Program-made: the position numbers and the translations under genes
Part shown: one piece after another, positions 1 through 64,000 of the stretch
Layout of the letters: every line of letters begins with the position of its first letter
How positions within the stretch are numbered: the stretch's first letter is position 1
The notes under the pieces: model-generated
The model's input: the letters and a program-made list of their open reading frames with translations, nothing else
The model's database searches: none
What the model was told of the DNA's origin: nothing
From: Phoronis australis
Taxonomy: Eukaryota; Animalia; Phoronida
DNA length: 64,000 bases
Direction: 5' to 3'
Assembly (NCBI GenBank): GCA_002633005.1
Contig: NMRA01000125.1
Span: 100,970-164,969, forward strand

Positions 1-375
1 ATGACCCGATTACTTAGAAAAGTAATTTTTTAAATTGTCATGTTGACTTATACCTATGCACCGAATTTGAAAAAGATAGCTTTAAAACTGAAGGAAGAGT
101 AGTATTTTGAAAATTATATGACCTTTGCACCAAACGACCTCTTTCGGTGCAATATGGAATATGATTATATAACCAATCAAAATTTATATACTGTCAAAAT
201 TCATATGCTGAATTTAAAGACCGTACCTGCACCCAATTTGGAGTTATTAAGCCTCTAAGTTGGTCGGAAGAAGAATAAGAAGAAGAATAAGAAGAATAAG
301 AATAAGAATAAGAATAAAAAAAATTGAAGAAAACCCAGGAACAACAGTACTCTGCGCTTACACGCGCAGAGTAAT
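1..375 (+). mobile_element. 3' part of a non-autonomous Helentron/HINE (DINE-1-like) element
   Basis: (GAA/GAATAA)n microsatellite at ~268-318 followed by the terminal hairpin TACTCTGCGC-TTACA-CGCGCAGAGTA (348-373). This is the microsatellite plus 3' stem-loop layout of HINEs. Confidence 0.55.
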
Positions 376-1359
376 CAACGAGACAAAGACACGCACGCAT
401 GTTATTATGGGACCCCCGTCACACCAGAGGCGCGGTGCCACTACGGTTTTTGGTCAAAACCGCCATCACCATAGTGAAACCGCCAGTAGTGTTTCAAAGT
501 TTTCCCCGACTCGTCACACATGTGTTTCTCTTTGCGCCACGGGATCGCCGTAGGGTCGCCAGTCTACGTTTTCGGCGATTGCACGGCGGTTGTACTGCGG
601 AAGTACGGCGGTGATGTAGGTGCTACTGCGGTCCTTGTACGGTGCCACGGCGGTCATGATGGTCCAAAATATGTCGAATCCATACGAAAACAGGAACATG
701 TAACCGTTACAATAGAAAGATATTTACCAAATTTCATAAAAATCCGATAAATATCAAAAGAGAAACAATTGAAAAAGGAAAAAACGATTTCATAGCAAAT
801 GAATTACATCATCTCATTTTACATATTTTTGGCAAAACAATAACCATTATCTCACAATCTTTTTAAGAAAGATTTAAAAAAACAAATAATTAAAACACAT
901 TTTTATAGCAATCTGATTAGTAATTTTTTAAACTTTATTTCGCATCTAAGATTTTGGATAGTCACGTTTACTTACAAATTTTGAATTTGCCGTTTTCCTG
1001 ATTACCCAACATATGTCAAATACAAAATAATCTTTCTCATTCCCATCCAAGTTGTTTAACATCTTTGAGGAGAAGTGAGGATTTTAGGAGGTTGTTTTAT
1101 TTCTTCAATTAACTGTGTGTTGAAAAGTTAAAATCTTAGAGTACTTTCCCAGCATAGTCTTACCTCAGGTGTTGATTTCATGTAAAATGTCCATCGGTGC
1201 ATTTTGATTAAATAAACATCAAATCAGTAGCAGAACAACAATATCGCTTAATCAAATACTGAAGTTTGAAGTATTCTGAGTTAATATCTTAGCCACAACA
1301 AACAATTTAATACTAGTAGAAGTCCAGAGCGTACGTCCGTCACACTCACTTGCATTACA

Positions 1360-1545
1360 CAGTGCCGTAGCGATATAATTAGAGGTAAGTAGGCGCTCAA
1401 TGTCCACCGTATCACATTGAGCACTGTATTTTAAAAGTGCACTGAATTCGCACTATAACGTAACTTACGGTGCGTAGGCGCTACGTTTAAATGCCAAAAG
1501 GTCGTTGGCTGCGCCTACGTGCGCCTACGCCCCACTACAGCACTG
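1360..1545. mobile_element. hAT-type MITE (186 bp)
   Basis: TIRs CAGTGCCGTAG ... CTACAGCACTG (1 mismatch), flanked by a perfect 8-bp TSD GCATTACA (1352-1359 and 1546-1553). Confidence 0.85.
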
Positions 1546-1955
1546 GCATTACATCGAGTTGTTTCTATGAAGATATCACTAAAAAATTAGTATATTGTAC
1601 TTTACAAACATTCCACTAAATCATCATATAAACAACTTCATGCAACTCACAGAAAATTAACGTTATTTTTTATGCAAAAATTCAAATTCTTTGCTTAGGT
1701 CCGTCACACCCTTTTCAAGGCAATTTTCAGACAAAAAGACAGGAGAAAAGTTTATGCATCGTTTGAAAGCTATCAAGGCCATTTTCGCAATTGATCGAAA
1801 TGCTCTCTGATTGTACGTCTGTCACAAATAGAATTGCCCATATCAATATTCAACAGAAACCTCAACCTCAAAAATAAAACCTTTACCTTCCAACGGACCT
1901 GGTTTTAGGTGTTCAGTAATGTTATCCAATTTGTGAAGACAAGTGTGACTTTATA

Positions 1956-2327
1956 CAGGGTGATTCTCCCGAAACAAGTCCCAAACGTTTGTTAATATTT
2001 TAATAGACTGGCAGGAACAGTTAATTATATGTATTGAGCTGATGCTAGTTGCATATGACCTAGTAAAGTGAGGAGGCGTGGAAAATGTCTGTTAAGATGG
2101 CCCAGTTTAACTCGGACCAAATCTTACAACTATGAATTCAAACACTTTTTACAGCAGGTTGCTGGAAATGTCACCCATCAGCATGTAAGCACAATTCAAT
2201 GCGCCGTTGCTCTAGTGGGGAATACGTTCGTCGAGTGTGTTTTAGTGTTTGTTCAGGTTTGCGGTTATTAGCTCAAGTAGAAAAATATTAACAAAAGCTT
2301 GGGTCCCGTTTTGGGAGAATCGTTCTG
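1956..2327. mobile_element. Tc1/mariner-type MITE
   Basis: Imperfect ~45-bp TIRs CAGGGTGATTCTCCCGAAAC...TTTGTTAATATTT and AAATATTAACAAAAG...GTTTTGGGAGAATCGTTCTG, with TA on both sides. Confidence 0.7.
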
Positions 2328-3231
2328 TACTTATGTTTTAGTATTCATTAACAGTTTGAACAATGCCGTGGTAATATTTTGAAAGTAACAATAGAGTACT
2401 TCGGAAAAGCTTTAGGCAAAACAGAGTTGTTGGGAAATGGATTGGTTTCATTAATGAACCAAACATCTGTAATTTTCTATTATTTTTTCACGTATATTGA
2501 ATCATGTATAACTACCGTACACGTACTCATTTAGGTCCACCCAAAACGATGTGTTTTCCCCAAAAAATTGTCAAGTGTTTCGTACACAGGCACAAGAGCC
2601 CATGTTTTATTTACAACCACAGGGGCCGACATGTGCATATTTTAGAGTGCGTGTTTTTGTGTGTCTATCCTTAGCATTCCATGTCGCATTTAAAGCTGAA
2701 TTCCGCCTGATTAGCTAGCTGAAACGAAAGTCAAATTAGTCTCTTTACTCTCATAATATTCCTTGTTGTGCTAACTTTCCATTTCCGTTACTTATTCAAG
2801 TAAAGGCACTTGCGCACGTACACCATTTTTCAATTCGCCATTTTATGGTTGGCCAAACCTAATACAACCTGAAGCGTTTTCTTCAGTCACTGCTAGTTTC
2901 GATTTTCTTCTTGGCAACGGAATCCTGTCGTGGCAAGAAATATTATGAGACCGATTTTATGAGAGTAAAAGGTCTAAGTCGATTTTCGTTTTTAGCTAAA
3001 CAGGGCGAAATGCATCTTTTTTGGAAAGAACTTGTCACATGTGTTTCATAAATTGGCGCAGTGTTCAGTTCCAAATATAGGTACGGCTTTTGAAATAAGA
3101 GCGCTAGAGCTTTAAAAATGCTTGCATTTACGGTATTCATGTAGCTGTTTCAACCAATTTTATAAAGACTCGCGCAGATAAAATCGAAATCCAAACTTCA
3201 AACTGAAATAAATGAAGTTGTCAGTGGGAAT

Positions 3232-3465
3232 CTGTCCGTCGGTAGTAACCAACCATCTGTCCGTGGTAACCAACCATCTGTCCGTGGTAACCAACCATCT
3301 GTCCGTGGTAACCAACCATCTCTCCGTGGTAACCAACCATCTGTCCGTGGTAACCAACCATCTGTCCGTGGTAACCAACGATCTGTCCGTGATAACCAAC
3401 GATCCTCTCTACTGTCCGTGGTAACCAACGATCTGTCCGTGGTAACCAACGATCCCCTCTACTGT
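3232..3465. repeat. 21-bp minisatellite (CTGTCCGTGGTAACCAACCAT)n, about 9 copies
   Basis: Directly visible tandem units. They explain the repetitive ORFs (WLVTTDR etc.) in the ORF track. Confidence 0.95.
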
Positions 3466-3517
3466 CCAGGTAAGTATAATTAAGAAGGCAAATTCGCCTT
3501 ATTAAAAAAAACACACA

Positions 3518-3725
3518 CGGGAACCGGGATATACCCCCAAAACATGAACTAAAACACACAGGGGGCCCGGATAAACCCCAAAAACATGAACCAAAACACT
3601 CAGGGGCCCGGGATATACCCCAAAACATGAAACAAAACATACAGGGGCCCGGGATATACCCCGAAAACATGAACCAAAACACACAGTTGGCCCGGGATAT
3701 ACCCCAAAACATGAACCAAAACACA
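3518..3725. repeat. ~41-43-bp minisatellite (GGGCCCGGGATATACCCCAAAACATGAACCAAAACACACAG), about 5 copies
   Basis: Directly visible tandem units. Confidence 0.9.
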
Positions 3726-4817
3726 TAGGTTTTCAAAGATTGTGCGCTTCATGGAAAAGTACTAGTGTTTGCCGGAGACGTTGTTTTTCTTAAAGCCACT
3801 GTTGTTTGAATAAGTACAGCGCGTTAATCATGCTCATGATTACGTCACTAGTCTCTCGACTCCTTTAATTGCACTCTAATTAGCCACGACCGGTGTAATT
3901 GTCTGAGCAAACATCCATACCTAGTCTAATTACATTCACAAGGCCCCATTGAAAACAAACGACTCGTTTGGATATTTTTCGCTATTCTGTGCCCGTCTCG
4001 TCAATTCTCTTGCACGATTTTTAATGCTTTACTGCTTGGGGATAAAAAAGAATCTCTAAGCACAGGGGAACGTTTCATGAAAAATAGTTTAAGGCTTAAA
4101 ACAGAAATTTTGTCTTGGCTGCTCTCCTTTCACAACTGATGAAATTAGCAAGGTAATTATGAGCGCATCACAGTCTAGAAATAATTTCTGCCATATTACT
4201 AACAAACTGAGCCCACAGTTCATTGAAAATAAATAGGGACTTACTCCTTAGATTGTGGTTGTTGCATGAAAAGATCCGGCCTTAATCATTTTCGATAATG
4301 AATTCAACGACTCTGCCGGTGTTGCATCAAAGTCAAAAGTCGAATTAGTAATGAAACTAAAACAATACAAGAAAGGGCAATCAATGTTTTCACAAGTCCA
4401 AAAATGCGCAGTAGATTTAGGGAACTTAGTTGAGTCCCTGTTTTGGGACTGTTTCATGCAACCGGCACACTGTGACTGAGAAGGATATACAAGGCGGCTG
4501 CTACGATCTGGTACTAGCGATTTAACTTATTGTGGTTTGATGAAACTCACAGCGCCATCTTTGGTCGATGTTCCATTTCCGGGTAAAAGCAAAATTAACA
4601 ACAGCGGTAAGTTTGTTTTTGAAGTGTCTGTAAAAAACTTTCTTTGCTTGCTGATAGCTTTTATTAGGACCCAAAGGAAATCTAAGAAATGTTGGCATTG
4701 GTTGGAAGTAGTAGACCTTGATTTAAAGAATCAGTTTAATCCACTGAGTTGAGTAACGGAAGAAGAGGTAGTGGAGTTGTCAGACAGATCTCCGCTTGAC
4801 AGTAGTAAGTAAGTCAG

Positions 4818-5644
4818 TACACAGTCAAGTGACCTAATTATCGGACGTTTTGGCACATTTTGCATTATATTTAATTGACAGTACTACGGACTGTTGTAAA
4901 TTCTTTGCTGAAATAAAGGCTTACCTTCACGGAATTGTTCTGTTACTATATCTTGTCACTGAAAGCCACATTTATGTTCTGACTGATCTTTAAAAAACAC
5001 AACTAGCAAACCTTCGGAGAACCTAAATATCGGACGCCATGTTTCCCCATACGCCACACAGCGGAAAACTGACTAACCACGTAATGGCCGCGGGCACCTT
5101 GTAGCCAAATTTCAGCTCTACTGTTTTGACATATATGCTGCTTGAACACAGGTCCATTCGCAACAAAATTATCCATAAAATGAAAACTGATGACCGCGCC
5201 AAGTCATTTCGATGAATTAGTGCAGACGACTAAAGCACGTGCAAACTCACTGCAGTTTTTAGTATCTCTTTGGCTTTTTGATATGTCACCCGCACGTGTG
5301 CAGTCGGGGTTTGACTTGAGTTTAAAAACAAATGAAAAAATGGAATAGTGACATATTGTCAGTTCAACGAGATGGTTTCATTGTGGAAAAAGATTTTATT
5401 TTCAACTTTTATAACCGATTTATGCGATCGTCCATTTTACGCCGACTTGGAGGTCTAAATTGCACCCTCTCTCAGTGAAATCAAAGCGAGGCAACGCTGT
5501 AAAAAACGAGACGGTGCCGGACATTGAATGCATTACAACGGAAAAAAAATTGGTGTCATTTAATTCTCAGATTATGCTTCAAGTAAGATTTTATGAAATG
5601 TCCGATATTTAGGTTCCGTCCGATAATTAGGTACCCTATGTGTA
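4818..5644. mobile_element. Non-autonomous TIR DNA transposon (Tc1/mariner/pogo-like)
   Basis: Inverted termini ACCTAATTATCGGACG (~4832) and CGTCCGATAATTAGGT (~5617). A second internal inverted pair AACCTAAATATCGGAC (~5020) and GTCCGATATTTAGGTT (~5600). Ends TACACA...TGTGTA. Confidence 0.65.
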
Positions 5645-6364
5645 GTAGATCAGATAATAAACAATATCACCGTCACATTTGGCCGCTGTAGATGGCCATC
5701 CCATAAGCCCTCTATACGCCGGGAGTTTTTCGTCGAATTTTACCTCACACTGATTAAATCATCAAAGTCATGATGCTATAAGTCCCTTTTGCGCGGAGAA
5801 CCTGGAACATACCTTAGATCAGATAGGTCAGGAGTCCGTTAAAGTTAATATATACTCAAACAATGTTTGCAATTAGCTTGCGTCATCAAAAAGAAAGTGG
5901 AGGACAAGCAATGGTAATGGTCAAAGATAGCAAACCGAGTTATCATGAGTTGTTAGATGCTGGTGAGACTCTTTACCTCCACTATTGACATAAATTTATC
6001 AGAGGCATAGACTCCAGATTCTGACATTGGAACAGGGAAAATCCAGACAAGAGAAGATAGAGACATCCACACAAAGAGGCAGTGGAACATAGTGTTTTTG
6101 GGTTGGTGAGTTTGCTGTGCCGAATGTCCAAGTTTGAAAATTTTGAACGCTCTCAAAAATATGTGAAATAAAATACACGTTAACGGAGAATGCCACCCGT
6201 TTTAATTAGACTTTATTACTGTCTTAATCGATCTGTATCAACTTCACCTCGTATGCAGTAGATCTTACCTCGCTGAAAGGTGTCACGTTAACCTGTGAGG
6301 AAGGTCAGTAAACAACACAGCGACGTCAGTGGTTCTTCTGTAGAGTGAGTGCCGCTATATAAAA

Positions 6365-7608
6365 ATGAAAGCGCTCTGAGGAGCGAAACTTGGCGAAATT
6401 AACCAAAAAAACACGTTCGAGAGGACGAGAAAAGACGACGACAGAGATGATGACGAAGATGACAGCTATGACGACGATGGAGGCGATAATGGACAACCCT
6501 AGTTATGATATCATTCATATAACGAACGTAGAGGTCAGAAATCACTAAGACATAGGCTACAGTCTTGAGCGACACTTGGCGAAATTAACTGAAGAAAAGA
6601 CGACGTCGGAGATGATGACGAAGATGACGAATATGATGATGGTGGTGGCCATGATGAAGAACATCATAACATTCATATGACGAATTTAGTTGTCATAAAT
6701 CATTAAGAAATAGGCTGCAGTCTAGTTCAATAGAAGCTAAACCAACCTGAATGCAGCAACAGCGCTCAACAAAGGAGCAGCGTTATCACAAAATCTCAAA
6801 TAACTTGAAAAGTAGACGTCGTAGAGAAAAATGGAAAGCATCTCCTGAAAGCCCGTTCAAAGCTCTATCTAAACTGATGGTATCGTTTAATTCCGTAAAT
6901 TTTTCGAAAAAAATGAAATTTTGCGTTTTTTCTAAGAATTTCAAAGTCAAATAACTCGAAAACGGTAAGTCTGAGAAAAAAATTGTTACAGGCCATTTGA
7001 AAGATAATACTTCAAAGAATCTACATGCAAAAAATCACGTCTTTTTCTCTTCCCGTTTAAAATCGCACTCCAGACGACTGAAAATGGGTCAACATGCGCC
7101 ATATCCGCCATCTTGAATGTAACTTCCGGTTTTTTGGCTTTGTATAATAGCATGTTACAAGAAACTAATACCTGTAAAAATTGGAAGGAATTTGTCAGAC
7201 AATGCGCCCTCTAGAGGAGAAAACGTTTTTAAGCCAAAATCGAGGTGCGCATGCGCGATCGCCGATATTTCCGCCATCTTTAACCAGAAGTAAACAATTT
7301 CCGGTATACTTGTAGCAAGCTTCCGGTCCATTTACTGTGCCGATTCTTAGCCTTTTACGTAAAAAATTGTAGCCTCCAGAAGCATTTGAACCTTTAAATG
7401 GAAACAAAATGGCCGCCACAGCCGCCATCTTGGATCCAATTTTGACGAAAAACAGTAGGCTTCCAGTACTTCCGGAAGTACGTGTTAAGTGTAAATTTCG
7501 TGATGATCGGACGAAAATTGCGACCTGTATCGTGCGAACAAACAAAAAAAAAAACAAACTTAGTGTCAGAGCAATATACTTGGCGAAATTTATTTCGCCA
7601 AGTAATAA
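6365..7608 (+). mobile_element. Non-autonomous Helentron (HINE)-like element, copy 1
   Basis: 5' hairpin GCGCTC..GAGCG and subterminal repeat ACTTGGCGAAATT (6388). GAC/GAT microsatellites and an internal duplication (6380-6570 vs 6566-6720). 3' palindrome TACTTGGCGAAAT-TT-ATTTCGCCAAGTA (7577-7604). Confidence 0.7.
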
Positions 7609-7699
7609 TTGCAGGTGGTCTGATACACGTTGTACCAGACGTGCGCAGGCCTCGCATGTGGGCCCATTGCACTGATCACCTGGAAATATTTTTATGCTT

Positions 7700-7835
7700 T
7701 ATTAATATGTGCTTAAAACCGAGCTGAGGAGCTAGAAACCTGGCTCAAGGGTTTAGCAGGGTGACATGGTGGGACTCGAACCCACGACCTCGAGTAAAGA
7801 AAGGGGGCGCTTATCAACCAGTCCACACTGCCTCC
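7700..7835 (-). mobile_element. tRNA-derived SINE (head plus short body)
   Basis: Minus strand reads GGAGGCAGTGTGGACTGGTTGATAAG (A-box-like) ... GGTTCGAGTCCCACC (B-box), then CCCTTGAGCCAGG, a typical SINE post-tRNA segment. No complete cloverleaf. Confidence 0.65.
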
Positions 7836-7895
7836 TTGAGTGCCGCTATGGTGTGGTGTGTCGTTTTTTCAATTTCCTGGAGAGCCCGAAATGCT

Positions 7896-8160
7896 TCAAA
7901 AGTGGCTCACGGCAGTGAAGAATGAAAAGCACTCCGTGTCTGTGGCTGGCATTTCGTCCACAAGAAGGCATTTCAGTTGCGGAATTTCATGAACACAAAT
8001 GGAAACGTCAATCGTTTCCGTTATTGTGCAGTTAGCGCACTGACACCATGACAAGTCGTTTTCGGAACTATCCATATGTTGCATTGCTTGTGCACGTTCA
8101 TAGCGCCTCTCTATTTCTTGATCAGTGTATTCCGGTTCGAACTGATAGCCTCTGAAACCT
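7896..8160 (-). pseudogene. Degenerate P2X7-C-terminal-like (Zn-coordinating Cys / KolX-like) coding fragment, probably a transposon relic
   Basis: Minus frame GFRGYQFEPEYTDQEIERR...DLSWCQCANC...ICVHEI resembles the YxFEP and WCxCxNC...CCxE motifs of P2X7-like/nanor/KolX proteins. Later Cys residues are lost and the frame stops early. Confidence 0.5.
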
Positions 8161-11100
8161 AAGGATCCACCTGTGAAGTCTTGTGGGATGAGTACTCTTC
8201 TAAGTAGGTATTGTGCTCTTCTTCAAAAACTGAAACAAAGTGTCAAAGTTTGTCCCATTAGATACAATTTGTAATGCCTTTGGAGTGTGTGTGTTGGTGA
8301 GTGAAATATTTTGAGAAGCCAGCAATGAATAAATTACTGTGTTTACCCCCTTTAGATGCAATAAAGCTAAATGACCAGGCATCGAGGCCGTGTGAGTGCT
8401 TACTAATTTAGTGTTTGCTGTAAGAAAGCTGTTGTGAAACAATAACTCCATTTTGTATGCTATGGTGAGATGTTAGGGGAATCTTTATTTTGATATTCAT
8501 ACATTATTCGAATCATTGTTACTGTGCAACTTTTGTTACCACGGTTCTGTGGAAGGGGAACCTCAGTGACTTCGCGTCCCCCGACGAGTAAGTAGATTTG
8601 CAGTTTCACAAATACTTCACCAAAATAATCATGTGCACATTATTTCCTTGGCTCACTAGTATAGTCTTTTTGTGATTGGAAGTTTAGTTTCCAACTTTGG
8701 TTGGTTTATGTTTGTGATGTCTTCAGTCTGGTCGCGATGGGCCTGATTGGGTTTCGAGCCACTGGCCGGGATAACAAGCGTTTTGTGTGTCTAAAATTAC
8801 AACACACAGCTATGTTCTCGTGTCTGTATTTCATGGAAAAATAATTTGAATTTATCACTGAACAGAAACCAAACTCTGGTGACCAACCTTGGTAAACTGA
8901 CCTACCGAACTTAGTAGGCTACAGAACAGCGAAATAAAACAACATGTCTGTTCAAGAACTCGATGTATTTGTAAGGGTTTTATATCAAATTTTGATGATT
9001 TGTTGATGCAAAACAATGAATTCAGTTGCTAAGCTGACCTCACTAAGCGTGTTGTGAAGTGTTGAACATACTGCGTTCGAACCTGTGACGTCATTGGTTA
9101 ATTTAAACACTGCTGTCTGCCGTCAGGTGTCAGGTAAAAGAACTGTACTTGCTGTTTTTGAGTGTAACTACTCGATCTACATTGATACAAAATAGGTTGT
9201 TTTTTGTGTGGCATTCTCCTTTAATAGATCCAGATACACCCAGTATCCCAATGCCAAAAGTTTGCACATACTTTTCATGCTTCTCGGGACTTTCGGTTTC
9301 GACCTTGAGTTCAATGTTCACATCGCAGAGTGGACCACAACGGCAATTGAACAATTTTGCGGCAATAAGATAGGCCCAATAAAGGGGTGTGAAGGTTGTT
9401 TTTATAAGAAAATAACGTCAAATAATTGGAATCAGGACGAAGTATTTCCATTTTTTTGCCAAAAATTTTGTTTTTCTTGTAACGTTTAACTTAAATTGGA
9501 AAATTCTACATCAAAAAGCGAAAATGAAAATTCTTTATCCGGTTTTGAATGCCCCAACCCCTCTTCTAAATAATGCATCAATTGTTATAGTAGTGTACCA
9601 AAGTGTTTCAGGCGCAAAAGATAAAAAGTTTCATTACGCTTCCGAAATCTAGATTTCAACTGATAGGACAGTTCATATTGAAATAATTAGAGTATTCCTA
9701 AAAAGCGCAAAAACATGAAAATTGTACACCGTTGCCTTTTTTATAACAGCATTTATCAAAGTGTATCGAAGTTAAATCTTCACTGATTACAAAGTAGCCA
9801 GTTGAACATGTCTTTCAGTTCAGAAAAAGTTGCCATATTGTCGCTGTCGTAACTTATGTTGCTGTCGTCCAAGATAGCCGACCCGATCCAAACAAGTGAT
9901 CCAAGTTTCACCGAAAAAGTTGCAATAACTTTTTACTATTTAAAGGTGCTATGTCTCATTAAAACCATGAATATTCAATTTTGTAGCAAGCGCCACCTAG
10001 TGACCTCCTGGAGAACTGTGTGTACAAGTATAATCAGGAAAAACGATTTGAAAATTGCAGATTAAAGAAAACACTACAACAGATACACTTAAAAACAAGT
10101 GTGAATGAACATATAAGCCCCTAGTAATTCCAAATATCATTATTTGATAGTGAAATAAATAAATAATAAAAACTGTGCCTTGTTTCGTAAGGGTAACAGC
10201 AATGCTGTGGGGGTTTCCCAAGGATCAGGTGTTCATCCTCCATGATGAGATATTACCATACTCATTTGCATAGAAATAGTCTCACAAAACTAGACTTTCA
10301 GGAGATTGTAATCATGGTAACTGGTTCTCGGATGGTTTCTGGCACACTGGAGGACCCAAGGTTGTTTGTTAATTAGTTATTCATTTGCATATTCACAATT
10401 TAATGAGACTATGCATCTTTAACCGGATTTTGATAATTTTTTATTTTTATCGTGTTGGACAAAGAATTTCTTCAAAACCAAGTAAAAATTTTGCTTCTGC
10501 CCTATTCAGAGGAAGAGGAAACTCTTTGGTCATTTCCCCTTGATGCTTAATAATTTTTTGAAGACAATAGAATGCCGTAACACCTATATCACCCCTGCTT
10601 TAGCAGCCAGCTGTTGTACAAAAATTCACCACTAAACTGAGTAAGAATTCAGCTAAAAATGTCTTTGCTTCAGGATACCACAATCATACTGAAATGTTTG
10701 TCCTCCAACATGGCAGATGACCTAATTGATGATGTCATTCAAAAATACTCTGTACTCCCACAATCAAACTTTTTATTCGAGAAGTCCTTCATTCAGTTGC
10801 GCAGATCGGCCATATCCTGTGACATGAGCAGTGTAAAAATGGCCAGTTGCCAGTTTGGGCAACTGAACGAAGGAATGTTCGAAAAAGGTTTGATTGCGTG
10901 AGTATTTGTTCTAGTTGGGAAGAGTTAAAGACATCAACGGCCTCCTAAAGTGTCCCTCCATGCGCAAAAGATACTTATAGCAACATGGCTTTACTTTTAT
11001 TAATGGGCTAATCAGTGAAGCATAACTCCCAAAAAGCTTCCGCCGTATTGAGGGCCTATGATGGGATGGCCACTGTTTCTACTGTGGTCAGTTGAGAAGG

Positions 11101-11347
11101 TGGTACTAGTCAGAACGTAGCCAGCTAGCTAGCTGTATGAAGATGAATGTCAAAATATGGGTAGGAACCACTGTTGTTTCAGCTCCAATAGCATTTGAAA
11201 TTTCACACCGCCCAGGTAATTCTGGTCATCACTTTGTGAAACATATTTTAACATGTAGAGTGAATGACTGGCTTGAGTGAATGCAAAATCTGGTAGTCAA
11301 CTGACACTCATCTTGCCCGTTATAACCGTTCAAGTGAAACACAATAT

Positions 11348-11594
11348 CATGCGCGCACCCAGGGGGGGCTTGGGGGGCTCGAACAAGCTCCCCCATTTGG
11401 CGAAGTAGGTAAAAAAGGTCCACCTCCGAGCAACAAAAAGTCCGAGATAACCGAGACCACTAAATAAGCACGAATGCGCACTTCACAGCGGCGCTCCCGT
11501 TTTTTTTTTAGTCCGCCCATCGTTTTGTTAGGATAAGGTCCACGACATCAAGAATTCGAGCCCCCCCCCAAATTGAAGGCTGGGTGTGCGCATG
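11348..11594. mobile_element. MITE with 15-bp TIRs
   Basis: CATGCGCGCACCCAG ... CTGGGTGTGCGCATG with G/C-run subterminal repeats, flanked by direct AATAT (11343-11347 and 11595-11599). Confidence 0.8.
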
Positions 11595-11793
11595 AATATA
11601 ATAAATGTCATTGTCTTACGTAATTCTCCACCTTTTGTATCAAAAAGTCTTGTCGTTTTTAAACAGTATGCTCGTGACACACGCACATGCCATTTACTAA
11701 TTTTTTGCGACATCTCTCAGGAGATGATAACTTTGCCGAAGCAATATTTGCTCTGAATTTCGGTTTACTGGAATTTAAGTGTCAAAACTCATA

Positions 11794-12730
11794 ATGAGAG
11801 CGCTCGGAGGAGCGACACTTGGCGGAATTAATCGAAAGACGACAATGGGGAGGACGACGACAATCATGACGATCAAGGCGGCAATAATGAATAACACGGT
11901 AACATTCATGTGACTAGCGAAGAAATCAAATAGAGAGCACATAATGAACTACAATAAAGAACAATAGATAGCACAACATGACGGACGAGCCATGCTTTGT
12001 TCCCGCAATCCAAAATAGGTGGCACTATGTGACAGTCTGCAGAGCAAAGTTATGTTTACAATAGTATTTCGCCTGGAATTCCAGTCTACAGTACGACAGT
12101 GCTACCTGGGTCAGTCGGGGTCACAACTCTCTGTTAACTTGTGCAGACATAACCAAAACAAAGTGAACTGAAAGCCAGCCAGCTGCGTGCATACGTGACC
12201 GAAGGAACAACNNNNNNNNNNNNNNNNNNNNNNNNNNNNNNNNNNNNNNNNNNNNNNNNNNNNNNNNNNNNNNNNNNNNNNNNNNNNNNNNNNNNNNNNN
12301 NNNNNNNNNNNNNNNNNNNNNNNNNNNNNNNNNNNNNNNNNNNNNNNNNNNNNNNNNNNNNNNNNNNNNNNNNNNNNNNNNNNNNNNNNNNNNNNNNNNN
12401 NNNNNNNNNNNNNNNNNNNNNNNNNNNNNNNNNNNNNNNNNNNNNNNNNNNNNNNNNNNNNNNNNNNNNNNNNNNNNNNNNNNNNNNNNNNNNNNNNNNN
12501 NNNNNNNNNNNNNNNNNNNNNNNNNNNNNNNNNNNNNNNNNNNNNNNNNNNNNNNNNNNNNNNNNNNNNNNNNNNNNNNNNNNNNNNNNNNNNNNNAAAA
12601 AAAAAAAAAAAAAAAAAAAAACTTGACGACAGAGCAACATACTTGTCGGAATTCGAAGAATTCCGCCAAGTAAAAAACTTGCTGTCAGACCAACATACTT
12701 GACGGAATTTGAAGAATTCCGCCAAGTAAT
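11794..12730 (+). mobile_element. Non-autonomous Helentron (HINE)-like element, copy 2 (spans the gap)
   Basis: Same 5' start as copy 1 (ATGAGAGCGCTCGGAGGAGCGACACTTGGCGGAATT) and GAC repeats. The 3' palindrome TACTTG(T/A)CGGAATT...AATTCCGCCAAGTA occurs twice in tandem (~12640-12672 and ~12696-12728). Confidence 0.65.
12212..12596. other. Assembly gap (N run)
   Basis: Run of N. ORFs crossing it are artefacts. Confidence 1.
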
Positions 12731-13377
12731 AAAATGAAACCAATTCCGATAATTTGTTGTGACATGTATGCAACCTTCTTTTTTGAAGAAGAACATTTGA
12801 TTGATGAATCTGTGAATAATGAAATTGGCGAAAAGCTACCGATGTATTGCGTGGTGCTTAAAGCCGACGCATCTTATTGATCCACAAATTTAGCAAAAAT
12901 AACGCTTGCATGGCAATATTTTAGCTCTGGTAACTTGCTTATTTTACTAAAGAATGAGTGTAGTTTTTCATGGCGGTAATTTTGTGTCAGATTTTATTTA
13001 GCCATTTTTTACCGTCGTTGGTGGAAAGCTGTGTATTTCTACAGCTTTGCACCAAAGCTAGTCAGATTGTACCCAGACCAACTCGGTTCTAATTGAAACG
13101 ATTTTTTGCTTACAAACATTTGAGAGTCAATTTCTATTTTGGTCTGCCTCTTGTGATGTGGATTGATAATTGAAAATGTCTTGGAGTACTTTGTAAAACA
13201 ATTTCAATTTATTGCAGGTGTTGGACGTCAGCATGTTGCAGAACTATATCTTGAAGTCATCGTCGGGGATTTTTTGCATGTTTTTGATTAAAAAGTCATC
13301 TACTAACTTGTGTGCTCTATATGGAAGAGTTTTTTTATAGTTGCTGTGTAATGTACTAGAACACTGATGTGGTCAAC

Positions 13378-14788
13378 ATGCCGAAGAAGAAACGACAGTG
13401 GTTTGCTCATAATTCTAGGCAAATCAAAGACTCCATTTTGTCATACGATACAGATGAGTTGCCAGACCTTGACCCGCAATTGTGTGCCAATGCCAAAGTG
13501 ACTTGCAGTACTAGTATCCCTCTAAAGAGATTTGCATCAACACGAGTTAACACAGTACCCAAGCCTCTTGTTCGGTCACTCACAGTTCAAAAGAAGGTTG
13601 CAATTCCCAAGGGGATACTTAACCTTGATCCTGTGGCAGAGCTGAATGACTTGAAGAAATTATTAAATTATAACAGTCCGTGTGTGGATTTCAGTGATGA
13701 GTTAAATGAGTGCTTGTCGGATGACAATGCGGTTTCATCATCACTGAAGTACTGCAAACCTGAAAAACCAAAATACCCACCAAATTTTGTCGGTTTTTGC
13801 AATAATGCATCTTCTTCAAAAGAGAGCTCATTTGTTCCACATTCGGCTTGTAGTAGTAGTCAATGTTCTTATGGTAATTCTGGGTTTACTGTGAACAGTA
13901 AAGATTGGTTTCGGCAGCCTAACCATACAAAAACAGCAAAGTCGATTGGTAAGCCAGTACTTGAGGTGCTGGTCATTTCTTCTGATAGTGAGGACGATGA
14001 GCGTTGTGTAGAACAGCATTCTATAGACCAAAACACAAGTGACAGTGGAAGTAATTTGAGTATTCTGTCATATGGTAAAACGCCAAGAAGTCTAGATAAC
14101 CCTCGCTCACTAAGTAAAGACTCCCATGTTGATGATTTCGCATTGCCCTTCCACTCGTCTGATGAGATGTCCCAGTGCAATGATATCTGTCGTGAAGAAC
14201 CACATTCTGTAGGCCAGAACACAGATGACACTGACAGTGATTTGGTTATTCTGTCAAATGATAAAATGCCTAGAAGTCAAGATAACCCTTGCTCACAAAG
14301 TAAAGACTCCCATGACGATGATGTCACAATGCAGTTCCAGCCGTCTGATGAGATGTTCCAGTGCTCTGACATTTCTCGTGTAAAGCCACATTCTGTAGAC
14401 AAGAACACAGATGCTATTGACTGTGATTTGAGTATTTTCTCAAGTAATAAAATGCCAATTAGTCAAAATAACCCTTGCTCAAAAAGTAAAGACTCTCATG
14501 TTGATAATGTGGCTATGTCCTTCCATCCATCTGATGATATTTCTGTTAACATCAGCAAAGTTCAGAGTGAAAAGTGTCATGCCGATGCTTCACTGGCTGT
14601 GTCATTATCTGAAGAAATACCTGAAGTAAGCTGTGTTAATGTCTCTGTAATTGGGTGCAGTGATATCAGCAAAGTTCAGGGCAACCATCGGTCTCTTGAC
14701 GAATACCGAAGTAATTCTGTGCCAGTAAGAATAAAGATGAAGGGAGACCACCATGATGTTGAAATTCAGCAGAAGTGTACAGTAAATG
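13378..14788 (+). CDS. SIMC1: SIMC1-like protein, coding exon 1 (disordered, SUMO-interacting-motif region)
   Basis: ATG at 13378 (MPKKKRQ, NLS-like) after acceptor ttgcag|13218. Ser/Asp-rich ORF with the phospho-SIM-like motif EVLVISSDSEDDE. The phase-1 donor G|GTTTGT at 14788 joins exon 2 in frame, although the donor is weak. Confidence 0.7.
14017..14540 (+). repeat. In-frame 186-bp (62-aa) tandem repeat, about 2.8 copies, inside SIMC1 exon 1
   Basis: Units start at 14017, 14203 and 14389 (HS(I/V)xxNT...L(S/V)I(L/F)S...DSH..D). Confidence 0.9.
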
Positions 14789-14814
14789 GTTTGTAAAGCA
14801 TGAGTTTTTCTGTT

Positions 14815-15975
14815 CATATTTATGCGCCCACATAGATATGCGGGTGCAAATAGTCATCTCTGTGTGTATGGGCATCTGGCATCTGCTGCTGTATATCCTA
14901 AACCTTTTGCAGGATCTTCCCGAAAGTTGGTATTTGTGTTTCTGTGGAGATGGTGATAGACGATGACAACTTTTGCACACACAGATCCATCTACAACTGT
15001 CCCCCCATCATGGCAATTTTAGCTGTTTATGTTTGCCTCTTTATCTATTAAGTTCCTTGACAAAATTCTACGAAATTTGAGAAGTTTCTGTTTGGATGGC
15101 AACGACACTTTTCCAATGTTGGACAGTCCTGACATATTCTGGACCCCCTAAACCATTTGTATTTTCATCTGCTGCTATATTCACATGCTGCTCAAAAGAT
15201 CATGAATTTTGGCAGATGTGGAGAGTGTGGCTGACATTTATTTTTTGGAAAAGTCTGACTACAGTACCACCTCCTAGTGGTAATTGTGTTTTTATCTCTG
15301 CTTCATTATCCACCAAGCACCCTGATGAACCTTCACATGAAATTTGATTTCATGTTTCTGTTGAGAAGGGCAAAACTGACGTTGATTTCGAGACAAATCT
15401 TATTACTGTGGCAATTTAGGCATTCTTGTAGTATGCCTTGATTTCTATAAAGTTCCATGGCAGATCTTCCATTCAGCCTTTTTGTGCTCCCTCATTTCCA
15501 TGCCTGTTTTGATGTCTGCCTCCCTACCCACAAATTGCTTGAACATAAAAGTCAACAGATGTGTTCTTGTTGATGAGAAGATGGCCGACGTTAATTTTTG
15601 TATTGTTCTGTATTGTCCTCCTAATGACGATTTTATGGGTTAGCTCTTTGTACCTTTGCCAATATCTACCAAGTTTTCTTGGTGGATATTTATGAAATTT
15701 TGACGTAATCATATTGAGGAAAGCATAGCTAGTGTCAATTTTTGTATGGATCTGACTACTGTAATGCCCCCTAGTGTCAAATTGCCGTACCCTCTGCCTC
15801 AACTATCAAGGAAAGTTCTTCAATCTTCACAAAAATTTTCCTTTTGACGAGGGCTGCTCAACTTCTGCTGATTTCTGAATGGATCCGATTACTATTTGAA
15901 ACATACCCCTAATATAAATTACTTGACGTTCCTGATGCACTCAGTGGGTGCGTGTCAACTGTGTTGCTCTTGTTA
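14815..15975 (-). mobile_element. Degenerate Helentron/HINE-like element with internal repeats
   Basis: The start TTTATGCGCCCACATAGATATGCGGGTGCA matches the element at 20050. Recurrent GCCCCCTAGTGTCAAATTG-type units and an end GTTGCTCTTGTT. Confidence 0.45.
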
Positions 15976-16722
15976 CTTATTTGAGGATGGATAGTTTAAA
16001 TGCACTGTTAAAATTCCTAGTTTTCTAAAAGAGTTAACAACATTGGCGTCTTATCATTTCAAGTCATTTTTCATGTTTGAACTACTGTTCAAGAGTCACT
16101 AAGAAATGTTAATTTTGTGTAAAATGATAGAACTTAGTCATACCCTGCACTTTGTTCAAATACTTAGTGTTGCTAGATTGAAGAGAATGCTTTCAACATG
16201 GAGAATACTACTTTTAGGTAGTTGAGTATCATAAGGCAGACTGCTAGATTAGCTACTTAAAATAAACATTCACAAGGGCATCTCATATCTGTTGTCGTGT
16301 GAGTAAATAGATTGATAACAGTCTCATGCATAGTTATTAAATATTCATACCAGCCATGTGCGATCACCATGAATTAATAGAGCCAAACCACAAGTTAGTT
16401 AATGTACGTCGTGTAGGGAGTACTAGAGTGTGCGGACTGTTAGTGAAATCACGGGAACCATCTTGTATCATAAGACGACTCAGCTGCTTTCTCATTGGAG
16501 GTTGATGATGGGAAAGCAGATAAGACATCTGGCGAGTGTTTACGTGTGAAATTGTCAACAGCTTGTAACTTGGATTTTCTTTCTGATCTGATGTCACGTG
16601 ATTGTGTTATCAGCCGAGACAGTTTGGTTTTGTTTTGTTTTGTTTTGTATAGTTGCTAGTGCGGCTCCATTTGCTAATGCAAAAAAATAGAAAGTATTTA
16701 ATAATCATAATTTGTCTAAGTA

Positions 16723-16960
16723 CAGTAAAAATTCTTAAATTTGGGACAAGGAAAATTGCTAATTTTCAAAGGCTTGTAACGTTACCGTAAATACTCAAAA
16801 TTTTAACAACTGCAATTTTTGTTCTTATGCCAGCTTAGCCGTACACACTGTACTGACAACTTAGTATCAATTTCTAATAAGTTATTTTTGTCGAGACATT
16901 TGAAAACATCAAATTCTACTTGTATGCCATATTGTGTCACAAACTGAAGAATTTTTACTG
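16723..16960. mobile_element. ~240-bp MITE (CAGTAAAAATTCTT family, TA target)
   Basis: TA|CAGTAAAAATTCTTAAATTTGGGACA ... TGTCACAAACTGAAGAATTTTTACTG|TA. Other copies at 37651 and 58720, with partial copies near 31015 and 35477. Confidence 0.8.
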
Positions 16961-17000
16961 TATGTGGCGTTAGATGTCTTTGTCCTTGATTTTTCTTCAG

Positions 17001-17149
17001 AACCGGAGTCGGAGAAAAGACAACCAAATGATGACAACCTGCTAAATGATAATCAACTGCATTGTGATGATAGTCTTGAGTGTGAGACTCATGATTCCTT
17101 GATTCCAACGTCCTTTGAGTTAGAGAGTGTGTCTTCCACTCAAATAAAG
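17001..17149 (+). CDS. SIMC1: SIMC1-like protein, coding exon 2
   Basis: ttttcttcag|AA CCG ... AAG|gtatta; encodes (E)PESEKRQPNDD...STQIK; phase 1 in, phase 0 out. Confidence 0.65.
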
Positions 17150-17753
17150 GTATTACAGGCTAGATGTTATGGTAGGACGAGGACTGCATTTCCCAGCGTC
17201 AAGATTTCAACAAATGTGTTAGTGAAACTGAATAAGATATCACCGTAATGATGTTTGTCTCCAGCTGGAAGCAGTTACGAAGAATGACATAGTCACTTTC
17301 TGTCTTCGTTATTGCTAAAATTGACATTTTTTCATTTTCCAAGCACCTACATTATTACAGCCAGAGTTCTAATTTTTACACATATTTTTGTGATAGTTAG
17401 GTATATTTGTTGAGAAATTTCACAGAAAGAAAATTTGCTTTGGCGAAACATTGTGTCCTTGGCTAACCACCGTTTGTTGTCCTCTCTTCTGAAAACCAAC
17501 TTTAATTAAATGTTAGGTGAATACTGTGAAATAATGACTTAACCTGCTGGAGACGCAATTTCTTGGTGATGTTGTTAATCACATTTGTCTTTGAATTTAA
17601 ATTCCCTAGATGGGACTATGAGCTGGCCTTCTGTCAAAAATTCTATAAAGATTTTGATTTAGACTTCTTTCCATTTATGAAGTCAACTTTTTTATTCTGA
17701 TTAAGTGTGAATTATAAATGGACCTCGTATGAACTGATATTTTTTCTGCTTGA

Positions 17754-18203
17754 GACCATGCTAAGTGAATTAGCTTGTTGAGCATGGTCTATGTATTGAT
17801 TATGACCATGCTGAGTGCGTTAGCTTGTTGAGCATGGTCTGTGTATTGATTATGACCATGCTGAGTGCATTAGCTTGTTGAGCATGGTCTATGTATTGAT
17901 TATGACCATGCTGAGTGCATTAGCTTGTTGAGCATGGTCTATGTATTGATTATGACCATGCTGAGTGCGTTAGCTTGTTGAGCATGGTCTGTGTATTGAT
18001 TATGACCATGCTGAGTGCGTTAGCTTGTTGAGCATGGTCTGTGTATTGATTATGACCATGCTGAGTGCGTTAGCTTGTTGAGCATGGTCTATGTATTGAT
18101 TATGACCATGCTGAGTGCGTTAGCTTGTTGAGCATGGTCTATGTATTGATTATGACCATGCTGAGTGCATTAGCTTGTTGAGCATGGTCTATGAATTGAT
18201 AAT
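17754..18203. repeat. Nine near-identical 50-bp hairpin-containing tandem repeats (intronic)
   Basis: Unit GACCATGCT-GAGTGC(G/A)TTAGCTTGTTG-AGCATGGTC-T(A/G)TGTATTGATTAT, starting every 50 bp from 17754 to 18154. Confidence 0.95.
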
Positions 18204-18493
18204 GCCTTGTAAAGTCTTCCCAGGCCTATAAATTCTATTCTGAGTTAGGAGTATTGTATGGTGGGGGGGTTTCTTAAAAACTTAGTCTTCTGACAGAATG
18301 CAAGGTTTATATAGAATTGTTAATAAATACTTGAAACTTAGACAAGTTTTTTATTATCTATTCCTACTATTATGGAAAGCATTTTTATTGGTTATTTGCT
18401 GCTATGTTCCATTCCAAAAGTGAAGCGACAATCACTTTGTCAATTTTGTTGAATATGTCAGGAGCTCTATAGAATTATCTCTCATTTTTGCAG

Positions 18494-19251
18494 GAAACCA
18501 GTGATCATCTCAAGTCTACGGATATATTTTCTGCGCCTTTGTTTGTTACTGTACCGAACCTGTCATCCTTGGAAACCAAGACATTTTCTGCTGTGAAGCA
18601 AAGTCTAATTGAAGCTTGTAAAGAAGACGGCCATTTCACCAGTGAGTCATTGGAACTGATTCACGACTTGACAAACTCAAAATGCAAACCATCAGGACCT
18701 CAACTCACATTCCTTTATGATTGTTTGAGCAAAAGTGACAGGATGGATATCGTTAACAAAGCGTATGTGACATTAAGCCACGTGGCAAGAATGCACCCAG
18801 GTGAAGCATCGACGCCATGGGATATGGTGGAGAAAATGTTTTCTAATTTATTTTTACATAAATTGACAAGACTGAACTTAATGGGCCTGTCTTTACTGCT
18901 CGATCACGTGACCACCGTCCTACAGGTTGAAGTTGTGATAAACAAAGAGTCGAGAAGAAAGAGCCAGGCGTGGAAGTTACTGTCACCAGAATCAAACTTC
19001 AGACACGTCAGTAGACTTCTTGAGTGGTTGTTTCGACTTCTGCATGAAGATGATGAGACGAGTCTTTGCATTTCTGAAAGCACTGGGTTGCTAAGTTTGA
19101 ATTCATTGGAATCTCAGCGCGAACCTTTGCTCAGATCATGTGAAATTCGTCCACTGTTGCCGCTGCTAGCCAGGTTGTTGGAAGTTGCGGTGGTGGCAAG
19201 TTTGGAGCCTCTGCCTGTAGCATCCAGAATTGCTACGGAAATTGTTGACAG
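18494..19251 (+). CDS. SIMC1: SIMC1-like protein, coding exon 3 (Nse5-like helical domain)
   Basis: tttgcag|GAA...GAC AG|gtagta. The segments DIVNKAYVTLSHVARMHP...WDMV, LLLDHVTTVLQ and RHVSRLLEWL parallel human SIMC1 as recalled (DVLKEAYMLLMKIQQLHP..WDW, LFLRYVVQTLE, HNVRDVIKWL). Confidence 0.8.
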
Positions 19252-19659
19252 GTAGTATGGGGGCACCCACGGTTGCTGTAGTCATTTTTAGAGGCTCTGA
19301 AGTGAATTCCCTCGATAAGAAACATAATTAACGGAATCTGATTTCTTTCATGGAGTTAGAGATTTGGAACAACATTTACACATTCTAGTGGCAGGTACCA
19401 TAATTCTCATGGTTTTGGTTACCATAAATTAAGAATATGATCCTCATCAAATTCTACATATTCTGGCTATAGTTGTTTTGCAGCAGACGTGTTGAAGGAT
19501 TTGTGTATTCTATCTGAAGGTGGCGCTGTTATTTTCAGGTTCTGAGACTCAATAAACATGCAGCAATTACGGAAACAACATAATTCAGTGGATGGCTGTT
19601 CCCAAAGCACTTTTACATATGTAATTTCCATTAATTTTGTTCAAAAATTTTGATTTCAG

Positions 19660-19904
19660 ATTTTTTTCCAATGGCATGACATTCTGCCGGCGAAAACGTC
19701 TGCTCTCCTTGCTCACATCTCCACTGCTCAAGTTCAAGGTCACCGAACACTTTCTTTGTCCTGCAACTACCAGCTGCCAATCATTGCCTTCCTTTCAGAG
19801 CTTGGTGGATGCCATGAGCTCTTGCTATGACCTGATTACCCAAGCTGATGACTACTTGTTATTGGTCAGCACCTGTGTGACATCATACATACAAACTGTA
19901 CAAG
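19660..19904 (+). CDS. SIMC1: SIMC1-like protein, coding exon 4
   Basis: gatttcag|A TTT ... CAA G|gtactg; phase 2 in, phase 1 out; encodes RRKRLLSLLTSPLLKFKV...YLLLVSTCVTSYIQ. Confidence 0.75.
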
Positions 19905-20049
19905 GTACTGTGTTGATAAGTAGAGGAAGCCCGGTGGTCTCATAAGTATAACATACTCTACAAAAACAGTAATTTTGGAGTTTTAGGCATATCTTGCGCT
20001 CTTTTTGGAGTTCCGTGAAACTGAAAAATGGGTTATACAGGAAGCAGCC

Positions 20050-21150
20050 ATTTTTATGTGTCCACATATTTATATGTCGGTGCATATTGTCGTTATCTCT
20101 GTTTGGGGGTCCGGTGTCTGTAGCTATATCTACTAAACCCCTTGCAGGACCTGAAATTTGCCAGGTGTCTGCCTATGACGACGAGTTTTGGACTGAACCG
20201 AATACCGCTGTGCCCCCATGATTAATTCATGAAATTCAGCAAATAGGTTTTTAATAAGGAGGCAAGGATGCCATTCCATTTTCAGACGGATTCTATGGAT
20301 TTCACGCCACCTTGTTGTTATTTTTGCGTCTGTTTTCTGACATCCGCCTCTTTATTTGCCGTACACTCATAGGGTCATTATGAAAATTTACTTATGTGTT
20401 CCTGATGAGAAGGTCACGACTGAAGTTGACTTTTGGACGAGTCTGATTACCGTGTTGTCCCCTTGTGGCAATTTTGTTTTTTTTTGTGTCTGCAGCCCAA
20501 TCTCCTTATCTCTTTGAAGAAGCTTTGTGAATTTCGAAAGATGTTTTGAACTGATCCAAATACCACTGTGCCCCCTAGTGGTGAAATGTTTTTTGTTTAC
20601 CTCTATCTTCGGAATTCTTTTATGAAATTCGGCAAATAGGTTTCTATCAAGGAGACAACAATGTCGTTCCGTTTTCGGACAGATTTGATGTTTTCTGCAC
20701 CACCTGGTGGCTTCTGTTCCTGATCCGAAGACCCATACTGATGTTGATTTTCAGAGGTTTTCGAATATTCTGGTGGCCCCAAGGGGCATTTTCGTTTTTT
20801 TGCGTCTACGGCTGTATCTCCTCAAACCTTTGAAGGATCTTTTTGAAAATTGGCAGATGGGCTTCTATAGATATGGCAACAGATGACGACGAGTTTCAGA
20901 CCAATTGGACTATAGCTGTGCCCCCTAGTGTCAATTGGTTTTACTTTTGCCTCTAAATCTTAGGAGTTTTTTGGCTTATTGTCATGAAATTTGGCAAATA
21001 GTTTGCATTACAGAGACGTCACCACCTTCTCAATTCGGACAGATTTGATGCATTCTGTGCTGTCTAATGGTAATTTTTGTGATCCGTACAAGTACATTAT
21101 TTGTGGTGCTGGTCGTGGGCGCATTCCAATGCTCCGCGTTGCTCTTATTT
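20050..21150 (-). mobile_element. Helentron/HINE-like element with internal tandem units, same family as 14815-15975
   Basis: Repeated blocks CTGTGCCCCCTAGTG and ATGAAATTCGGCAAATAGGTTT at ~20210, ~20570 and ~20920; end GCTCCGCGTTGCTCTTATTT. Confidence 0.5.
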
Positions 21151-22199
21151 TTTATGTTCATCATATGTCCCGAGTAATTTATAAATGATACATGCCTCAT
21201 AAGCTCGTTACCAAAGATGAAAAGGAGACCGAGTTAGGCGATATAAGGTCATTTATTATGACTAATGCAATTACAAGTTATAGTGAATAACCATAAGTGA
21301 AATAAAAAATGATAATCTCTGGTAAGATGGGCAATAAAAAAGCGCCACAAGAGATGTTGTAAGACAGCTCATGCCCTTCCTTTGCACACACCGACTATAG
21401 GGGGTTGGGGTGAAATATATTTAATTTGTTGGTGCCGACTGTGTGGCAAATTGTCAAGCTTATCAGCTGTGCTTTTTCTTAAAAACATGTTCTCCAACTG
21501 TGCAACAAAAACCCCATCAAACATATATGAAATTGTCAGGAATAACACATACATGTGAAAAGGAAAAATGGTAAATTGTTGGATGTCGTTAACAGTGCTC
21601 CAGACATGATTATGTCACATGGCTTGGCCCACCTGATTGACATAAACGTAGGGCATGTAGAAACTGGTAAAACACTTTCAAATCTGGTAAAAAATATTTA
21701 TTAAAGCCACTACATTTTGAGTCTAATGGGTGTGGCCCTTTACCAGGTTTAAAGACAAATACCTTGAAACCAGGGGATCTAAAGAAACGTCCGTTATTTT
21801 GTTTTCCAACACCCACAAAAACAGTGATTTTAATAAAAACGTGGGCCACGTGAGCCATTACCTCCAACTATTCCTATTTCGTATCCTCTTTTCATTTTCT
21901 GTCATCCTCCCTTTGTTTTTCTATTTTTTATACATTCATTGCCCAGACAATAACACAAAGCCAGTCTCAGGTTGGGCGCCTCAGATCCAGCTTTAACAAA
22001 AGTATATAATATTAAACAATAAATATGTGTAAAGGAAATGAAATGTAACTAAACAGGGACACGGGGACGGGGAAGGACTTTCACACGCCATTCATACACA
22101 CACTCAGGCTTTGCTGATACGGTGTTATGATGAAATTATGCGCTATGAAAAGAAAAGAAAAAATAATATATAATAATATAGGTACATAATACACGCATG

Positions 22200-22360
22200 T
22201 ATTCATACATATACATACATACACACATACATACAATACATACATACATACATACATGCACATATACATACACACATACATACATACACACATACATACA
22301 CACATACATAAATACATACATACATACATATATACATACCTATATACATAAATACATACG
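22200..22360. repeat. (ACAT/AC)n microsatellite
   Basis: Directly visible. Confidence 0.95.
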
Positions 22361-22989
22361 TTTAGACAATATAGAAATTTCATTAAAGACATGACTAGAC
22401 TTTTTGTTAGCGAGCTTGATACTGATACGTAATTTCGGAAATCTCCTTTCTTCTGGTGCAGATATGAAGTAAAAATTCGAGAGACATGACAAACAAATAA
22501 AAACAATAGCTATATTTCGTGACTACATGTCACATTATCAGGCAATTAGTGGAATGAACATATGCGTAGCAAAATAAACATTGAAATACACGTGGCAGCG
22601 AGAAGAGGGGCATACAAGCAGAGTGTGAATGCAACACACGGTAAGAAGCCCGCTACCCTATAGAAACATGGGGTACACACCTGTGAGCTGCTCATTCAAC
22701 ACAGGTTTTTCCTGACTGATCACTTTGTACACCAAGATGGACGGAAAATAATTAGGCAAGAAATAGTAGACAATACCATCATTCGCTATTTTGAAAATGA
22801 CACATTTTGGCTAAAGATTTTGGAATTGCTGTTAACAGCTGTAGTGATTGCAATATAGAAATAAACAATGACAATTTAAGTTTAACACATAACATTGTGA
22901 TGTCTAAATGACAATATGAAAATAATGATAACAGTGAATAGAATACTAATTAAAAACATGCGTGCAGAACTCTCCATTTATCCACATTT

Positions 22990-23280
22990 GTGTCCGAGGT
23001 ATCTGTAAAAATTGTGTTAACTATATAAACATTTGTAACTTCAGTTTAAAATAGTCGAAAATGAGAAGCTTTTCTGCATTTGTTTGATAAATGAAGTAAA
23101 ATGCAAGTGTATTAATGGTATCACAAATTAATTTGTGATTTGGATTAGAGTTTTGAACAAAATCTATAATGTCCCAAATCGTAAACATGTACTGGGCATT
23201 TAATTTTGAACATGATTGCATAAAAAAGCCTTTTGCCCACCACTGAAGAGCGCCACCAGTTAGGCTCAAAAGCCAATAAC
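22990..23280 (-). mobile_element. Possible decayed LINE (L1/Tx1-like) ORF2 3' fragment
   Basis: Minus frame ...LQWW...IIDF...INTLAFYFIYQT...YFKLKL resembles the C-terminus of L1/Tx1 ORF2. Weak recall-based similarity only. Confidence 0.3.
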
Positions 23281-23401
23281 TTTAATAAATAATTGTTTAA
23301 GTGTTTTACCAGTTTCTACTTAGTCTCATTTTATTCGTTCTCGACATGTCATTTTTAACTAATAGGTGTGACTGGGTACTACTCTCATTTTTTTGTTTCA
23401 G

Positions 23402-23667
23402 GGCAATGCCATGTTCCCATGAACAAGAGAAAGCTCCCATCCTGCAAACCATGTCTGTCTGACATGGACAATGAGGCCCTCATTAACCTATGTCATTTCT
23501 TAGAAGATAATTTTGAGTCATCTCAGCTGGAGACCTGTCTTCTTCTCTTAAAATGTTTAACTGAGGCCACTCATACTGGAGGAATTACAGAAGAGTGTTT
23601 AGCCACCAAAGCTGTAGAGACTACCGAGGAATGTCAAGCTGGGACCAGTCGCCAGCCTTTTGCCTAA
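23402..23667 (+). CDS. SIMC1: SIMC1-like protein, last coding exon
   Basis: ttttgtttcag|GG CAA ... TAA. SQLETCLLLLKCL parallels human PQLQDKVHLLKLL as recalled. The spliced CDS totals 2829 nt = 942 aa plus stop. Confidence 0.75.
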
Positions 23668-26600
23668 TTGCAGGACTGTGTTGTATTGACACACGAAACT
23701 CCTAAAAACACAAGATCACGAGATATCACTATGCATTAGAAGTGAAGCATGTGATTACACTACCCAGGGCTTGGAATGACCCATGACAAAAGAGGAAAAA
23801 TTTCCACGTCATGTATCGTTCCATAAATGAATAGGCTTATGTGATAGAATTTCTGTGTTGTAAAATTTAGCTGAAATAAATGTTTTTGCTGTTTGACTAA
23901 AGTCAAAATAATGATGAAAAAGTGACGGACAAAGAGGAAACTGGAAGTCAAATAAGAGGAAATAGAAACCAAAAAAGAGGAAATCCTCTTAAGAGGAAAA
24001 TTCCAAGCCCTGGCTACCTTTTCTTGTGTTCGACTTGTGTCTACGGAGCGCATACAAATTTACCTGGAGACCATAGTGAAAAGCACTAGATATTTGGAAG
24101 ATTACGGGTGTATTTTATTACAGTCAGTCGACCTTCATTGCAACAAAGACTCTCAGGAGTTTTCGTAATGTCGGTTGCAACAAAAATTTGACATAACCAA
24201 ATCGAATTGTATATAAGAGTCGAGTTTACTTGACACATGCTGAATGGACGAACATTGAAAATCAGGTTAGACTTTTTTCTTTAAATTATACTCACAAATG
24301 CAAAAGATACACCACCTGAACTAGTATGTGGCATACATTTGATGGGTTGAGCAGATCCTCTAGATTTCAGAATGCTCAAATTGAATTGGATTGAGACTTG
24401 GCGACAAGTCGGACCATAAAGTCCTGTTCTGTCAATTTTCTTTTATCAGTTACACAATGGTAACTCAATGTTTTGCTGTTTTACACAGAGAAATTAATAA
24501 CAGGTAAAATTGGATAAGATGGAGAATTTTCAGACATATGAAAATAAAATGCACCTTGGTGTTACAGGCAGTGATGAATATGGCGAGGTTTCTTCAATTT
24601 AGAATTGTACAGTGAAAAATCACTTTATCAAAATTTCAACAAACTAAAGTAAATAGGAAGAAAACTTTATTTCGTAACTTCAGAGTTTATATTGTACAAC
24701 TGCCATCAACAAACAATAAACGACACTCAAGAATGTTCAACAATTACATAGTTAGGTTTTGAAAGTTGAAAAATGATGATTTTGGCAACTATTCTTGTTC
24801 AAATCTTGGGATACTTTACCGTAATGTGAAAAGGTAAAAAATATAAGCCTTTTTGAAATATGTACACCAGCAAGACTCCCCGAACACTTGGTCTACGCAG
24901 CTGGTTTGCATGCATGCAAGTATGAAGTTGTCTTAATTGTGAGCAGTTCATAAGATGCAATTGGTTTTTGATCGTGTATAACATTTTTGTCAGATGTTTT
25001 CCTTGCTTTCTGATGCCACATGTTGGAGTTGTGGCATGTTTTTATATTTTTGTACTTTTAAAAATGTTTTAGCTTTATAAAAAANCTACAGGTGTGCATC
25101 AAGCTGTGCACAAAAGATGGGTGACTTTTTTGCAACGAGTTCTGCAAGATGCCATTTCCAACAAAATCCTATGAATGGATGCCTTTTCCCCACAAATGAG
25201 TTCCAACTGTGGGAGACTGCAAGAGTGCCATTTTCATACAAAAATATTTTGAAGTGATTCTGATATTTGTATTTTTTAGATCAAATGGGTCAACTAGCTA
25301 TACAACCCATACCTTTCGACTGACTTCCACATATATCAATACGACAACTTTATTCTTAAAACAGTTCAGTTGTCTTACATATTCATTTGGTGTTTCTACT
25401 CCATTTCCAAGCTATCAATATCACAGACATCTAACAAGAACAGAATCGTGCTGTGTCGCAGTGTTGCTTCCATTGTTTTAGTTCCAGTCAGACCACAAAC
25501 ACATGCCTGTATAAAAACACGTAATTTTGATTTGCAAATACTTTTTACTCACAAGTGAGACATGAGAAGAAAGCTATATACAACCAAACAACACAAAAGG
25601 CACCAAAAGAACAACATGAGTGTACTGGCAGTACATTGTCTGTGCTTGCATAGTTTAAGTGTATGGAAATGCTTTATCAATAACAAGTCTGGTCAGCATG
25701 CCACCTGTGACCACATCACATGACCTGATGTTGCCAACAGGTAGAGTACTGACCAGACTTAAAATGTTTGCGATACATATCTCCATGCCGGTTTCAGAAT
25801 TACATAATATTTATAATGTAAGATTAAGACCTGAACACAACAGAACATGGAGACACAACATACTGCTCAACATTCACAGGTAGGCGAACTTCTCCCTAGT
25901 CAACGGGCACTTCGCAAGAGCATGACAGGAAGGTCACAAATGTATAGTTGGGTAAGACACATAACAGCATGTGTGTTAAAAATGGAATTTCCAAAAACTT
26001 GAGGCTGTGTGCGGTAATTCAGACAAGTGCTGTAAAGCCCTACTTCACTAATTTCAGAATATCATACAGGTCAAGGTAAAATATACCAGGCTTCAATAAA
26101 ATTCAATTATTTTGACTTACTATCTTCAAAAAATCGTGATACAGGCAAAGGGATAGACTCACAACACAATTACAGTAAGAGAATCTAGCCAAGTGTAAAA
26201 AGAATACCTAAACAACATGGGTCACACAGCTGTGGCACCAGTAAACACGGCCCATCGACTCTTTGTTGCTCAATCACGTGTTTGTTATTGGACATGTGTG
26301 AGGATGCTTCTTGGCTGCATATTCAGTGTTGTAGACACAACTTTATCAGTCAATGAACAAAGTTAACAGGTTCATGAGCTGAGTTCATAAGTTCATGAGC
26401 CGTGTTCTTGAGTAGCTTGGTTAAGAAGTCACAACTATGGTAGTTTCATGGTTGTATTTCCTACATGCTCAAAGAGCCACACTTTAGTTCAGCTGTCCAT
26501 TACAATGGTTCACTTATTTCAGTTAATAAAATGTCATTCCAATTGACAACAGATTTAAAGGGAATCTCAAAGGGTTTCAGTGTCCTTTTTGGTTGAATTA

Positions 26601-28261
26601 TGGTTTTCTGCCTTTGACTTCCTCTTTATAGAATGACATTTTTCTATGCAAAATGACAGAATAGCTCCAGTACAAAATCAAGCAAAACATGAGAATTTAT
26701 CCACAACGCCACAGAAACTGAGGGGAAGCAGGTGAAGTGCAAGCACACGGACTCACTGTGTTAAACTTGAACCTTACATATCCAGCACTGTTACCTCACA
26801 AGATGTTTCATGTGGTTACAAAACCCCACTTGTGACCAGAATTCAGACAAAACTTTGACCATGAAATCCAAGGCGATTTAAGTACAACTCTGAATGCAAT
26901 AACCCCAACCCCCCTTCGTAACTAGGAAAATCTCTAAAAAGATGGAATCAAACTTGATTTTATACATTTTAATTACTATAAAGCTTCAACTATGAATCAA
27001 GAAAAATGGCTGCTGTTCATCCATGATTTTTGAAAAATGACATTTATGCACCAAAAAAAAATGCTCATCCTTACAATGAAAGTCTTTAAAAATATTTTAA
27101 GGCTAAAATGAAATTCAAGGACTTGTCAAAGGCCAAGGCTTAAAATTCAAGGGCTTTTCAAAACGAACCATGTTTATGGTTGAACGATCATGTCTCGCAC
27201 TGATGTACATTTGAAATGATTGATTTTTCCAGAAAGCATGTAAATTTGTCTGCAAGAAGCAACGATAAATCTGCAACTCATCAGCATATTGGCAACGAGA
27301 CGAATGACAATTTGTCTAGCTGACAACTTCCCATAAATCTGGGAACTGTTCGATGTAAACCGGCTCAGCTTAGAAAATCTTGAACAACTTCATTCAAGTT
27401 AAAACATTGGCTTAATTCCGTAAGTCACTTTAAGTTTCAGATTTGTCTCAAGTACATCTTACCAGAACTTTCTGCAGACAAGCCGATCGTTATACAGATA
27501 AAACCTAATATGCTTTCTCTCAAAAAAGTCATGATACAAGTAATTATCCACGATGAAATTGGGTCACAAATTGTTGCATAGCTTAATCAAATTAGAGGTC
27601 ACATGAAGGTCAAGGGCAGTCAGCTCTCATTGAGCCCAGAGATCATGTCTAAACCAAGTAAGGAACAAGACCAAGATGATCACGACCAATTTTACAACAG
27701 TAGGTAGTCTAAATGAAAACAAGTTTCCTGTAACGGGCCTCTGCACCCTGAGATGTGCACGCATCAGCCTTCATTCACAAGATGAACACCTGGTTATAAA
27801 TCCAGCGTAGTTACGGTGCAACGATAAATTATCTAACATCACAGCCGGAGACCTGCGGAGTTTGCGTAGAGAAAGATTCTTGAGCGCAAGACCAAGATCG
27901 TGCCTGAAAGTCAAGTGTTTCACAAAGTAAGCAAAATGGACACCACTGAAGTGATTGGTCGGCAATAGTGGATTGTTGATTTATGGGAAAAAATTCATGG
28001 TTTCCGTTCCATTGGTCAAGATGTCTCGCCGTGAGCACCTCACAAGAGTGCAGCATATTTTGAAATTCAGCCCTTACTTGGAGATGAGCCTATTAGCTCA
28101 ATCGAATAGCAAGACCATCAGAATACCCAACTGAACATGGCTTCAGGCACCTGATTTTTGGCTCTTTAAACTTGAACACTTTCTGGACAAATCCGGTAGG
28201 AGACAAGAGCTCTACCTGGATAACAGAACCTGGGGCTATCTCCTGAACTTCCACAGCCCCG

Positions 28262-28438
28262 CTACTCGCAAACTGACGTGTTCTCTTTGTCTTCGTCGTT
28301 TGCTGACATTGCGCTGCTGTCATCGAAGCACTGCTTGGAGTCGTCACGCACTATCGAACTTTCGTTGTGATCATCATCGTCTTCGTCGTCCTCGACTTCT
28401 GTCAAGAACAGGCGGACACGACGCCGCGACGAGGCAAC
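28262..28438 (-). CDS. ANAPC4: Anaphase-promoting complex subunit 4, last coding exon
   Basis: tag|VASSRRRVRLFLTEVEDDEDDDDHNESS...DKENTSVCE*. Matches the APC4 C-terminus as recalled (LSSNLRHVRVFEMDIDDE plus acidic tail). Confidence 0.85.
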   Translation of the reverse strand, partial: VASSRRRVRLFLTEVEDDEDDDDHNESSIVRDDSKQCFDDSSAMSANDEDKENTSVCE

Positions 28439-28449
28439 CTATGGGGAAT

Positions 28450-28490
28450 ATGATAACAATAACAACAACAACAACAACAACAACAACGTT
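28450..28490. repeat. (ACA)n microsatellite next to the ANAPC4 last splice acceptor
   Basis: Directly visible. Confidence 0.9.
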
Positions 28491-29870
28491 ACCAGTGATA
28501 TGACAATAACAGCGTATCAAAAGTTGCAATCATCAAAACTAACTGAACACTCTACAGAGCTCGGTATTAATGACCATCTGATTGTTCAGGACAGTTAGGT
28601 GTGGACAAGCAGAATTTTCAAGACGACTTTAAATTTGTCATAGTCCTGCACTAAAGTTAATCATATCTTAAATGCAAGCACCAAGTATTTTCTATACCCG
28701 CTTTGCCACATATAAGGTGTCAAAAACTTCAAACCAGTGACTAATACTTGGGAGTTGCCGGGGAATATTTGTCCAACGTCAATCAGATCAATATCATATT
28801 ATGGAACTAGCTAGATTTAGCACTCGGATACATGGTAGCCGCCGGTCGATCACATTAAAACAACTACGATTAAAACACAAAAAAGTTTCACAAAGCAAAA
28901 CAAGTTAACGAACTGAAGTACATGATTTGTTAACAATAATTGCAATGAATTTTAAAGTTTTTTTTAAGTCCGCAAATCCTATTATGACATTGACATCATA
29001 TGGCGTTTTTTTACCATTCGTCTGCACTCTACGTGAAATGTCTTCGAGTTACATCACAAAATATTTTAAATCATGTTGACGATCCTGCCAATGATACAAA
29101 ATCTAATGAGTCCTCAGCTTGAGAAAATGCAAAACAAGACAAGAGGAATGAAGCAGCGCAGTTAAAGATTTTAAAGGTTGGAAACATTCAAAATTGGTTT
29201 GTGTTGAAAGCTGGGACAATGTGTCTTAAGTGTGAGACAAATATGCTTCGTTTAAACAACAAAAAATAATTATTTATTATTTATAATTTTTGGACAAGCT
29301 CATTTCTTCTGAATCAGATAAGTTGAATTGAGGTAGACATGTCCAAAACGACAACCAGTTAAAAGGTTAATGTTGAGTCCCGCTCTATTCTACTAGTTTA
29401 GAGTAGACGACATTACGAAAGTTACGGTCACGTTTTACTTAGTTAGCATAAAGGCAATTGTCGAAATTGTTATTTGTTTTCCTCTTTTTTAATTGACGAT
29501 TTTCTTGCAGTCGATATTGAATCCGTGAACAAATGCACAGAGCAAACCAAGCTATTAACAGTCAGAAAATTTTTTTTTACTGTATCTTTGTTCAGAAATT
29601 TGACAAAATGAAATTTCACTAGTCAGCCATATTGCGAGAAGAATGTCAATAAGCAACATATTGTTCTATGTATATCCGGCTTGCCTCAAGCTTAGACTGA
29701 CATTTCAAAAACTAGACCAGGCCTACAAAGCATTTCCTACTTCTGCAATACAATGCAACTCAGGAACAGACTCTTCAGATATTCAAATACGCCGTTTCTA
29801 ATCTCAAAAACAGTGACCATAGCAAGATACGAGGTTCCATTCAAGTACATAAAATCAGAAGATTCCTCAC

Positions 29871-29979
29871 CACACATGCCACTTTGCGTGAGCCGCTGAC
29901 TGCCAAACTCTGTCCCTTCATATTGTCTAGCCTGTGAATGTTCTGCTGCTCGATATAAGGGCTGACATCAACATAGTTC
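29871..29979 (-). CDS. ANAPC4: ANAPC4 penultimate coding exon
   Basis: ttttcag|G NYVDVSPYIEQQNIHRLDNMKGQSLAVSGSRKVACV|gtgag. Compare human RLLESMKAQYVAGNGFRKVSCV as recalled. Confidence 0.9.
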
Positions 29980-32900
29980 CTGAAAATCATTGTAAAGGCA
30001 GTGCTGACATTCTGTTCATAGTATTGGATTCCTCCGTGTTAACACACATTTGGTTCAATACCAAGCCTAAAATTTTCAAATTTTCAACATTCAAGGTTAT
30101 GTACAGTACAAGCCACAAGTATTCCAACAAAATGACCCAGAATTCCCCATCAAGATGGCTGGGTGGAAGCCATATTGATTTTCAGTCAGTACCGTAGTCT
30201 TACCCATGATGGAGAATGAAAGGGAATAAGAGGTCAGTAAATTAAGTGGCTGAGCCATTCTGTAAGTAGAATTTTGCAACAAGAATTCTTATTACCAGTC
30301 CTGTTTGCTGTTAACAGAATTAGCCGTCATGATAGAAACGGTATTTAGTCTGCTTACTTCAAAATTTGTCTTGTACCGTAGGATTTTACCGACAAGTGTG
30401 TGTGTTTAGCCAAATACCTACAAAACTAGAGATTTTAATTCAATAAAAGTGCATAACATTCGAAAGTAGAAAGCCAGCATATTTTTGATTTTTAGACTTT
30501 TTACCAATCTGCCATTAAACGGGTCACGTGACCCTGTCACTTTGCCAAAATTAAGAAAAGAAGGACGTTAAATTCATAGCACAACAAGAGTATCAATAAC
30601 ACGACCAAATTTCATTTGACATAAATTTTCAGGATAAAATCTCAAAAAACGCTGTTACAATTTTCTTAATTATCAACTTCTGATTTTTTCTATGAAGAAA
30701 GTCCTACACAATTCCCCAAAACATGCTGTTAAACAGTGCATAAAGTACAGTATCTGAAATTTTCATATCAATCCGATCAGTCACTTTTGAAATAGGATGT
30801 TCCAAAGTTAGCCAAATTTTGATATTTTTCTAGGGATCGACATAACCTTAAATGCCTTTGCTTGGCTAAATCCAGTCCTAATTTAATATAATAACACCAC
30901 AAATAATTTAAAGTCCCACCTCACATACCTATGACTGCACATTATATAGTCGGAGACGACTTAGTATTGCAGGTGAAGGGAATTGTAACTCCCTGAGCAA
31001 CAAGTTCAACCGAATGTTGGGTGAATGTCCACAAACAGTAAAATCTCACTAGTTTAGGACACAATAATGGCGGACAAGTGAAATTTTATTTTCTCATTTG
31101 TTTCATAAAAGACATGCAGCTCCAAATGGACATTTTTCCATGTTCACATTCTGTATCACAGCTACCACCACGCAACATTTTCAAAATCTATGGGCACACA
31201 TTGTGAGAAGCATTTGAAGAGTGAAAAAGTGCAAAAGTTAGCGACTGTTTTTGTTCAAAATTGGTGGGACTCTACTGTACCCGTTTCGCAAAGAATTAGT
31301 TTTCAAACGCCCACACATAGCTTAATGCCCACCCCATATTTTCGAGTTTCACAATTCAGTAGTCCTGGGTGTCAACGCACACAAGTACAGTTTATGTTCA
31401 GCTGCTACTCCTACGGGTAATTTCAGATAAAACAACCATAATTAGGAATGGTTCATTACAGTATTGTTGTGTTGTTACACATTGACCGTTTCCAGAAGAC
31501 ATACAGTGCATGCCAAAAGTATTCAGACAAAAAGCCCCGTCATGACGACTGGGCAGAGTGGTTTTCTCTCGAGACCTACGGTAAAGTTGCGTGATTTTGT
31601 AGAATGAAGGAGAATTAAGAGGCAAGTTAATAAGGCGCCAATTGGCCACACTAACAGTTATTATCAGACATTTTTGCTCTTAACTAAATTAGTTGCTACG
31701 ATAGGGAAACGGTAATGTCTGATTACTTTTGTCTTGTACTGTACATGGCCTATTGATTACTTTTGTCTTGTACTGTACACGTTGACATGCACCCAAAGCA
31801 GAGGTTCAACAAAAGCAATAAAACAACAATCACTCAAGTGTGTAGTAATAAGAGGTTATCATCAAATGAAGAAATAGAAATGAAAAATGAACAATACCAA
31901 GGACGGTGAAAGGCCAAACACAAAATATTCCTTTAAATGACAGACATCATTATTTAACCTCATGATATACTTAATAAATAAATTATTAATCACTTCTGGA
32001 AACTCAGGTTGGGAGAAAAAAATTCATGGAGTTTCGAGAATTGATTGATATGAAACACACACATTAAATTATTCCTTTTAAGAAAACCAGAACATATCAA
32101 CAAACTTAGGGCACATTTAGGCACATTGTTGAGGAATTTTAGAACAGAAAGGAGAAATTCTAGTTTGTTAATTTTCTTAAATTGCATATAGACCCGCCTT
32201 CTACCTTTAAACAAAATAACTTTGACTTTGTGCATTTCTGACTACAAAACTGATATCAAGTTGTTCAGTTCCTTAGTCAGTTCAATTTCTGGGCAGTGAT
32301 GTCATCTTTTGTATTTATCTATATAATTATGAAACAAAATGTAAAAAACAAGTTCTTTACTTAGATTAACCCTGTACTTCCAAAAACCGTAGTTCACTGG
32401 ACACACCTTCCAAAAATATCAGGGGTTCGCTTAACTTCTTGGAGACCATGAAAATAGTTTGGAAATAATTACAAAAGCAAGGAATGATGCAAAACGTGTA
32501 TTGGAAACACGAGATAAACCTGACAGAACTTTCAACAATGCAAAATAGGAGAAGAATTTTCACTGTAGTTGTGTCAAATGATGCACAGTGTAACCAAGGG
32601 CAAACACTGCTTACTCAGAAGAGCAATGATTTGTGAGCTATTGATGATCTGACTGTTCAGTAGTACTGGGCACATAAAACAACCTGGCATGGCAAGTCAA
32701 GTTGTTTCCAAACCCAGGAATTATGCTGTAATCAAAGAATCAAGTTCAGACAAGTTGTATAACAAATGGTATGTGCTCTAAATAAAGTTATTTTTTGACA
32801 GATGGTGGGTTTATGAAATTGAATGTTTAAAATTAAACAAAAACTAGGAAATTTTAGTCTTGTCTTGTTTCAAAGACAAGTGCCGTAAAACAAACTTTCG

Positions 32901-33089
32901 GAGGATTTGTAGCGGCATTCTGTGCCTTTGAATAATGCGAAAATGGTAGCCCTGGAAGTGTGGAAAACTGAAAAAATTCACTGTGACGATAACAGAAATT
33001 CCTTCTTACCTTCTGCACAAAATGGAGCTAATACAAAAACACTGAAAGAATTCGCATCATACTTTTTACATTAGGCAAAGTCGACTTAC

Positions 33090-33260
33090 CATTGCACCAA
33101 GACAGTACTACTATCTAATGGCTGATAGACTTCCGTTGGGACTGAATGTAGAGGGACCTGCACCAACAGGGACTGTCCATCCTCTGTGTCCTCCATCAAC
33201 AGCACCGTCAGGGTGGAGTCATTATAGAAACTGAAGTCCAATATCTTGCACTGGCCACAC
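33090..33260 (-). CDS. ANAPC4: ANAPC4 coding exon (third from the 3' end)
   Basis: ttacag|G CGQCKILDFSFYNDSTLTVLLMEDTEDGQSLLVQVPL...TG|gtaagt. Compare human CLDAQFYDDETVTVVL...LLVQLPL as recalled. The phase-2 junction joins 29979 in frame. Confidence 0.9.
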
Positions 33261-33762
33261 CTGTAATGACCAAGATACGTGCAGCAACATTTATGCTCCA
33301 TAGAATTTGGGTTTAATTCAACTGAAATTGCCAGAAAGTTGCCAAAAATGTGCTGAAAGATACTGTAACCACAAAATGAGAAAATTAGACTTCGAAATAA
33401 AATACCACGGCATTACTAGAAAAGGAAGAAATGTGAGATTACTAAAGTCCTGTCCACACACACATGTACTATTAATTAGTATGACGGGATGTTAGCAACT
33501 GAACGTTTGTAGTTACGATTATTTAGTTGTTATTGTTCATTTATTCTTATGATAATGTATTTGTTGTGTTTCAGTGCGCCTTTGTTACGTGGGCATGAGG
33601 GCACTTTGCTAGCGACAGGCTACAGAGGGTGCGTTTCCTTCTTTCTTTGGCAACTATGGATTGAGCGGATGTAATTTGGAACTGTACTGTAATGTACATG
33701 TATGTGTAAGGTGAAATGCACATTTTGGAGTTCTTTGGAGATTTGATTTGTTGCACTAGGGN

Positions 33763-33908
33763 TAAGCGCCCATGTTCGGTTAACCGCCCATCCCCTACTT
33801 TAGGTGGATTTTCGATTTAACCGCCCACTGCTCGGTTAACCGCCCTCCCCCGATTTTTTGGGTTCGCCAATTTAACCGCCCAGGGCGTTAACTCGAACGA
33901 TTACGGTA
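33763..33908. mobile_element. Fragment or end of a Tigger/pogo-like MITE
   Basis: Repeated TTAACCGCCC motifs ending in GATTACGGTA, the reverse complement of the TACCGTA terminus type. Confidence 0.45.
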
Positions 33909-36900
33909 AGTTCCTAAACTATTACAGACTGGAAGCCTACTTTAGGAACCAATCAAGTTAGGTGTCTTGAGGGGAGCTACCTATTTCTTTGAATTACAGG
34001 AACTACAGGGAATGGGGAGTGCTTCCATGGGCACACATCATGTGTGGTGGACTGTGTCTTGTCGCCCCACCATGTTCGAATTGAAGCTTCTGAATTTTTT
34101 TCACGACACAAAAATTATTGTGAATATTGCCATTTTCCATGTCCAAGTCTCATGTAACTACATGATTGCTTATGCTCGACACTTAAGCAAAATATTTAGA
34201 GTTGTCAGCTACACAGCACAAACTACTTAACAAATACAGTATTATTGAGATTAATTTTCCTGGAGAAATTTGACAAGGTAAAACGTCACTCTTTGGCCAC
34301 ATTGTGAATTTGGGTGTCAATGACACTTCACAGTTGTGTACACATGAAAAACAAATTCGCCAGTGGAGTATTACCAGAAAAAACATGCAGACAAACAAAT
34401 TTGTCAGTGAATAGTACTAGAAACACACTTTGACAAATTATTCTGTGTATTACCAGAAACATGCAAGCAAATCTGTCAGTGTGTAATACCAGAAAAAAAT
34501 CTACATTATGTGGCCATTTTTTAAAAATGTGGCATGCATTTTCAGTGTCTGTTGTTGCTTACTTAAATGACAGTGTCAAGTAAAAACTAGGCTTCCAGGT
34601 CACAATGACACCTACATATGCAAAACATAAATTATAAATTATACGGTGATATATGAGCTTATATGATTCCCTCCAAACGTCTGCTCATTCCAAAAGTACG
34701 CCACGCATACGTTTGGGATGTTTGAAAGTTCAAAAAGCCCTTGAAATGCATCGAAAAGTTCACCTGGACAAATGATAATCTCCGCCATCTATTCAAAAAC
34801 CAATTTCCTAACATACAGACTGGAGCTAATTATCAGGAATTACTGGTAAAACACGGAAAGCTGAATGACAGAAAACGTTACATCAATGAGATCCCCTGTG
34901 AACAAATAACTTCAACCATTGCACAAGCTCACAGTCCTACAACACCCAAACACCAATCAGAATCATGCCATTTCCAACACTGAAAAGTAGCATATGTTAC
35001 CTTGACCATAGTCCAGGCACCTCAACACTTGGAGTGACATATGGGCCCAGTGGTAGGTATCTAGTTGACTAAACACTTGGCAATAAATGTGTCATAATTA
35101 CCCCATCATTCTTTTGATGGGCCATATCCAGAGCAGTGAGAATGTTTATCATTACATTGTTAGTGCAATTAGGGTGATTTCACTGGTCTTTTGTCACAGT
35201 TATATGTCTGGGGTGTCACTGATGAAAGTAAAATGACCTATTATGGTAATTCATACATTTACCAACACAAGGCAGCGCCAGTTTACAATTTCAGGGTGCT
35301 TTTCCTACTCAAGACTGAAACATCACAGAAAATTTTGTTTTGGTCACTTCAAGAAATCCAAAGCGCGACTCAAAATTTGCCAGCTCTATTAAATTAAATT
35401 AATTAATTAAACGAAACCAAATAAGAAACTGGAAAATAGTCCCATGCACAACAATCTTTACTGATATCTTTGTAATACAGTAAAAATTCTTCATTTTTGT
35501 TTTTAAAGGGTTGTCACTTTATTGCAAATGCTCATAATTGTATAAAACATTGTTTGAAGACACACACACACACACTGTTAAAACAATGACAAGAATGGAG
35601 CATGTCTTATTCTTAATAATCATTTTAAGGAGAAATTCAACAAAACAAAATTTCCCTTTTCCACTATATCATATCCCAAGAGTTTTTACCAAAACAACCT
35701 TTCCTAACAGTTACACTTTGTCTTTGAAATTACACATGGACAAACCCACTGCAAAATAATCAAGTTGACAGTAGTATTGGAAGTAATTAGTTGTCATGTT
35801 TTCAAAATGCAATAAAATTGTAAACAACTAAAACTAGAAACTCATTAACCCCGCAAGAACCTTGCATGCTTGCGACATCAAAAGACCTTTGAACCCAACT
35901 GAAAGTGAGTCTACAGGGAAACTCCGCATCAAAAATGAAACAAGAACAAAGTGTTCGACACTGACGACTGTCACAAAGCAAAAAATACAGAAAACATTGC
36001 CCATAAGTTTTGTAACCAATACTTGCTATACATGGCAAAAAATTGCAATGACAGCCGGCCCAACTCAATTGCTCTGGTGGTATTCCCGCAGGGCGAAGAT
36101 TAAGAACATCCTGGGTAGATGCTACAAGAATTACCAGCCAGGCTAATCTCTGGTTGGTCCCCAGGGGCATTAAGCAATATATCCCAGCAGGACATTTGTC
36201 ACAGAGTAAGACTTTTGTGTTAGAAGACCTTTCATGTCTACCTGGCCATGTGTGATAAGGAGATAAACCATCACCACTTTACTCCTGAAGTGAGTTGCCA
36301 CAGTTTTACACGTGCTGTTAAAGCAACTGAAACCATTTGTTAGCTTTTATAGCTTTATCAAATTAGAACTCAAAATACCACAGTGGGGGTGATCACGGAG
36401 ACCTAAATTGCTTAAAGAAACACGCACGTGCTTGATTTTTTAAAAAAATATTTTAAGCCAAATGCAGTGGCATCTTGACTGAAATACGATCAAATCTCAG
36501 GAATTTTGTACAAAAACAATTGCCAAAATTACCTTTTTCCGTTTTTAAGGTCTTCTAACAATGCTGTGAATGTCCACATTGTTTCACAACTTAAACATGG
36601 CAAAGCATTACTTTGGCGTTAAATATTTTTCATGAAAAATGGAGAAAATTTGTTTATTTATCTGCCATATTGTGTCATTTATTGGTGACATTCTACCATA
36701 CCCTACAGATTTGTTAACAAGGAAAGCATTTGATCAGAAAGACATTCATAAGGTAATCTAATTTTTAGCAGGCATGGCCTAGTAATCTTCTGTGGATAGA
36801 CATTATCGGTTTTACAGTCGAAAATAACAAACTTGTGGGATTATTGTTGGCTGCTATAAACTTCTTGAAGTTGTTAGCTGTGAAATTTACTTTGCTTCTT

Positions 36901-37650
36901 AGAGACATTGAAAAAAAATGAAAATTGGAAAATTTCACCAATTATTTTTTGTCCGAAATTTAAGAGACTTCAGTTCATGCTGAAGACCATAAAATATTAA
37001 AACTAAATTAGAGTTTGGAGACTAGATTTCACCCATAGCCTACAATTTAACAGATAAAGCACATTGCCACTTCAAATGCCAATAACTGTAGCACTGAAGA
37101 CATAGTACAAAACAATTGTAAGGATTGCTGTGAAAGGTACAACTATGGGATAGTGACAATGTCTCCTGTCAAGCTTACATGAAATGTAGATGTACAATCC
37201 ACTTGTAATCATGTTGAAGCTACTAATACCTTCATAGGAATGCACAAGCAGTCCACTAAAGGGGATCAACTTCAAATGGCATAATACTAAGGACCAAGTA
37301 AGGCAGCATTACAGTCATTGTCCTTTTAATGCCAACATAAAGAACACTTACATTGAAATGAACAAGATTTTGAAAACCTTCTGTTAATGGGTAACAGTCT
37401 AATCCAGGGCACAGCTTAAGGTGTCAATTTAGGGAGGTCACTGCTGTGTTGCCTTTACTGGTTACAATTGCCTCTCAGTGGTGTTCCCCATCTGGGAAAC
37501 ACTTCCAAGGCCACACACTTCAACATTCAAGAATACGCCAAACTCCAAACTCGTTTTCATTTTTCCGTGTTTCAAAGAACTGAGATAAGATATTTTTAAA
37601 ACCATGAGGTCAAATATTACTATTGTTGTTTGAACCTGGTCTGCTGGATT

Positions 37651-37880
37651 GTAAAAATTCTTCAGTTTGGGATACTAAATGGCGGACAGTTGAAATTCCG
37701 TCTAGTCAAATTTCGCAACAAAAATAATTTTCAGGAAATTTACTATGCTTTTAACATGGTTTGTATGGTGTAACTTTCAGAAAAAACAACATTTGGTAAA
37801 ATTTTGAGCCTTTGCAACGTGGTGAGCGTCTGAAACAATTTCAGCAATTAGTTTTGTTCCAAACTGAAGAATTTTTATAG
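37651..37880. mobile_element. MITE, CAGTAAAAATTCTT family copy
   Basis: GTAAAAATTCTTCAGTTTGG ... CCAAACTGAAGAATTTTTAT inverted ends, same size as 16723-16960. Confidence 0.75.
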
Positions 37881-40800
37881 TGATTCCTAGATCCTCAGAG
37901 ATGTCTGGTCTCCTCTGATGGGATGCTGTTAACTACAAGTAGTGGTGGGAACTCTGGTCAAGTGGGATCTCATTTGTCTGGTTACATTGTCAACACTCAC
38001 AAATAATTATAATAATTATAATAATTATAGAGTAAAAATGGACTTAACATATTAGATTGCTTGGCACTCAAATCATACCTTATTGCTTTAACTGATAAAA
38101 ATATAATGTATAGACCGTTTTTAATGTCGGCAATAAGAACCTGCCAACAGCTGAAGAGCAGCATTTTTTGAGAAGGAACAACCACCGCCTTGGCACACTG
38201 TGACCCCAATAGTACCAGAATAGAGCCGTCCAATCCTGCACGTGCCAGAGTTACGACACCGTCACTAATAAACACTCCAGAAAGGTACAAAAATATTTAA
38301 TCAGCCATCCAAACCTGAAGTCCCCACTCACAGCCGTCAGTGCAAATAGCTGGCCGGTTAACAACAAAAGCTCTTCAAGAAATCACTACTGGCCAAAGGT
38401 CTCCCACCCACTCTGCACATGTGTCAAATGTCAACAAACTTCATAGTTTTCATCCCTAAAAGAAACTTGTTATCCTAAAAGAGGCTAGCATCTAAACAAG
38501 GCCTTTAAGTTTCAAAACTTCTGCATTGTACTTTGAAACAGTGGCAGTTGCTTCTGATCATGTTCTAATCAGGTCCATTCAAGCTAATGAGAGTTCTACC
38601 AAATTAATAATGTTACTAAAAGCTGATGCATAATCACGACTTTCAAAAGCGTCAAATTTGACGAATGCTCAGTTACTAGGAGTTTGAGACTTAATTCGAT
38701 GCAGTTTTGACAATTTCCTTTCTTTCCATCAACGTACAACAAACTACGTTTCACTATTCAAAAGATCTGCAAAATAGGACCACATTATAAATAAATAGGA
38801 CCATATTATAAATAAATAGGACCATATTATAAATAAATCTAGTCATGCACACCAGTGCTTCCAAATTTTTAACAATATTGAATAAACTTTTCTTTGTTGA
38901 TAAAAAGTAAAATTCATGATCACTCAAATTTACCAACTAATTTATAGTGCACTAAAAGAAAATAAAGGTAAAAATTTTAGATTAAGAAAAATCACATCAC
39001 GCTGAAAAATATCATATAGGACTGAGAGTAAAGCCATGTTCAGACCAACTAAACTCCAACATAACTCTTCAATCTATTGTTGTAAGTGTTATGTAATCCT
39101 TACCCTTCATACCTGCAGTTAAAACTATTGTAATCCTACTATGCTGGTAATCACCAGCTGTTAGTATTATCACTTTCCAATTTCCCCCAGTTAGGACCTG
39201 GTAGTCATGGTTTCCAACAAGACTTGACAGCACAAGCACCTCATTTTTAAACTGCCCTGGTTTTGCACGAGAGGCTATCAAAAATAGGACTTTTATACTT
39301 TTCATGCAAAAAATTTTTATAAAACAAAAATGAAACAATTTAGAAAATTGTAACAGCATTTTCGAGATTTCATCTTCAAAATTTACATCAAAGGAAATTT
39401 GGTCATGTTATTGCTATGGATAAATGTACTTTTCCTTTTTGCTCATTTTTACTAAGAAGACCCAATCAATGGCAGATTAGTAAAGAGTCAAAAACTAAAT
39501 TCTACAGGCTTTCTTCTTTCAGAAAATATATACTTTTACTGAGTCAAATTTTATAGTTTTGTAGCAAAATAAACAGACTTGCCAATAATGTTCTACATAA
39601 TCTTAACCTAGAAAATGTCCACCCAAGATAGCCAAGGGCTTGTAATTTCAGCAAACGGAACATATAAAAATGAATATAAATTATGACTTCTTTGCCCTTA
39701 AAAAAACAGCGTGTTGGTAACTTAGAGGCGGACTGTCACTACTGCTTTTAATAAAAGCAATTTGAATAATAAAGTCAAAATTCTGAGGTCTATTCAAGAC
39801 CATTAATCCAATAAAAATGCAGGAACAGTTACAGTTACAGTTACAAACGTTCACAAGGCATATCTAACATCAGTACACACCGCTAGATTATCTCCTTTAA
39901 AAAGGGAATTGCTTTCATTGACAAGTGAATACCTTGCCCTCTGAACTGGCACACATGGTAACACTACACCTGCAATCTCCGCTACAAATGAGTAACAAAT
40001 AAGTGTTTACTGTTCCCAAACAAAGGTGATAAAAAGAGCACCATCCTAACAAGAGGAATTCTTGTGAATAGGTCTACATGAACAGTGCTACACTAGTGAC
40101 ACAGTGCAGCAGTCACTGAATAAGAATGGAAAATACCCTTGCAGAAAAAAAACACCCTGATTTTGCTAAATGCCAACAAATTTGTTCTTGCTTGCAGACT
40201 GAAGTGGGTTGACTAAATAACATACAGAATTACAAATCTTTTACTGACACACAGTACCTCATGTAGTTATTTAATCAATTACTATTAGTTTCAATTCAGA
40301 TTTGATGTCTAATTATTTCCAAAGGTTTTCGCTCAGTGACACACATGAGAATAACCTAGTACGCCAAAATACATAATTGAAAGTTTTAAAAAAGATTCAA
40401 GTTGATAAACTTTCCTGCTCGCCCCACTGTGCAGAAATGGACCAGTCTGAATGATCATTTCAGCCAATGACAGTTAATGAGGCTTTCATGAAAAAGTAAC
40501 AGGGTGTATGCATATAAGTAGCACCAACTAGGAACAATTCCCCAATATTTTCCAAACACCTTAACTAGGGGAGAGTCCATGCTTAGCAGAAACACAACTT
40601 TCACTTGTTGATGGATAGTTGGCAGATTGCTCAAATGTCAAGGAAACTTTAACATAAGAGGTTGCTTGGCATCAAACTTGGAAATACAGGAAAATATCAC
40701 CACATCAACCAGCAACCGAAGGTTTGAGGTAAGCCTGCTGTCAAGTTTATCTTCAAAAATTTCAAAAGCAAGAATTACTCCCCAAACACTCTAAGACTTA

Positions 40801-43800
40801 AATATGAAAATCCGTGTAGTGGTCATATACTTTGTAGAAGTCATGCTGATAAGTTGCTAGGTTTTCACATATCATAACGGATGCATACAAAAGGCCGGGT
40901 GTTGTATCTTAAAAAGTCTTAACAAACGTTTCCGAGGCTGTTCTAACTCAAAAAGTCTGGTTTAAAATAATCCTCTGCCTGACAGGTGCATATCGCCCAG
41001 ATTTAAATTTCAACAAAGGTCTTTCTGAATGCTTAATTCTTTAAAGGATTAAGAACTATAAATGCTTGAAATTCAAAATGTAAAATTTCAATCAGAGCAG
41101 ACAAAGGCGTAAAGTGCGCTCTCTGGTTGAATGGTTGAATGCCCAATGGCCAACAAACTATCAAAACATTTTGAAATAAATCTCTTCAAATACAGCTCCA
41201 CTTTAAACCTTCAACTAAAATCAACATGTTTAAATTGTAAACTGAGACAAAAATGAATGGAAGCAGAATGCAACATGTTTGACCAGAGGCGGATGGGGGG
41301 CAAGATGGACTGCAGATGAATTAAATAAAACAGACCTGGACAGAGTAGTTGAAGAGCAGTAAGAGGTTTATTTCATGTTATTGTGTATCTCCACTCAACT
41401 AACTTGGTATTGAGTTCTGTGGCTGGAATGGACAGAGTGTGAGGATTACGGTAGAGCAGTGAGATATGAAGTTGAAAGTTAAGCCTCGCCTTAATTTCAT
41501 TAGGAAAAGCCAGTGCTTCCGAATGTTAGATGTCGTTATTGAACGACATGCTTACTGCGAGCTCTTTTCAAAGTTGGCAAATGCCAAGACAATTTTTGCC
41601 TTACTACAAGAAGATTTTGGTAACCATACACAACAAGCTTAAGAATGATTCATCTTCATTTCTAACTCATCCACAGGCATTTGCACAGAAAGAATGCCAT
41701 GCCGTATTTTATTTTAAAGCACCGACACACGATTCATACTACAATGACATGGAGACTATTTTACTGACTCCAGCCGACTGTTTAGAAAATGAAGTTTCTA
41801 AAATCTGAATAAAAGTATACAGACTGAAACAATGACTTTCTCGTCTGCCGTCTTGGTTTGTTGGCGATTCACCTTGAAAGCAAATCAAAGCACTTTCAGA
41901 AAGCGAGTTGTCCAACAATGACATTTAACCAAAGTCTGTACTCAGTCCAGTTTCAGCCAAAATTACTTCAGTCACAAAGGATGCATTAATAAGATGCTGG
42001 TGTTGTAAAGAACCCACTTCTATATTTGTTAGACCTTAAGTAAGGAAAATGTTCTTTTTTAACTATTTTAATAAGTTGATTAGCCTTGCACTAAGATATT
42101 TCTTGAAGGAATGACATGGTGGTGGAGGCAATGTGATGATATTGACGATGACGAGGATCAGGTGACCAGAAGAAGTGTAAGCTCCCATCCCCTAAACCAT
42201 ATACACTAAAAATTCTCCAAACTCATTGACCAAAACTCCTAACCTGAGAACCAAATTCCAGTCCTGAACCATGGGTACATGACTGGCTTGGGACCAAACA
42301 CCACTCGCAAACTGTGACCAAAAATATGGAGTTTGATTAAGAAGTATAAAGTATTTTTGGTGTGTGTGTGAGTGTGTGGTGTTTAGTGGAGCATGTATGG
42401 AATTTGAGCGGTATGTTTGGTGTTAGCTTTTCCAGGACAGGGGTTTAGATCGCAGCTGGAATTTCCACCCCCTCTCCGAAACATTTCTGTTAGCAACCTC
42501 TTCAATACAAGAAAAAACAGATATAGGCAAAATACAATGGCAAATTACTAAGTATCTGCGATGAAATTCTCGGTACTATCATCTCAGACTCAATGCCAGC
42601 CCAGTCATACAGAATTAGCTACTGTAAATACACATGGGAGAAGGTGCAGTACCAATCAACATTCCAATAGAAAACACCTTTAGCATATCTTGGAAGGCCA
42701 GGAAATGAGAATTCTAGGAGTGCAGCTGATTAACTTACAAATTACATGGCTTGTGAGGGTTGAAAGAGCAGGTTTGTCCATACAGACATCTCACAATTGG
42801 AACAGGTACAGGTGATTTTAACATGGGGGTATAGTCTGCTCTTTTAGTCAACAAGGGAGCACCCAATCCGTCAGTACCAATATCTTTTCATTGGAGTCCC
42901 ATGTAGTGCCACTTTTGCACACCATTGTTTTGGTTCATGTTCAGGACTGGAACCATTCGTTTTGATTTTTACCTTTGCGTGACTAGCTTTAATGTATTTG
43001 TCAAATGGCAATTTGGGTGCTAGTAGTCAAGATGCTGGAAATCGAAATTGTAAACAATCATAACCATACTGTCTCATAAGGTCATAACTGGCATAAATCG
43101 TGAAATCAAATAGATGCTGGAATGCTCGTCGTCGTTTTAGTTTTACTATGGCGTAAATCTTATTGAACATATTTGCATATTTATTGACTACATTTGGCTC
43201 TGATACGGAATGTTTTCCTACAGATTAAACAGTGACAACGATGTAAATTTATAATCATACCTATACGGCAATAGGAAACTGTCAGACAAGGTGGGAGAAC
43301 AGTGGATTTAACAGGTAGGTTTATGAGGAAAGATTCAACATTATAATGACTGGCGGGTGACCTGAGCATTGCAAAGTTACACGTATTGGATAGTTACAGA
43401 GTTAGTCTGTAAACAAGGCAGTGTTAACAATTAATGCCAATTCTTCGATAAGGGCCACTTTTTTCAAAACCAACCCATGCCAAATGACGTCGTATGGATT
43501 TCGCAACCTATTGTTTAGCTTTCAAGATGCATGCGACGGGCATAAGCGTGTCGCATGGTTATCGCCTGTGGGACACTTCCACTGTTTTCCTTTGTTGTAT
43601 CTTTGTTGGATATGACAATACCGGTCGTGCGGATATCATACCTTGGGCGCACATCAGCCGGTTACAGATAAATGTTTACCATTACCTTTATTATGAGGAA
43701 GAAAAACAAAGTAAAGAATAGATACGCCTATGTATCGAAGTCAGGTGCCACTGATCCCTCCTTAACTCTGTGCTGGAACAAGAAATTCAGGTTGGAAATC

Positions 43801-46800
43801 AAACTCAAATGGGATAGGATCCTAAAAATGCAAACAATTCCTAATATCATGCGACTAATAGCTTGTTTTAAGCAAACTTTAGACACAGAATTTGACAGAA
43901 TTTTGTATCTGTGCACCTAACAGCAAATCTCCAAACTTAGCTTTTTCAAGCTGGTATCCTAGGTTTTGAATTGATTTCAAAACCTCAAAATTTTTGGCGG
44001 TCGAAATTGCTGACCTGAAATTTTTTCAGTGTCAAAGGTTGAAAATTAAAAAAAATGTTCTGCATAGATAACAGAATGTTATTACATGTAAAAGAAATAG
44101 GTACATGGCTCGTACGTGATGAAGTAAAAGGTCCTGTTTACAATACAAGTGATTTTCTGCCTAAGTTCCCAGTTACCTAAACTCACAGTTGCTTACAAAC
44201 CTCCTCATAAGGTAGTAAATTCTCTTCCAGGCCAGTGTTGGCATGTTTGTTTAGATACCAACCTCTTCTAAAGGTGAGTGCAGGTAAGTTTGTTTTGTAT
44301 ACCAACTTCTTTACAACTTTCTTATTTCACCAGTCCTAATGCGTGCGAGTAGAGATCATAGGAATTCTGATTCTTTGCTTTTCGCCGTCAAATACAGCAT
44401 TATTGTCCTCAGCCAGTGGGCCAAAGAATTTGTCAATGCCGAGGGCAATGGACAGGTAAAAAACTTGAGCAGCGCCAGTCTTTGATCACAAGACTTTGTT
44501 TACATCAAACGACCAGTGAATGTGCCGAGTGTTCAAATGTACCTCCCAGTTGACAAGCGGGGCACAAGGTAATCACCAATGGGAAACTTTGACAGAGGTA
44601 ACAAGCAGGCCCTGCCACTCAACTGTAAACAAAACTCAAACAGCCTTTTGTCTGGGATGCACTCAAGGTTTTTAAAATTTCAAACACATTAACTTGTCAT
44701 ATCAAATTCCTGAATAACAGTTATATGATGCAAACCTACTAATTTACAACCTAGGTTGTAAATGAAAAAAAACATGCGTCAACAACTCAAAAACTGTGAC
44801 TAAGCATGGCGGTTGTTGAATGTTTTCGGACAAGTGAGTGATACAACAATGATCAAAATTATAGAGTAGATACAAAAGATCTTTCAAGATAAATCTCAGC
44901 CAGTAAGTCATGACATGCTGTTGAAAGTGTCAGAAGGCAGTCTGTTCTACGGCCAATGAAATGGGTCTGACAGGGAAATGTGGCTATACAGAGAACATCT
45001 GATCTACCTTTAAAATGTGAGTACTGGACCATCGAACATTTACCAATACTTGTTGAGTTGGGTGAGAGTCTATTTGCCTAATGGTTGTGTTCAGAGAGCC
45101 TGTTGATAAACTAGGTCAGACATACCATGTGGTCAGATGAGGAAGTGACACTGATGTACATTTTAAAATTTTGCTGCTCAACTAAAACGCCTAGACAAAC
45201 TACACCATGCAGATTCGAAAATTGACATCATTGAAGAATGAGTGTTAATGTAGGCACGATAGACCCCTGTTCGCTAATCTGTATTCAGTATTGTGAGTGA
45301 AGTTTTACTTGTCTATGCCCTGCCTGTCCAAAAAGCTATAGGATAATATCAAGCCATAGAAAGATAAGTAGTTATGAATGAATGAGTCTGACAGGAATCT
45401 AGAGCTAATAACAAGCTCCATCATGTCGATACCAAGCCTGGTGGACAAAAACTCAAAAGCATCACACTTTACAAGGAGAAGGGTCAAGATTCTCGTACAA
45501 AGGCAATATGCCATACTTTAATTGGGTCGGTGTACCCTGCTTACTGGCCTGTCATTCAACTAATTACAAAACCTCGCTGTTTTAATTGAACGGCAAAATT
45601 CGTGCCAAAAAATAATGCAAACGTGTACTTCACACTTGTGTCTTTTTCATTCTTTATATTATTGAGTGTTATAAAACATAAAATAGATAGTTGTTGTGAA
45701 CAGAAACCAATTACCCTGTCCAGGTAAAGCGTAGCCAAGCTTAACAATTGTCGGTCTCTGATGACGACACTCTGATGCTACATGGATGGTGGTGCACAGC
45801 TAATCTTGCGCTGAAATTTACCAGCAATGCATGCCACGTCAAATGTTAATGCAGTTTTGCTATCTAAGACCATCATGTTTTTTCAATTGCATTTTATGAG
45901 CTTAATTCGTATGGAAAACACATTGTGGATTTGATAACTGTCATAGGGGTTGCTATAACAATCAGTGAAAATCACTTAATGCACTACAGCTTCGTTCTGG
46001 TTGTGTCCTTATGACTTTAAAAAGCAAGGGTTTTTGTAACATTATTAAGTACGTAACTTGTTGGCTTAACAAGTGCTGCAGTTCAACATTTAATTTATTT
46101 GACTGTAAAAAATACCATACAGCAACATAAAATACCATGACAGGATACCTGCTGTGTAGGTTCCTAACAAGTACTAGAACAATCAGTAGTTAGTACGCTC
46201 ATCACCAACCTTTACACTAGTTACGGTTAACATTTCCATCTCATTCATTACAAACTGTTGGCCATTCCAAATAAAATTTTATTTCTCAAGGGTCTGAAAC
46301 TGGCTCACCTGGGGTCTGCTTCACGTAAAATGACTGAAAACTGAGCATTCAATTCATAAATTTGGTCTTCTACTTCCAATTCATAATTTATGAATAAAGG
46401 TTTAGTCAAGTGATTATGTGCGCATCACAGTCCGAAATAATTCACACAAGTTATCTCTGCAACTTGCTCTTACATAAATATTCTCAGAGACTTTGTACTT
46501 TTGCTCAAGTGAGATTTAATTATTTTTCTGAAATAGTTGTGTGGAGCACAAATCCAAATTTCTGACCAAGGTCTGTAGTCCCTTTTCGTGAAATAGACCC
46601 AGTGCCAGAAACGCTGCAACCTATGTCTAGTATTCAAGCAAATGTCAAGCAGGAGACAGTACTTTTTGATTGATTCACATGACCGAGCACTGATGAACGG
46701 AGCTTTGTTCAGTGGACCTCATTGAAAAGAAAACTGTACAAGAAGGATTTGACCACCCAGTAGGTATATGTGTATTGCCTATCAAATCTTTTAGTCCTTT

Positions 46801-49800
46801 ATCAAAGTTTTCTTAAATAAGGGCAATTCAAAATCTTGTAGGGCTGAAAACGAGTACTTGGTTCTGGTCTCTATTCCAACTCATTTTGAAATCTGCGCTC
46901 ACAGACTAAAGAACTTCAGACAAGGTTTCGTGTAAGCAAGGTCTGAAATGCACAGACTCGTTGAGCGATCAACAAATCATGCATCACTATTGCTCATCCC
47001 AGGTAGACTTTCTTTTTTGAAAGTGAGCCACTAAAAACACTGCATCACCACCTCGATTTTCAAAAAAAAACAGAACTGGAACCAACAATGCTTTTTTTGC
47101 CTAATTGTTAGTTTACCTTGATTTACTTTTTATGAGAATGTTGATGGATTATCCCCACTTCAGGAGCCTTTAATAAAACATAAGTTACACTACGAAATTC
47201 AGACATAAAAAGGTGTCCAAATCCAGACCTTCTACTACAAATTCCACTACTAAAATATAAGGGACTGCATACTTGGAACTGTCCAAATCAATGCTTCAAA
47301 ATGCACAGTGCCACTTCTATGCCCTCATTAGCCAATGAAAAAAAAGAGTGAAAACAAGCTTCACATGGTTACTGTCCAGGTGATTTAGTTGGAAACCATC
47401 TATTCTTTTCCTGGTTGACATTTTTAAACGAGACGAGACGAGAGACAAAACACAACATTAGCCCTCCCTAGGGAATCATTAGTTACGCTCATGATTTATG
47501 GATAAGAATTTAAAAAACTAATAAACTGAGAACTAACCTTGCAGCCTAGAAACAAATGTCAACAATGCGTATCTTCCACCAGAAACAACCAAAAATGCTT
47601 GGATCATTTTCCGTAAAACAAGAGAACATACCGTATTTGTGTATCGACAAAAAAGAAGTTGCCACAATTTAGACTGCTTCATTTTATGACACAACTGAGC
47701 CAATATTCAGTCTTAATCAATGTCTAAATTTACTAAATTTTTATTGCAGTTTGGTTAAGACGCCATCGACACAATATCCATCAATTTCAAATGCGTGTTA
47801 GGAGCAAAGTCAAACAAAATTTGCTGTTTCCATATTGGTTCTGTAGCTGTTAACAAGCAGTTAACCTTCACTAACAATACTAACTCTTTTGTAATGTACA
47901 CGGGCACAGAACATTCTATCCATTGTCAACAGTCGGCTTCCCAAAGGTGAAAAGAAAAACGCAGACGGCTTCTTATTTGCGCAGATGTGTGAAAAATACT
48001 TTTAAAATGTAATTTCAAAGTCATGTGTGAACACGATTATTTACCACTTTGTGTATTGATATGGAATTAAACTTCACAAATACTGCCAATCCCAAGAGTT
48101 AAAGTGTCAAATTTCTTGAAAACAAACCAAATTCCGTTATTTACTTTTAATTAAGGAAACCTTAAACCGTCTACAGAAAGCACACCTAAAGCGTGGCGAA
48201 TCCTTCATGAGCTGCTATTAAAACTTACAAACCTAGTATTCTCAATAACTTTTTGACTAGAGTCTATTTGGACTACCAAGGCCTGTCCTTTTATTCCTGC
48301 ATTAAAAGATCATTACATAAATTAGATGTTTACTTAAAAGCAACTCTTTATAGACACTTACCTTTTAAAGATCATTTAATGGAACAATTGTATTTAAACG
48401 GGAACACAGCAACTGTGAACTGTAGAGTTTCTATTTACTGAAAGCACATATTTACTAATCAGCGATCTGCAATTTTTAAGCCTGATAAAAGAACAATAAA
48501 AGAACACCATAAAGGAAAACGGTAAGGTGCAGATGTGTCGGAAATGACTTATTTACCTAGAAGTATCTTGTTGGAATAACATTTGAAATAAATATGTCGA
48601 CAACATTGTAAACAAAGTCACTTTGTCGATCTTTCGTGCAAGTAACCAATCTTGTTCCATTCAAAGTTCTCATCTCCAAAGAAAACGCCATAGGATAAAT
48701 GATATGAACTTTAGTGACTTGTTTTTGTTGTTACAAGCACGTGCAAGATCAAGTGATGCATTTTTTTATACATACTTTAGTGTTTGGGATTTTAGCGACC
48801 GCCAGGTGAATCATCTGGCATCATGCCAAATGGGAAGTAACATAGGCACACAGCTGAACTGTTGAGACTTTACTAAGGAGCAGGTGGTTTCTGAAATTTA
48901 AATTCGCTTTACGGCTATATTTTATTCTTACAACAGTTGTGACATCACAATGTTGGCTCTCATCCAACACGGCAGATTGTTCTGGTCTGATTCTTGAACA
49001 AAGAAATCCCAAATGAATGAGACATTTTCATTTTGTCTGAATTTTTTCTTAACCCAACAAAATTTAAAGCCACCAGACACAAAGAGATGTCTTCTTGTGT
49101 CATTAAAGTCTAAGGGTAAATAGTTTTGTCAATGACCCATGACTACAAACCAGGTTGGCATTTGGGTTCACATTCTAACAGCTAGCCACAAAAGGGTGAA
49201 CTGGGCCACCCGTGCAACCGAATCAAACTTGTTGGCCAAAGCCTTATATCTGAAATACATGCATGCTGAATGCGGTCATACTCCCAGTTCTGTTTGTATT
49301 CTGATAAGAAAGAGCGATAGGCTCAAGTGGGCTTTAATCTTCATATCGGCAGAGAAGAACACTAGGACTGCGGATATGTGTTGATGCTGCGTAAACCAAC
49401 ATGTGTTATAGATAGAGGAGACCCCTTCCATTGGCTTGATATCATCAGCCTGCCGCCAGACAAACAAGGGCATTTATTACTCACCTCAACACTATTTCCT
49501 ATTTGCCATCTTCAAAACTGTGTATTGCCAGTTTTATCACTACTGACTAAAGCCAACAAAATTATTTGAGTCAGTGAAAGATGATCTTAAGCCACAAAGC
49601 ATAGTTGGGTCTGGTCTGTGTGTGTTTTGGAGAACTGATGTGATAATTCGTTATTGCTTTAACTGTCCATTTAAAAAAGTGAAAAGACATCTAATACCAG
49701 CAAAAAAGGAATGTGCTTTTCATCTCATCTCAAACCTGTTTCACTGGTGTAGTCACGCAGCTGGGGGAGGGGGGGAATGGCAGCGCTGGTGCGTGTGAGG

Positions 49801-52800
49801 CAGTGATTGTAACATTTTTCAGTCATCGACGGTTGTAGCTGACTTGACACCTATGATGGCCAAATCCTTATTTGCATGTGATTTGTGGCTTTTGAAAAAG
49901 GTCGCCATCGGCTAAAATTGATGCGGTGGCCATTTTTTCTTTAAGTAGTGAGGCGTAGACCAATACCAATTATGTTTTTGTTGGCCTTATGTAACATTTC
50001 CAAATCATGTTTTGCCTTTGGTCAAATGCAAGCACACACTTCTCCTTTATATTCGACAAATGTCCAGAGGAGGAAAGGCGACAAATGTCCAGAGGAGGAA
50101 AGGCGTGTGAAAACCACCACAACTTACATAAGACACAATATATCCCTTATATATACCTTTTAGCCTACTTGCTGACAAGAGTGATTATTATGTTTGGTGG
50201 TAGTGTTTTCCACTGTTCAACTCCTCTTAAGGAAAATCTGTTGTTTGTGGTAAGAGGAAACAATAAAATGCACCTTGAAAGAAACTTTCATGGCAAGTAT
50301 CTTTGACTACAAAAGTTCAGATATGCTGAACTGCACCATAAACAAGCGAGAGTCCACCCTGAAAATTAATGGTCATAAAATATTCTATGCACAGCAGATG
50401 CAGAGAGTTCATAGTGAAGAATTATTACAATGAGTCCGCTTCTAAACAACAGTTAATAGCAGCCAAGCACAGATCAATCATTATTTTACGACTTAGGATT
50501 AAAAATGATGGTGGTATCGCACGCCTTGTGTCGGCTGTGGTTCAGATGAGCCATAATGCTGTGAGTGACAGTTATAGTAAGAGGATTAATATTGTACTTT
50601 GATACCTTAAACAGAAACGCAACAACAGATTAATAAAAAATTTAGCACTCATTAATTAAACCGCGTTTCGCGCCTATGGGTTTTCAACAGGGACGGAGGG
50701 CAAAAATGGGAACCTTAAAAAAGTACCCGTGTCGATGCAAGCAAAAGTCGAACACAAGATTGTGATCTTTGCAGTTGCAACACCCTCCCTGGTTTTTCTT
50801 ACATCGGCAGGGCATTTGAATGCTGTCTGATAATGCAAACTACAGCAGTTATCAATATCTAAACTGCGATAAACTCAGCCCTGCTTATCATTTGGTTACT
50901 GATTATCACTTGGCTAGCACACGCATGCTGCCGCTGATGATAAGTACAGCAATATATCAAGAGACATCTGCAAAATAAACCAGTAGGGACAGGCTGTCTT
51001 ATCACTAGCAATGGTACGATACTCGTAGAGGGAGTACCCGTCAGTGGTAAGCAACGCATAATTAAAGGCCGTTAATAATCGTCCGGCAGGTGTTTCTTTT
51101 GTCTTAAGGCAGTGAGCGTAACTCTGGCTACCATGTCATAAGAAAGTGTGGCTGCGGTAGTTTTATTATATTAATGGTGTGACTGTTCTCAGTGACAGAG
51201 CTTCAAGTCAACCAACAGGTTTGTAACCTATGGCTTTAAGGTTATATGGAACCCTTGAAAAATGTAAAAATTTGGTTAACTTTGGAACATCATATCTCCA
51301 AACTGGCTGACTGGACTCAAATGAAACTTTCAGATATTATATGCCTTATGCACTAGCTAATGTTGTCGTGAGTTGTTGCTTAAATGTTCCACCTTTACGT
51401 GAGGGACATAAAATTATCACAAATTTTTCACAGCTGCAAGTGACTATTGCCAGTTAAACCTTGCCAGGAAAGGTAAATTGCTCATTCAAGAGATTTCTAT
51501 AATTTTAAACACCAAAAAAATCACTTTTCCAAATAATGTAAACTGTGCTGTCATTTGCTTCAATACCAACATCAGATGCCAGTTTCACAGAAAATGTTTC
51601 ACACCATTAAAAATCAAAGAATGATAAGTTGAAATATACAAATGGAATTTTATTTCAAAAACCCCAGTGCCAGGTACAAATGCAAGGCATGGCAAGTTTT
51701 GAAAGTACAGCAAGTGTAAGATGGATGAGGTGCTTACGACACAAATAAAACTGAACATGCAAGGTGTCTTCTAAATTACGCTACTTAAGACCTCCAAAGT
51801 TCCCCATTTTTGTGACCTAACTTTTCACAAACTCGGGCAACTTGACCTGTGAACATCCCGCACACTCTCACACGTACAAAAGCTTTTCTTTACGGCCCAG
51901 AATAGGCTTAATAATGCGCCTAATGGATTTCAAAAGCATGATTTTAAAGTCATTCTTTTTGGCAAAGTTTTGTCGGCTGACAGTGCCATTGTTGGGTCTA
52001 GCGTTAATGTTTTTCTTGTTTGAAAGCAAGTACGACTGGAGCGTGCATGTAGTCAACATAGTGTCTCGTCATTGGTCACTAAGAGCCAATAGGCAACATC
52101 TCTCACCTTGTGGTGATCGTGGTAGCTTGCTAGACGGGTGCACAAGCAGTCTGTTCAATAGTTAGACATTGGTGATTAGGATATAATAAGCAATAACTTC
52201 TGCAAGGCTCAAGTGTAGTGTATAAGACACCAGTGTATGGACTGTCTATTTATTGTGGTTATTAGTTGGTCATAGTCAACAGGCAACAGACTCTTACCTA
52301 GTGTTGAAAGCGTGCAGGGCACAATAGTAGACACAAGGAGCGTTTTGCGCATCTATTTACACATTGGTCATAGGTCACTTGGACGCAATAAGCAATGTCC
52401 ATCAGTGTGCGTTACACAGTCTTCATGGTCACCAGTGACCAGTGACCAATAAGGGACAGTTCCTATCAGGCAGTGACTACATGCAGTGTACAGGACAGTA
52501 GAGTGGACAGGACTAGTGTTTGTGTGGTGAATTACCTGGCTTGTCACAGATGACTAGCAAGTAGTAGATAGTATCCCCTAACTAACCATGTGTGCAAGAG
52601 AGCCAGCCATACGGCACATTCTTCACAGTACTTAAGCAAAATAGGAGAGACAAGTTGGTAAGTTGTAGGAACTGTGCTTAAAATTATTAATGATTATGGA
52701 ATTTTGTTGTTGCTCTACGACAAAATTTTGACTTCAGTAACTGTCACTTTCAAGTTTTTGTTCAGAAGCTCCATACAATTTTCTGTCCAACAAATACTCA

Positions 52801-53441
52801 ACTTATATCTAGCTCCTGAAACTTATACAGTGTCATGAGCATGACCACACTCTATTTTACTTATTATATTTCAGTGTGTGACAACTTAAAATAACTTTAG
52901 ATTAGCAAGACTCAGAAAACATAATAGACAATATACACAACTGGTGTTTCGTAATAGTGGCTGGCTGGCGTGGCTGGCGGGAAGGCAACCTGTGCAAGAT
53001 GGTCCCACTTAAAAGGATCTTGTGTATTAGGCCAGATTTATCAGTCATGTTTCAGTGCCCAAGGGCAGAGTTGGTAGAGTTTATTACTTACCATTCATCA
53101 TATCTGATCAGTGAAGCATGATGCCAATGGATGATCCATCACTGTGACAATTATCTGTTATGCAATCAAGGCAAACATGACTGTGAGCCAACAGTTTTTG
53201 AATGAACAGGCATCATTGAGACCCATGGAGATGAGATCTATAGTAAATCTTCAATTTCATGACAGGCTGGAGAGCACACCATTGGCTTTCAAAAGGAAAC
53301 AAATGTCCTACAGATCACCCTGTGACAGGTTAAAGCAAAGGGTGGACTCAATGATTGACAGGGGTGGGAGGGAGAAAGCCTTGGATTGATAGGGTGGCAA
53401 ACATTAGTGCATTTACTGTAGAATTACGTAATGTTATGACT

Positions 53442-53602
53442 TCCAATTGGCTATAAAAGCCTCTCCCTTCAGAGCAGAGTGTACAGATTGGCTGTAAGTT
53501 TCACTCAGTTAAGACTGTCTTGAATATATTCTAACGGATTACTGCAAATTTTGACTGTCACCGGCAAGATTTTTTCTGTGAAATTATCGTCTGGCTTAAA
53601 AG
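53442..53602 (+). promoter_or_regulatory. Putative promoter (CCAAT plus TATA) and 5'-UTR exon of the dae4-like gene
   Basis: CCAATTGG CTATAAAAG at 53443-53459 and a donor AAG|GTAAAG at 53602, upstream of the acceptor ctatttcag|54455. Confidence 0.45.
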
Positions 53603-54463
53603 GTAAAGTCAATCTACATATATAAATTTTGGATTTTATTCTGATACTTTATAAATCAATATTTCAAAATAAAACTAGATACAACTTTGGTGGTCATAAA
53701 ACCAGTCAGTGCATATTCTTTTTGTGTATTTAATTTTCTGTTTGCTTTGTGTTTTCTAAATTCTTTTTAGAACTTTAAATTGAAATAAAACTAGAATCGT
53801 TAAAATGTTTTTGATTTCCCAAACACTAGCTTGACTTTTCTGAAATTGGTAGAATGGTCTGAAAAGGAATTATTTTTTTCTTCTTTTCAGCTGCAGTGCA
53901 TGCTCATTTTTGTTGCAAAAATACAAATTTCAACATCAAAATTCAAATAAAATGTTTTAAGTCATGCACAAATCGGAAATGGAAACGAAAATAAATTATA
54001 TTTATTCCTATCTATCAGTTAAGAAATGTAAGTTTCTCTCATTTGGGTTGATTTTATTACTTAAGAACTGGCAGGAGTTTGTACACGAAAAACAATTTGT
54101 GGGCTATTGTTAAAAATTGTTTACTGTTGTGCACTGACTGTACATAAAGGTTCATATGCCAGCAACATATACCTAAGGCTTTTCACCAAACAGGCAGTGT
54201 CCACTGAACTGTGACAAAGTCATGGCTGCCCCCATTGTGTCTGTGTTGGTCCTCACCTTGATAGTACTTGGAACAATGAGCCCAGAACCACTCAAGTAAA
54301 ACATCCAATCAACACAAACCTTATGAGTGAACAATAGTCCAGCAACTCTATTGGCTACCCCTGTGACCATAGCTGGACATGAGGGTGAATGTAAACCAAC
54401 TGACCTCAACTTCTTGTAGGGCAGGTGGTCTAAACTTATTTTCCTCTATTTCAGAGTGGAGCC

Positions 54464-54556
54464 ATGACTTCAGGGCATTGGCCAGGCAACATATGCCTTC
54501 CCAAGCTAATTGTGACTGTCATCGCGGTGCTCTGCATGTGTGTTACCGATGCAAAG
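54464..54556 (+). CDS. dae4-like (Tae4-family) protein, coding exon 1: signal peptide
   Basis: Acceptor at 54454, Kozak-like GCCATG, MTSGHWPGNICLPKLIVTVIAVLCMCVTDAK, then a strong phase-0 donor AAG|GTGAGT. Hydrophobic core with a T-D-A cleavage-like site. Confidence 0.8.
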
Positions 54557-55577
54557 GTGAGTTAAAATACTTGCACTTTTATTTCATACTTCCTGACCCA
54601 CAACGTTCCAGCTGAACGTATTTCTAAAACATCTCAACAAATATGTTTACTTATTCAATTAAAAAAATTGGATATTTTTTAATAAGAAAATGTCACAATG
54701 AATTTTTAAATACCTAACCATGCTGAAATTGGTGATAAACAAATCAATAAATAATTTTGATCAGCCAATTTCAGAGACTTTTCAGTAAAATTTTGATGTC
54801 TGAAACAAGTGTTCAGAGTAAAAGTTTTGGAATTTTTACAGAAAATACTGATCATTAAGACCGAACAAGTAATCTAGCACAGTGTCAATTACCAAACCTG
54901 TTCAACTGTCGTCAGAAGCTAACACCAGGATAAAGGTGTTGCTAATAATTAAAAATTGCGTGTTAAGTGTTCCTACCACAATTGATCAGTTAGCTGTCTA
55001 ATCACCTATTCAACAAAGTTGTTTTGACACAAGGCAGATGTAACCTATCTCAGTTTGGCTTAGATTGGTCTCATCAAGCCAGTCATTAGTGACAGCTCAG
55101 GTGTTATATATACATACAGGTAACGACCTTGGCTTGATCAGTCAATTATTTAAATGAAATGCCGGATACCCGAGACAATAGACTAGTGATAGTACAGCAA
55201 GTGGTACTCATTATAAGTACAGGTGGGATAATTGGGCAACACTTTGCATTAATTAATCAACACCTCTACTGACTAGGTGAGGAGATAGTCTTGAGCAATC
55301 ATTTTCCAACCCTGACCACAAATTATGTCAGTAGAATGCAACATTCTCATGGTAAGAAGGCGAACCTGTTGTCTGACGAGCGGTCGCATGATTTTTTGAG
55401 ATTGCAGCCCACTCTCATCTGCTTTTTGATTGAACAGTCTGTAAACACTGTAACACTGTATCAATCATATGACACAATAAATAGCAATGACCTTAACCAT
55501 ATTAGCTTTTATGACAGAAGGTAGACGAATAGCTTAACCTTAATTACATGTTAATAAAATCATGTTTGCAATTTCAG

Positions 55578-56171
55578 ATTCCTCTGCCAAATTTCGACAA
55601 ACTGAAGTCTGTGTACCCTGGCTATAAGCACCATGGTGGACACTACTCCGACAAAGATGTCGTCACTATGATTGGTGGACGAAAAATCCTAAAACTCACA
55701 GAGACCACTGGTCTGCGCCTGTCATTTGCCCTAAACAAAATCGGACATGGGCATGAGATTAACAGCTACCCAACAGAGCTGACGAACTTGACTACATATT
55801 GGTCAACCATGGGCGCTGACCGGAAAATATACTTAACACATGCATTAGCATTTGGCCCGTACCTCGCTGTTAAATATGGCAACCCAGAGCTGGTTCGACC
55901 TGGAATATGGAACCGGGAAAGGGTCATGGACCAATTTTTAGGTCGGCAGGGACTGATCCGCATTGTGACATATGATAGACGGAAGAAAGCGCAAGCATTT
56001 GTAGCATTGTGGGATTGCAATAATTTCTACAAGACTCGCAACTTTAACAAGGTGCTCCATCTATTGTCAATAGAATTCTGGGAAATGAAAGGACTCGGCT
56101 GTAAGTTCGAGAGAAACAGGAAACACAAGGGCCAAGGTCGGCCTAAACACTATCCCAAGTGGCTGCGGTAG
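55578..56171 (+). CDS. dae4-like protein, coding exon 2: Tae4 (type VI secretion amidase effector, NlpC/P60 fold) homologue, apparently catalytically inactive
   Basis: atttcag|ATT (phase 0). Collinear motifs versus Salmonella Tae4 as recalled: LPNF/RPSF, MIGG/IIGG, TTGLRLSFALN/ACPIRMSYVLN, GADRKIYL/GADNKFYI, YLAVKYGNPE/YLTHTMGKPD, FLGRQGLI/FIGKKGII, AQAFVALWD/ARGHVTLWN, IEFWEM/GTLWIL. Confidence 0.85.
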   Translation: MPLPNFDKLKSVYPGYKHHGGHYSDKDVVTMIGGRKILKLTETTGLRLSFALNKIGHGHEINSYPTELTNLTTYWSTMGADRKIYLTHALAFGPYLAVKYGNPELVRPGIWNRERVMDQFLGRQGLIRIVTYDRRKKAQAFVALWDCNNFYKTRNFNKVLHLLSIEFWEMKGLGCKFERNRKHKGQGRPKHYPKWLR

Positions 56172-56768
56172 AACCACGTGAAAACATCTGCAATATCCCA
56201 CAAAGTCGACGCTTAAAATCTGTCTACAATTTGTATATATTTTGCAATATCATTGACATCAAACCTTCTTATGGTTAAGAAATGTTACTCAAGTAACACT
56301 TTAGTCCTTCTGGACACAATAAGTACGGGTGTCGAATCTTAGATGTCAGTTGAAATTAAATCCAAAAAACCTGGACAATTTTAAGTTTTCTGTATTACGT
56401 AGTTGCTGCTGTAAGCTATGCAAAGTGCTTCAGGCATAGTTCGGTAATGTTGTTTTTTTAATTATCGTGCTAACACCATGTCTCAACAAACTGGCGATAT
56501 CTATTCCGAACTCGATTCCGTGGTTCGAAATCACCCAACCTGATGTATCTACTAAGATTACCATATACCATGCTTTGACTTGCATGAGGTGCCATCTGGG
56601 TGTTTGAGGTGAGAGAGTGACACACAATAGCTGTGAAGGACAGGGTCTAACAGCTTATTTGTAATCTGCCAAACACAAATCAAAATGCCAGTAGGAAATC
56701 ACACTTAACAGTTTGGAGATGACATACATGTGCTGGTTTCCATGGACTCCCTCACTGCCAAGTAATCA

Positions 56769-57240
56769 GGGTTATGTTAGACTCTAGAAAAATATCCATA
56801 TTTGGCTAACTTGGGAACATCTTATTTCAGAAATGACTGATGGCATTCAAATGAAACTTTCAGATACTCTGCTTTATGCAACATTCTCTTCAAAATTCTT
56901 TAAAGAATTGATTTTTAAGTGCTCCATGTTGGCATAAGGGGCTATTAAGAATTGTGAATTTCATAATTTTTATGACAGAACTTGATGCATAAAACAAATA
57001 CGAAAGGATAATTTAGGGAACTAGCTGTGTTTTTGACATTTCATCTTCAACCTCATGCTACTGACACCACTTTGCCATGGATGTGTCTTTCTTTTTGTCG
57101 CTAAAATTCAATAAAGATGACCCAATTAAGGGCACGATGGTACAAAATCAAAACTCAAATTCTACAGGCTTCCTTCTTTCAGCTTAGTTTCACACATTCT
57201 GAGATAAGACAGACTTATGGATAAGGTCCCGCATAACTTT
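56769..57240. mobile_element. Kolobok-like non-autonomous DNA transposon
   Basis: Ends GGTTATG ... CATAACT. The left part recurs at ~51240 (after TTAA) and inverted at ~30730-30850 (before TTAA). The right part recurs at ~39360-39606 (ending TTAA). Confidence 0.55.
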
Positions 57241-58719
57241 ATGTTCCCAACAAAATGCAGAGTAAATCCATATGGCTGACATGTTGAACAAAGTTGACAT
57301 TTTTCTCACACCACTTTTATGGTAGAAGTTTATGATGCTGGGTCATAAACGTGAGAAAATCTTGAGGAAAACTATAACAAGATTCAGAAACAGAAAACCA
57401 AGCTGTTACTTGACAACAGAGTGCCTGTGAGAGTATGATTTGTGTGTAAAAATGTTTTGGACAATCTTATTTAATTTTTATTATGTACTGTTATATTTCA
57501 TATTTATACATGTGTAGTGATTGATTTCTAATTAAAAATATTTATTTCAAACAGTCCAGTTTGTTTTCTAGTGCATTTCAATTCCACAAAGTCTTCAGAA
57601 ATGAGGGCGGGAAGATGTTGAAACTCATATTCAGATCAATCCTCTAACTTACACGCACCTCATAACTGAATTTTTACCTTATAACATTTAAACATTACAG
57701 ACTCCAATCTGTGTTACAAGTTACACAATATGATCTACAGCTTGTTACCAAACTGAAACAAATAAGGCCATCCTTCAGCACTTTTACTTACAAAAAAATC
57801 ATTGCTGAAATTTGCCATCAAAATTTTCAAATGCTTTTTTACATTTTATTTCAATAGCGTACATAAATGCAAATGGAGATATTACTGCCCAGAAATTGAA
57901 TTAACCTTATATCGGGGCAACAAATTCTTATACCTTGCTATCAATGATCCAAGTCAGGTGTTGTTTTAGACAACTACACAGTGCAACGCAAATACAATAA
58001 AAATGTTTGTTTTGCTGCCAAAGTTGACAAAAATAAAATTCCACTCCTTTGCCACAGTGCCTAAGATAAAAAATACAGCAATACAGCATAGATTCACAGG
58101 TCACAGACCTGTGGAAGGTTACAGCTCTTAGAAGATAAGAATGGAGTAATTCAAGCACAGCTGTCTTAGTTTAAATTAAAATTCTGAGCAGAAAACAAAC
58201 AAAGTGAGAATATCTTAATCACACTGCATCAAAAGATTACACGACCATCTGTCTATCATTTTCTTTCAGGAGGCAATATGTCTTGCCTAAACATTTCTGA
58301 ATGATTGAAGGCAACCATGCACTGTTGTCTTTAGCATAGCTGCCATGTAAGCAAAACAAAACTCGGAAGGAAGCTTATCGTGTGATGTGTTAGCCACGCA
58401 TGGCAATATCTTTAAGTCATTTTGCTTGCGGGATTCTCGCCTGTACGGAATGCGCACAAGATCTTTGTCTAAGAATTAAACAGAATAAAGAAAACTAACA
58501 TCCAAATCCGCGCGAGGTACTTTCAACATGATTACTTTAAACAGGTCCCTTTAGGTATGAAAAATGCTAAACAAATATTTGCTACTGACAAGACTGCGAA
58601 CTTGAAAGGGTCATGGATTAACCTCAAAGGATCAACCTACTTTCAAGACAACCACAGCAAACACTCTCTGCCCAGCTGATGACCAAGAACAAAAATCATC
58701 TGCCTGTAAGAAGATTATG

Positions 58720-58950
58720 GTAAAAAATCTTCAGTTTGGCACAGAATATGGCAGAGAGGTGAAATTTCATTTTGTCAAATTTCTCAACAAAAATGACTTT
58801 CCAGGAAAATTTTTTTAGCATATGGTATGTATGGCGTACCGTAGCTATGACCAAACAACCTTTGGTAAAATTTTGAGCATTTGCAACTATGTGGTAAGCC
58901 TATGGCAATTTCAGCAATCATTTTTGTCCCAGATTCGAGAATTTTTACTG
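58720..58950. mobile_element. MITE, CAGTAAAAATTCTT family copy
   Basis: GTAAAAAATCTTCAGTTTGGCACA ... TGTCCCAGATTCGAGAATTTTTACTG. Confidence 0.7.
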
Positions 58951-60991
58951 TCTCTACTGTGGAAGGAGTCGAGTCGCAAATCATACCACCTGGGGTAACT
59001 AAGAGACACTATGGTTACATTTTATAGAGAAATGGAAATTGAGGTTAAACAAAAGGACAGAACAACGCGCACGTCAGATAGCTACGGTAAAATTCTCATT
59101 CATCTGAGTAGAGTTTTTTGAGTAGGGAGATTAAACCTTGAGCCTGATGTCATGCCAAGAAAGGTATAGTTTTAAAACATGAACACCAAATTAATAAATA
59201 GATTTGCTGAAACAAAACAACAAACAATTTCATATTACAATAATTCACTGCCTGTTTAGCACACAATATGGCAAACAAATGAAATTTTATTTTGTCAAAT
59301 TTCTGCACAAAAATAAAGATTAAGAAAAGTTTAGTCTCATTGCTGTTTAACTGCAGCCTAGTTTGTACTTTAAAGACATCATAAAACAGCATTTGGTGAA
59401 GTAATTGCGAATGAAGGGTAATACAGCAACTAGGTATTATTGCATGACACCAACTTGTAAGACAGACTACATAACTTTCCTCTGAAGTGAAAATAGAAAC
59501 CAATCCTCACATCGAGCATCAATCAAGGTGTCAAAAACACATTGAAGGGAAACAAAGACCTCATTGACATAAAACACATTGTTTTTAAAAAACAGGTTAA
59601 CATTGTTTTGAAATTCCCTAGTTGCTCCCCAGTCTATCATTAGGCAACCACAAATCCCTTTGGCAATAGTAAATCTCTTTCAAGTGTGATATTCCCTCCT
59701 AAGAACCAGACAAAAAGAGACTGAGATGGAGATGTCACAGGCACAAGGCCTTTGGTTATGTACACAGCGGCAAATGGGAGAGGATTTTTAACAAAATATC
59801 TGTGAACAATGTTTTCTTAAAGCAACTTGGATTGATTGAAATTGCAATTCTCGGCTTGTTTGGATGAAAGGGAAGCATTGTTGATGTCGTATTCCATGGT
59901 TTGCATGACATGACTGTACACACAGTTACCTTGTGTGCAGTTATGATGCCTAAGCAAACAGAGGGTCGGTGGTTTTTATGAAGCGTGCCAATGTTTACCT
60001 GTGAACTTTACTGAACAATTAATGCCCCATTAGGTGCTATTTTGCCAATACGCTCAAAGAAAAGCCAAAATGTCCCGCCATACAAGAAATATACTGGTGC
60101 AGAAATGATAGAACTGGCTAAACATATCAAACAAATTCAGATTGGGCAGTCATGCCAAAGCAGTTCTCAAACGGTGTTCGCAAGAATTTTGACACAATGG
60201 GGAAAAACAGAATGGAAACAAAAAATATTGAAAAATGGTTACTAGAATCTAGACGTTGTCACATTTAACACGTGTTTGTGGTCAAAGTTGATCCTTTCCG
60301 CGCGTCCTTAGCCAGTTTTATCAACATTTTAGGATGGCTGTGACATTTACTCAACAAGTACTCGAAGTGTAAAATGGCTATGGATTTTCTTATTTTGCTA
60401 GACTCTGAAAATAAAAAGCGTGTAGCATTTTGTTTATTTTCCATCTCCTCAACTCAACCTTCCAAACAATCAATAGCAAAAATATACTGTGAGATTAATA
60501 TCAAAGTTTTAACCATGTATAATAGATTGAATGGAGAAAACTGTATAACAGTCAAAATGGTTTCTGTTGCTTTTGAGACGATTGACATGTGCACCAATGT
60601 TTTGGTAAAAAAATAACATCCAATTTGAGACTAGATGCATTAATTTGTGTTTAAGTAAACGGCTCAAGAGATGGCAACAAAGCACCAAACAAATCAAAAG
60701 AGAATCCTGAAATTTGTGGCACAAGTTGAGCACTGATAACAGTGTCAGCAAGTCACATACAGCCATCTCCAAAACAGTGAAGAGAAATGGCTTGGACTTG
60801 ATGGCTGTTTACGTACTTTGAGAGGAGTAGCCCCAACAGATCACTGGATTTCAACTCTAGTATTTCATAGGATGATTCTAAATTCACCCCCCCCCCCAAA
60901 TTCTTACAAGTGTCTTGTCCTGTACTACAAAGACGCCCTGCTGTAATTCAACACTGATCTCCCTTCAGCACATCACTAAAGTCCATTCACA

Positions 60992-61200
60992 GGGTCCTAA
61001 ATTAAAAGCAACCAACCACACCAGACACGAGACAGCTCCAGGGCAATGCTTTGAGAAACGGGGTCCTAAATTAAAACCCCTCCACTACAACGGGCACGAG
61101 GACAGCTCCAGGGCAATGCTTTGAGAAACGGGGTCCTAAATTAAAACCCCTCCAATACAACAGGCACGAGGACAGCTCCAGGGACATGTTTTGAGGAACA
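60992..61200. repeat. ~70-bp tandem repeat, 3 copies
   Basis: GGGTCCTAAATTAAAA...GACAGCTCCAGGGCAATGCTTTGAGAAAC starting at 60992, 61061 and 61131. Confidence 0.9.
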
Positions 61201-62049
61201 ACAAATCACAGTTCCGCCCCAACTAAGATCAACAGACAACTGGTCAAACCTTTTGATAGTGTGGCAGTAACAATCACCAATAGTTGAACTGAGTTTGTTT
61301 TGACACCTGCTAAGTGAGCTTTAAACAGGTAATTAATTGGCGCTTGCAACAATCTACCTGTTTGTGGGTCCAGACGTGGTTGGTTGAGTAGCTGGTGATT
61401 GGTCAAATTAATAACTGGATCATGTGCTAAAAAGGATACACCAAGGCAGCAGCCACGACCATTTTGACAAAACACTTTTATGTGAATCTCAATCTTAAGT
61501 GAAGATTGTCTAAAAATCTTGAAATCAATCTCTTGAAAATGAAGCATTTTGAACTTTATAAACAAACAAAAGTGAATCAATTATGGAAATGGTCCAACCA
61601 AATGAAGTTCAGTGACACACAAGTTTATAGTACTCCATATTTAGAGGGTGCTGTAACACTTACATACTTTTCAGCAGTCTCAAGAACAGGAGGAAAACCA
61701 ACATGGAAAAAAGAAAATCAATGTAAAATCAGTGAGTGTACCCTGCTGAGGAACGATATTGGCAAAAGTTCAGATTTTAAGGTTTATCGGAACCCCTGAG
61801 CCATTAACAGTTTGGGGGCCCTAGTGCCTTGAGCTGTCCTGAGTCATCACAATTTTCCAGCCTCTGGTAGTCACAAGTTTTCTCTCGTTGTCATAATTTC
61901 TGAGCACTGCAGAAACCACATATACCGAGCCAGCCCCTTGATGTCGCCATAATTTTCGGGCCTGCCCTCACAATTTCCAAGAAGCCTCGCGGATACAAGG
62001 CTGAGAGCCTCTACTTTGTGTGGGGTACTAAGCTACAACTTTAATGAAT

Positions 62050-62450
62050 AATCCATCACTGCCAAGGTTGTTTGTCCCTAGTCTGTTCATCAAAATGTTG
62101 AGACTGAGTTCAGACATTTCAAGAATTAGTTTGCAGAAACAAGGCCTTACATGAGACAATGTTATTCTAACCAAATTCTAAAAACAATAAAACACCCTCG
62201 TAACAAACTAGAAAATCTGATATCCACGTCTTCAAAAGAATTCCAAATATACAAACAACAAAATGGAATGCCAGACGACAAGATCGTACTCCGATCAACA
62301 CCGATATTCAGCAGCACGTTTTCGCGCAAACCTGCAAAAATTAGCAGACAACAAAGCCTAACATTGCTCCAAGACATCAGAGTACAATACGAGACAATGT
62401 CACGGAGCGAGACTGGCAAACACGGAGCAGGTTCGTTGTCCAAACTTGCA
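62050..62450 (+). mobile_element. Possible decayed Penelope-like retroelement fragment
   Basis: Frame-broken pieces HQNVETEFRHFKN*FAE..., FSRKPAKISRQ and TERDWQTR resemble the PLE RT C-terminal/linker/GIY-YIG region. Weak. Confidence 0.3.
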
Positions 62451-64000
62451 TGGCTTCCAATGTTCATTTCCAACATACACTGTTTGACATTTGCAAACAC
62501 AGATACTCTGCATGATAAACACAGACAGTTTACTGCCACCTAAAGGGTATTTACTAGGCAATTACATGCCACTTAATAGGTAAAACTGTTTTTGTAAACA
62601 ACTGTTTGGCAGGATATGCTACTGGTGTAACAGCTATTAGTATTCTTGACAACAAACTTGACTGAGGATAAATGCATGAAATGTGTACAGAGAGCATATA
62701 CGCTCTCACAACACAGACGCCTCATTGCCGAAATACACATCCGAAGTTCAAAGTTTACGAATTTTGCATGATTTTCCATATTTATGTAAAAAGGAACTTA
62801 GGAGTTTTCATCACAATAGCACAACCCACAGGTATTGTTTTCACTTTACATTAACTGAAAGTACACTTTTCACTTGTCAGTCAAAATATCTCGCTTAGGA
62901 CCATATCACAAAATAAGTAGACCTCAGTTTTTGCTAAATTACTCAACGAAAGCTTTAGATAATCTTAAGCTGTGCTTAGCTGGATAAAAAAACAAAAATT
63001 AAGTACAAGTCAACCTTTAACTGTCATAAAATCAGTATCGCAACGTTCCTTGTCGTAACAGGATTCTATATCTGTTATCAACATGAACCATCAATGGCTC
63101 AAGAAAACACTTGAGGTTATTGGGGTTAGCAACCCCAAAATTGCAAATTTGAAAATTACATGTGTACGTACTGTTTATGGCTTAACATTTTAATGGTAAC
63201 CATGCTGTTTCCTAGATTTGCAAGATTTTACAGTTGACAAGTCTTGAAGCTTGAGGTTGAGATGAAATGATCTGGTTGACCATGACACTTACAAGATATC
63301 AATGTTTAACAGAACTTTCCTGCTGCTCATTCGCATCATTAGGTGGTGAAATGAAACAATCATATTTCTGTTTCTTACAACATGGCACCATGTAAATAAA
63401 CCTAAAATCAGCATTTTTGTGCATATCAGTCTGAAGAAATTCCTGGAAACCACAAATCGATTTCCCTAAAACATTTCACATAATCGCGAAAAGAGAATCC
63501 AACAGCGCCTGCTGAGTAACAACCAAAAAGCTTGAGAAAGTATTAAAGCATGCGGGAACAGAAACAGCCAAACATGTCACAATTATTCTTACAGATGCAT
63601 TATTAAACCAACAATTGCAGGTGTTGAAATGACAGATTTACACCAATGAATACACACAGGTAGGCAATAAAAACAGCAGCAATGCACAAATCCCTGGCCA
63701 TCCTCCTCAACAATGGCTTGTTGGCAAACAAATGACCAACGTCACTTAATCTTGGATAAACACAGAGCTGAGTTGAAATGGCCAGTGTACAGTACTTAAT
63801 ATGTCTAATAGCTCAGGAAAAATATTATGATAGCCGAAATCACAGATACAAATGCATTTAGCAAGAAAAAGAATAACATTTCCAGGGTTCTACTGCAGGG
63901 TCTTTGTTAACTTAAAGACTTGGTTACTTGAGCAGTTTGTAATGTTTAATGAAGAGATTGTGAAGCTTCATATAATGTCTCTAAGAAAATAATTGCGCCA

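Follow-up and report, generated by a model that had tools for sequence, protein, structure and literature searches.

A 64,000-nucleotide stretch of Phoronis australis genomic DNA (hereafter the window) contains a genuine animal gene, spliced and transcribed, that is related to the bacterial Tae4 amidase effectors and that carries other residues at all three Tae4 catalytic positions. It belongs to a multi-phylum clade of animal Tae4 homologues in which the nucleophilic cysteine is missing throughout. We tentatively read its product as a secreted, cationic pseudo-amidase, likely to bind peptidoglycan without cutting it as part of antibacterial defence, a reading that we hold at somewhat less than an even chance.

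Gene structure, transcription and genomic setting

As the first-pass annotation of this DNA had proposed, a 31-codon exon, which begins with an ATG at 54464 and ends in AAG before a GTGAGT donor, is spliced in phase 0 to an exon of 197 codons plus a stop, which opens with ATT after an atttcag acceptor. The junction 54556^55578, with GT..AG ends, is present in 65 RNA reads from three runs (8 in X6, 19 in X7 and 38 in X8) and in one X5 contig. These counts come from the mapping of four same-species runs against positions 50000-58500 of the window, which drew on about 18-19% of every raw run. First mates lie on the minus strand, which in the usual stranded library indicates RNA from the plus strand. 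RNA depth is about 20-65 over the coding exon and continues unbroken to about 57460-57480. The acceptor at 54455 is also fed by three more GT..AG joints seen in RNA reads, and two loose-end sequences at the same exon map further upstream, where each runs into a GT donor (Table 1). These five upstream non-coding exons, together with the long 3' UTR and the loss of catalytic residues described below, are additions to what had first been annotated. An N-terminal extension of the protein through the five upstream exons was ruled out: in the stretch examined there is an in-frame stop and then no ATG. A tblastn search of the 64-kb window found no second copy of the gene.

Table 1. Features of the Tae4-like gene, in window positions
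Feature	Positions	Strand	Remarks
Alternative non-coding 5' exon A, 3' part	40698..40728	+	Donor GTAAGC after 40728; in-frame stop upstream; 13 X8 loose-end reads at the 54455 exon and an X5 contig
Alternative non-coding 5' exon B, 3' part	44991..45016	+	15 X8 loose-end reads, 1 mismatch; donor GTGAGT
Alternative non-coding 5' exon C, start approximate	51050..51218	+	Joint 51218^54455: 6 X6 and 4 X7 reads
Alternative non-coding 5' exon D, start approximate	52480..52657	+	Joint 52657^54455: 4 X8 reads
Alternative non-coding 5' exon E, start approximate	53500..53602	+	Joint 53602^54455: 3 X6 reads
First coding exon	54455..54556	+	9-nt leader, ATG at 54464, 31 codons forming a predicted signal peptide
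Phase-0 intron, GT..AG	54557..55577	+	1021 nt; 65 junction reads; same position inferred in relatives
Last exon, coding part	55578..56171	+	Predicted Tae4-fold domain (residues ~1-175) and 22-residue cationic tail
Thr codon at the Tae4 Cys44 position	55707..55709	+	Exon residue 44, spliced-protein residue 75
Phe codon at the Tae4 His126 position	55998..56000	+	Exon residue 141, spliced-protein residue 172
3' UTR, end approximate	56172..57480	+	~1.3 kb; continuous stranded depth; dispersed repeat near 56770-56880

A contaminating bacterial sequence, a chimeric contig or a gene acquired by recent transfer might be suspected from the uninterrupted domain exon and from its GC content of 46%, slightly above that of the surroundings. 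In RNA from other samples, however, the domain is joined across spliceosomal introns to exons that lie as far as 14 kb upstream, and the protein nests among animal homologues in the tree described below, where a bacterial grouping is rejected. The probability of an explanation of this kind is practically negligible, and contamination or a chimeric contig in particular was ruled out by the junction reads. The claim of a real genomic gene thus stands, on the junction reads and on the animal clade alike.

The host-gene neighbourhood that had been annotated around the gene is represented by an exon at 18473-19252 that matches human SIMC1 (E = 1.7e-5) and a weak APC4-WD40-like exon at 33089-33412 on the minus strand (Pfam E = 1.1e-5, below the cut-off). 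Positions 13360-23664 on the plus strand are likely to hold one multi-exon SIMC1-like host gene, and a 186-bp tandem repeat is present in its long ORF at 14017-14537. A dispersed repeat of 97 nt is present in two copies, 77% identical, at 51240-51336 and at 56770-56866 (the latter in the 3' UTR), and many reads from elsewhere overlap both. The assembly has a gap (a run of N) at about 12200-12600, far from the Tae4-like gene.

Kinship with Tae4, phylogeny and origin

The Tae4-like motifs first noticed in the second exon are matched by both profile and structure comparisons. Taken alone, the window protein scores no match to the Pfam Tae4 family (PF14113) and reaches E = 0.04 against Salmonella Tae4 chains. 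A full HMMER search with the exon-2 protein returned 44 proteins at E ≤ 0.001 (P0040, an 800-aa repetitive protein, was set aside as a spurious match), and a 39-sequence family profile matches the Salmonella Tae4 chains at E = 9e-13. The Pfam test that had been proposed for the gene therefore has a divided outcome, negative for the protein alone and positive for 36 of the 39 alignment members at E ≤ 0.01, with a Dreissena homologue scoring 34.7 bits against a cut-off of 27. Since profile and fold both match Tae4, we attribute the miss by the single protein to its divergence. Named relatives, taken from 21 proteins looked up and one further search, include Dreissena (two genes), Potamilus, Sinanodonta, Pinctada, Gigantopelta and Sepia, molluscs among them, together with Owenia, Tubulanus and Lingula; identity to them is 34-40% where given. 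Matches were present in 6 of 401 genomes.

An AlphaFold model of the exon-2 protein (pLDDT 86.8) gave the outcome that the first-pass annotation had anticipated. The best Foldseek match has E = 3.4e-8, all 11 matches at E ≤ 0.001 are Tae4/Ssp1 structures, and structure comparison with Tae4 yields Z = 18.2 with an rmsd of 2.0 over 148 residues. Among the other structures listed, Tae3 scores highest (Z = 6.9). The Atlas feature score to Tae4 clusters is 0.96. On this model, the exon-2 protein is predicted to have a Tae4-type NlpC/P60 fold.

To place the protein we used a quick tree of 107 rows and a careful tree of 50 rows, the latter comprising 21 of the 33 rows of the window protein's clade, 9 of the 20 other animal-like rows and 20 bacterial-type rows (four added records included). 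In the 50-row tree, the window protein lies inside the 21-row clade at 100/99. Named members of this clade are molluscs, an annelid, a nemertean and a brachiopod, a phylum range that rests on the 9 of 33 clade rows that carry an organism name; many bacterial-type rows carry none. A group typified by P0038 is sister to the clade (89/82), and a 91/86 branch sets the animal-like rows apart from the rest of this unrooted tree, which resolves no donor. The window protein itself is a long branch (1.23), with at most 39% identity in this tree, and forcing it among bacteria was modestly rejected (AU p = 0.033, in a test run after the tree had been seen). The phylogeny that had been suggested was obtained with bacterial-type rows; the Nematostella protein nvDae4 was not identified among the homologue matches, and the census below is therefore short of all animal Dae4s.

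Several other sequences were noted in passing. The P0038-type group (P0038, P0041, P0070 and P0075-P0084, mostly from ENA) is a second animal-like group with many similar copies, in which the Cys column is occupied by Asp and the His column by Ser or Val, so that 12 of 12 are without the Cys-His dyad. In two Logan proteins, P0044 and P0066, a Hint module (Pfam E = 3e-44) is fused with a Tae4-like domain that has the Cys and not the His, which suggests an autoprocessed secreted protein. L039 (OR845946.1), a 1.4-kb GenBank record labelled Escherichia phage, encodes a Tae4 in agreement with the Salmonella chain over the stretches compared, and is likely to be bacterial DNA filed as phage.

The Tae4 family is common to animals and bacteria, and we infer that the gene has an ancient bacterial origin and that its nucleophile was lost before the divergence of molluscs, annelids, nemerteans and brachiopods. 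The best bacterial match, P0047, is the C-terminal domain of a protein that we take, from its motifs, to be of Rhs type. P0135, P0137, P0139 and P0140 are Tae4s of bacterial type that keep the dyad and have, by inspection, N-termini like signal peptides; they are possibly exported without a type VI system. Together, the Rhs-type match and these N-termini suggest that the donor need not have been type VI cargo; in view of the N-termini, the intron may also have entered a gene whose product was already secreted, an alternative to the addition of a eukaryotic secretion exon that had first been proposed. In relatives, introns were placed from protein ends, by setting spliced proteins against apparent genomic ORFs (for example P0071 against P0072, 87% identical). 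This analysis points to one intron at the position of the window gene's own and to another just after the domain, which the window gene does not have. The earlier description of the bacterial domain as a single exon is thus accurate for Phoronis; the relatives appear to differ from it in this second intron.

Active-site loss and possible functions of the protein

Salmonella Tae4, in the available text of PMC3695027, uses Cys44 and His126 and also needs Asp137, and alanine at any one of these positions abolishes its toxicity. In the window protein the three positions are occupied by Thr44, Phe141 and Lys152 (exon numbering), in an alignment for which the numbering of the reference record reproduces the Tae4 catalytic residues and the register agrees across alignments. 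To see how widely these residues have been replaced, we took a pool of 155 sequences, reduced it to 139 with at least 120 domain residues and then, by removing duplicates at 90% identity, to 115; leaving out 8 fragments or rows without one of both columns gave a final census of 107. In the window protein's clade the Cys column holds Cys in 0 of 33 rows (Ser in 19, Ala in 8, Thr in 2 and other residues in 4) and the His column holds His in 26 of 33. Both residues are present in 52 of 54 bacterial-type rows. Two further animal-like groups are without the full dyad, which is found in 0 of 12 and 0 of 8 rows.

Around the old nucleophile, the clade has kept Arg47 and Asn53 in all 33 rows and Ser49 in 97%. 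The Cys135/Cys139 pair of bacterial Tae4 is missing from the window protein, and Tae4 Val80 and Asn81, which contact the immunity protein, align with variable columns. The clade also has features of its own that are missing from bacterial rows: a YPGY..GG motif, His59, a Trp-Asp-Cys motif and a Cys after the last strand, the last of these likely to be part of a new disulfide. A Cys147-Cys175 disulfide is predicted, and in the model of the exon-2 protein an insert at residues 61-80 is of low confidence (pLDDT 66-81).

The first exon resembles a signal peptide, with a hydropathy peak of 3.15 over 11 residues followed, by inspection, by a small-residue cleavage-like site after the hydrophobic core, and the protein is likely to be secreted. 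Among the variants listed, all seven coding variants are third-position and synonymous, as compared with a synonymous expectation of 22.6% under uniform mutation (P ~3e-5, transition bias ignored), which suggests that the frame is conserved; for X5, 14 of the 16 differences counted in the coding piece are listed.

These data bear directly on whether the protein still works as an enzyme. An active cysteine amidase like nvDae4 would fit the shared fold, the predicted secretion signal and the precedent of known active Dae enzymes, but Cys, His and Asp are all absent from the catalytic positions, and the codons at these positions are invariant among the variants listed from four runs. Such activity is very unlikely, and the first-pass description of the gene as dae4-like finds no support in the sense tested for nvDae4, that of an enzyme. 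The clade could instead have stayed enzymatic through a Ser/Thr-His hydrolase or some other catalytic arrangement, given that Ser and His occur together in 14 of 33 members and that His is so often kept. The remaining 19 are without this pair, however, and members with Ala and His (8) or Ser and Arg (5) argue against a conserved serine enzyme, as does the Thr and Phe of the gene studied here; we consider altered catalysis quite improbable.

A different possibility is that antibacterial action comes mainly from charge, with the cationic surface and tail doing the work of an antimicrobial peptide borne by a carrier domain, whether or not peptidoglycan is bound as well. The exon-2 protein has a pI of 10.1, with 34 Lys and Arg against 15 Asp and Glu, and 11 of the 22 residues of its C-terminal tail are Lys, Arg or His. 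Basic tails are common in the clade: 14 of 17 chosen full-length members have at least 7 such residues among their final 25. They are nevertheless missing in the other 3, and the pI of the core ranges from 6.2 to 9.7 across the 11 clade members computed, leaving this explanation improbable.

We judge it unlikely, with rather more to be said in its favour, that the dead Tae4 scaffold was co-opted to a non-immune extracellular task (in matrix or mucus, as a secretion component or as a binder of host proteins) and lost its contact with peptidoglycan. Such a role would account for the clade's own motifs and for its retention across phyla without catalysis, and the five alternative first exons, with expression in 3 of 3 raw-read runs (which carry no tissue or treatment labels), suggest broad regulation. 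The surroundings of the old active site, on the other hand, are conserved, and a Cys-less anemone homologue is immune-induced, as recorded in the available text of PMC8713801.

The reading that we prefer, a secreted pseudo-amidase that binds peptidoglycan, draws together the replaced triad, the fixed neighbours of the old site, the apparently conserved frame, the basic tail and the precedents of RipD and Nematostella. A secreted, cationic protein with a Tae4 fold and without the catalytic residues would be unable to cleave peptidoglycan; its groove for the stem peptide, if retained, could hold the cell wall uncut, the basic tail and surface would add affinity for anionic bacterial surfaces, and bacteria might in this way be marked or clumped. 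Against this, the His-to-Phe change and the low-confidence insert could alter the groove, the columns of Tae4 Val80 and Asn81 are variable, and the long branch of the window protein means that it may have drifted from the role of its family. A broader history, in which a bacterial wall-cutting toxin reached an early animal, lost its activity before the phyla diverged and now forms a secreted peptidoglycan-recognition family independent of the PGRPs, is possible but doubtful.

Precedents and comparison with known systems

The original dae paper, by Chou et al. in 2015, reportedly described dae4 copies in lophotrochozoans, and the loss of the Cys in these phyla may already be visible in its extended data. 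Dae genes, and Dae4 among them, are in any case already known from the accessible portions of PMC8713801 and bioRxiv 10.1101/2020.04.10.036376. The literature searched, which covered few subscription papers, yielded no study of a Cys-less lophotrochozoan Dae4 clade in the text available, and within it only the Nematostella and tick papers were directly relevant to lophotrochozoan or Cys-less Dae4. Dae proteins are presented as bacterial toxins that retain their killing activity in animals. Here, the fold, expression and what looks like a conserved frame persist in a multi-phylum clade that has lost the nucleophile, and its member in the window has lost the whole triad. If peptidoglycan binding proves true, the clade would add a new class of pattern-recognition protein to those of invertebrates, with representatives in bivalves and cephalopods; if there is no binding, it would be a clear-cut example of a toxin scaffold that was transferred and put to another purpose. 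Under either outcome, the label 'T6SS amidase effector' misleads.

The closest known counterparts are in Nematostella, where nvDae4 and a paralogue are animal Tae4 homologues like the window gene. According to the available sections of PMC8713801, nvDae4 has a secretion signal, keeps its catalytic cysteine (C63), cleaves peptidoglycan and kills Bacillus; in keeping its Cys it is unlike the window protein. The paralogue is Cys-less, as here, and is induced by cGAMP alongside the active protein and together with immune genes; the same paper credits the 2015 dae paper for this Cys-less case. By eye, the Nematostella probe sequences in its supplement have bacterial-type motifs, unlike those of the window protein's clade. 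Tick Dae2 is likewise a domesticated tae product with a predicted signal peptide, and differs in being of the Tae2 family and catalytically active (bioRxiv 10.1101/2020.04.10.036376, from the portion available). For a fold of this kind kept without its triad, the nearest parallel is mycobacterial RipD, an NlpC/P60 protein that has lost the catalytic triad and for which peptidoglycan binding is demonstrated in the text available from PMC12067865. RipD is bacterial and not of Tae4 type, and the binding shown there is a proposed one for the window protein.

With bacterial Tae4/Ssp1 (PF14113; structures 4HFL, 4HFF, 4J30, 6IJF and 4BI3), the window protein shares its predicted fold (Z 17-18, rmsd 2.0-2.4) and collinear motifs at 17-24% identity. 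The window gene is unlike its bacterial counterparts in having an intron and a signal exon, and its product differs in a new Cys pair, in a basic tail and in being without Cys-His-Asp. Nor does the setting of the gene look like that of type VI delivery with an adjacent Tai4 immunity gene, since it contains an intron and is flanked by transcribed UTR and introns. In summary, the window protein belongs to the Tae4 fold family and is without the catalytic residues of Tae4 and of the tested Dae2 and nvDae4, and its gene is encoded and expressed by a eukaryotic genome, as dae genes are.

Follow-up and report, generated by a model that had tools for sequence, protein, structure and literature searches.

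The 64,000-nucleotide stretch of Phoronis australis DNA analysed here (the window) carries a spliced, transcribed gene whose product has the fold of the amidase Tae4 and has lost both residues of the catalytic Cys-His pair, with Thr in place of the nucleophile and Phe in place of the His. The protein is constrained in sequence and belongs to a clade of animal homologues in which the nucleophile Cys is missing throughout. Domesticated amidase effectors count as toxins retained for their continuing ability to kill bacteria, and a fold kept without its nucleophile across four phyla would represent a second fate of the same transfer.

A spliced and transcribed gene

The open reading frame that holds both codons, for Thr and for Phe, forms the final exon of a spliced animal gene with a precursor of 228 amino acids as its product. 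The frame itself extends from 55533 to 56171 and lies in eukaryotic DNA of approximately 37% GC. Reads of three raw, stranded RNA runs and a contig set, all of the same organism, were found on the exonic parts only, on the plus strand, and six GT..AG joints at the gene were present in the RNA data, so that the gene has introns and is transcribed. Transcript levels in the three raw-read runs, by our own arithmetic, were about 12, 13 and 34 reads per kb per million.

All parts of the gene lie on the plus strand. A common exon (54455..54556) contains the start codon at 54464 and 31 codons, and is followed by a phase-0 GT..AG intron of 1021 bases (54557..55577), the joint of which was present in 4/4 runs (8, 19 and 38 reads and one contig). 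The coding part of the last exon (55578..56171) encodes the Tae4-fold domain of about 170 amino acids and a basic tail of 29 amino acids, and the 3'-UTR (56172..57481) has an approximate end, placed by read depth, the contig end at 57481 and a read pile at 57462. An ATG at 55548 was considered as the start codon and rejected as intronic, the true start at 54464 being in the preceding exon. Residues 15-25, encoded by the common exon, form a hydrophobic core with the highest mean hydropathy in the protein (3.15 over 11 residues, a measure of hydropathy only). With this signal-peptide-like N-terminal exon the precursor is likely to be secreted, as the initial annotation had proposed.

Upstream, five alternative 5'-UTR exons, with ends at 40728, 45016, 51218, 52657 and 53602, share the acceptor at 54455. 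The first (40570..40728) was joined to 54455 in 4/4 runs and ends in a GT donor; its given start is the end of an RNA contig, and past its last stop it has no in-frame ATG. For the other four the coordinates are those of the 3' end portions only, each closing on a donor: 44987..45016 (joint 45016-54455 in X2, X3 and X4), 51186..51218 (joint in X2 and X3), 52627..52657 (joint in X4 only, 4 reads) and 53540..53602 (joint in X2 only, 3 reads). No in-frame ATG was found in the five exons within the 150 bases checked. One short coding sequence is in this way fed by five alternative exons spread across 14 kb (40570-54455), and exon choice varied by run, the 51218 exon being used in X2 and X3 and not listed in X4. 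A TATA-like stretch was seen by eye near 53452, upstream of the mapped part of the fifth of these exons. A simple NF-kB-site pattern was absent from 39001-56000, where we estimate that fewer than one chance match is expected, and its absence is hence uninformative.

The gene is the single Tae4-like sequence detected in the 64-kb window. The next tblastn match had an E-value of 1.5, and a family profile made without the window row and run against 1637 stop-to-stop pieces of the window returned the gene at E 1e-62 and the next piece at E 0.18. Elsewhere on the plus strand, two long exon-like open reading frames (13360-14796 and 18473-19255) belong to another gene and gave no significant Pfam match; the first holds V/I-rich acidic motifs that resemble SUMO-interaction motifs and that we take to recall SIMC1. 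A run of N at about 12200-12630 marks an assembly gap, and partly matching reads from both strands pile up in a repeat-like manner at 39500-39540, 46490-46560, 56845-56880 and 58750-59320, one of these piles lying inside the 3'-UTR.

Tae4 fold and the catalytic positions

A full HMMER scan for relatives returned 44 matches at E <=0.001, 32 of them at <=1e-10. The family alignment, A1, has 43 rows, namely the window protein, P0001 and 41 of the 44 HMMER matches, with P0038 (repetitive), P0040 (82 amino acids) and P0045 (Rhs-type, later an outgroup) left out. Since the window protein alone gave no match to Pfam and an E-value of only 0.04 against Tae4 chains (Salmonella Tae4), the assignment to the Tae4 family rests on profile and fold. 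The A1 profile matched four Tae4 chains at E 5e-13 to 9e-11 (4J30, 4HFF and 4JUR at about 5e-13), and hhalign of A1 against five Cys-His-intact Tae4 proteins gave a probability of 98.8 and an E-value of 5.7e-17 in the same register. The Pfam Tae4 family, PF14113, was matched at E <=0.1 by 39/43 A1 rows, the window row not among them, and an Atlas feature search returned Tae4 clusters at 0.96. The AlphaFold model of the window protein (pLDDT 87.5) was matched to Tae4 by Foldseek at E 8e-8 with TM 0.63/0.77, and all 11 of the 11 Foldseek matches at E <=0.001 were Tae4/Ssp1 chains. In a fold comparison (VIA) Tae4 scored Z 17.5 and 17.2 and the next fold 7.0, the superposition at Z 17.5 having an rmsd of 2.2 over 148 residues. 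Family profile, hhalign, Foldseek and fold comparison are thus in agreement with the family originally proposed.

Thr75 (55707..55709, codon ACT) lies in the context E-T-T-G-L-R-L-S and Phe172 (55998..56000, codon TTT) in the context A-F-V-A-L-W. In the A1 profile alignment the Tae4 segment N-A-C-P-I-R-M-S falls over the consensus d-t-s-a-L-R-l-S, and G-H-V-T-L-W over g-h-v-a-L-W. Counting from this alignment leads to Cys44 and His126, as these residues are named in the available text of PMC6277958, the count allowing for a 13-residue tag deduced from chain length. In the AlphaFold model the Thr begins helix 44-55 and the Phe lies within strand 138-147. The initial annotation had read the two residues as replacements of the Tae4 nucleophile Cys and catalytic His, and at each position codon, profile, hhalign and place in the model bear this out.

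The available text of PMC6277958 describes a Cys-His-Asp triad in Tae4, with the Asp two or eleven residues past the His. The window protein has, by count, Ala at His+2 and Lys at His+11, with an acid at neither, and in hhalign the loop of Tae4 that carries the disulfide and the Asp is about five residues shorter in the window family. Neither alignment nor count leaves a catalytic triad and, judged by its sequence, the protein is inactive as an amidase.

Relatives of the window protein and the probable order of residue loss

Relatives could be named, directly or via clusters, from Dreissena, Potamilus, Sinanodonta, Pinctada, Gigantopelta, Sepia, Owenia, Lingula, Tubulanus and Lineus, which we take to be molluscs, one annelid, one brachiopod and nemerteans, and their annotations read solely uncharacterized or hypothetical. 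Among the matches seen there was mostly one copy per named species, with two in Dreissena. The two Dreissena proteins, P0001 and P0010, correspond to LOC127871095 and LOC127871096; the consecutive numbers suggest a tandem duplication, and both are of the Ser-His type.

Trees were built from the longer rows only, 42 in a quick search and 39 under maximum likelihood, the 39-row tree being also without P0034, P0035 and P0085. P0045, P0083, P0084, P0085 and P0087 were the outgroup rows, which we infer to be bacterial. With the three trait columns removed, the maximum-likelihood tree united the window protein with 28 of 29 relatives at 97/97, and the quick mixture-model tree gave an SH-aLRT of 99 for the corresponding 31 rows; inside the clade the window protein is weakly placed (84/72).

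Cys and His occur together in 0/43 A1 rows, and Ser and His together in 10/43. Among the 29 relatives the Cys column reads Ser in 17, Ala in 8 (Owenia among them) and Thr, Lys, Asp and Gly in one each, with Cys in none, and ranks 77th of 168 in conservation; the His column reads His in 23, Arg in 5 and Tyr in one. Because none of the 29 has the Cys and 23 keep the His, the Cys loss appears old and clade-wide and the double loss sporadic. The loss of His is scattered over the tree, with Arg in a brachiopod-nemertean group that has weak support and includes His members, Tyr in one annelid-side row and Phe in the window protein. Conserved loss of the dyad in relatives, the pattern sought at the outset, is thus found for the Cys and not for the His, and the double loss does not define a branch. 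Since the mollusc, annelid, ribbon worm and brachiopod relatives are likewise without the Cys, their sequences point to a likely old enzyme-dead Tae4 lineage in lophotrochozoans.

Outside this clade, P0036, P0039 and P0043 form a further lineage of Tae4-like proteins, in which the Cys position is taken by Asp and the His is absent; its own support is 96/91, and one tree places it, weakly, as the sister group of the main clade. P0041 and P0042, also outside, keep the Cys and have no His. As a side observation, P0042/P0060 is a fusion of a domain resembling Tae4, in which the Cys is retained and Ser stands for the His (Pfam Tae4 E 4.7e-6), with a hedgehog-type Hint autoprocessing module (E 3e-44), and has a hydrophobic N-terminus; it is possibly a self-cleaving, lipid-tethered Tae4 derivative, and our literature search found no paper on a Hint/hedgehog-Tae4 combination. 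The homology searches recovered no Cys-His-intact animal Dae4, and the trees contain none. A horizontal origin of the family is inferred from published work and from the nearest neighbours, which are bacterial. Chou et al. 2015, the paper that introduced the dae genes, reportedly includes mollusc and annelid dae4 genes.

Putative function and known systems

According to the available text of PMC3852654, three segments border the cleft of Tae4, namely the first helix-helix link, the link that follows the catalytic helix and the loop ahead of the last strand. The first of these carries in the clade the motif Y-P-G-Y-x-x-x-G-G, which is present in the window protein, and when mapped by secondary structure has a mean conservation of 0.69 against a median of 0.57, whereas the other two stand at 0.56 and 0.57, with single conserved residues. 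As two cleft segments are at median conservation and the disulfide loop is shortened, the pocket appears remodelled; a pocket that is kept but remodelled thus has partial support, and the cleft may be narrower with Phe in place of the His. The mature window protein has a pI of 10.06, with a net charge of +11 on the domain and +8 on the 29-residue tail. Tails of clade members are basic and often His-rich, the last 30 residues having a net charge of +4 or more in 9/10 named relatives, a count made with no control set.

On the strength of the partly kept pocket, the basic protein and tail, the precedent of RipD and the induction of a Cys-less Nematostella homologue (see below), we favour a secreted Tae4-fold protein that would bind bacterial peptidoglycan without cutting it, a reading to which we give slightly less than even confidence. 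In such a scheme an animal ancestor would have acquired a bacterial tae4 gene, and loss of the Cys before the phyla split would have ended amidase activity. The cleft between the two subdomains would have been kept and could hold the D-Glu/mDAP stem peptide without turnover, the basic surface and the basic, often His-rich tail may add attraction to anionic cell envelopes, and outside the cell the protein would coat bacteria, trap them or flag them. Loss of the His would have come later, separately in several lines, a scatter that is expected if catalysis was already gone. More tentatively still, it is possible that a bacterial type VI secretion toxin lost its activity in an early lophotrochozoan or before, and that molluscs, annelids, nemerteans and brachiopods have since used it as a secreted protein that recognises peptidoglycan. 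It would then be a second, independent animal family, beside the PGRPs, to have passed from amidase to sensor, among proteins called 'uncharacterized'. If peptidoglycan is bound, this would be a class of bacterial sensor or trap new to animals, among them farmed bivalves and cephalopods.

Against a peptidoglycan binder stand the remodelled pocket and the possible narrowing of the cleft, and conservation over four phyla and the five upstream exons would equally fit a housekeeping or developmental role. The enzyme-dead protein could have been co-opted outside immunity as a secreted protein of matrix, mucus, shell or development, its cleft binding a host peptide or its basic tail anchoring it to host polyanions. 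Maintenance across the four phyla mostly as a single copy per named species, upstream exons over 14 kb that suggest several contexts of use, transcripts in all three raw-read runs at the levels given above and clade-specific conserved residues that differ from those of bacterial Tae4 are all compatible with this. However, no result points to a host ligand, and the sole Cys-less animal homologue in print is immune-induced, so that we regard such a role as somewhat unlikely; if peptidoglycan is not bound, a bacterial toxin would long ago have been taken over for an unrelated task in the animal.

The charge of the protein could also be its function, with the domain as a scaffold and the basic surface or a released tail damaging or clumping bacteria without recognition of stem peptides. 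The pI, the net charges of domain and tail and the basic tails of 9/10 named relatives agree with a cationic antibacterial of this kind, which is nonetheless improbable, as the tails of relatives do not align, several of their domains are neutral or acidic and motifs at the level of the fold are strongly conserved. It is quite improbable, too, that the clade still hydrolyses its substrate with Ser or Thr in place of Cys, together with the kept His and a conserved Gln or Glu, the window copy being derived and weaker or dead. The Ser-His rows and the 23/29 relatives with His mentioned above would suit such an enzyme, as would Gln or Glu at His+11 in 27/29, but Ala at the nucleophile position in 8/29, Arg for His in 5/29 and, in the window protein, Thr, Phe and Lys at the nucleophile, His and His+11 positions speak against it. 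Moreover, His+11 corresponds to the Asp of Tae4 only by gap-free counting, MAFFT and hhalign placing the loop otherwise.

Constraint on the window protein was assessed from differences between the window and the RNA data. All 8 of the 8 listed coding variants were synonymous against an expected share of 0.226 (22.6%), which gives p ~7e-6 if they are independent and is a within-species measure, not a between-species dN/dS. In run X1, where 14 of the 16 differences in 55576-56500 were listed and placed and the other two were not placed, no indel was listed in the coding exon, whereas the first 340 bases of the 3'-UTR held 8 substitutions and 5 indels. Of the 44 columns with conservation of 80% or more among the 29 relatives, the window protein matches 38. 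On these within-species variants, the window protein is, by its sequence, under purifying selection. A decaying pseudogene or transcribed relic, as might be read from the long end branch (0.82 against a median of 0.37, with the longest-but-one end branch of the clade not far above it), the missing Pfam match of the protein alone and the change of all catalytic positions, is very improbable and largely refuted by the intact frame, canonical splicing, synonymous variants, indel-free coding exon and conserved columns. With its RNA reads, the gene is thus, as the initial annotation had supposed, maintained and expressed rather than a young pseudogene.

Among known systems, the window protein is closest to Tae4 itself (PF14113; 4HFL, 4JUR, 4J30, 4BI3, 6IJF), with which it shares a papain-like fold over the 148 aligned residues and, in common with its family, the motifs R-x-S-x-x-L-N, G-x-P, G-I, L-W and a final W. 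It differs from Tae4 in having neither the Cys, the His nor the acid of the third residue, in its shortened disulfide loop, and in having introns, a signal-peptide-like exon and a basic tail without the context of an immunity gene.

Two tae4 homologues are described from Nematostella, both induced by cGAMP via NF-kB and only one with the catalytic Cys (available text of PMC8713801; bioRxiv 2021.05.13.443009). Through its Cys63 the latter, nvDae4, cleaves peptidoglycan and kills Bacillus, and the Cys-less homologue is not studied in the available part of Margolis et al. 2021 (PMC8713801). As far as that text goes, both are, like the window protein, animal and Tae4-derived, and secreted, as the window protein too is predicted to be. 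The window protein is without the residue through which nvDae4 is active, and shares with the Cys-less paralogue the absence of the predicted catalytic Cys, a likeness that does not imply orthology of the paralogue to the clade. Since Margolis et al. 2021 report the Nematostella protein, a Cys-less animal Dae4 is already on record, and the initial claim of an undescribed branch was overstated (available text of PMC8713801). For a lophotrochozoan Cys-less Tae4 clade we found no paper, in a search that misses most subscription papers and Chou et al. 2015, whose alignments or supplements may include some of the genes. Tick Dae2 (Hayes et al., bioRxiv 2020.04.10.036376, in its available text) is likewise a domesticated T6SS amidase with remodelled cleft loops, and is secreted, as the window protein is predicted to be, but belongs to family 2, is catalytically active and has widened specificity.

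The mycobacterial RipD (Rv1566c) has, according to the available text of PMC12067865, an NlpC/P60 fold that has lost its catalytic residues, binds peptidoglycan and carries a C-terminal extension. It is a bacterial protein of another subfamily, and as far as it is described there the likeness to the window protein is one of analogy, not descent. The P60 domain of MAP1204 (3I86) and MagC (7BK8) were weak fold matches at about 8-9% identity.

Non-catalytic PGRP receptors arose from amidases that became binders through loss of catalytic residues. Their zinc-amidase fold is unrelated, and the window protein is without their signalling or membrane domains; the logic that would lead from amidase to binder is the same.
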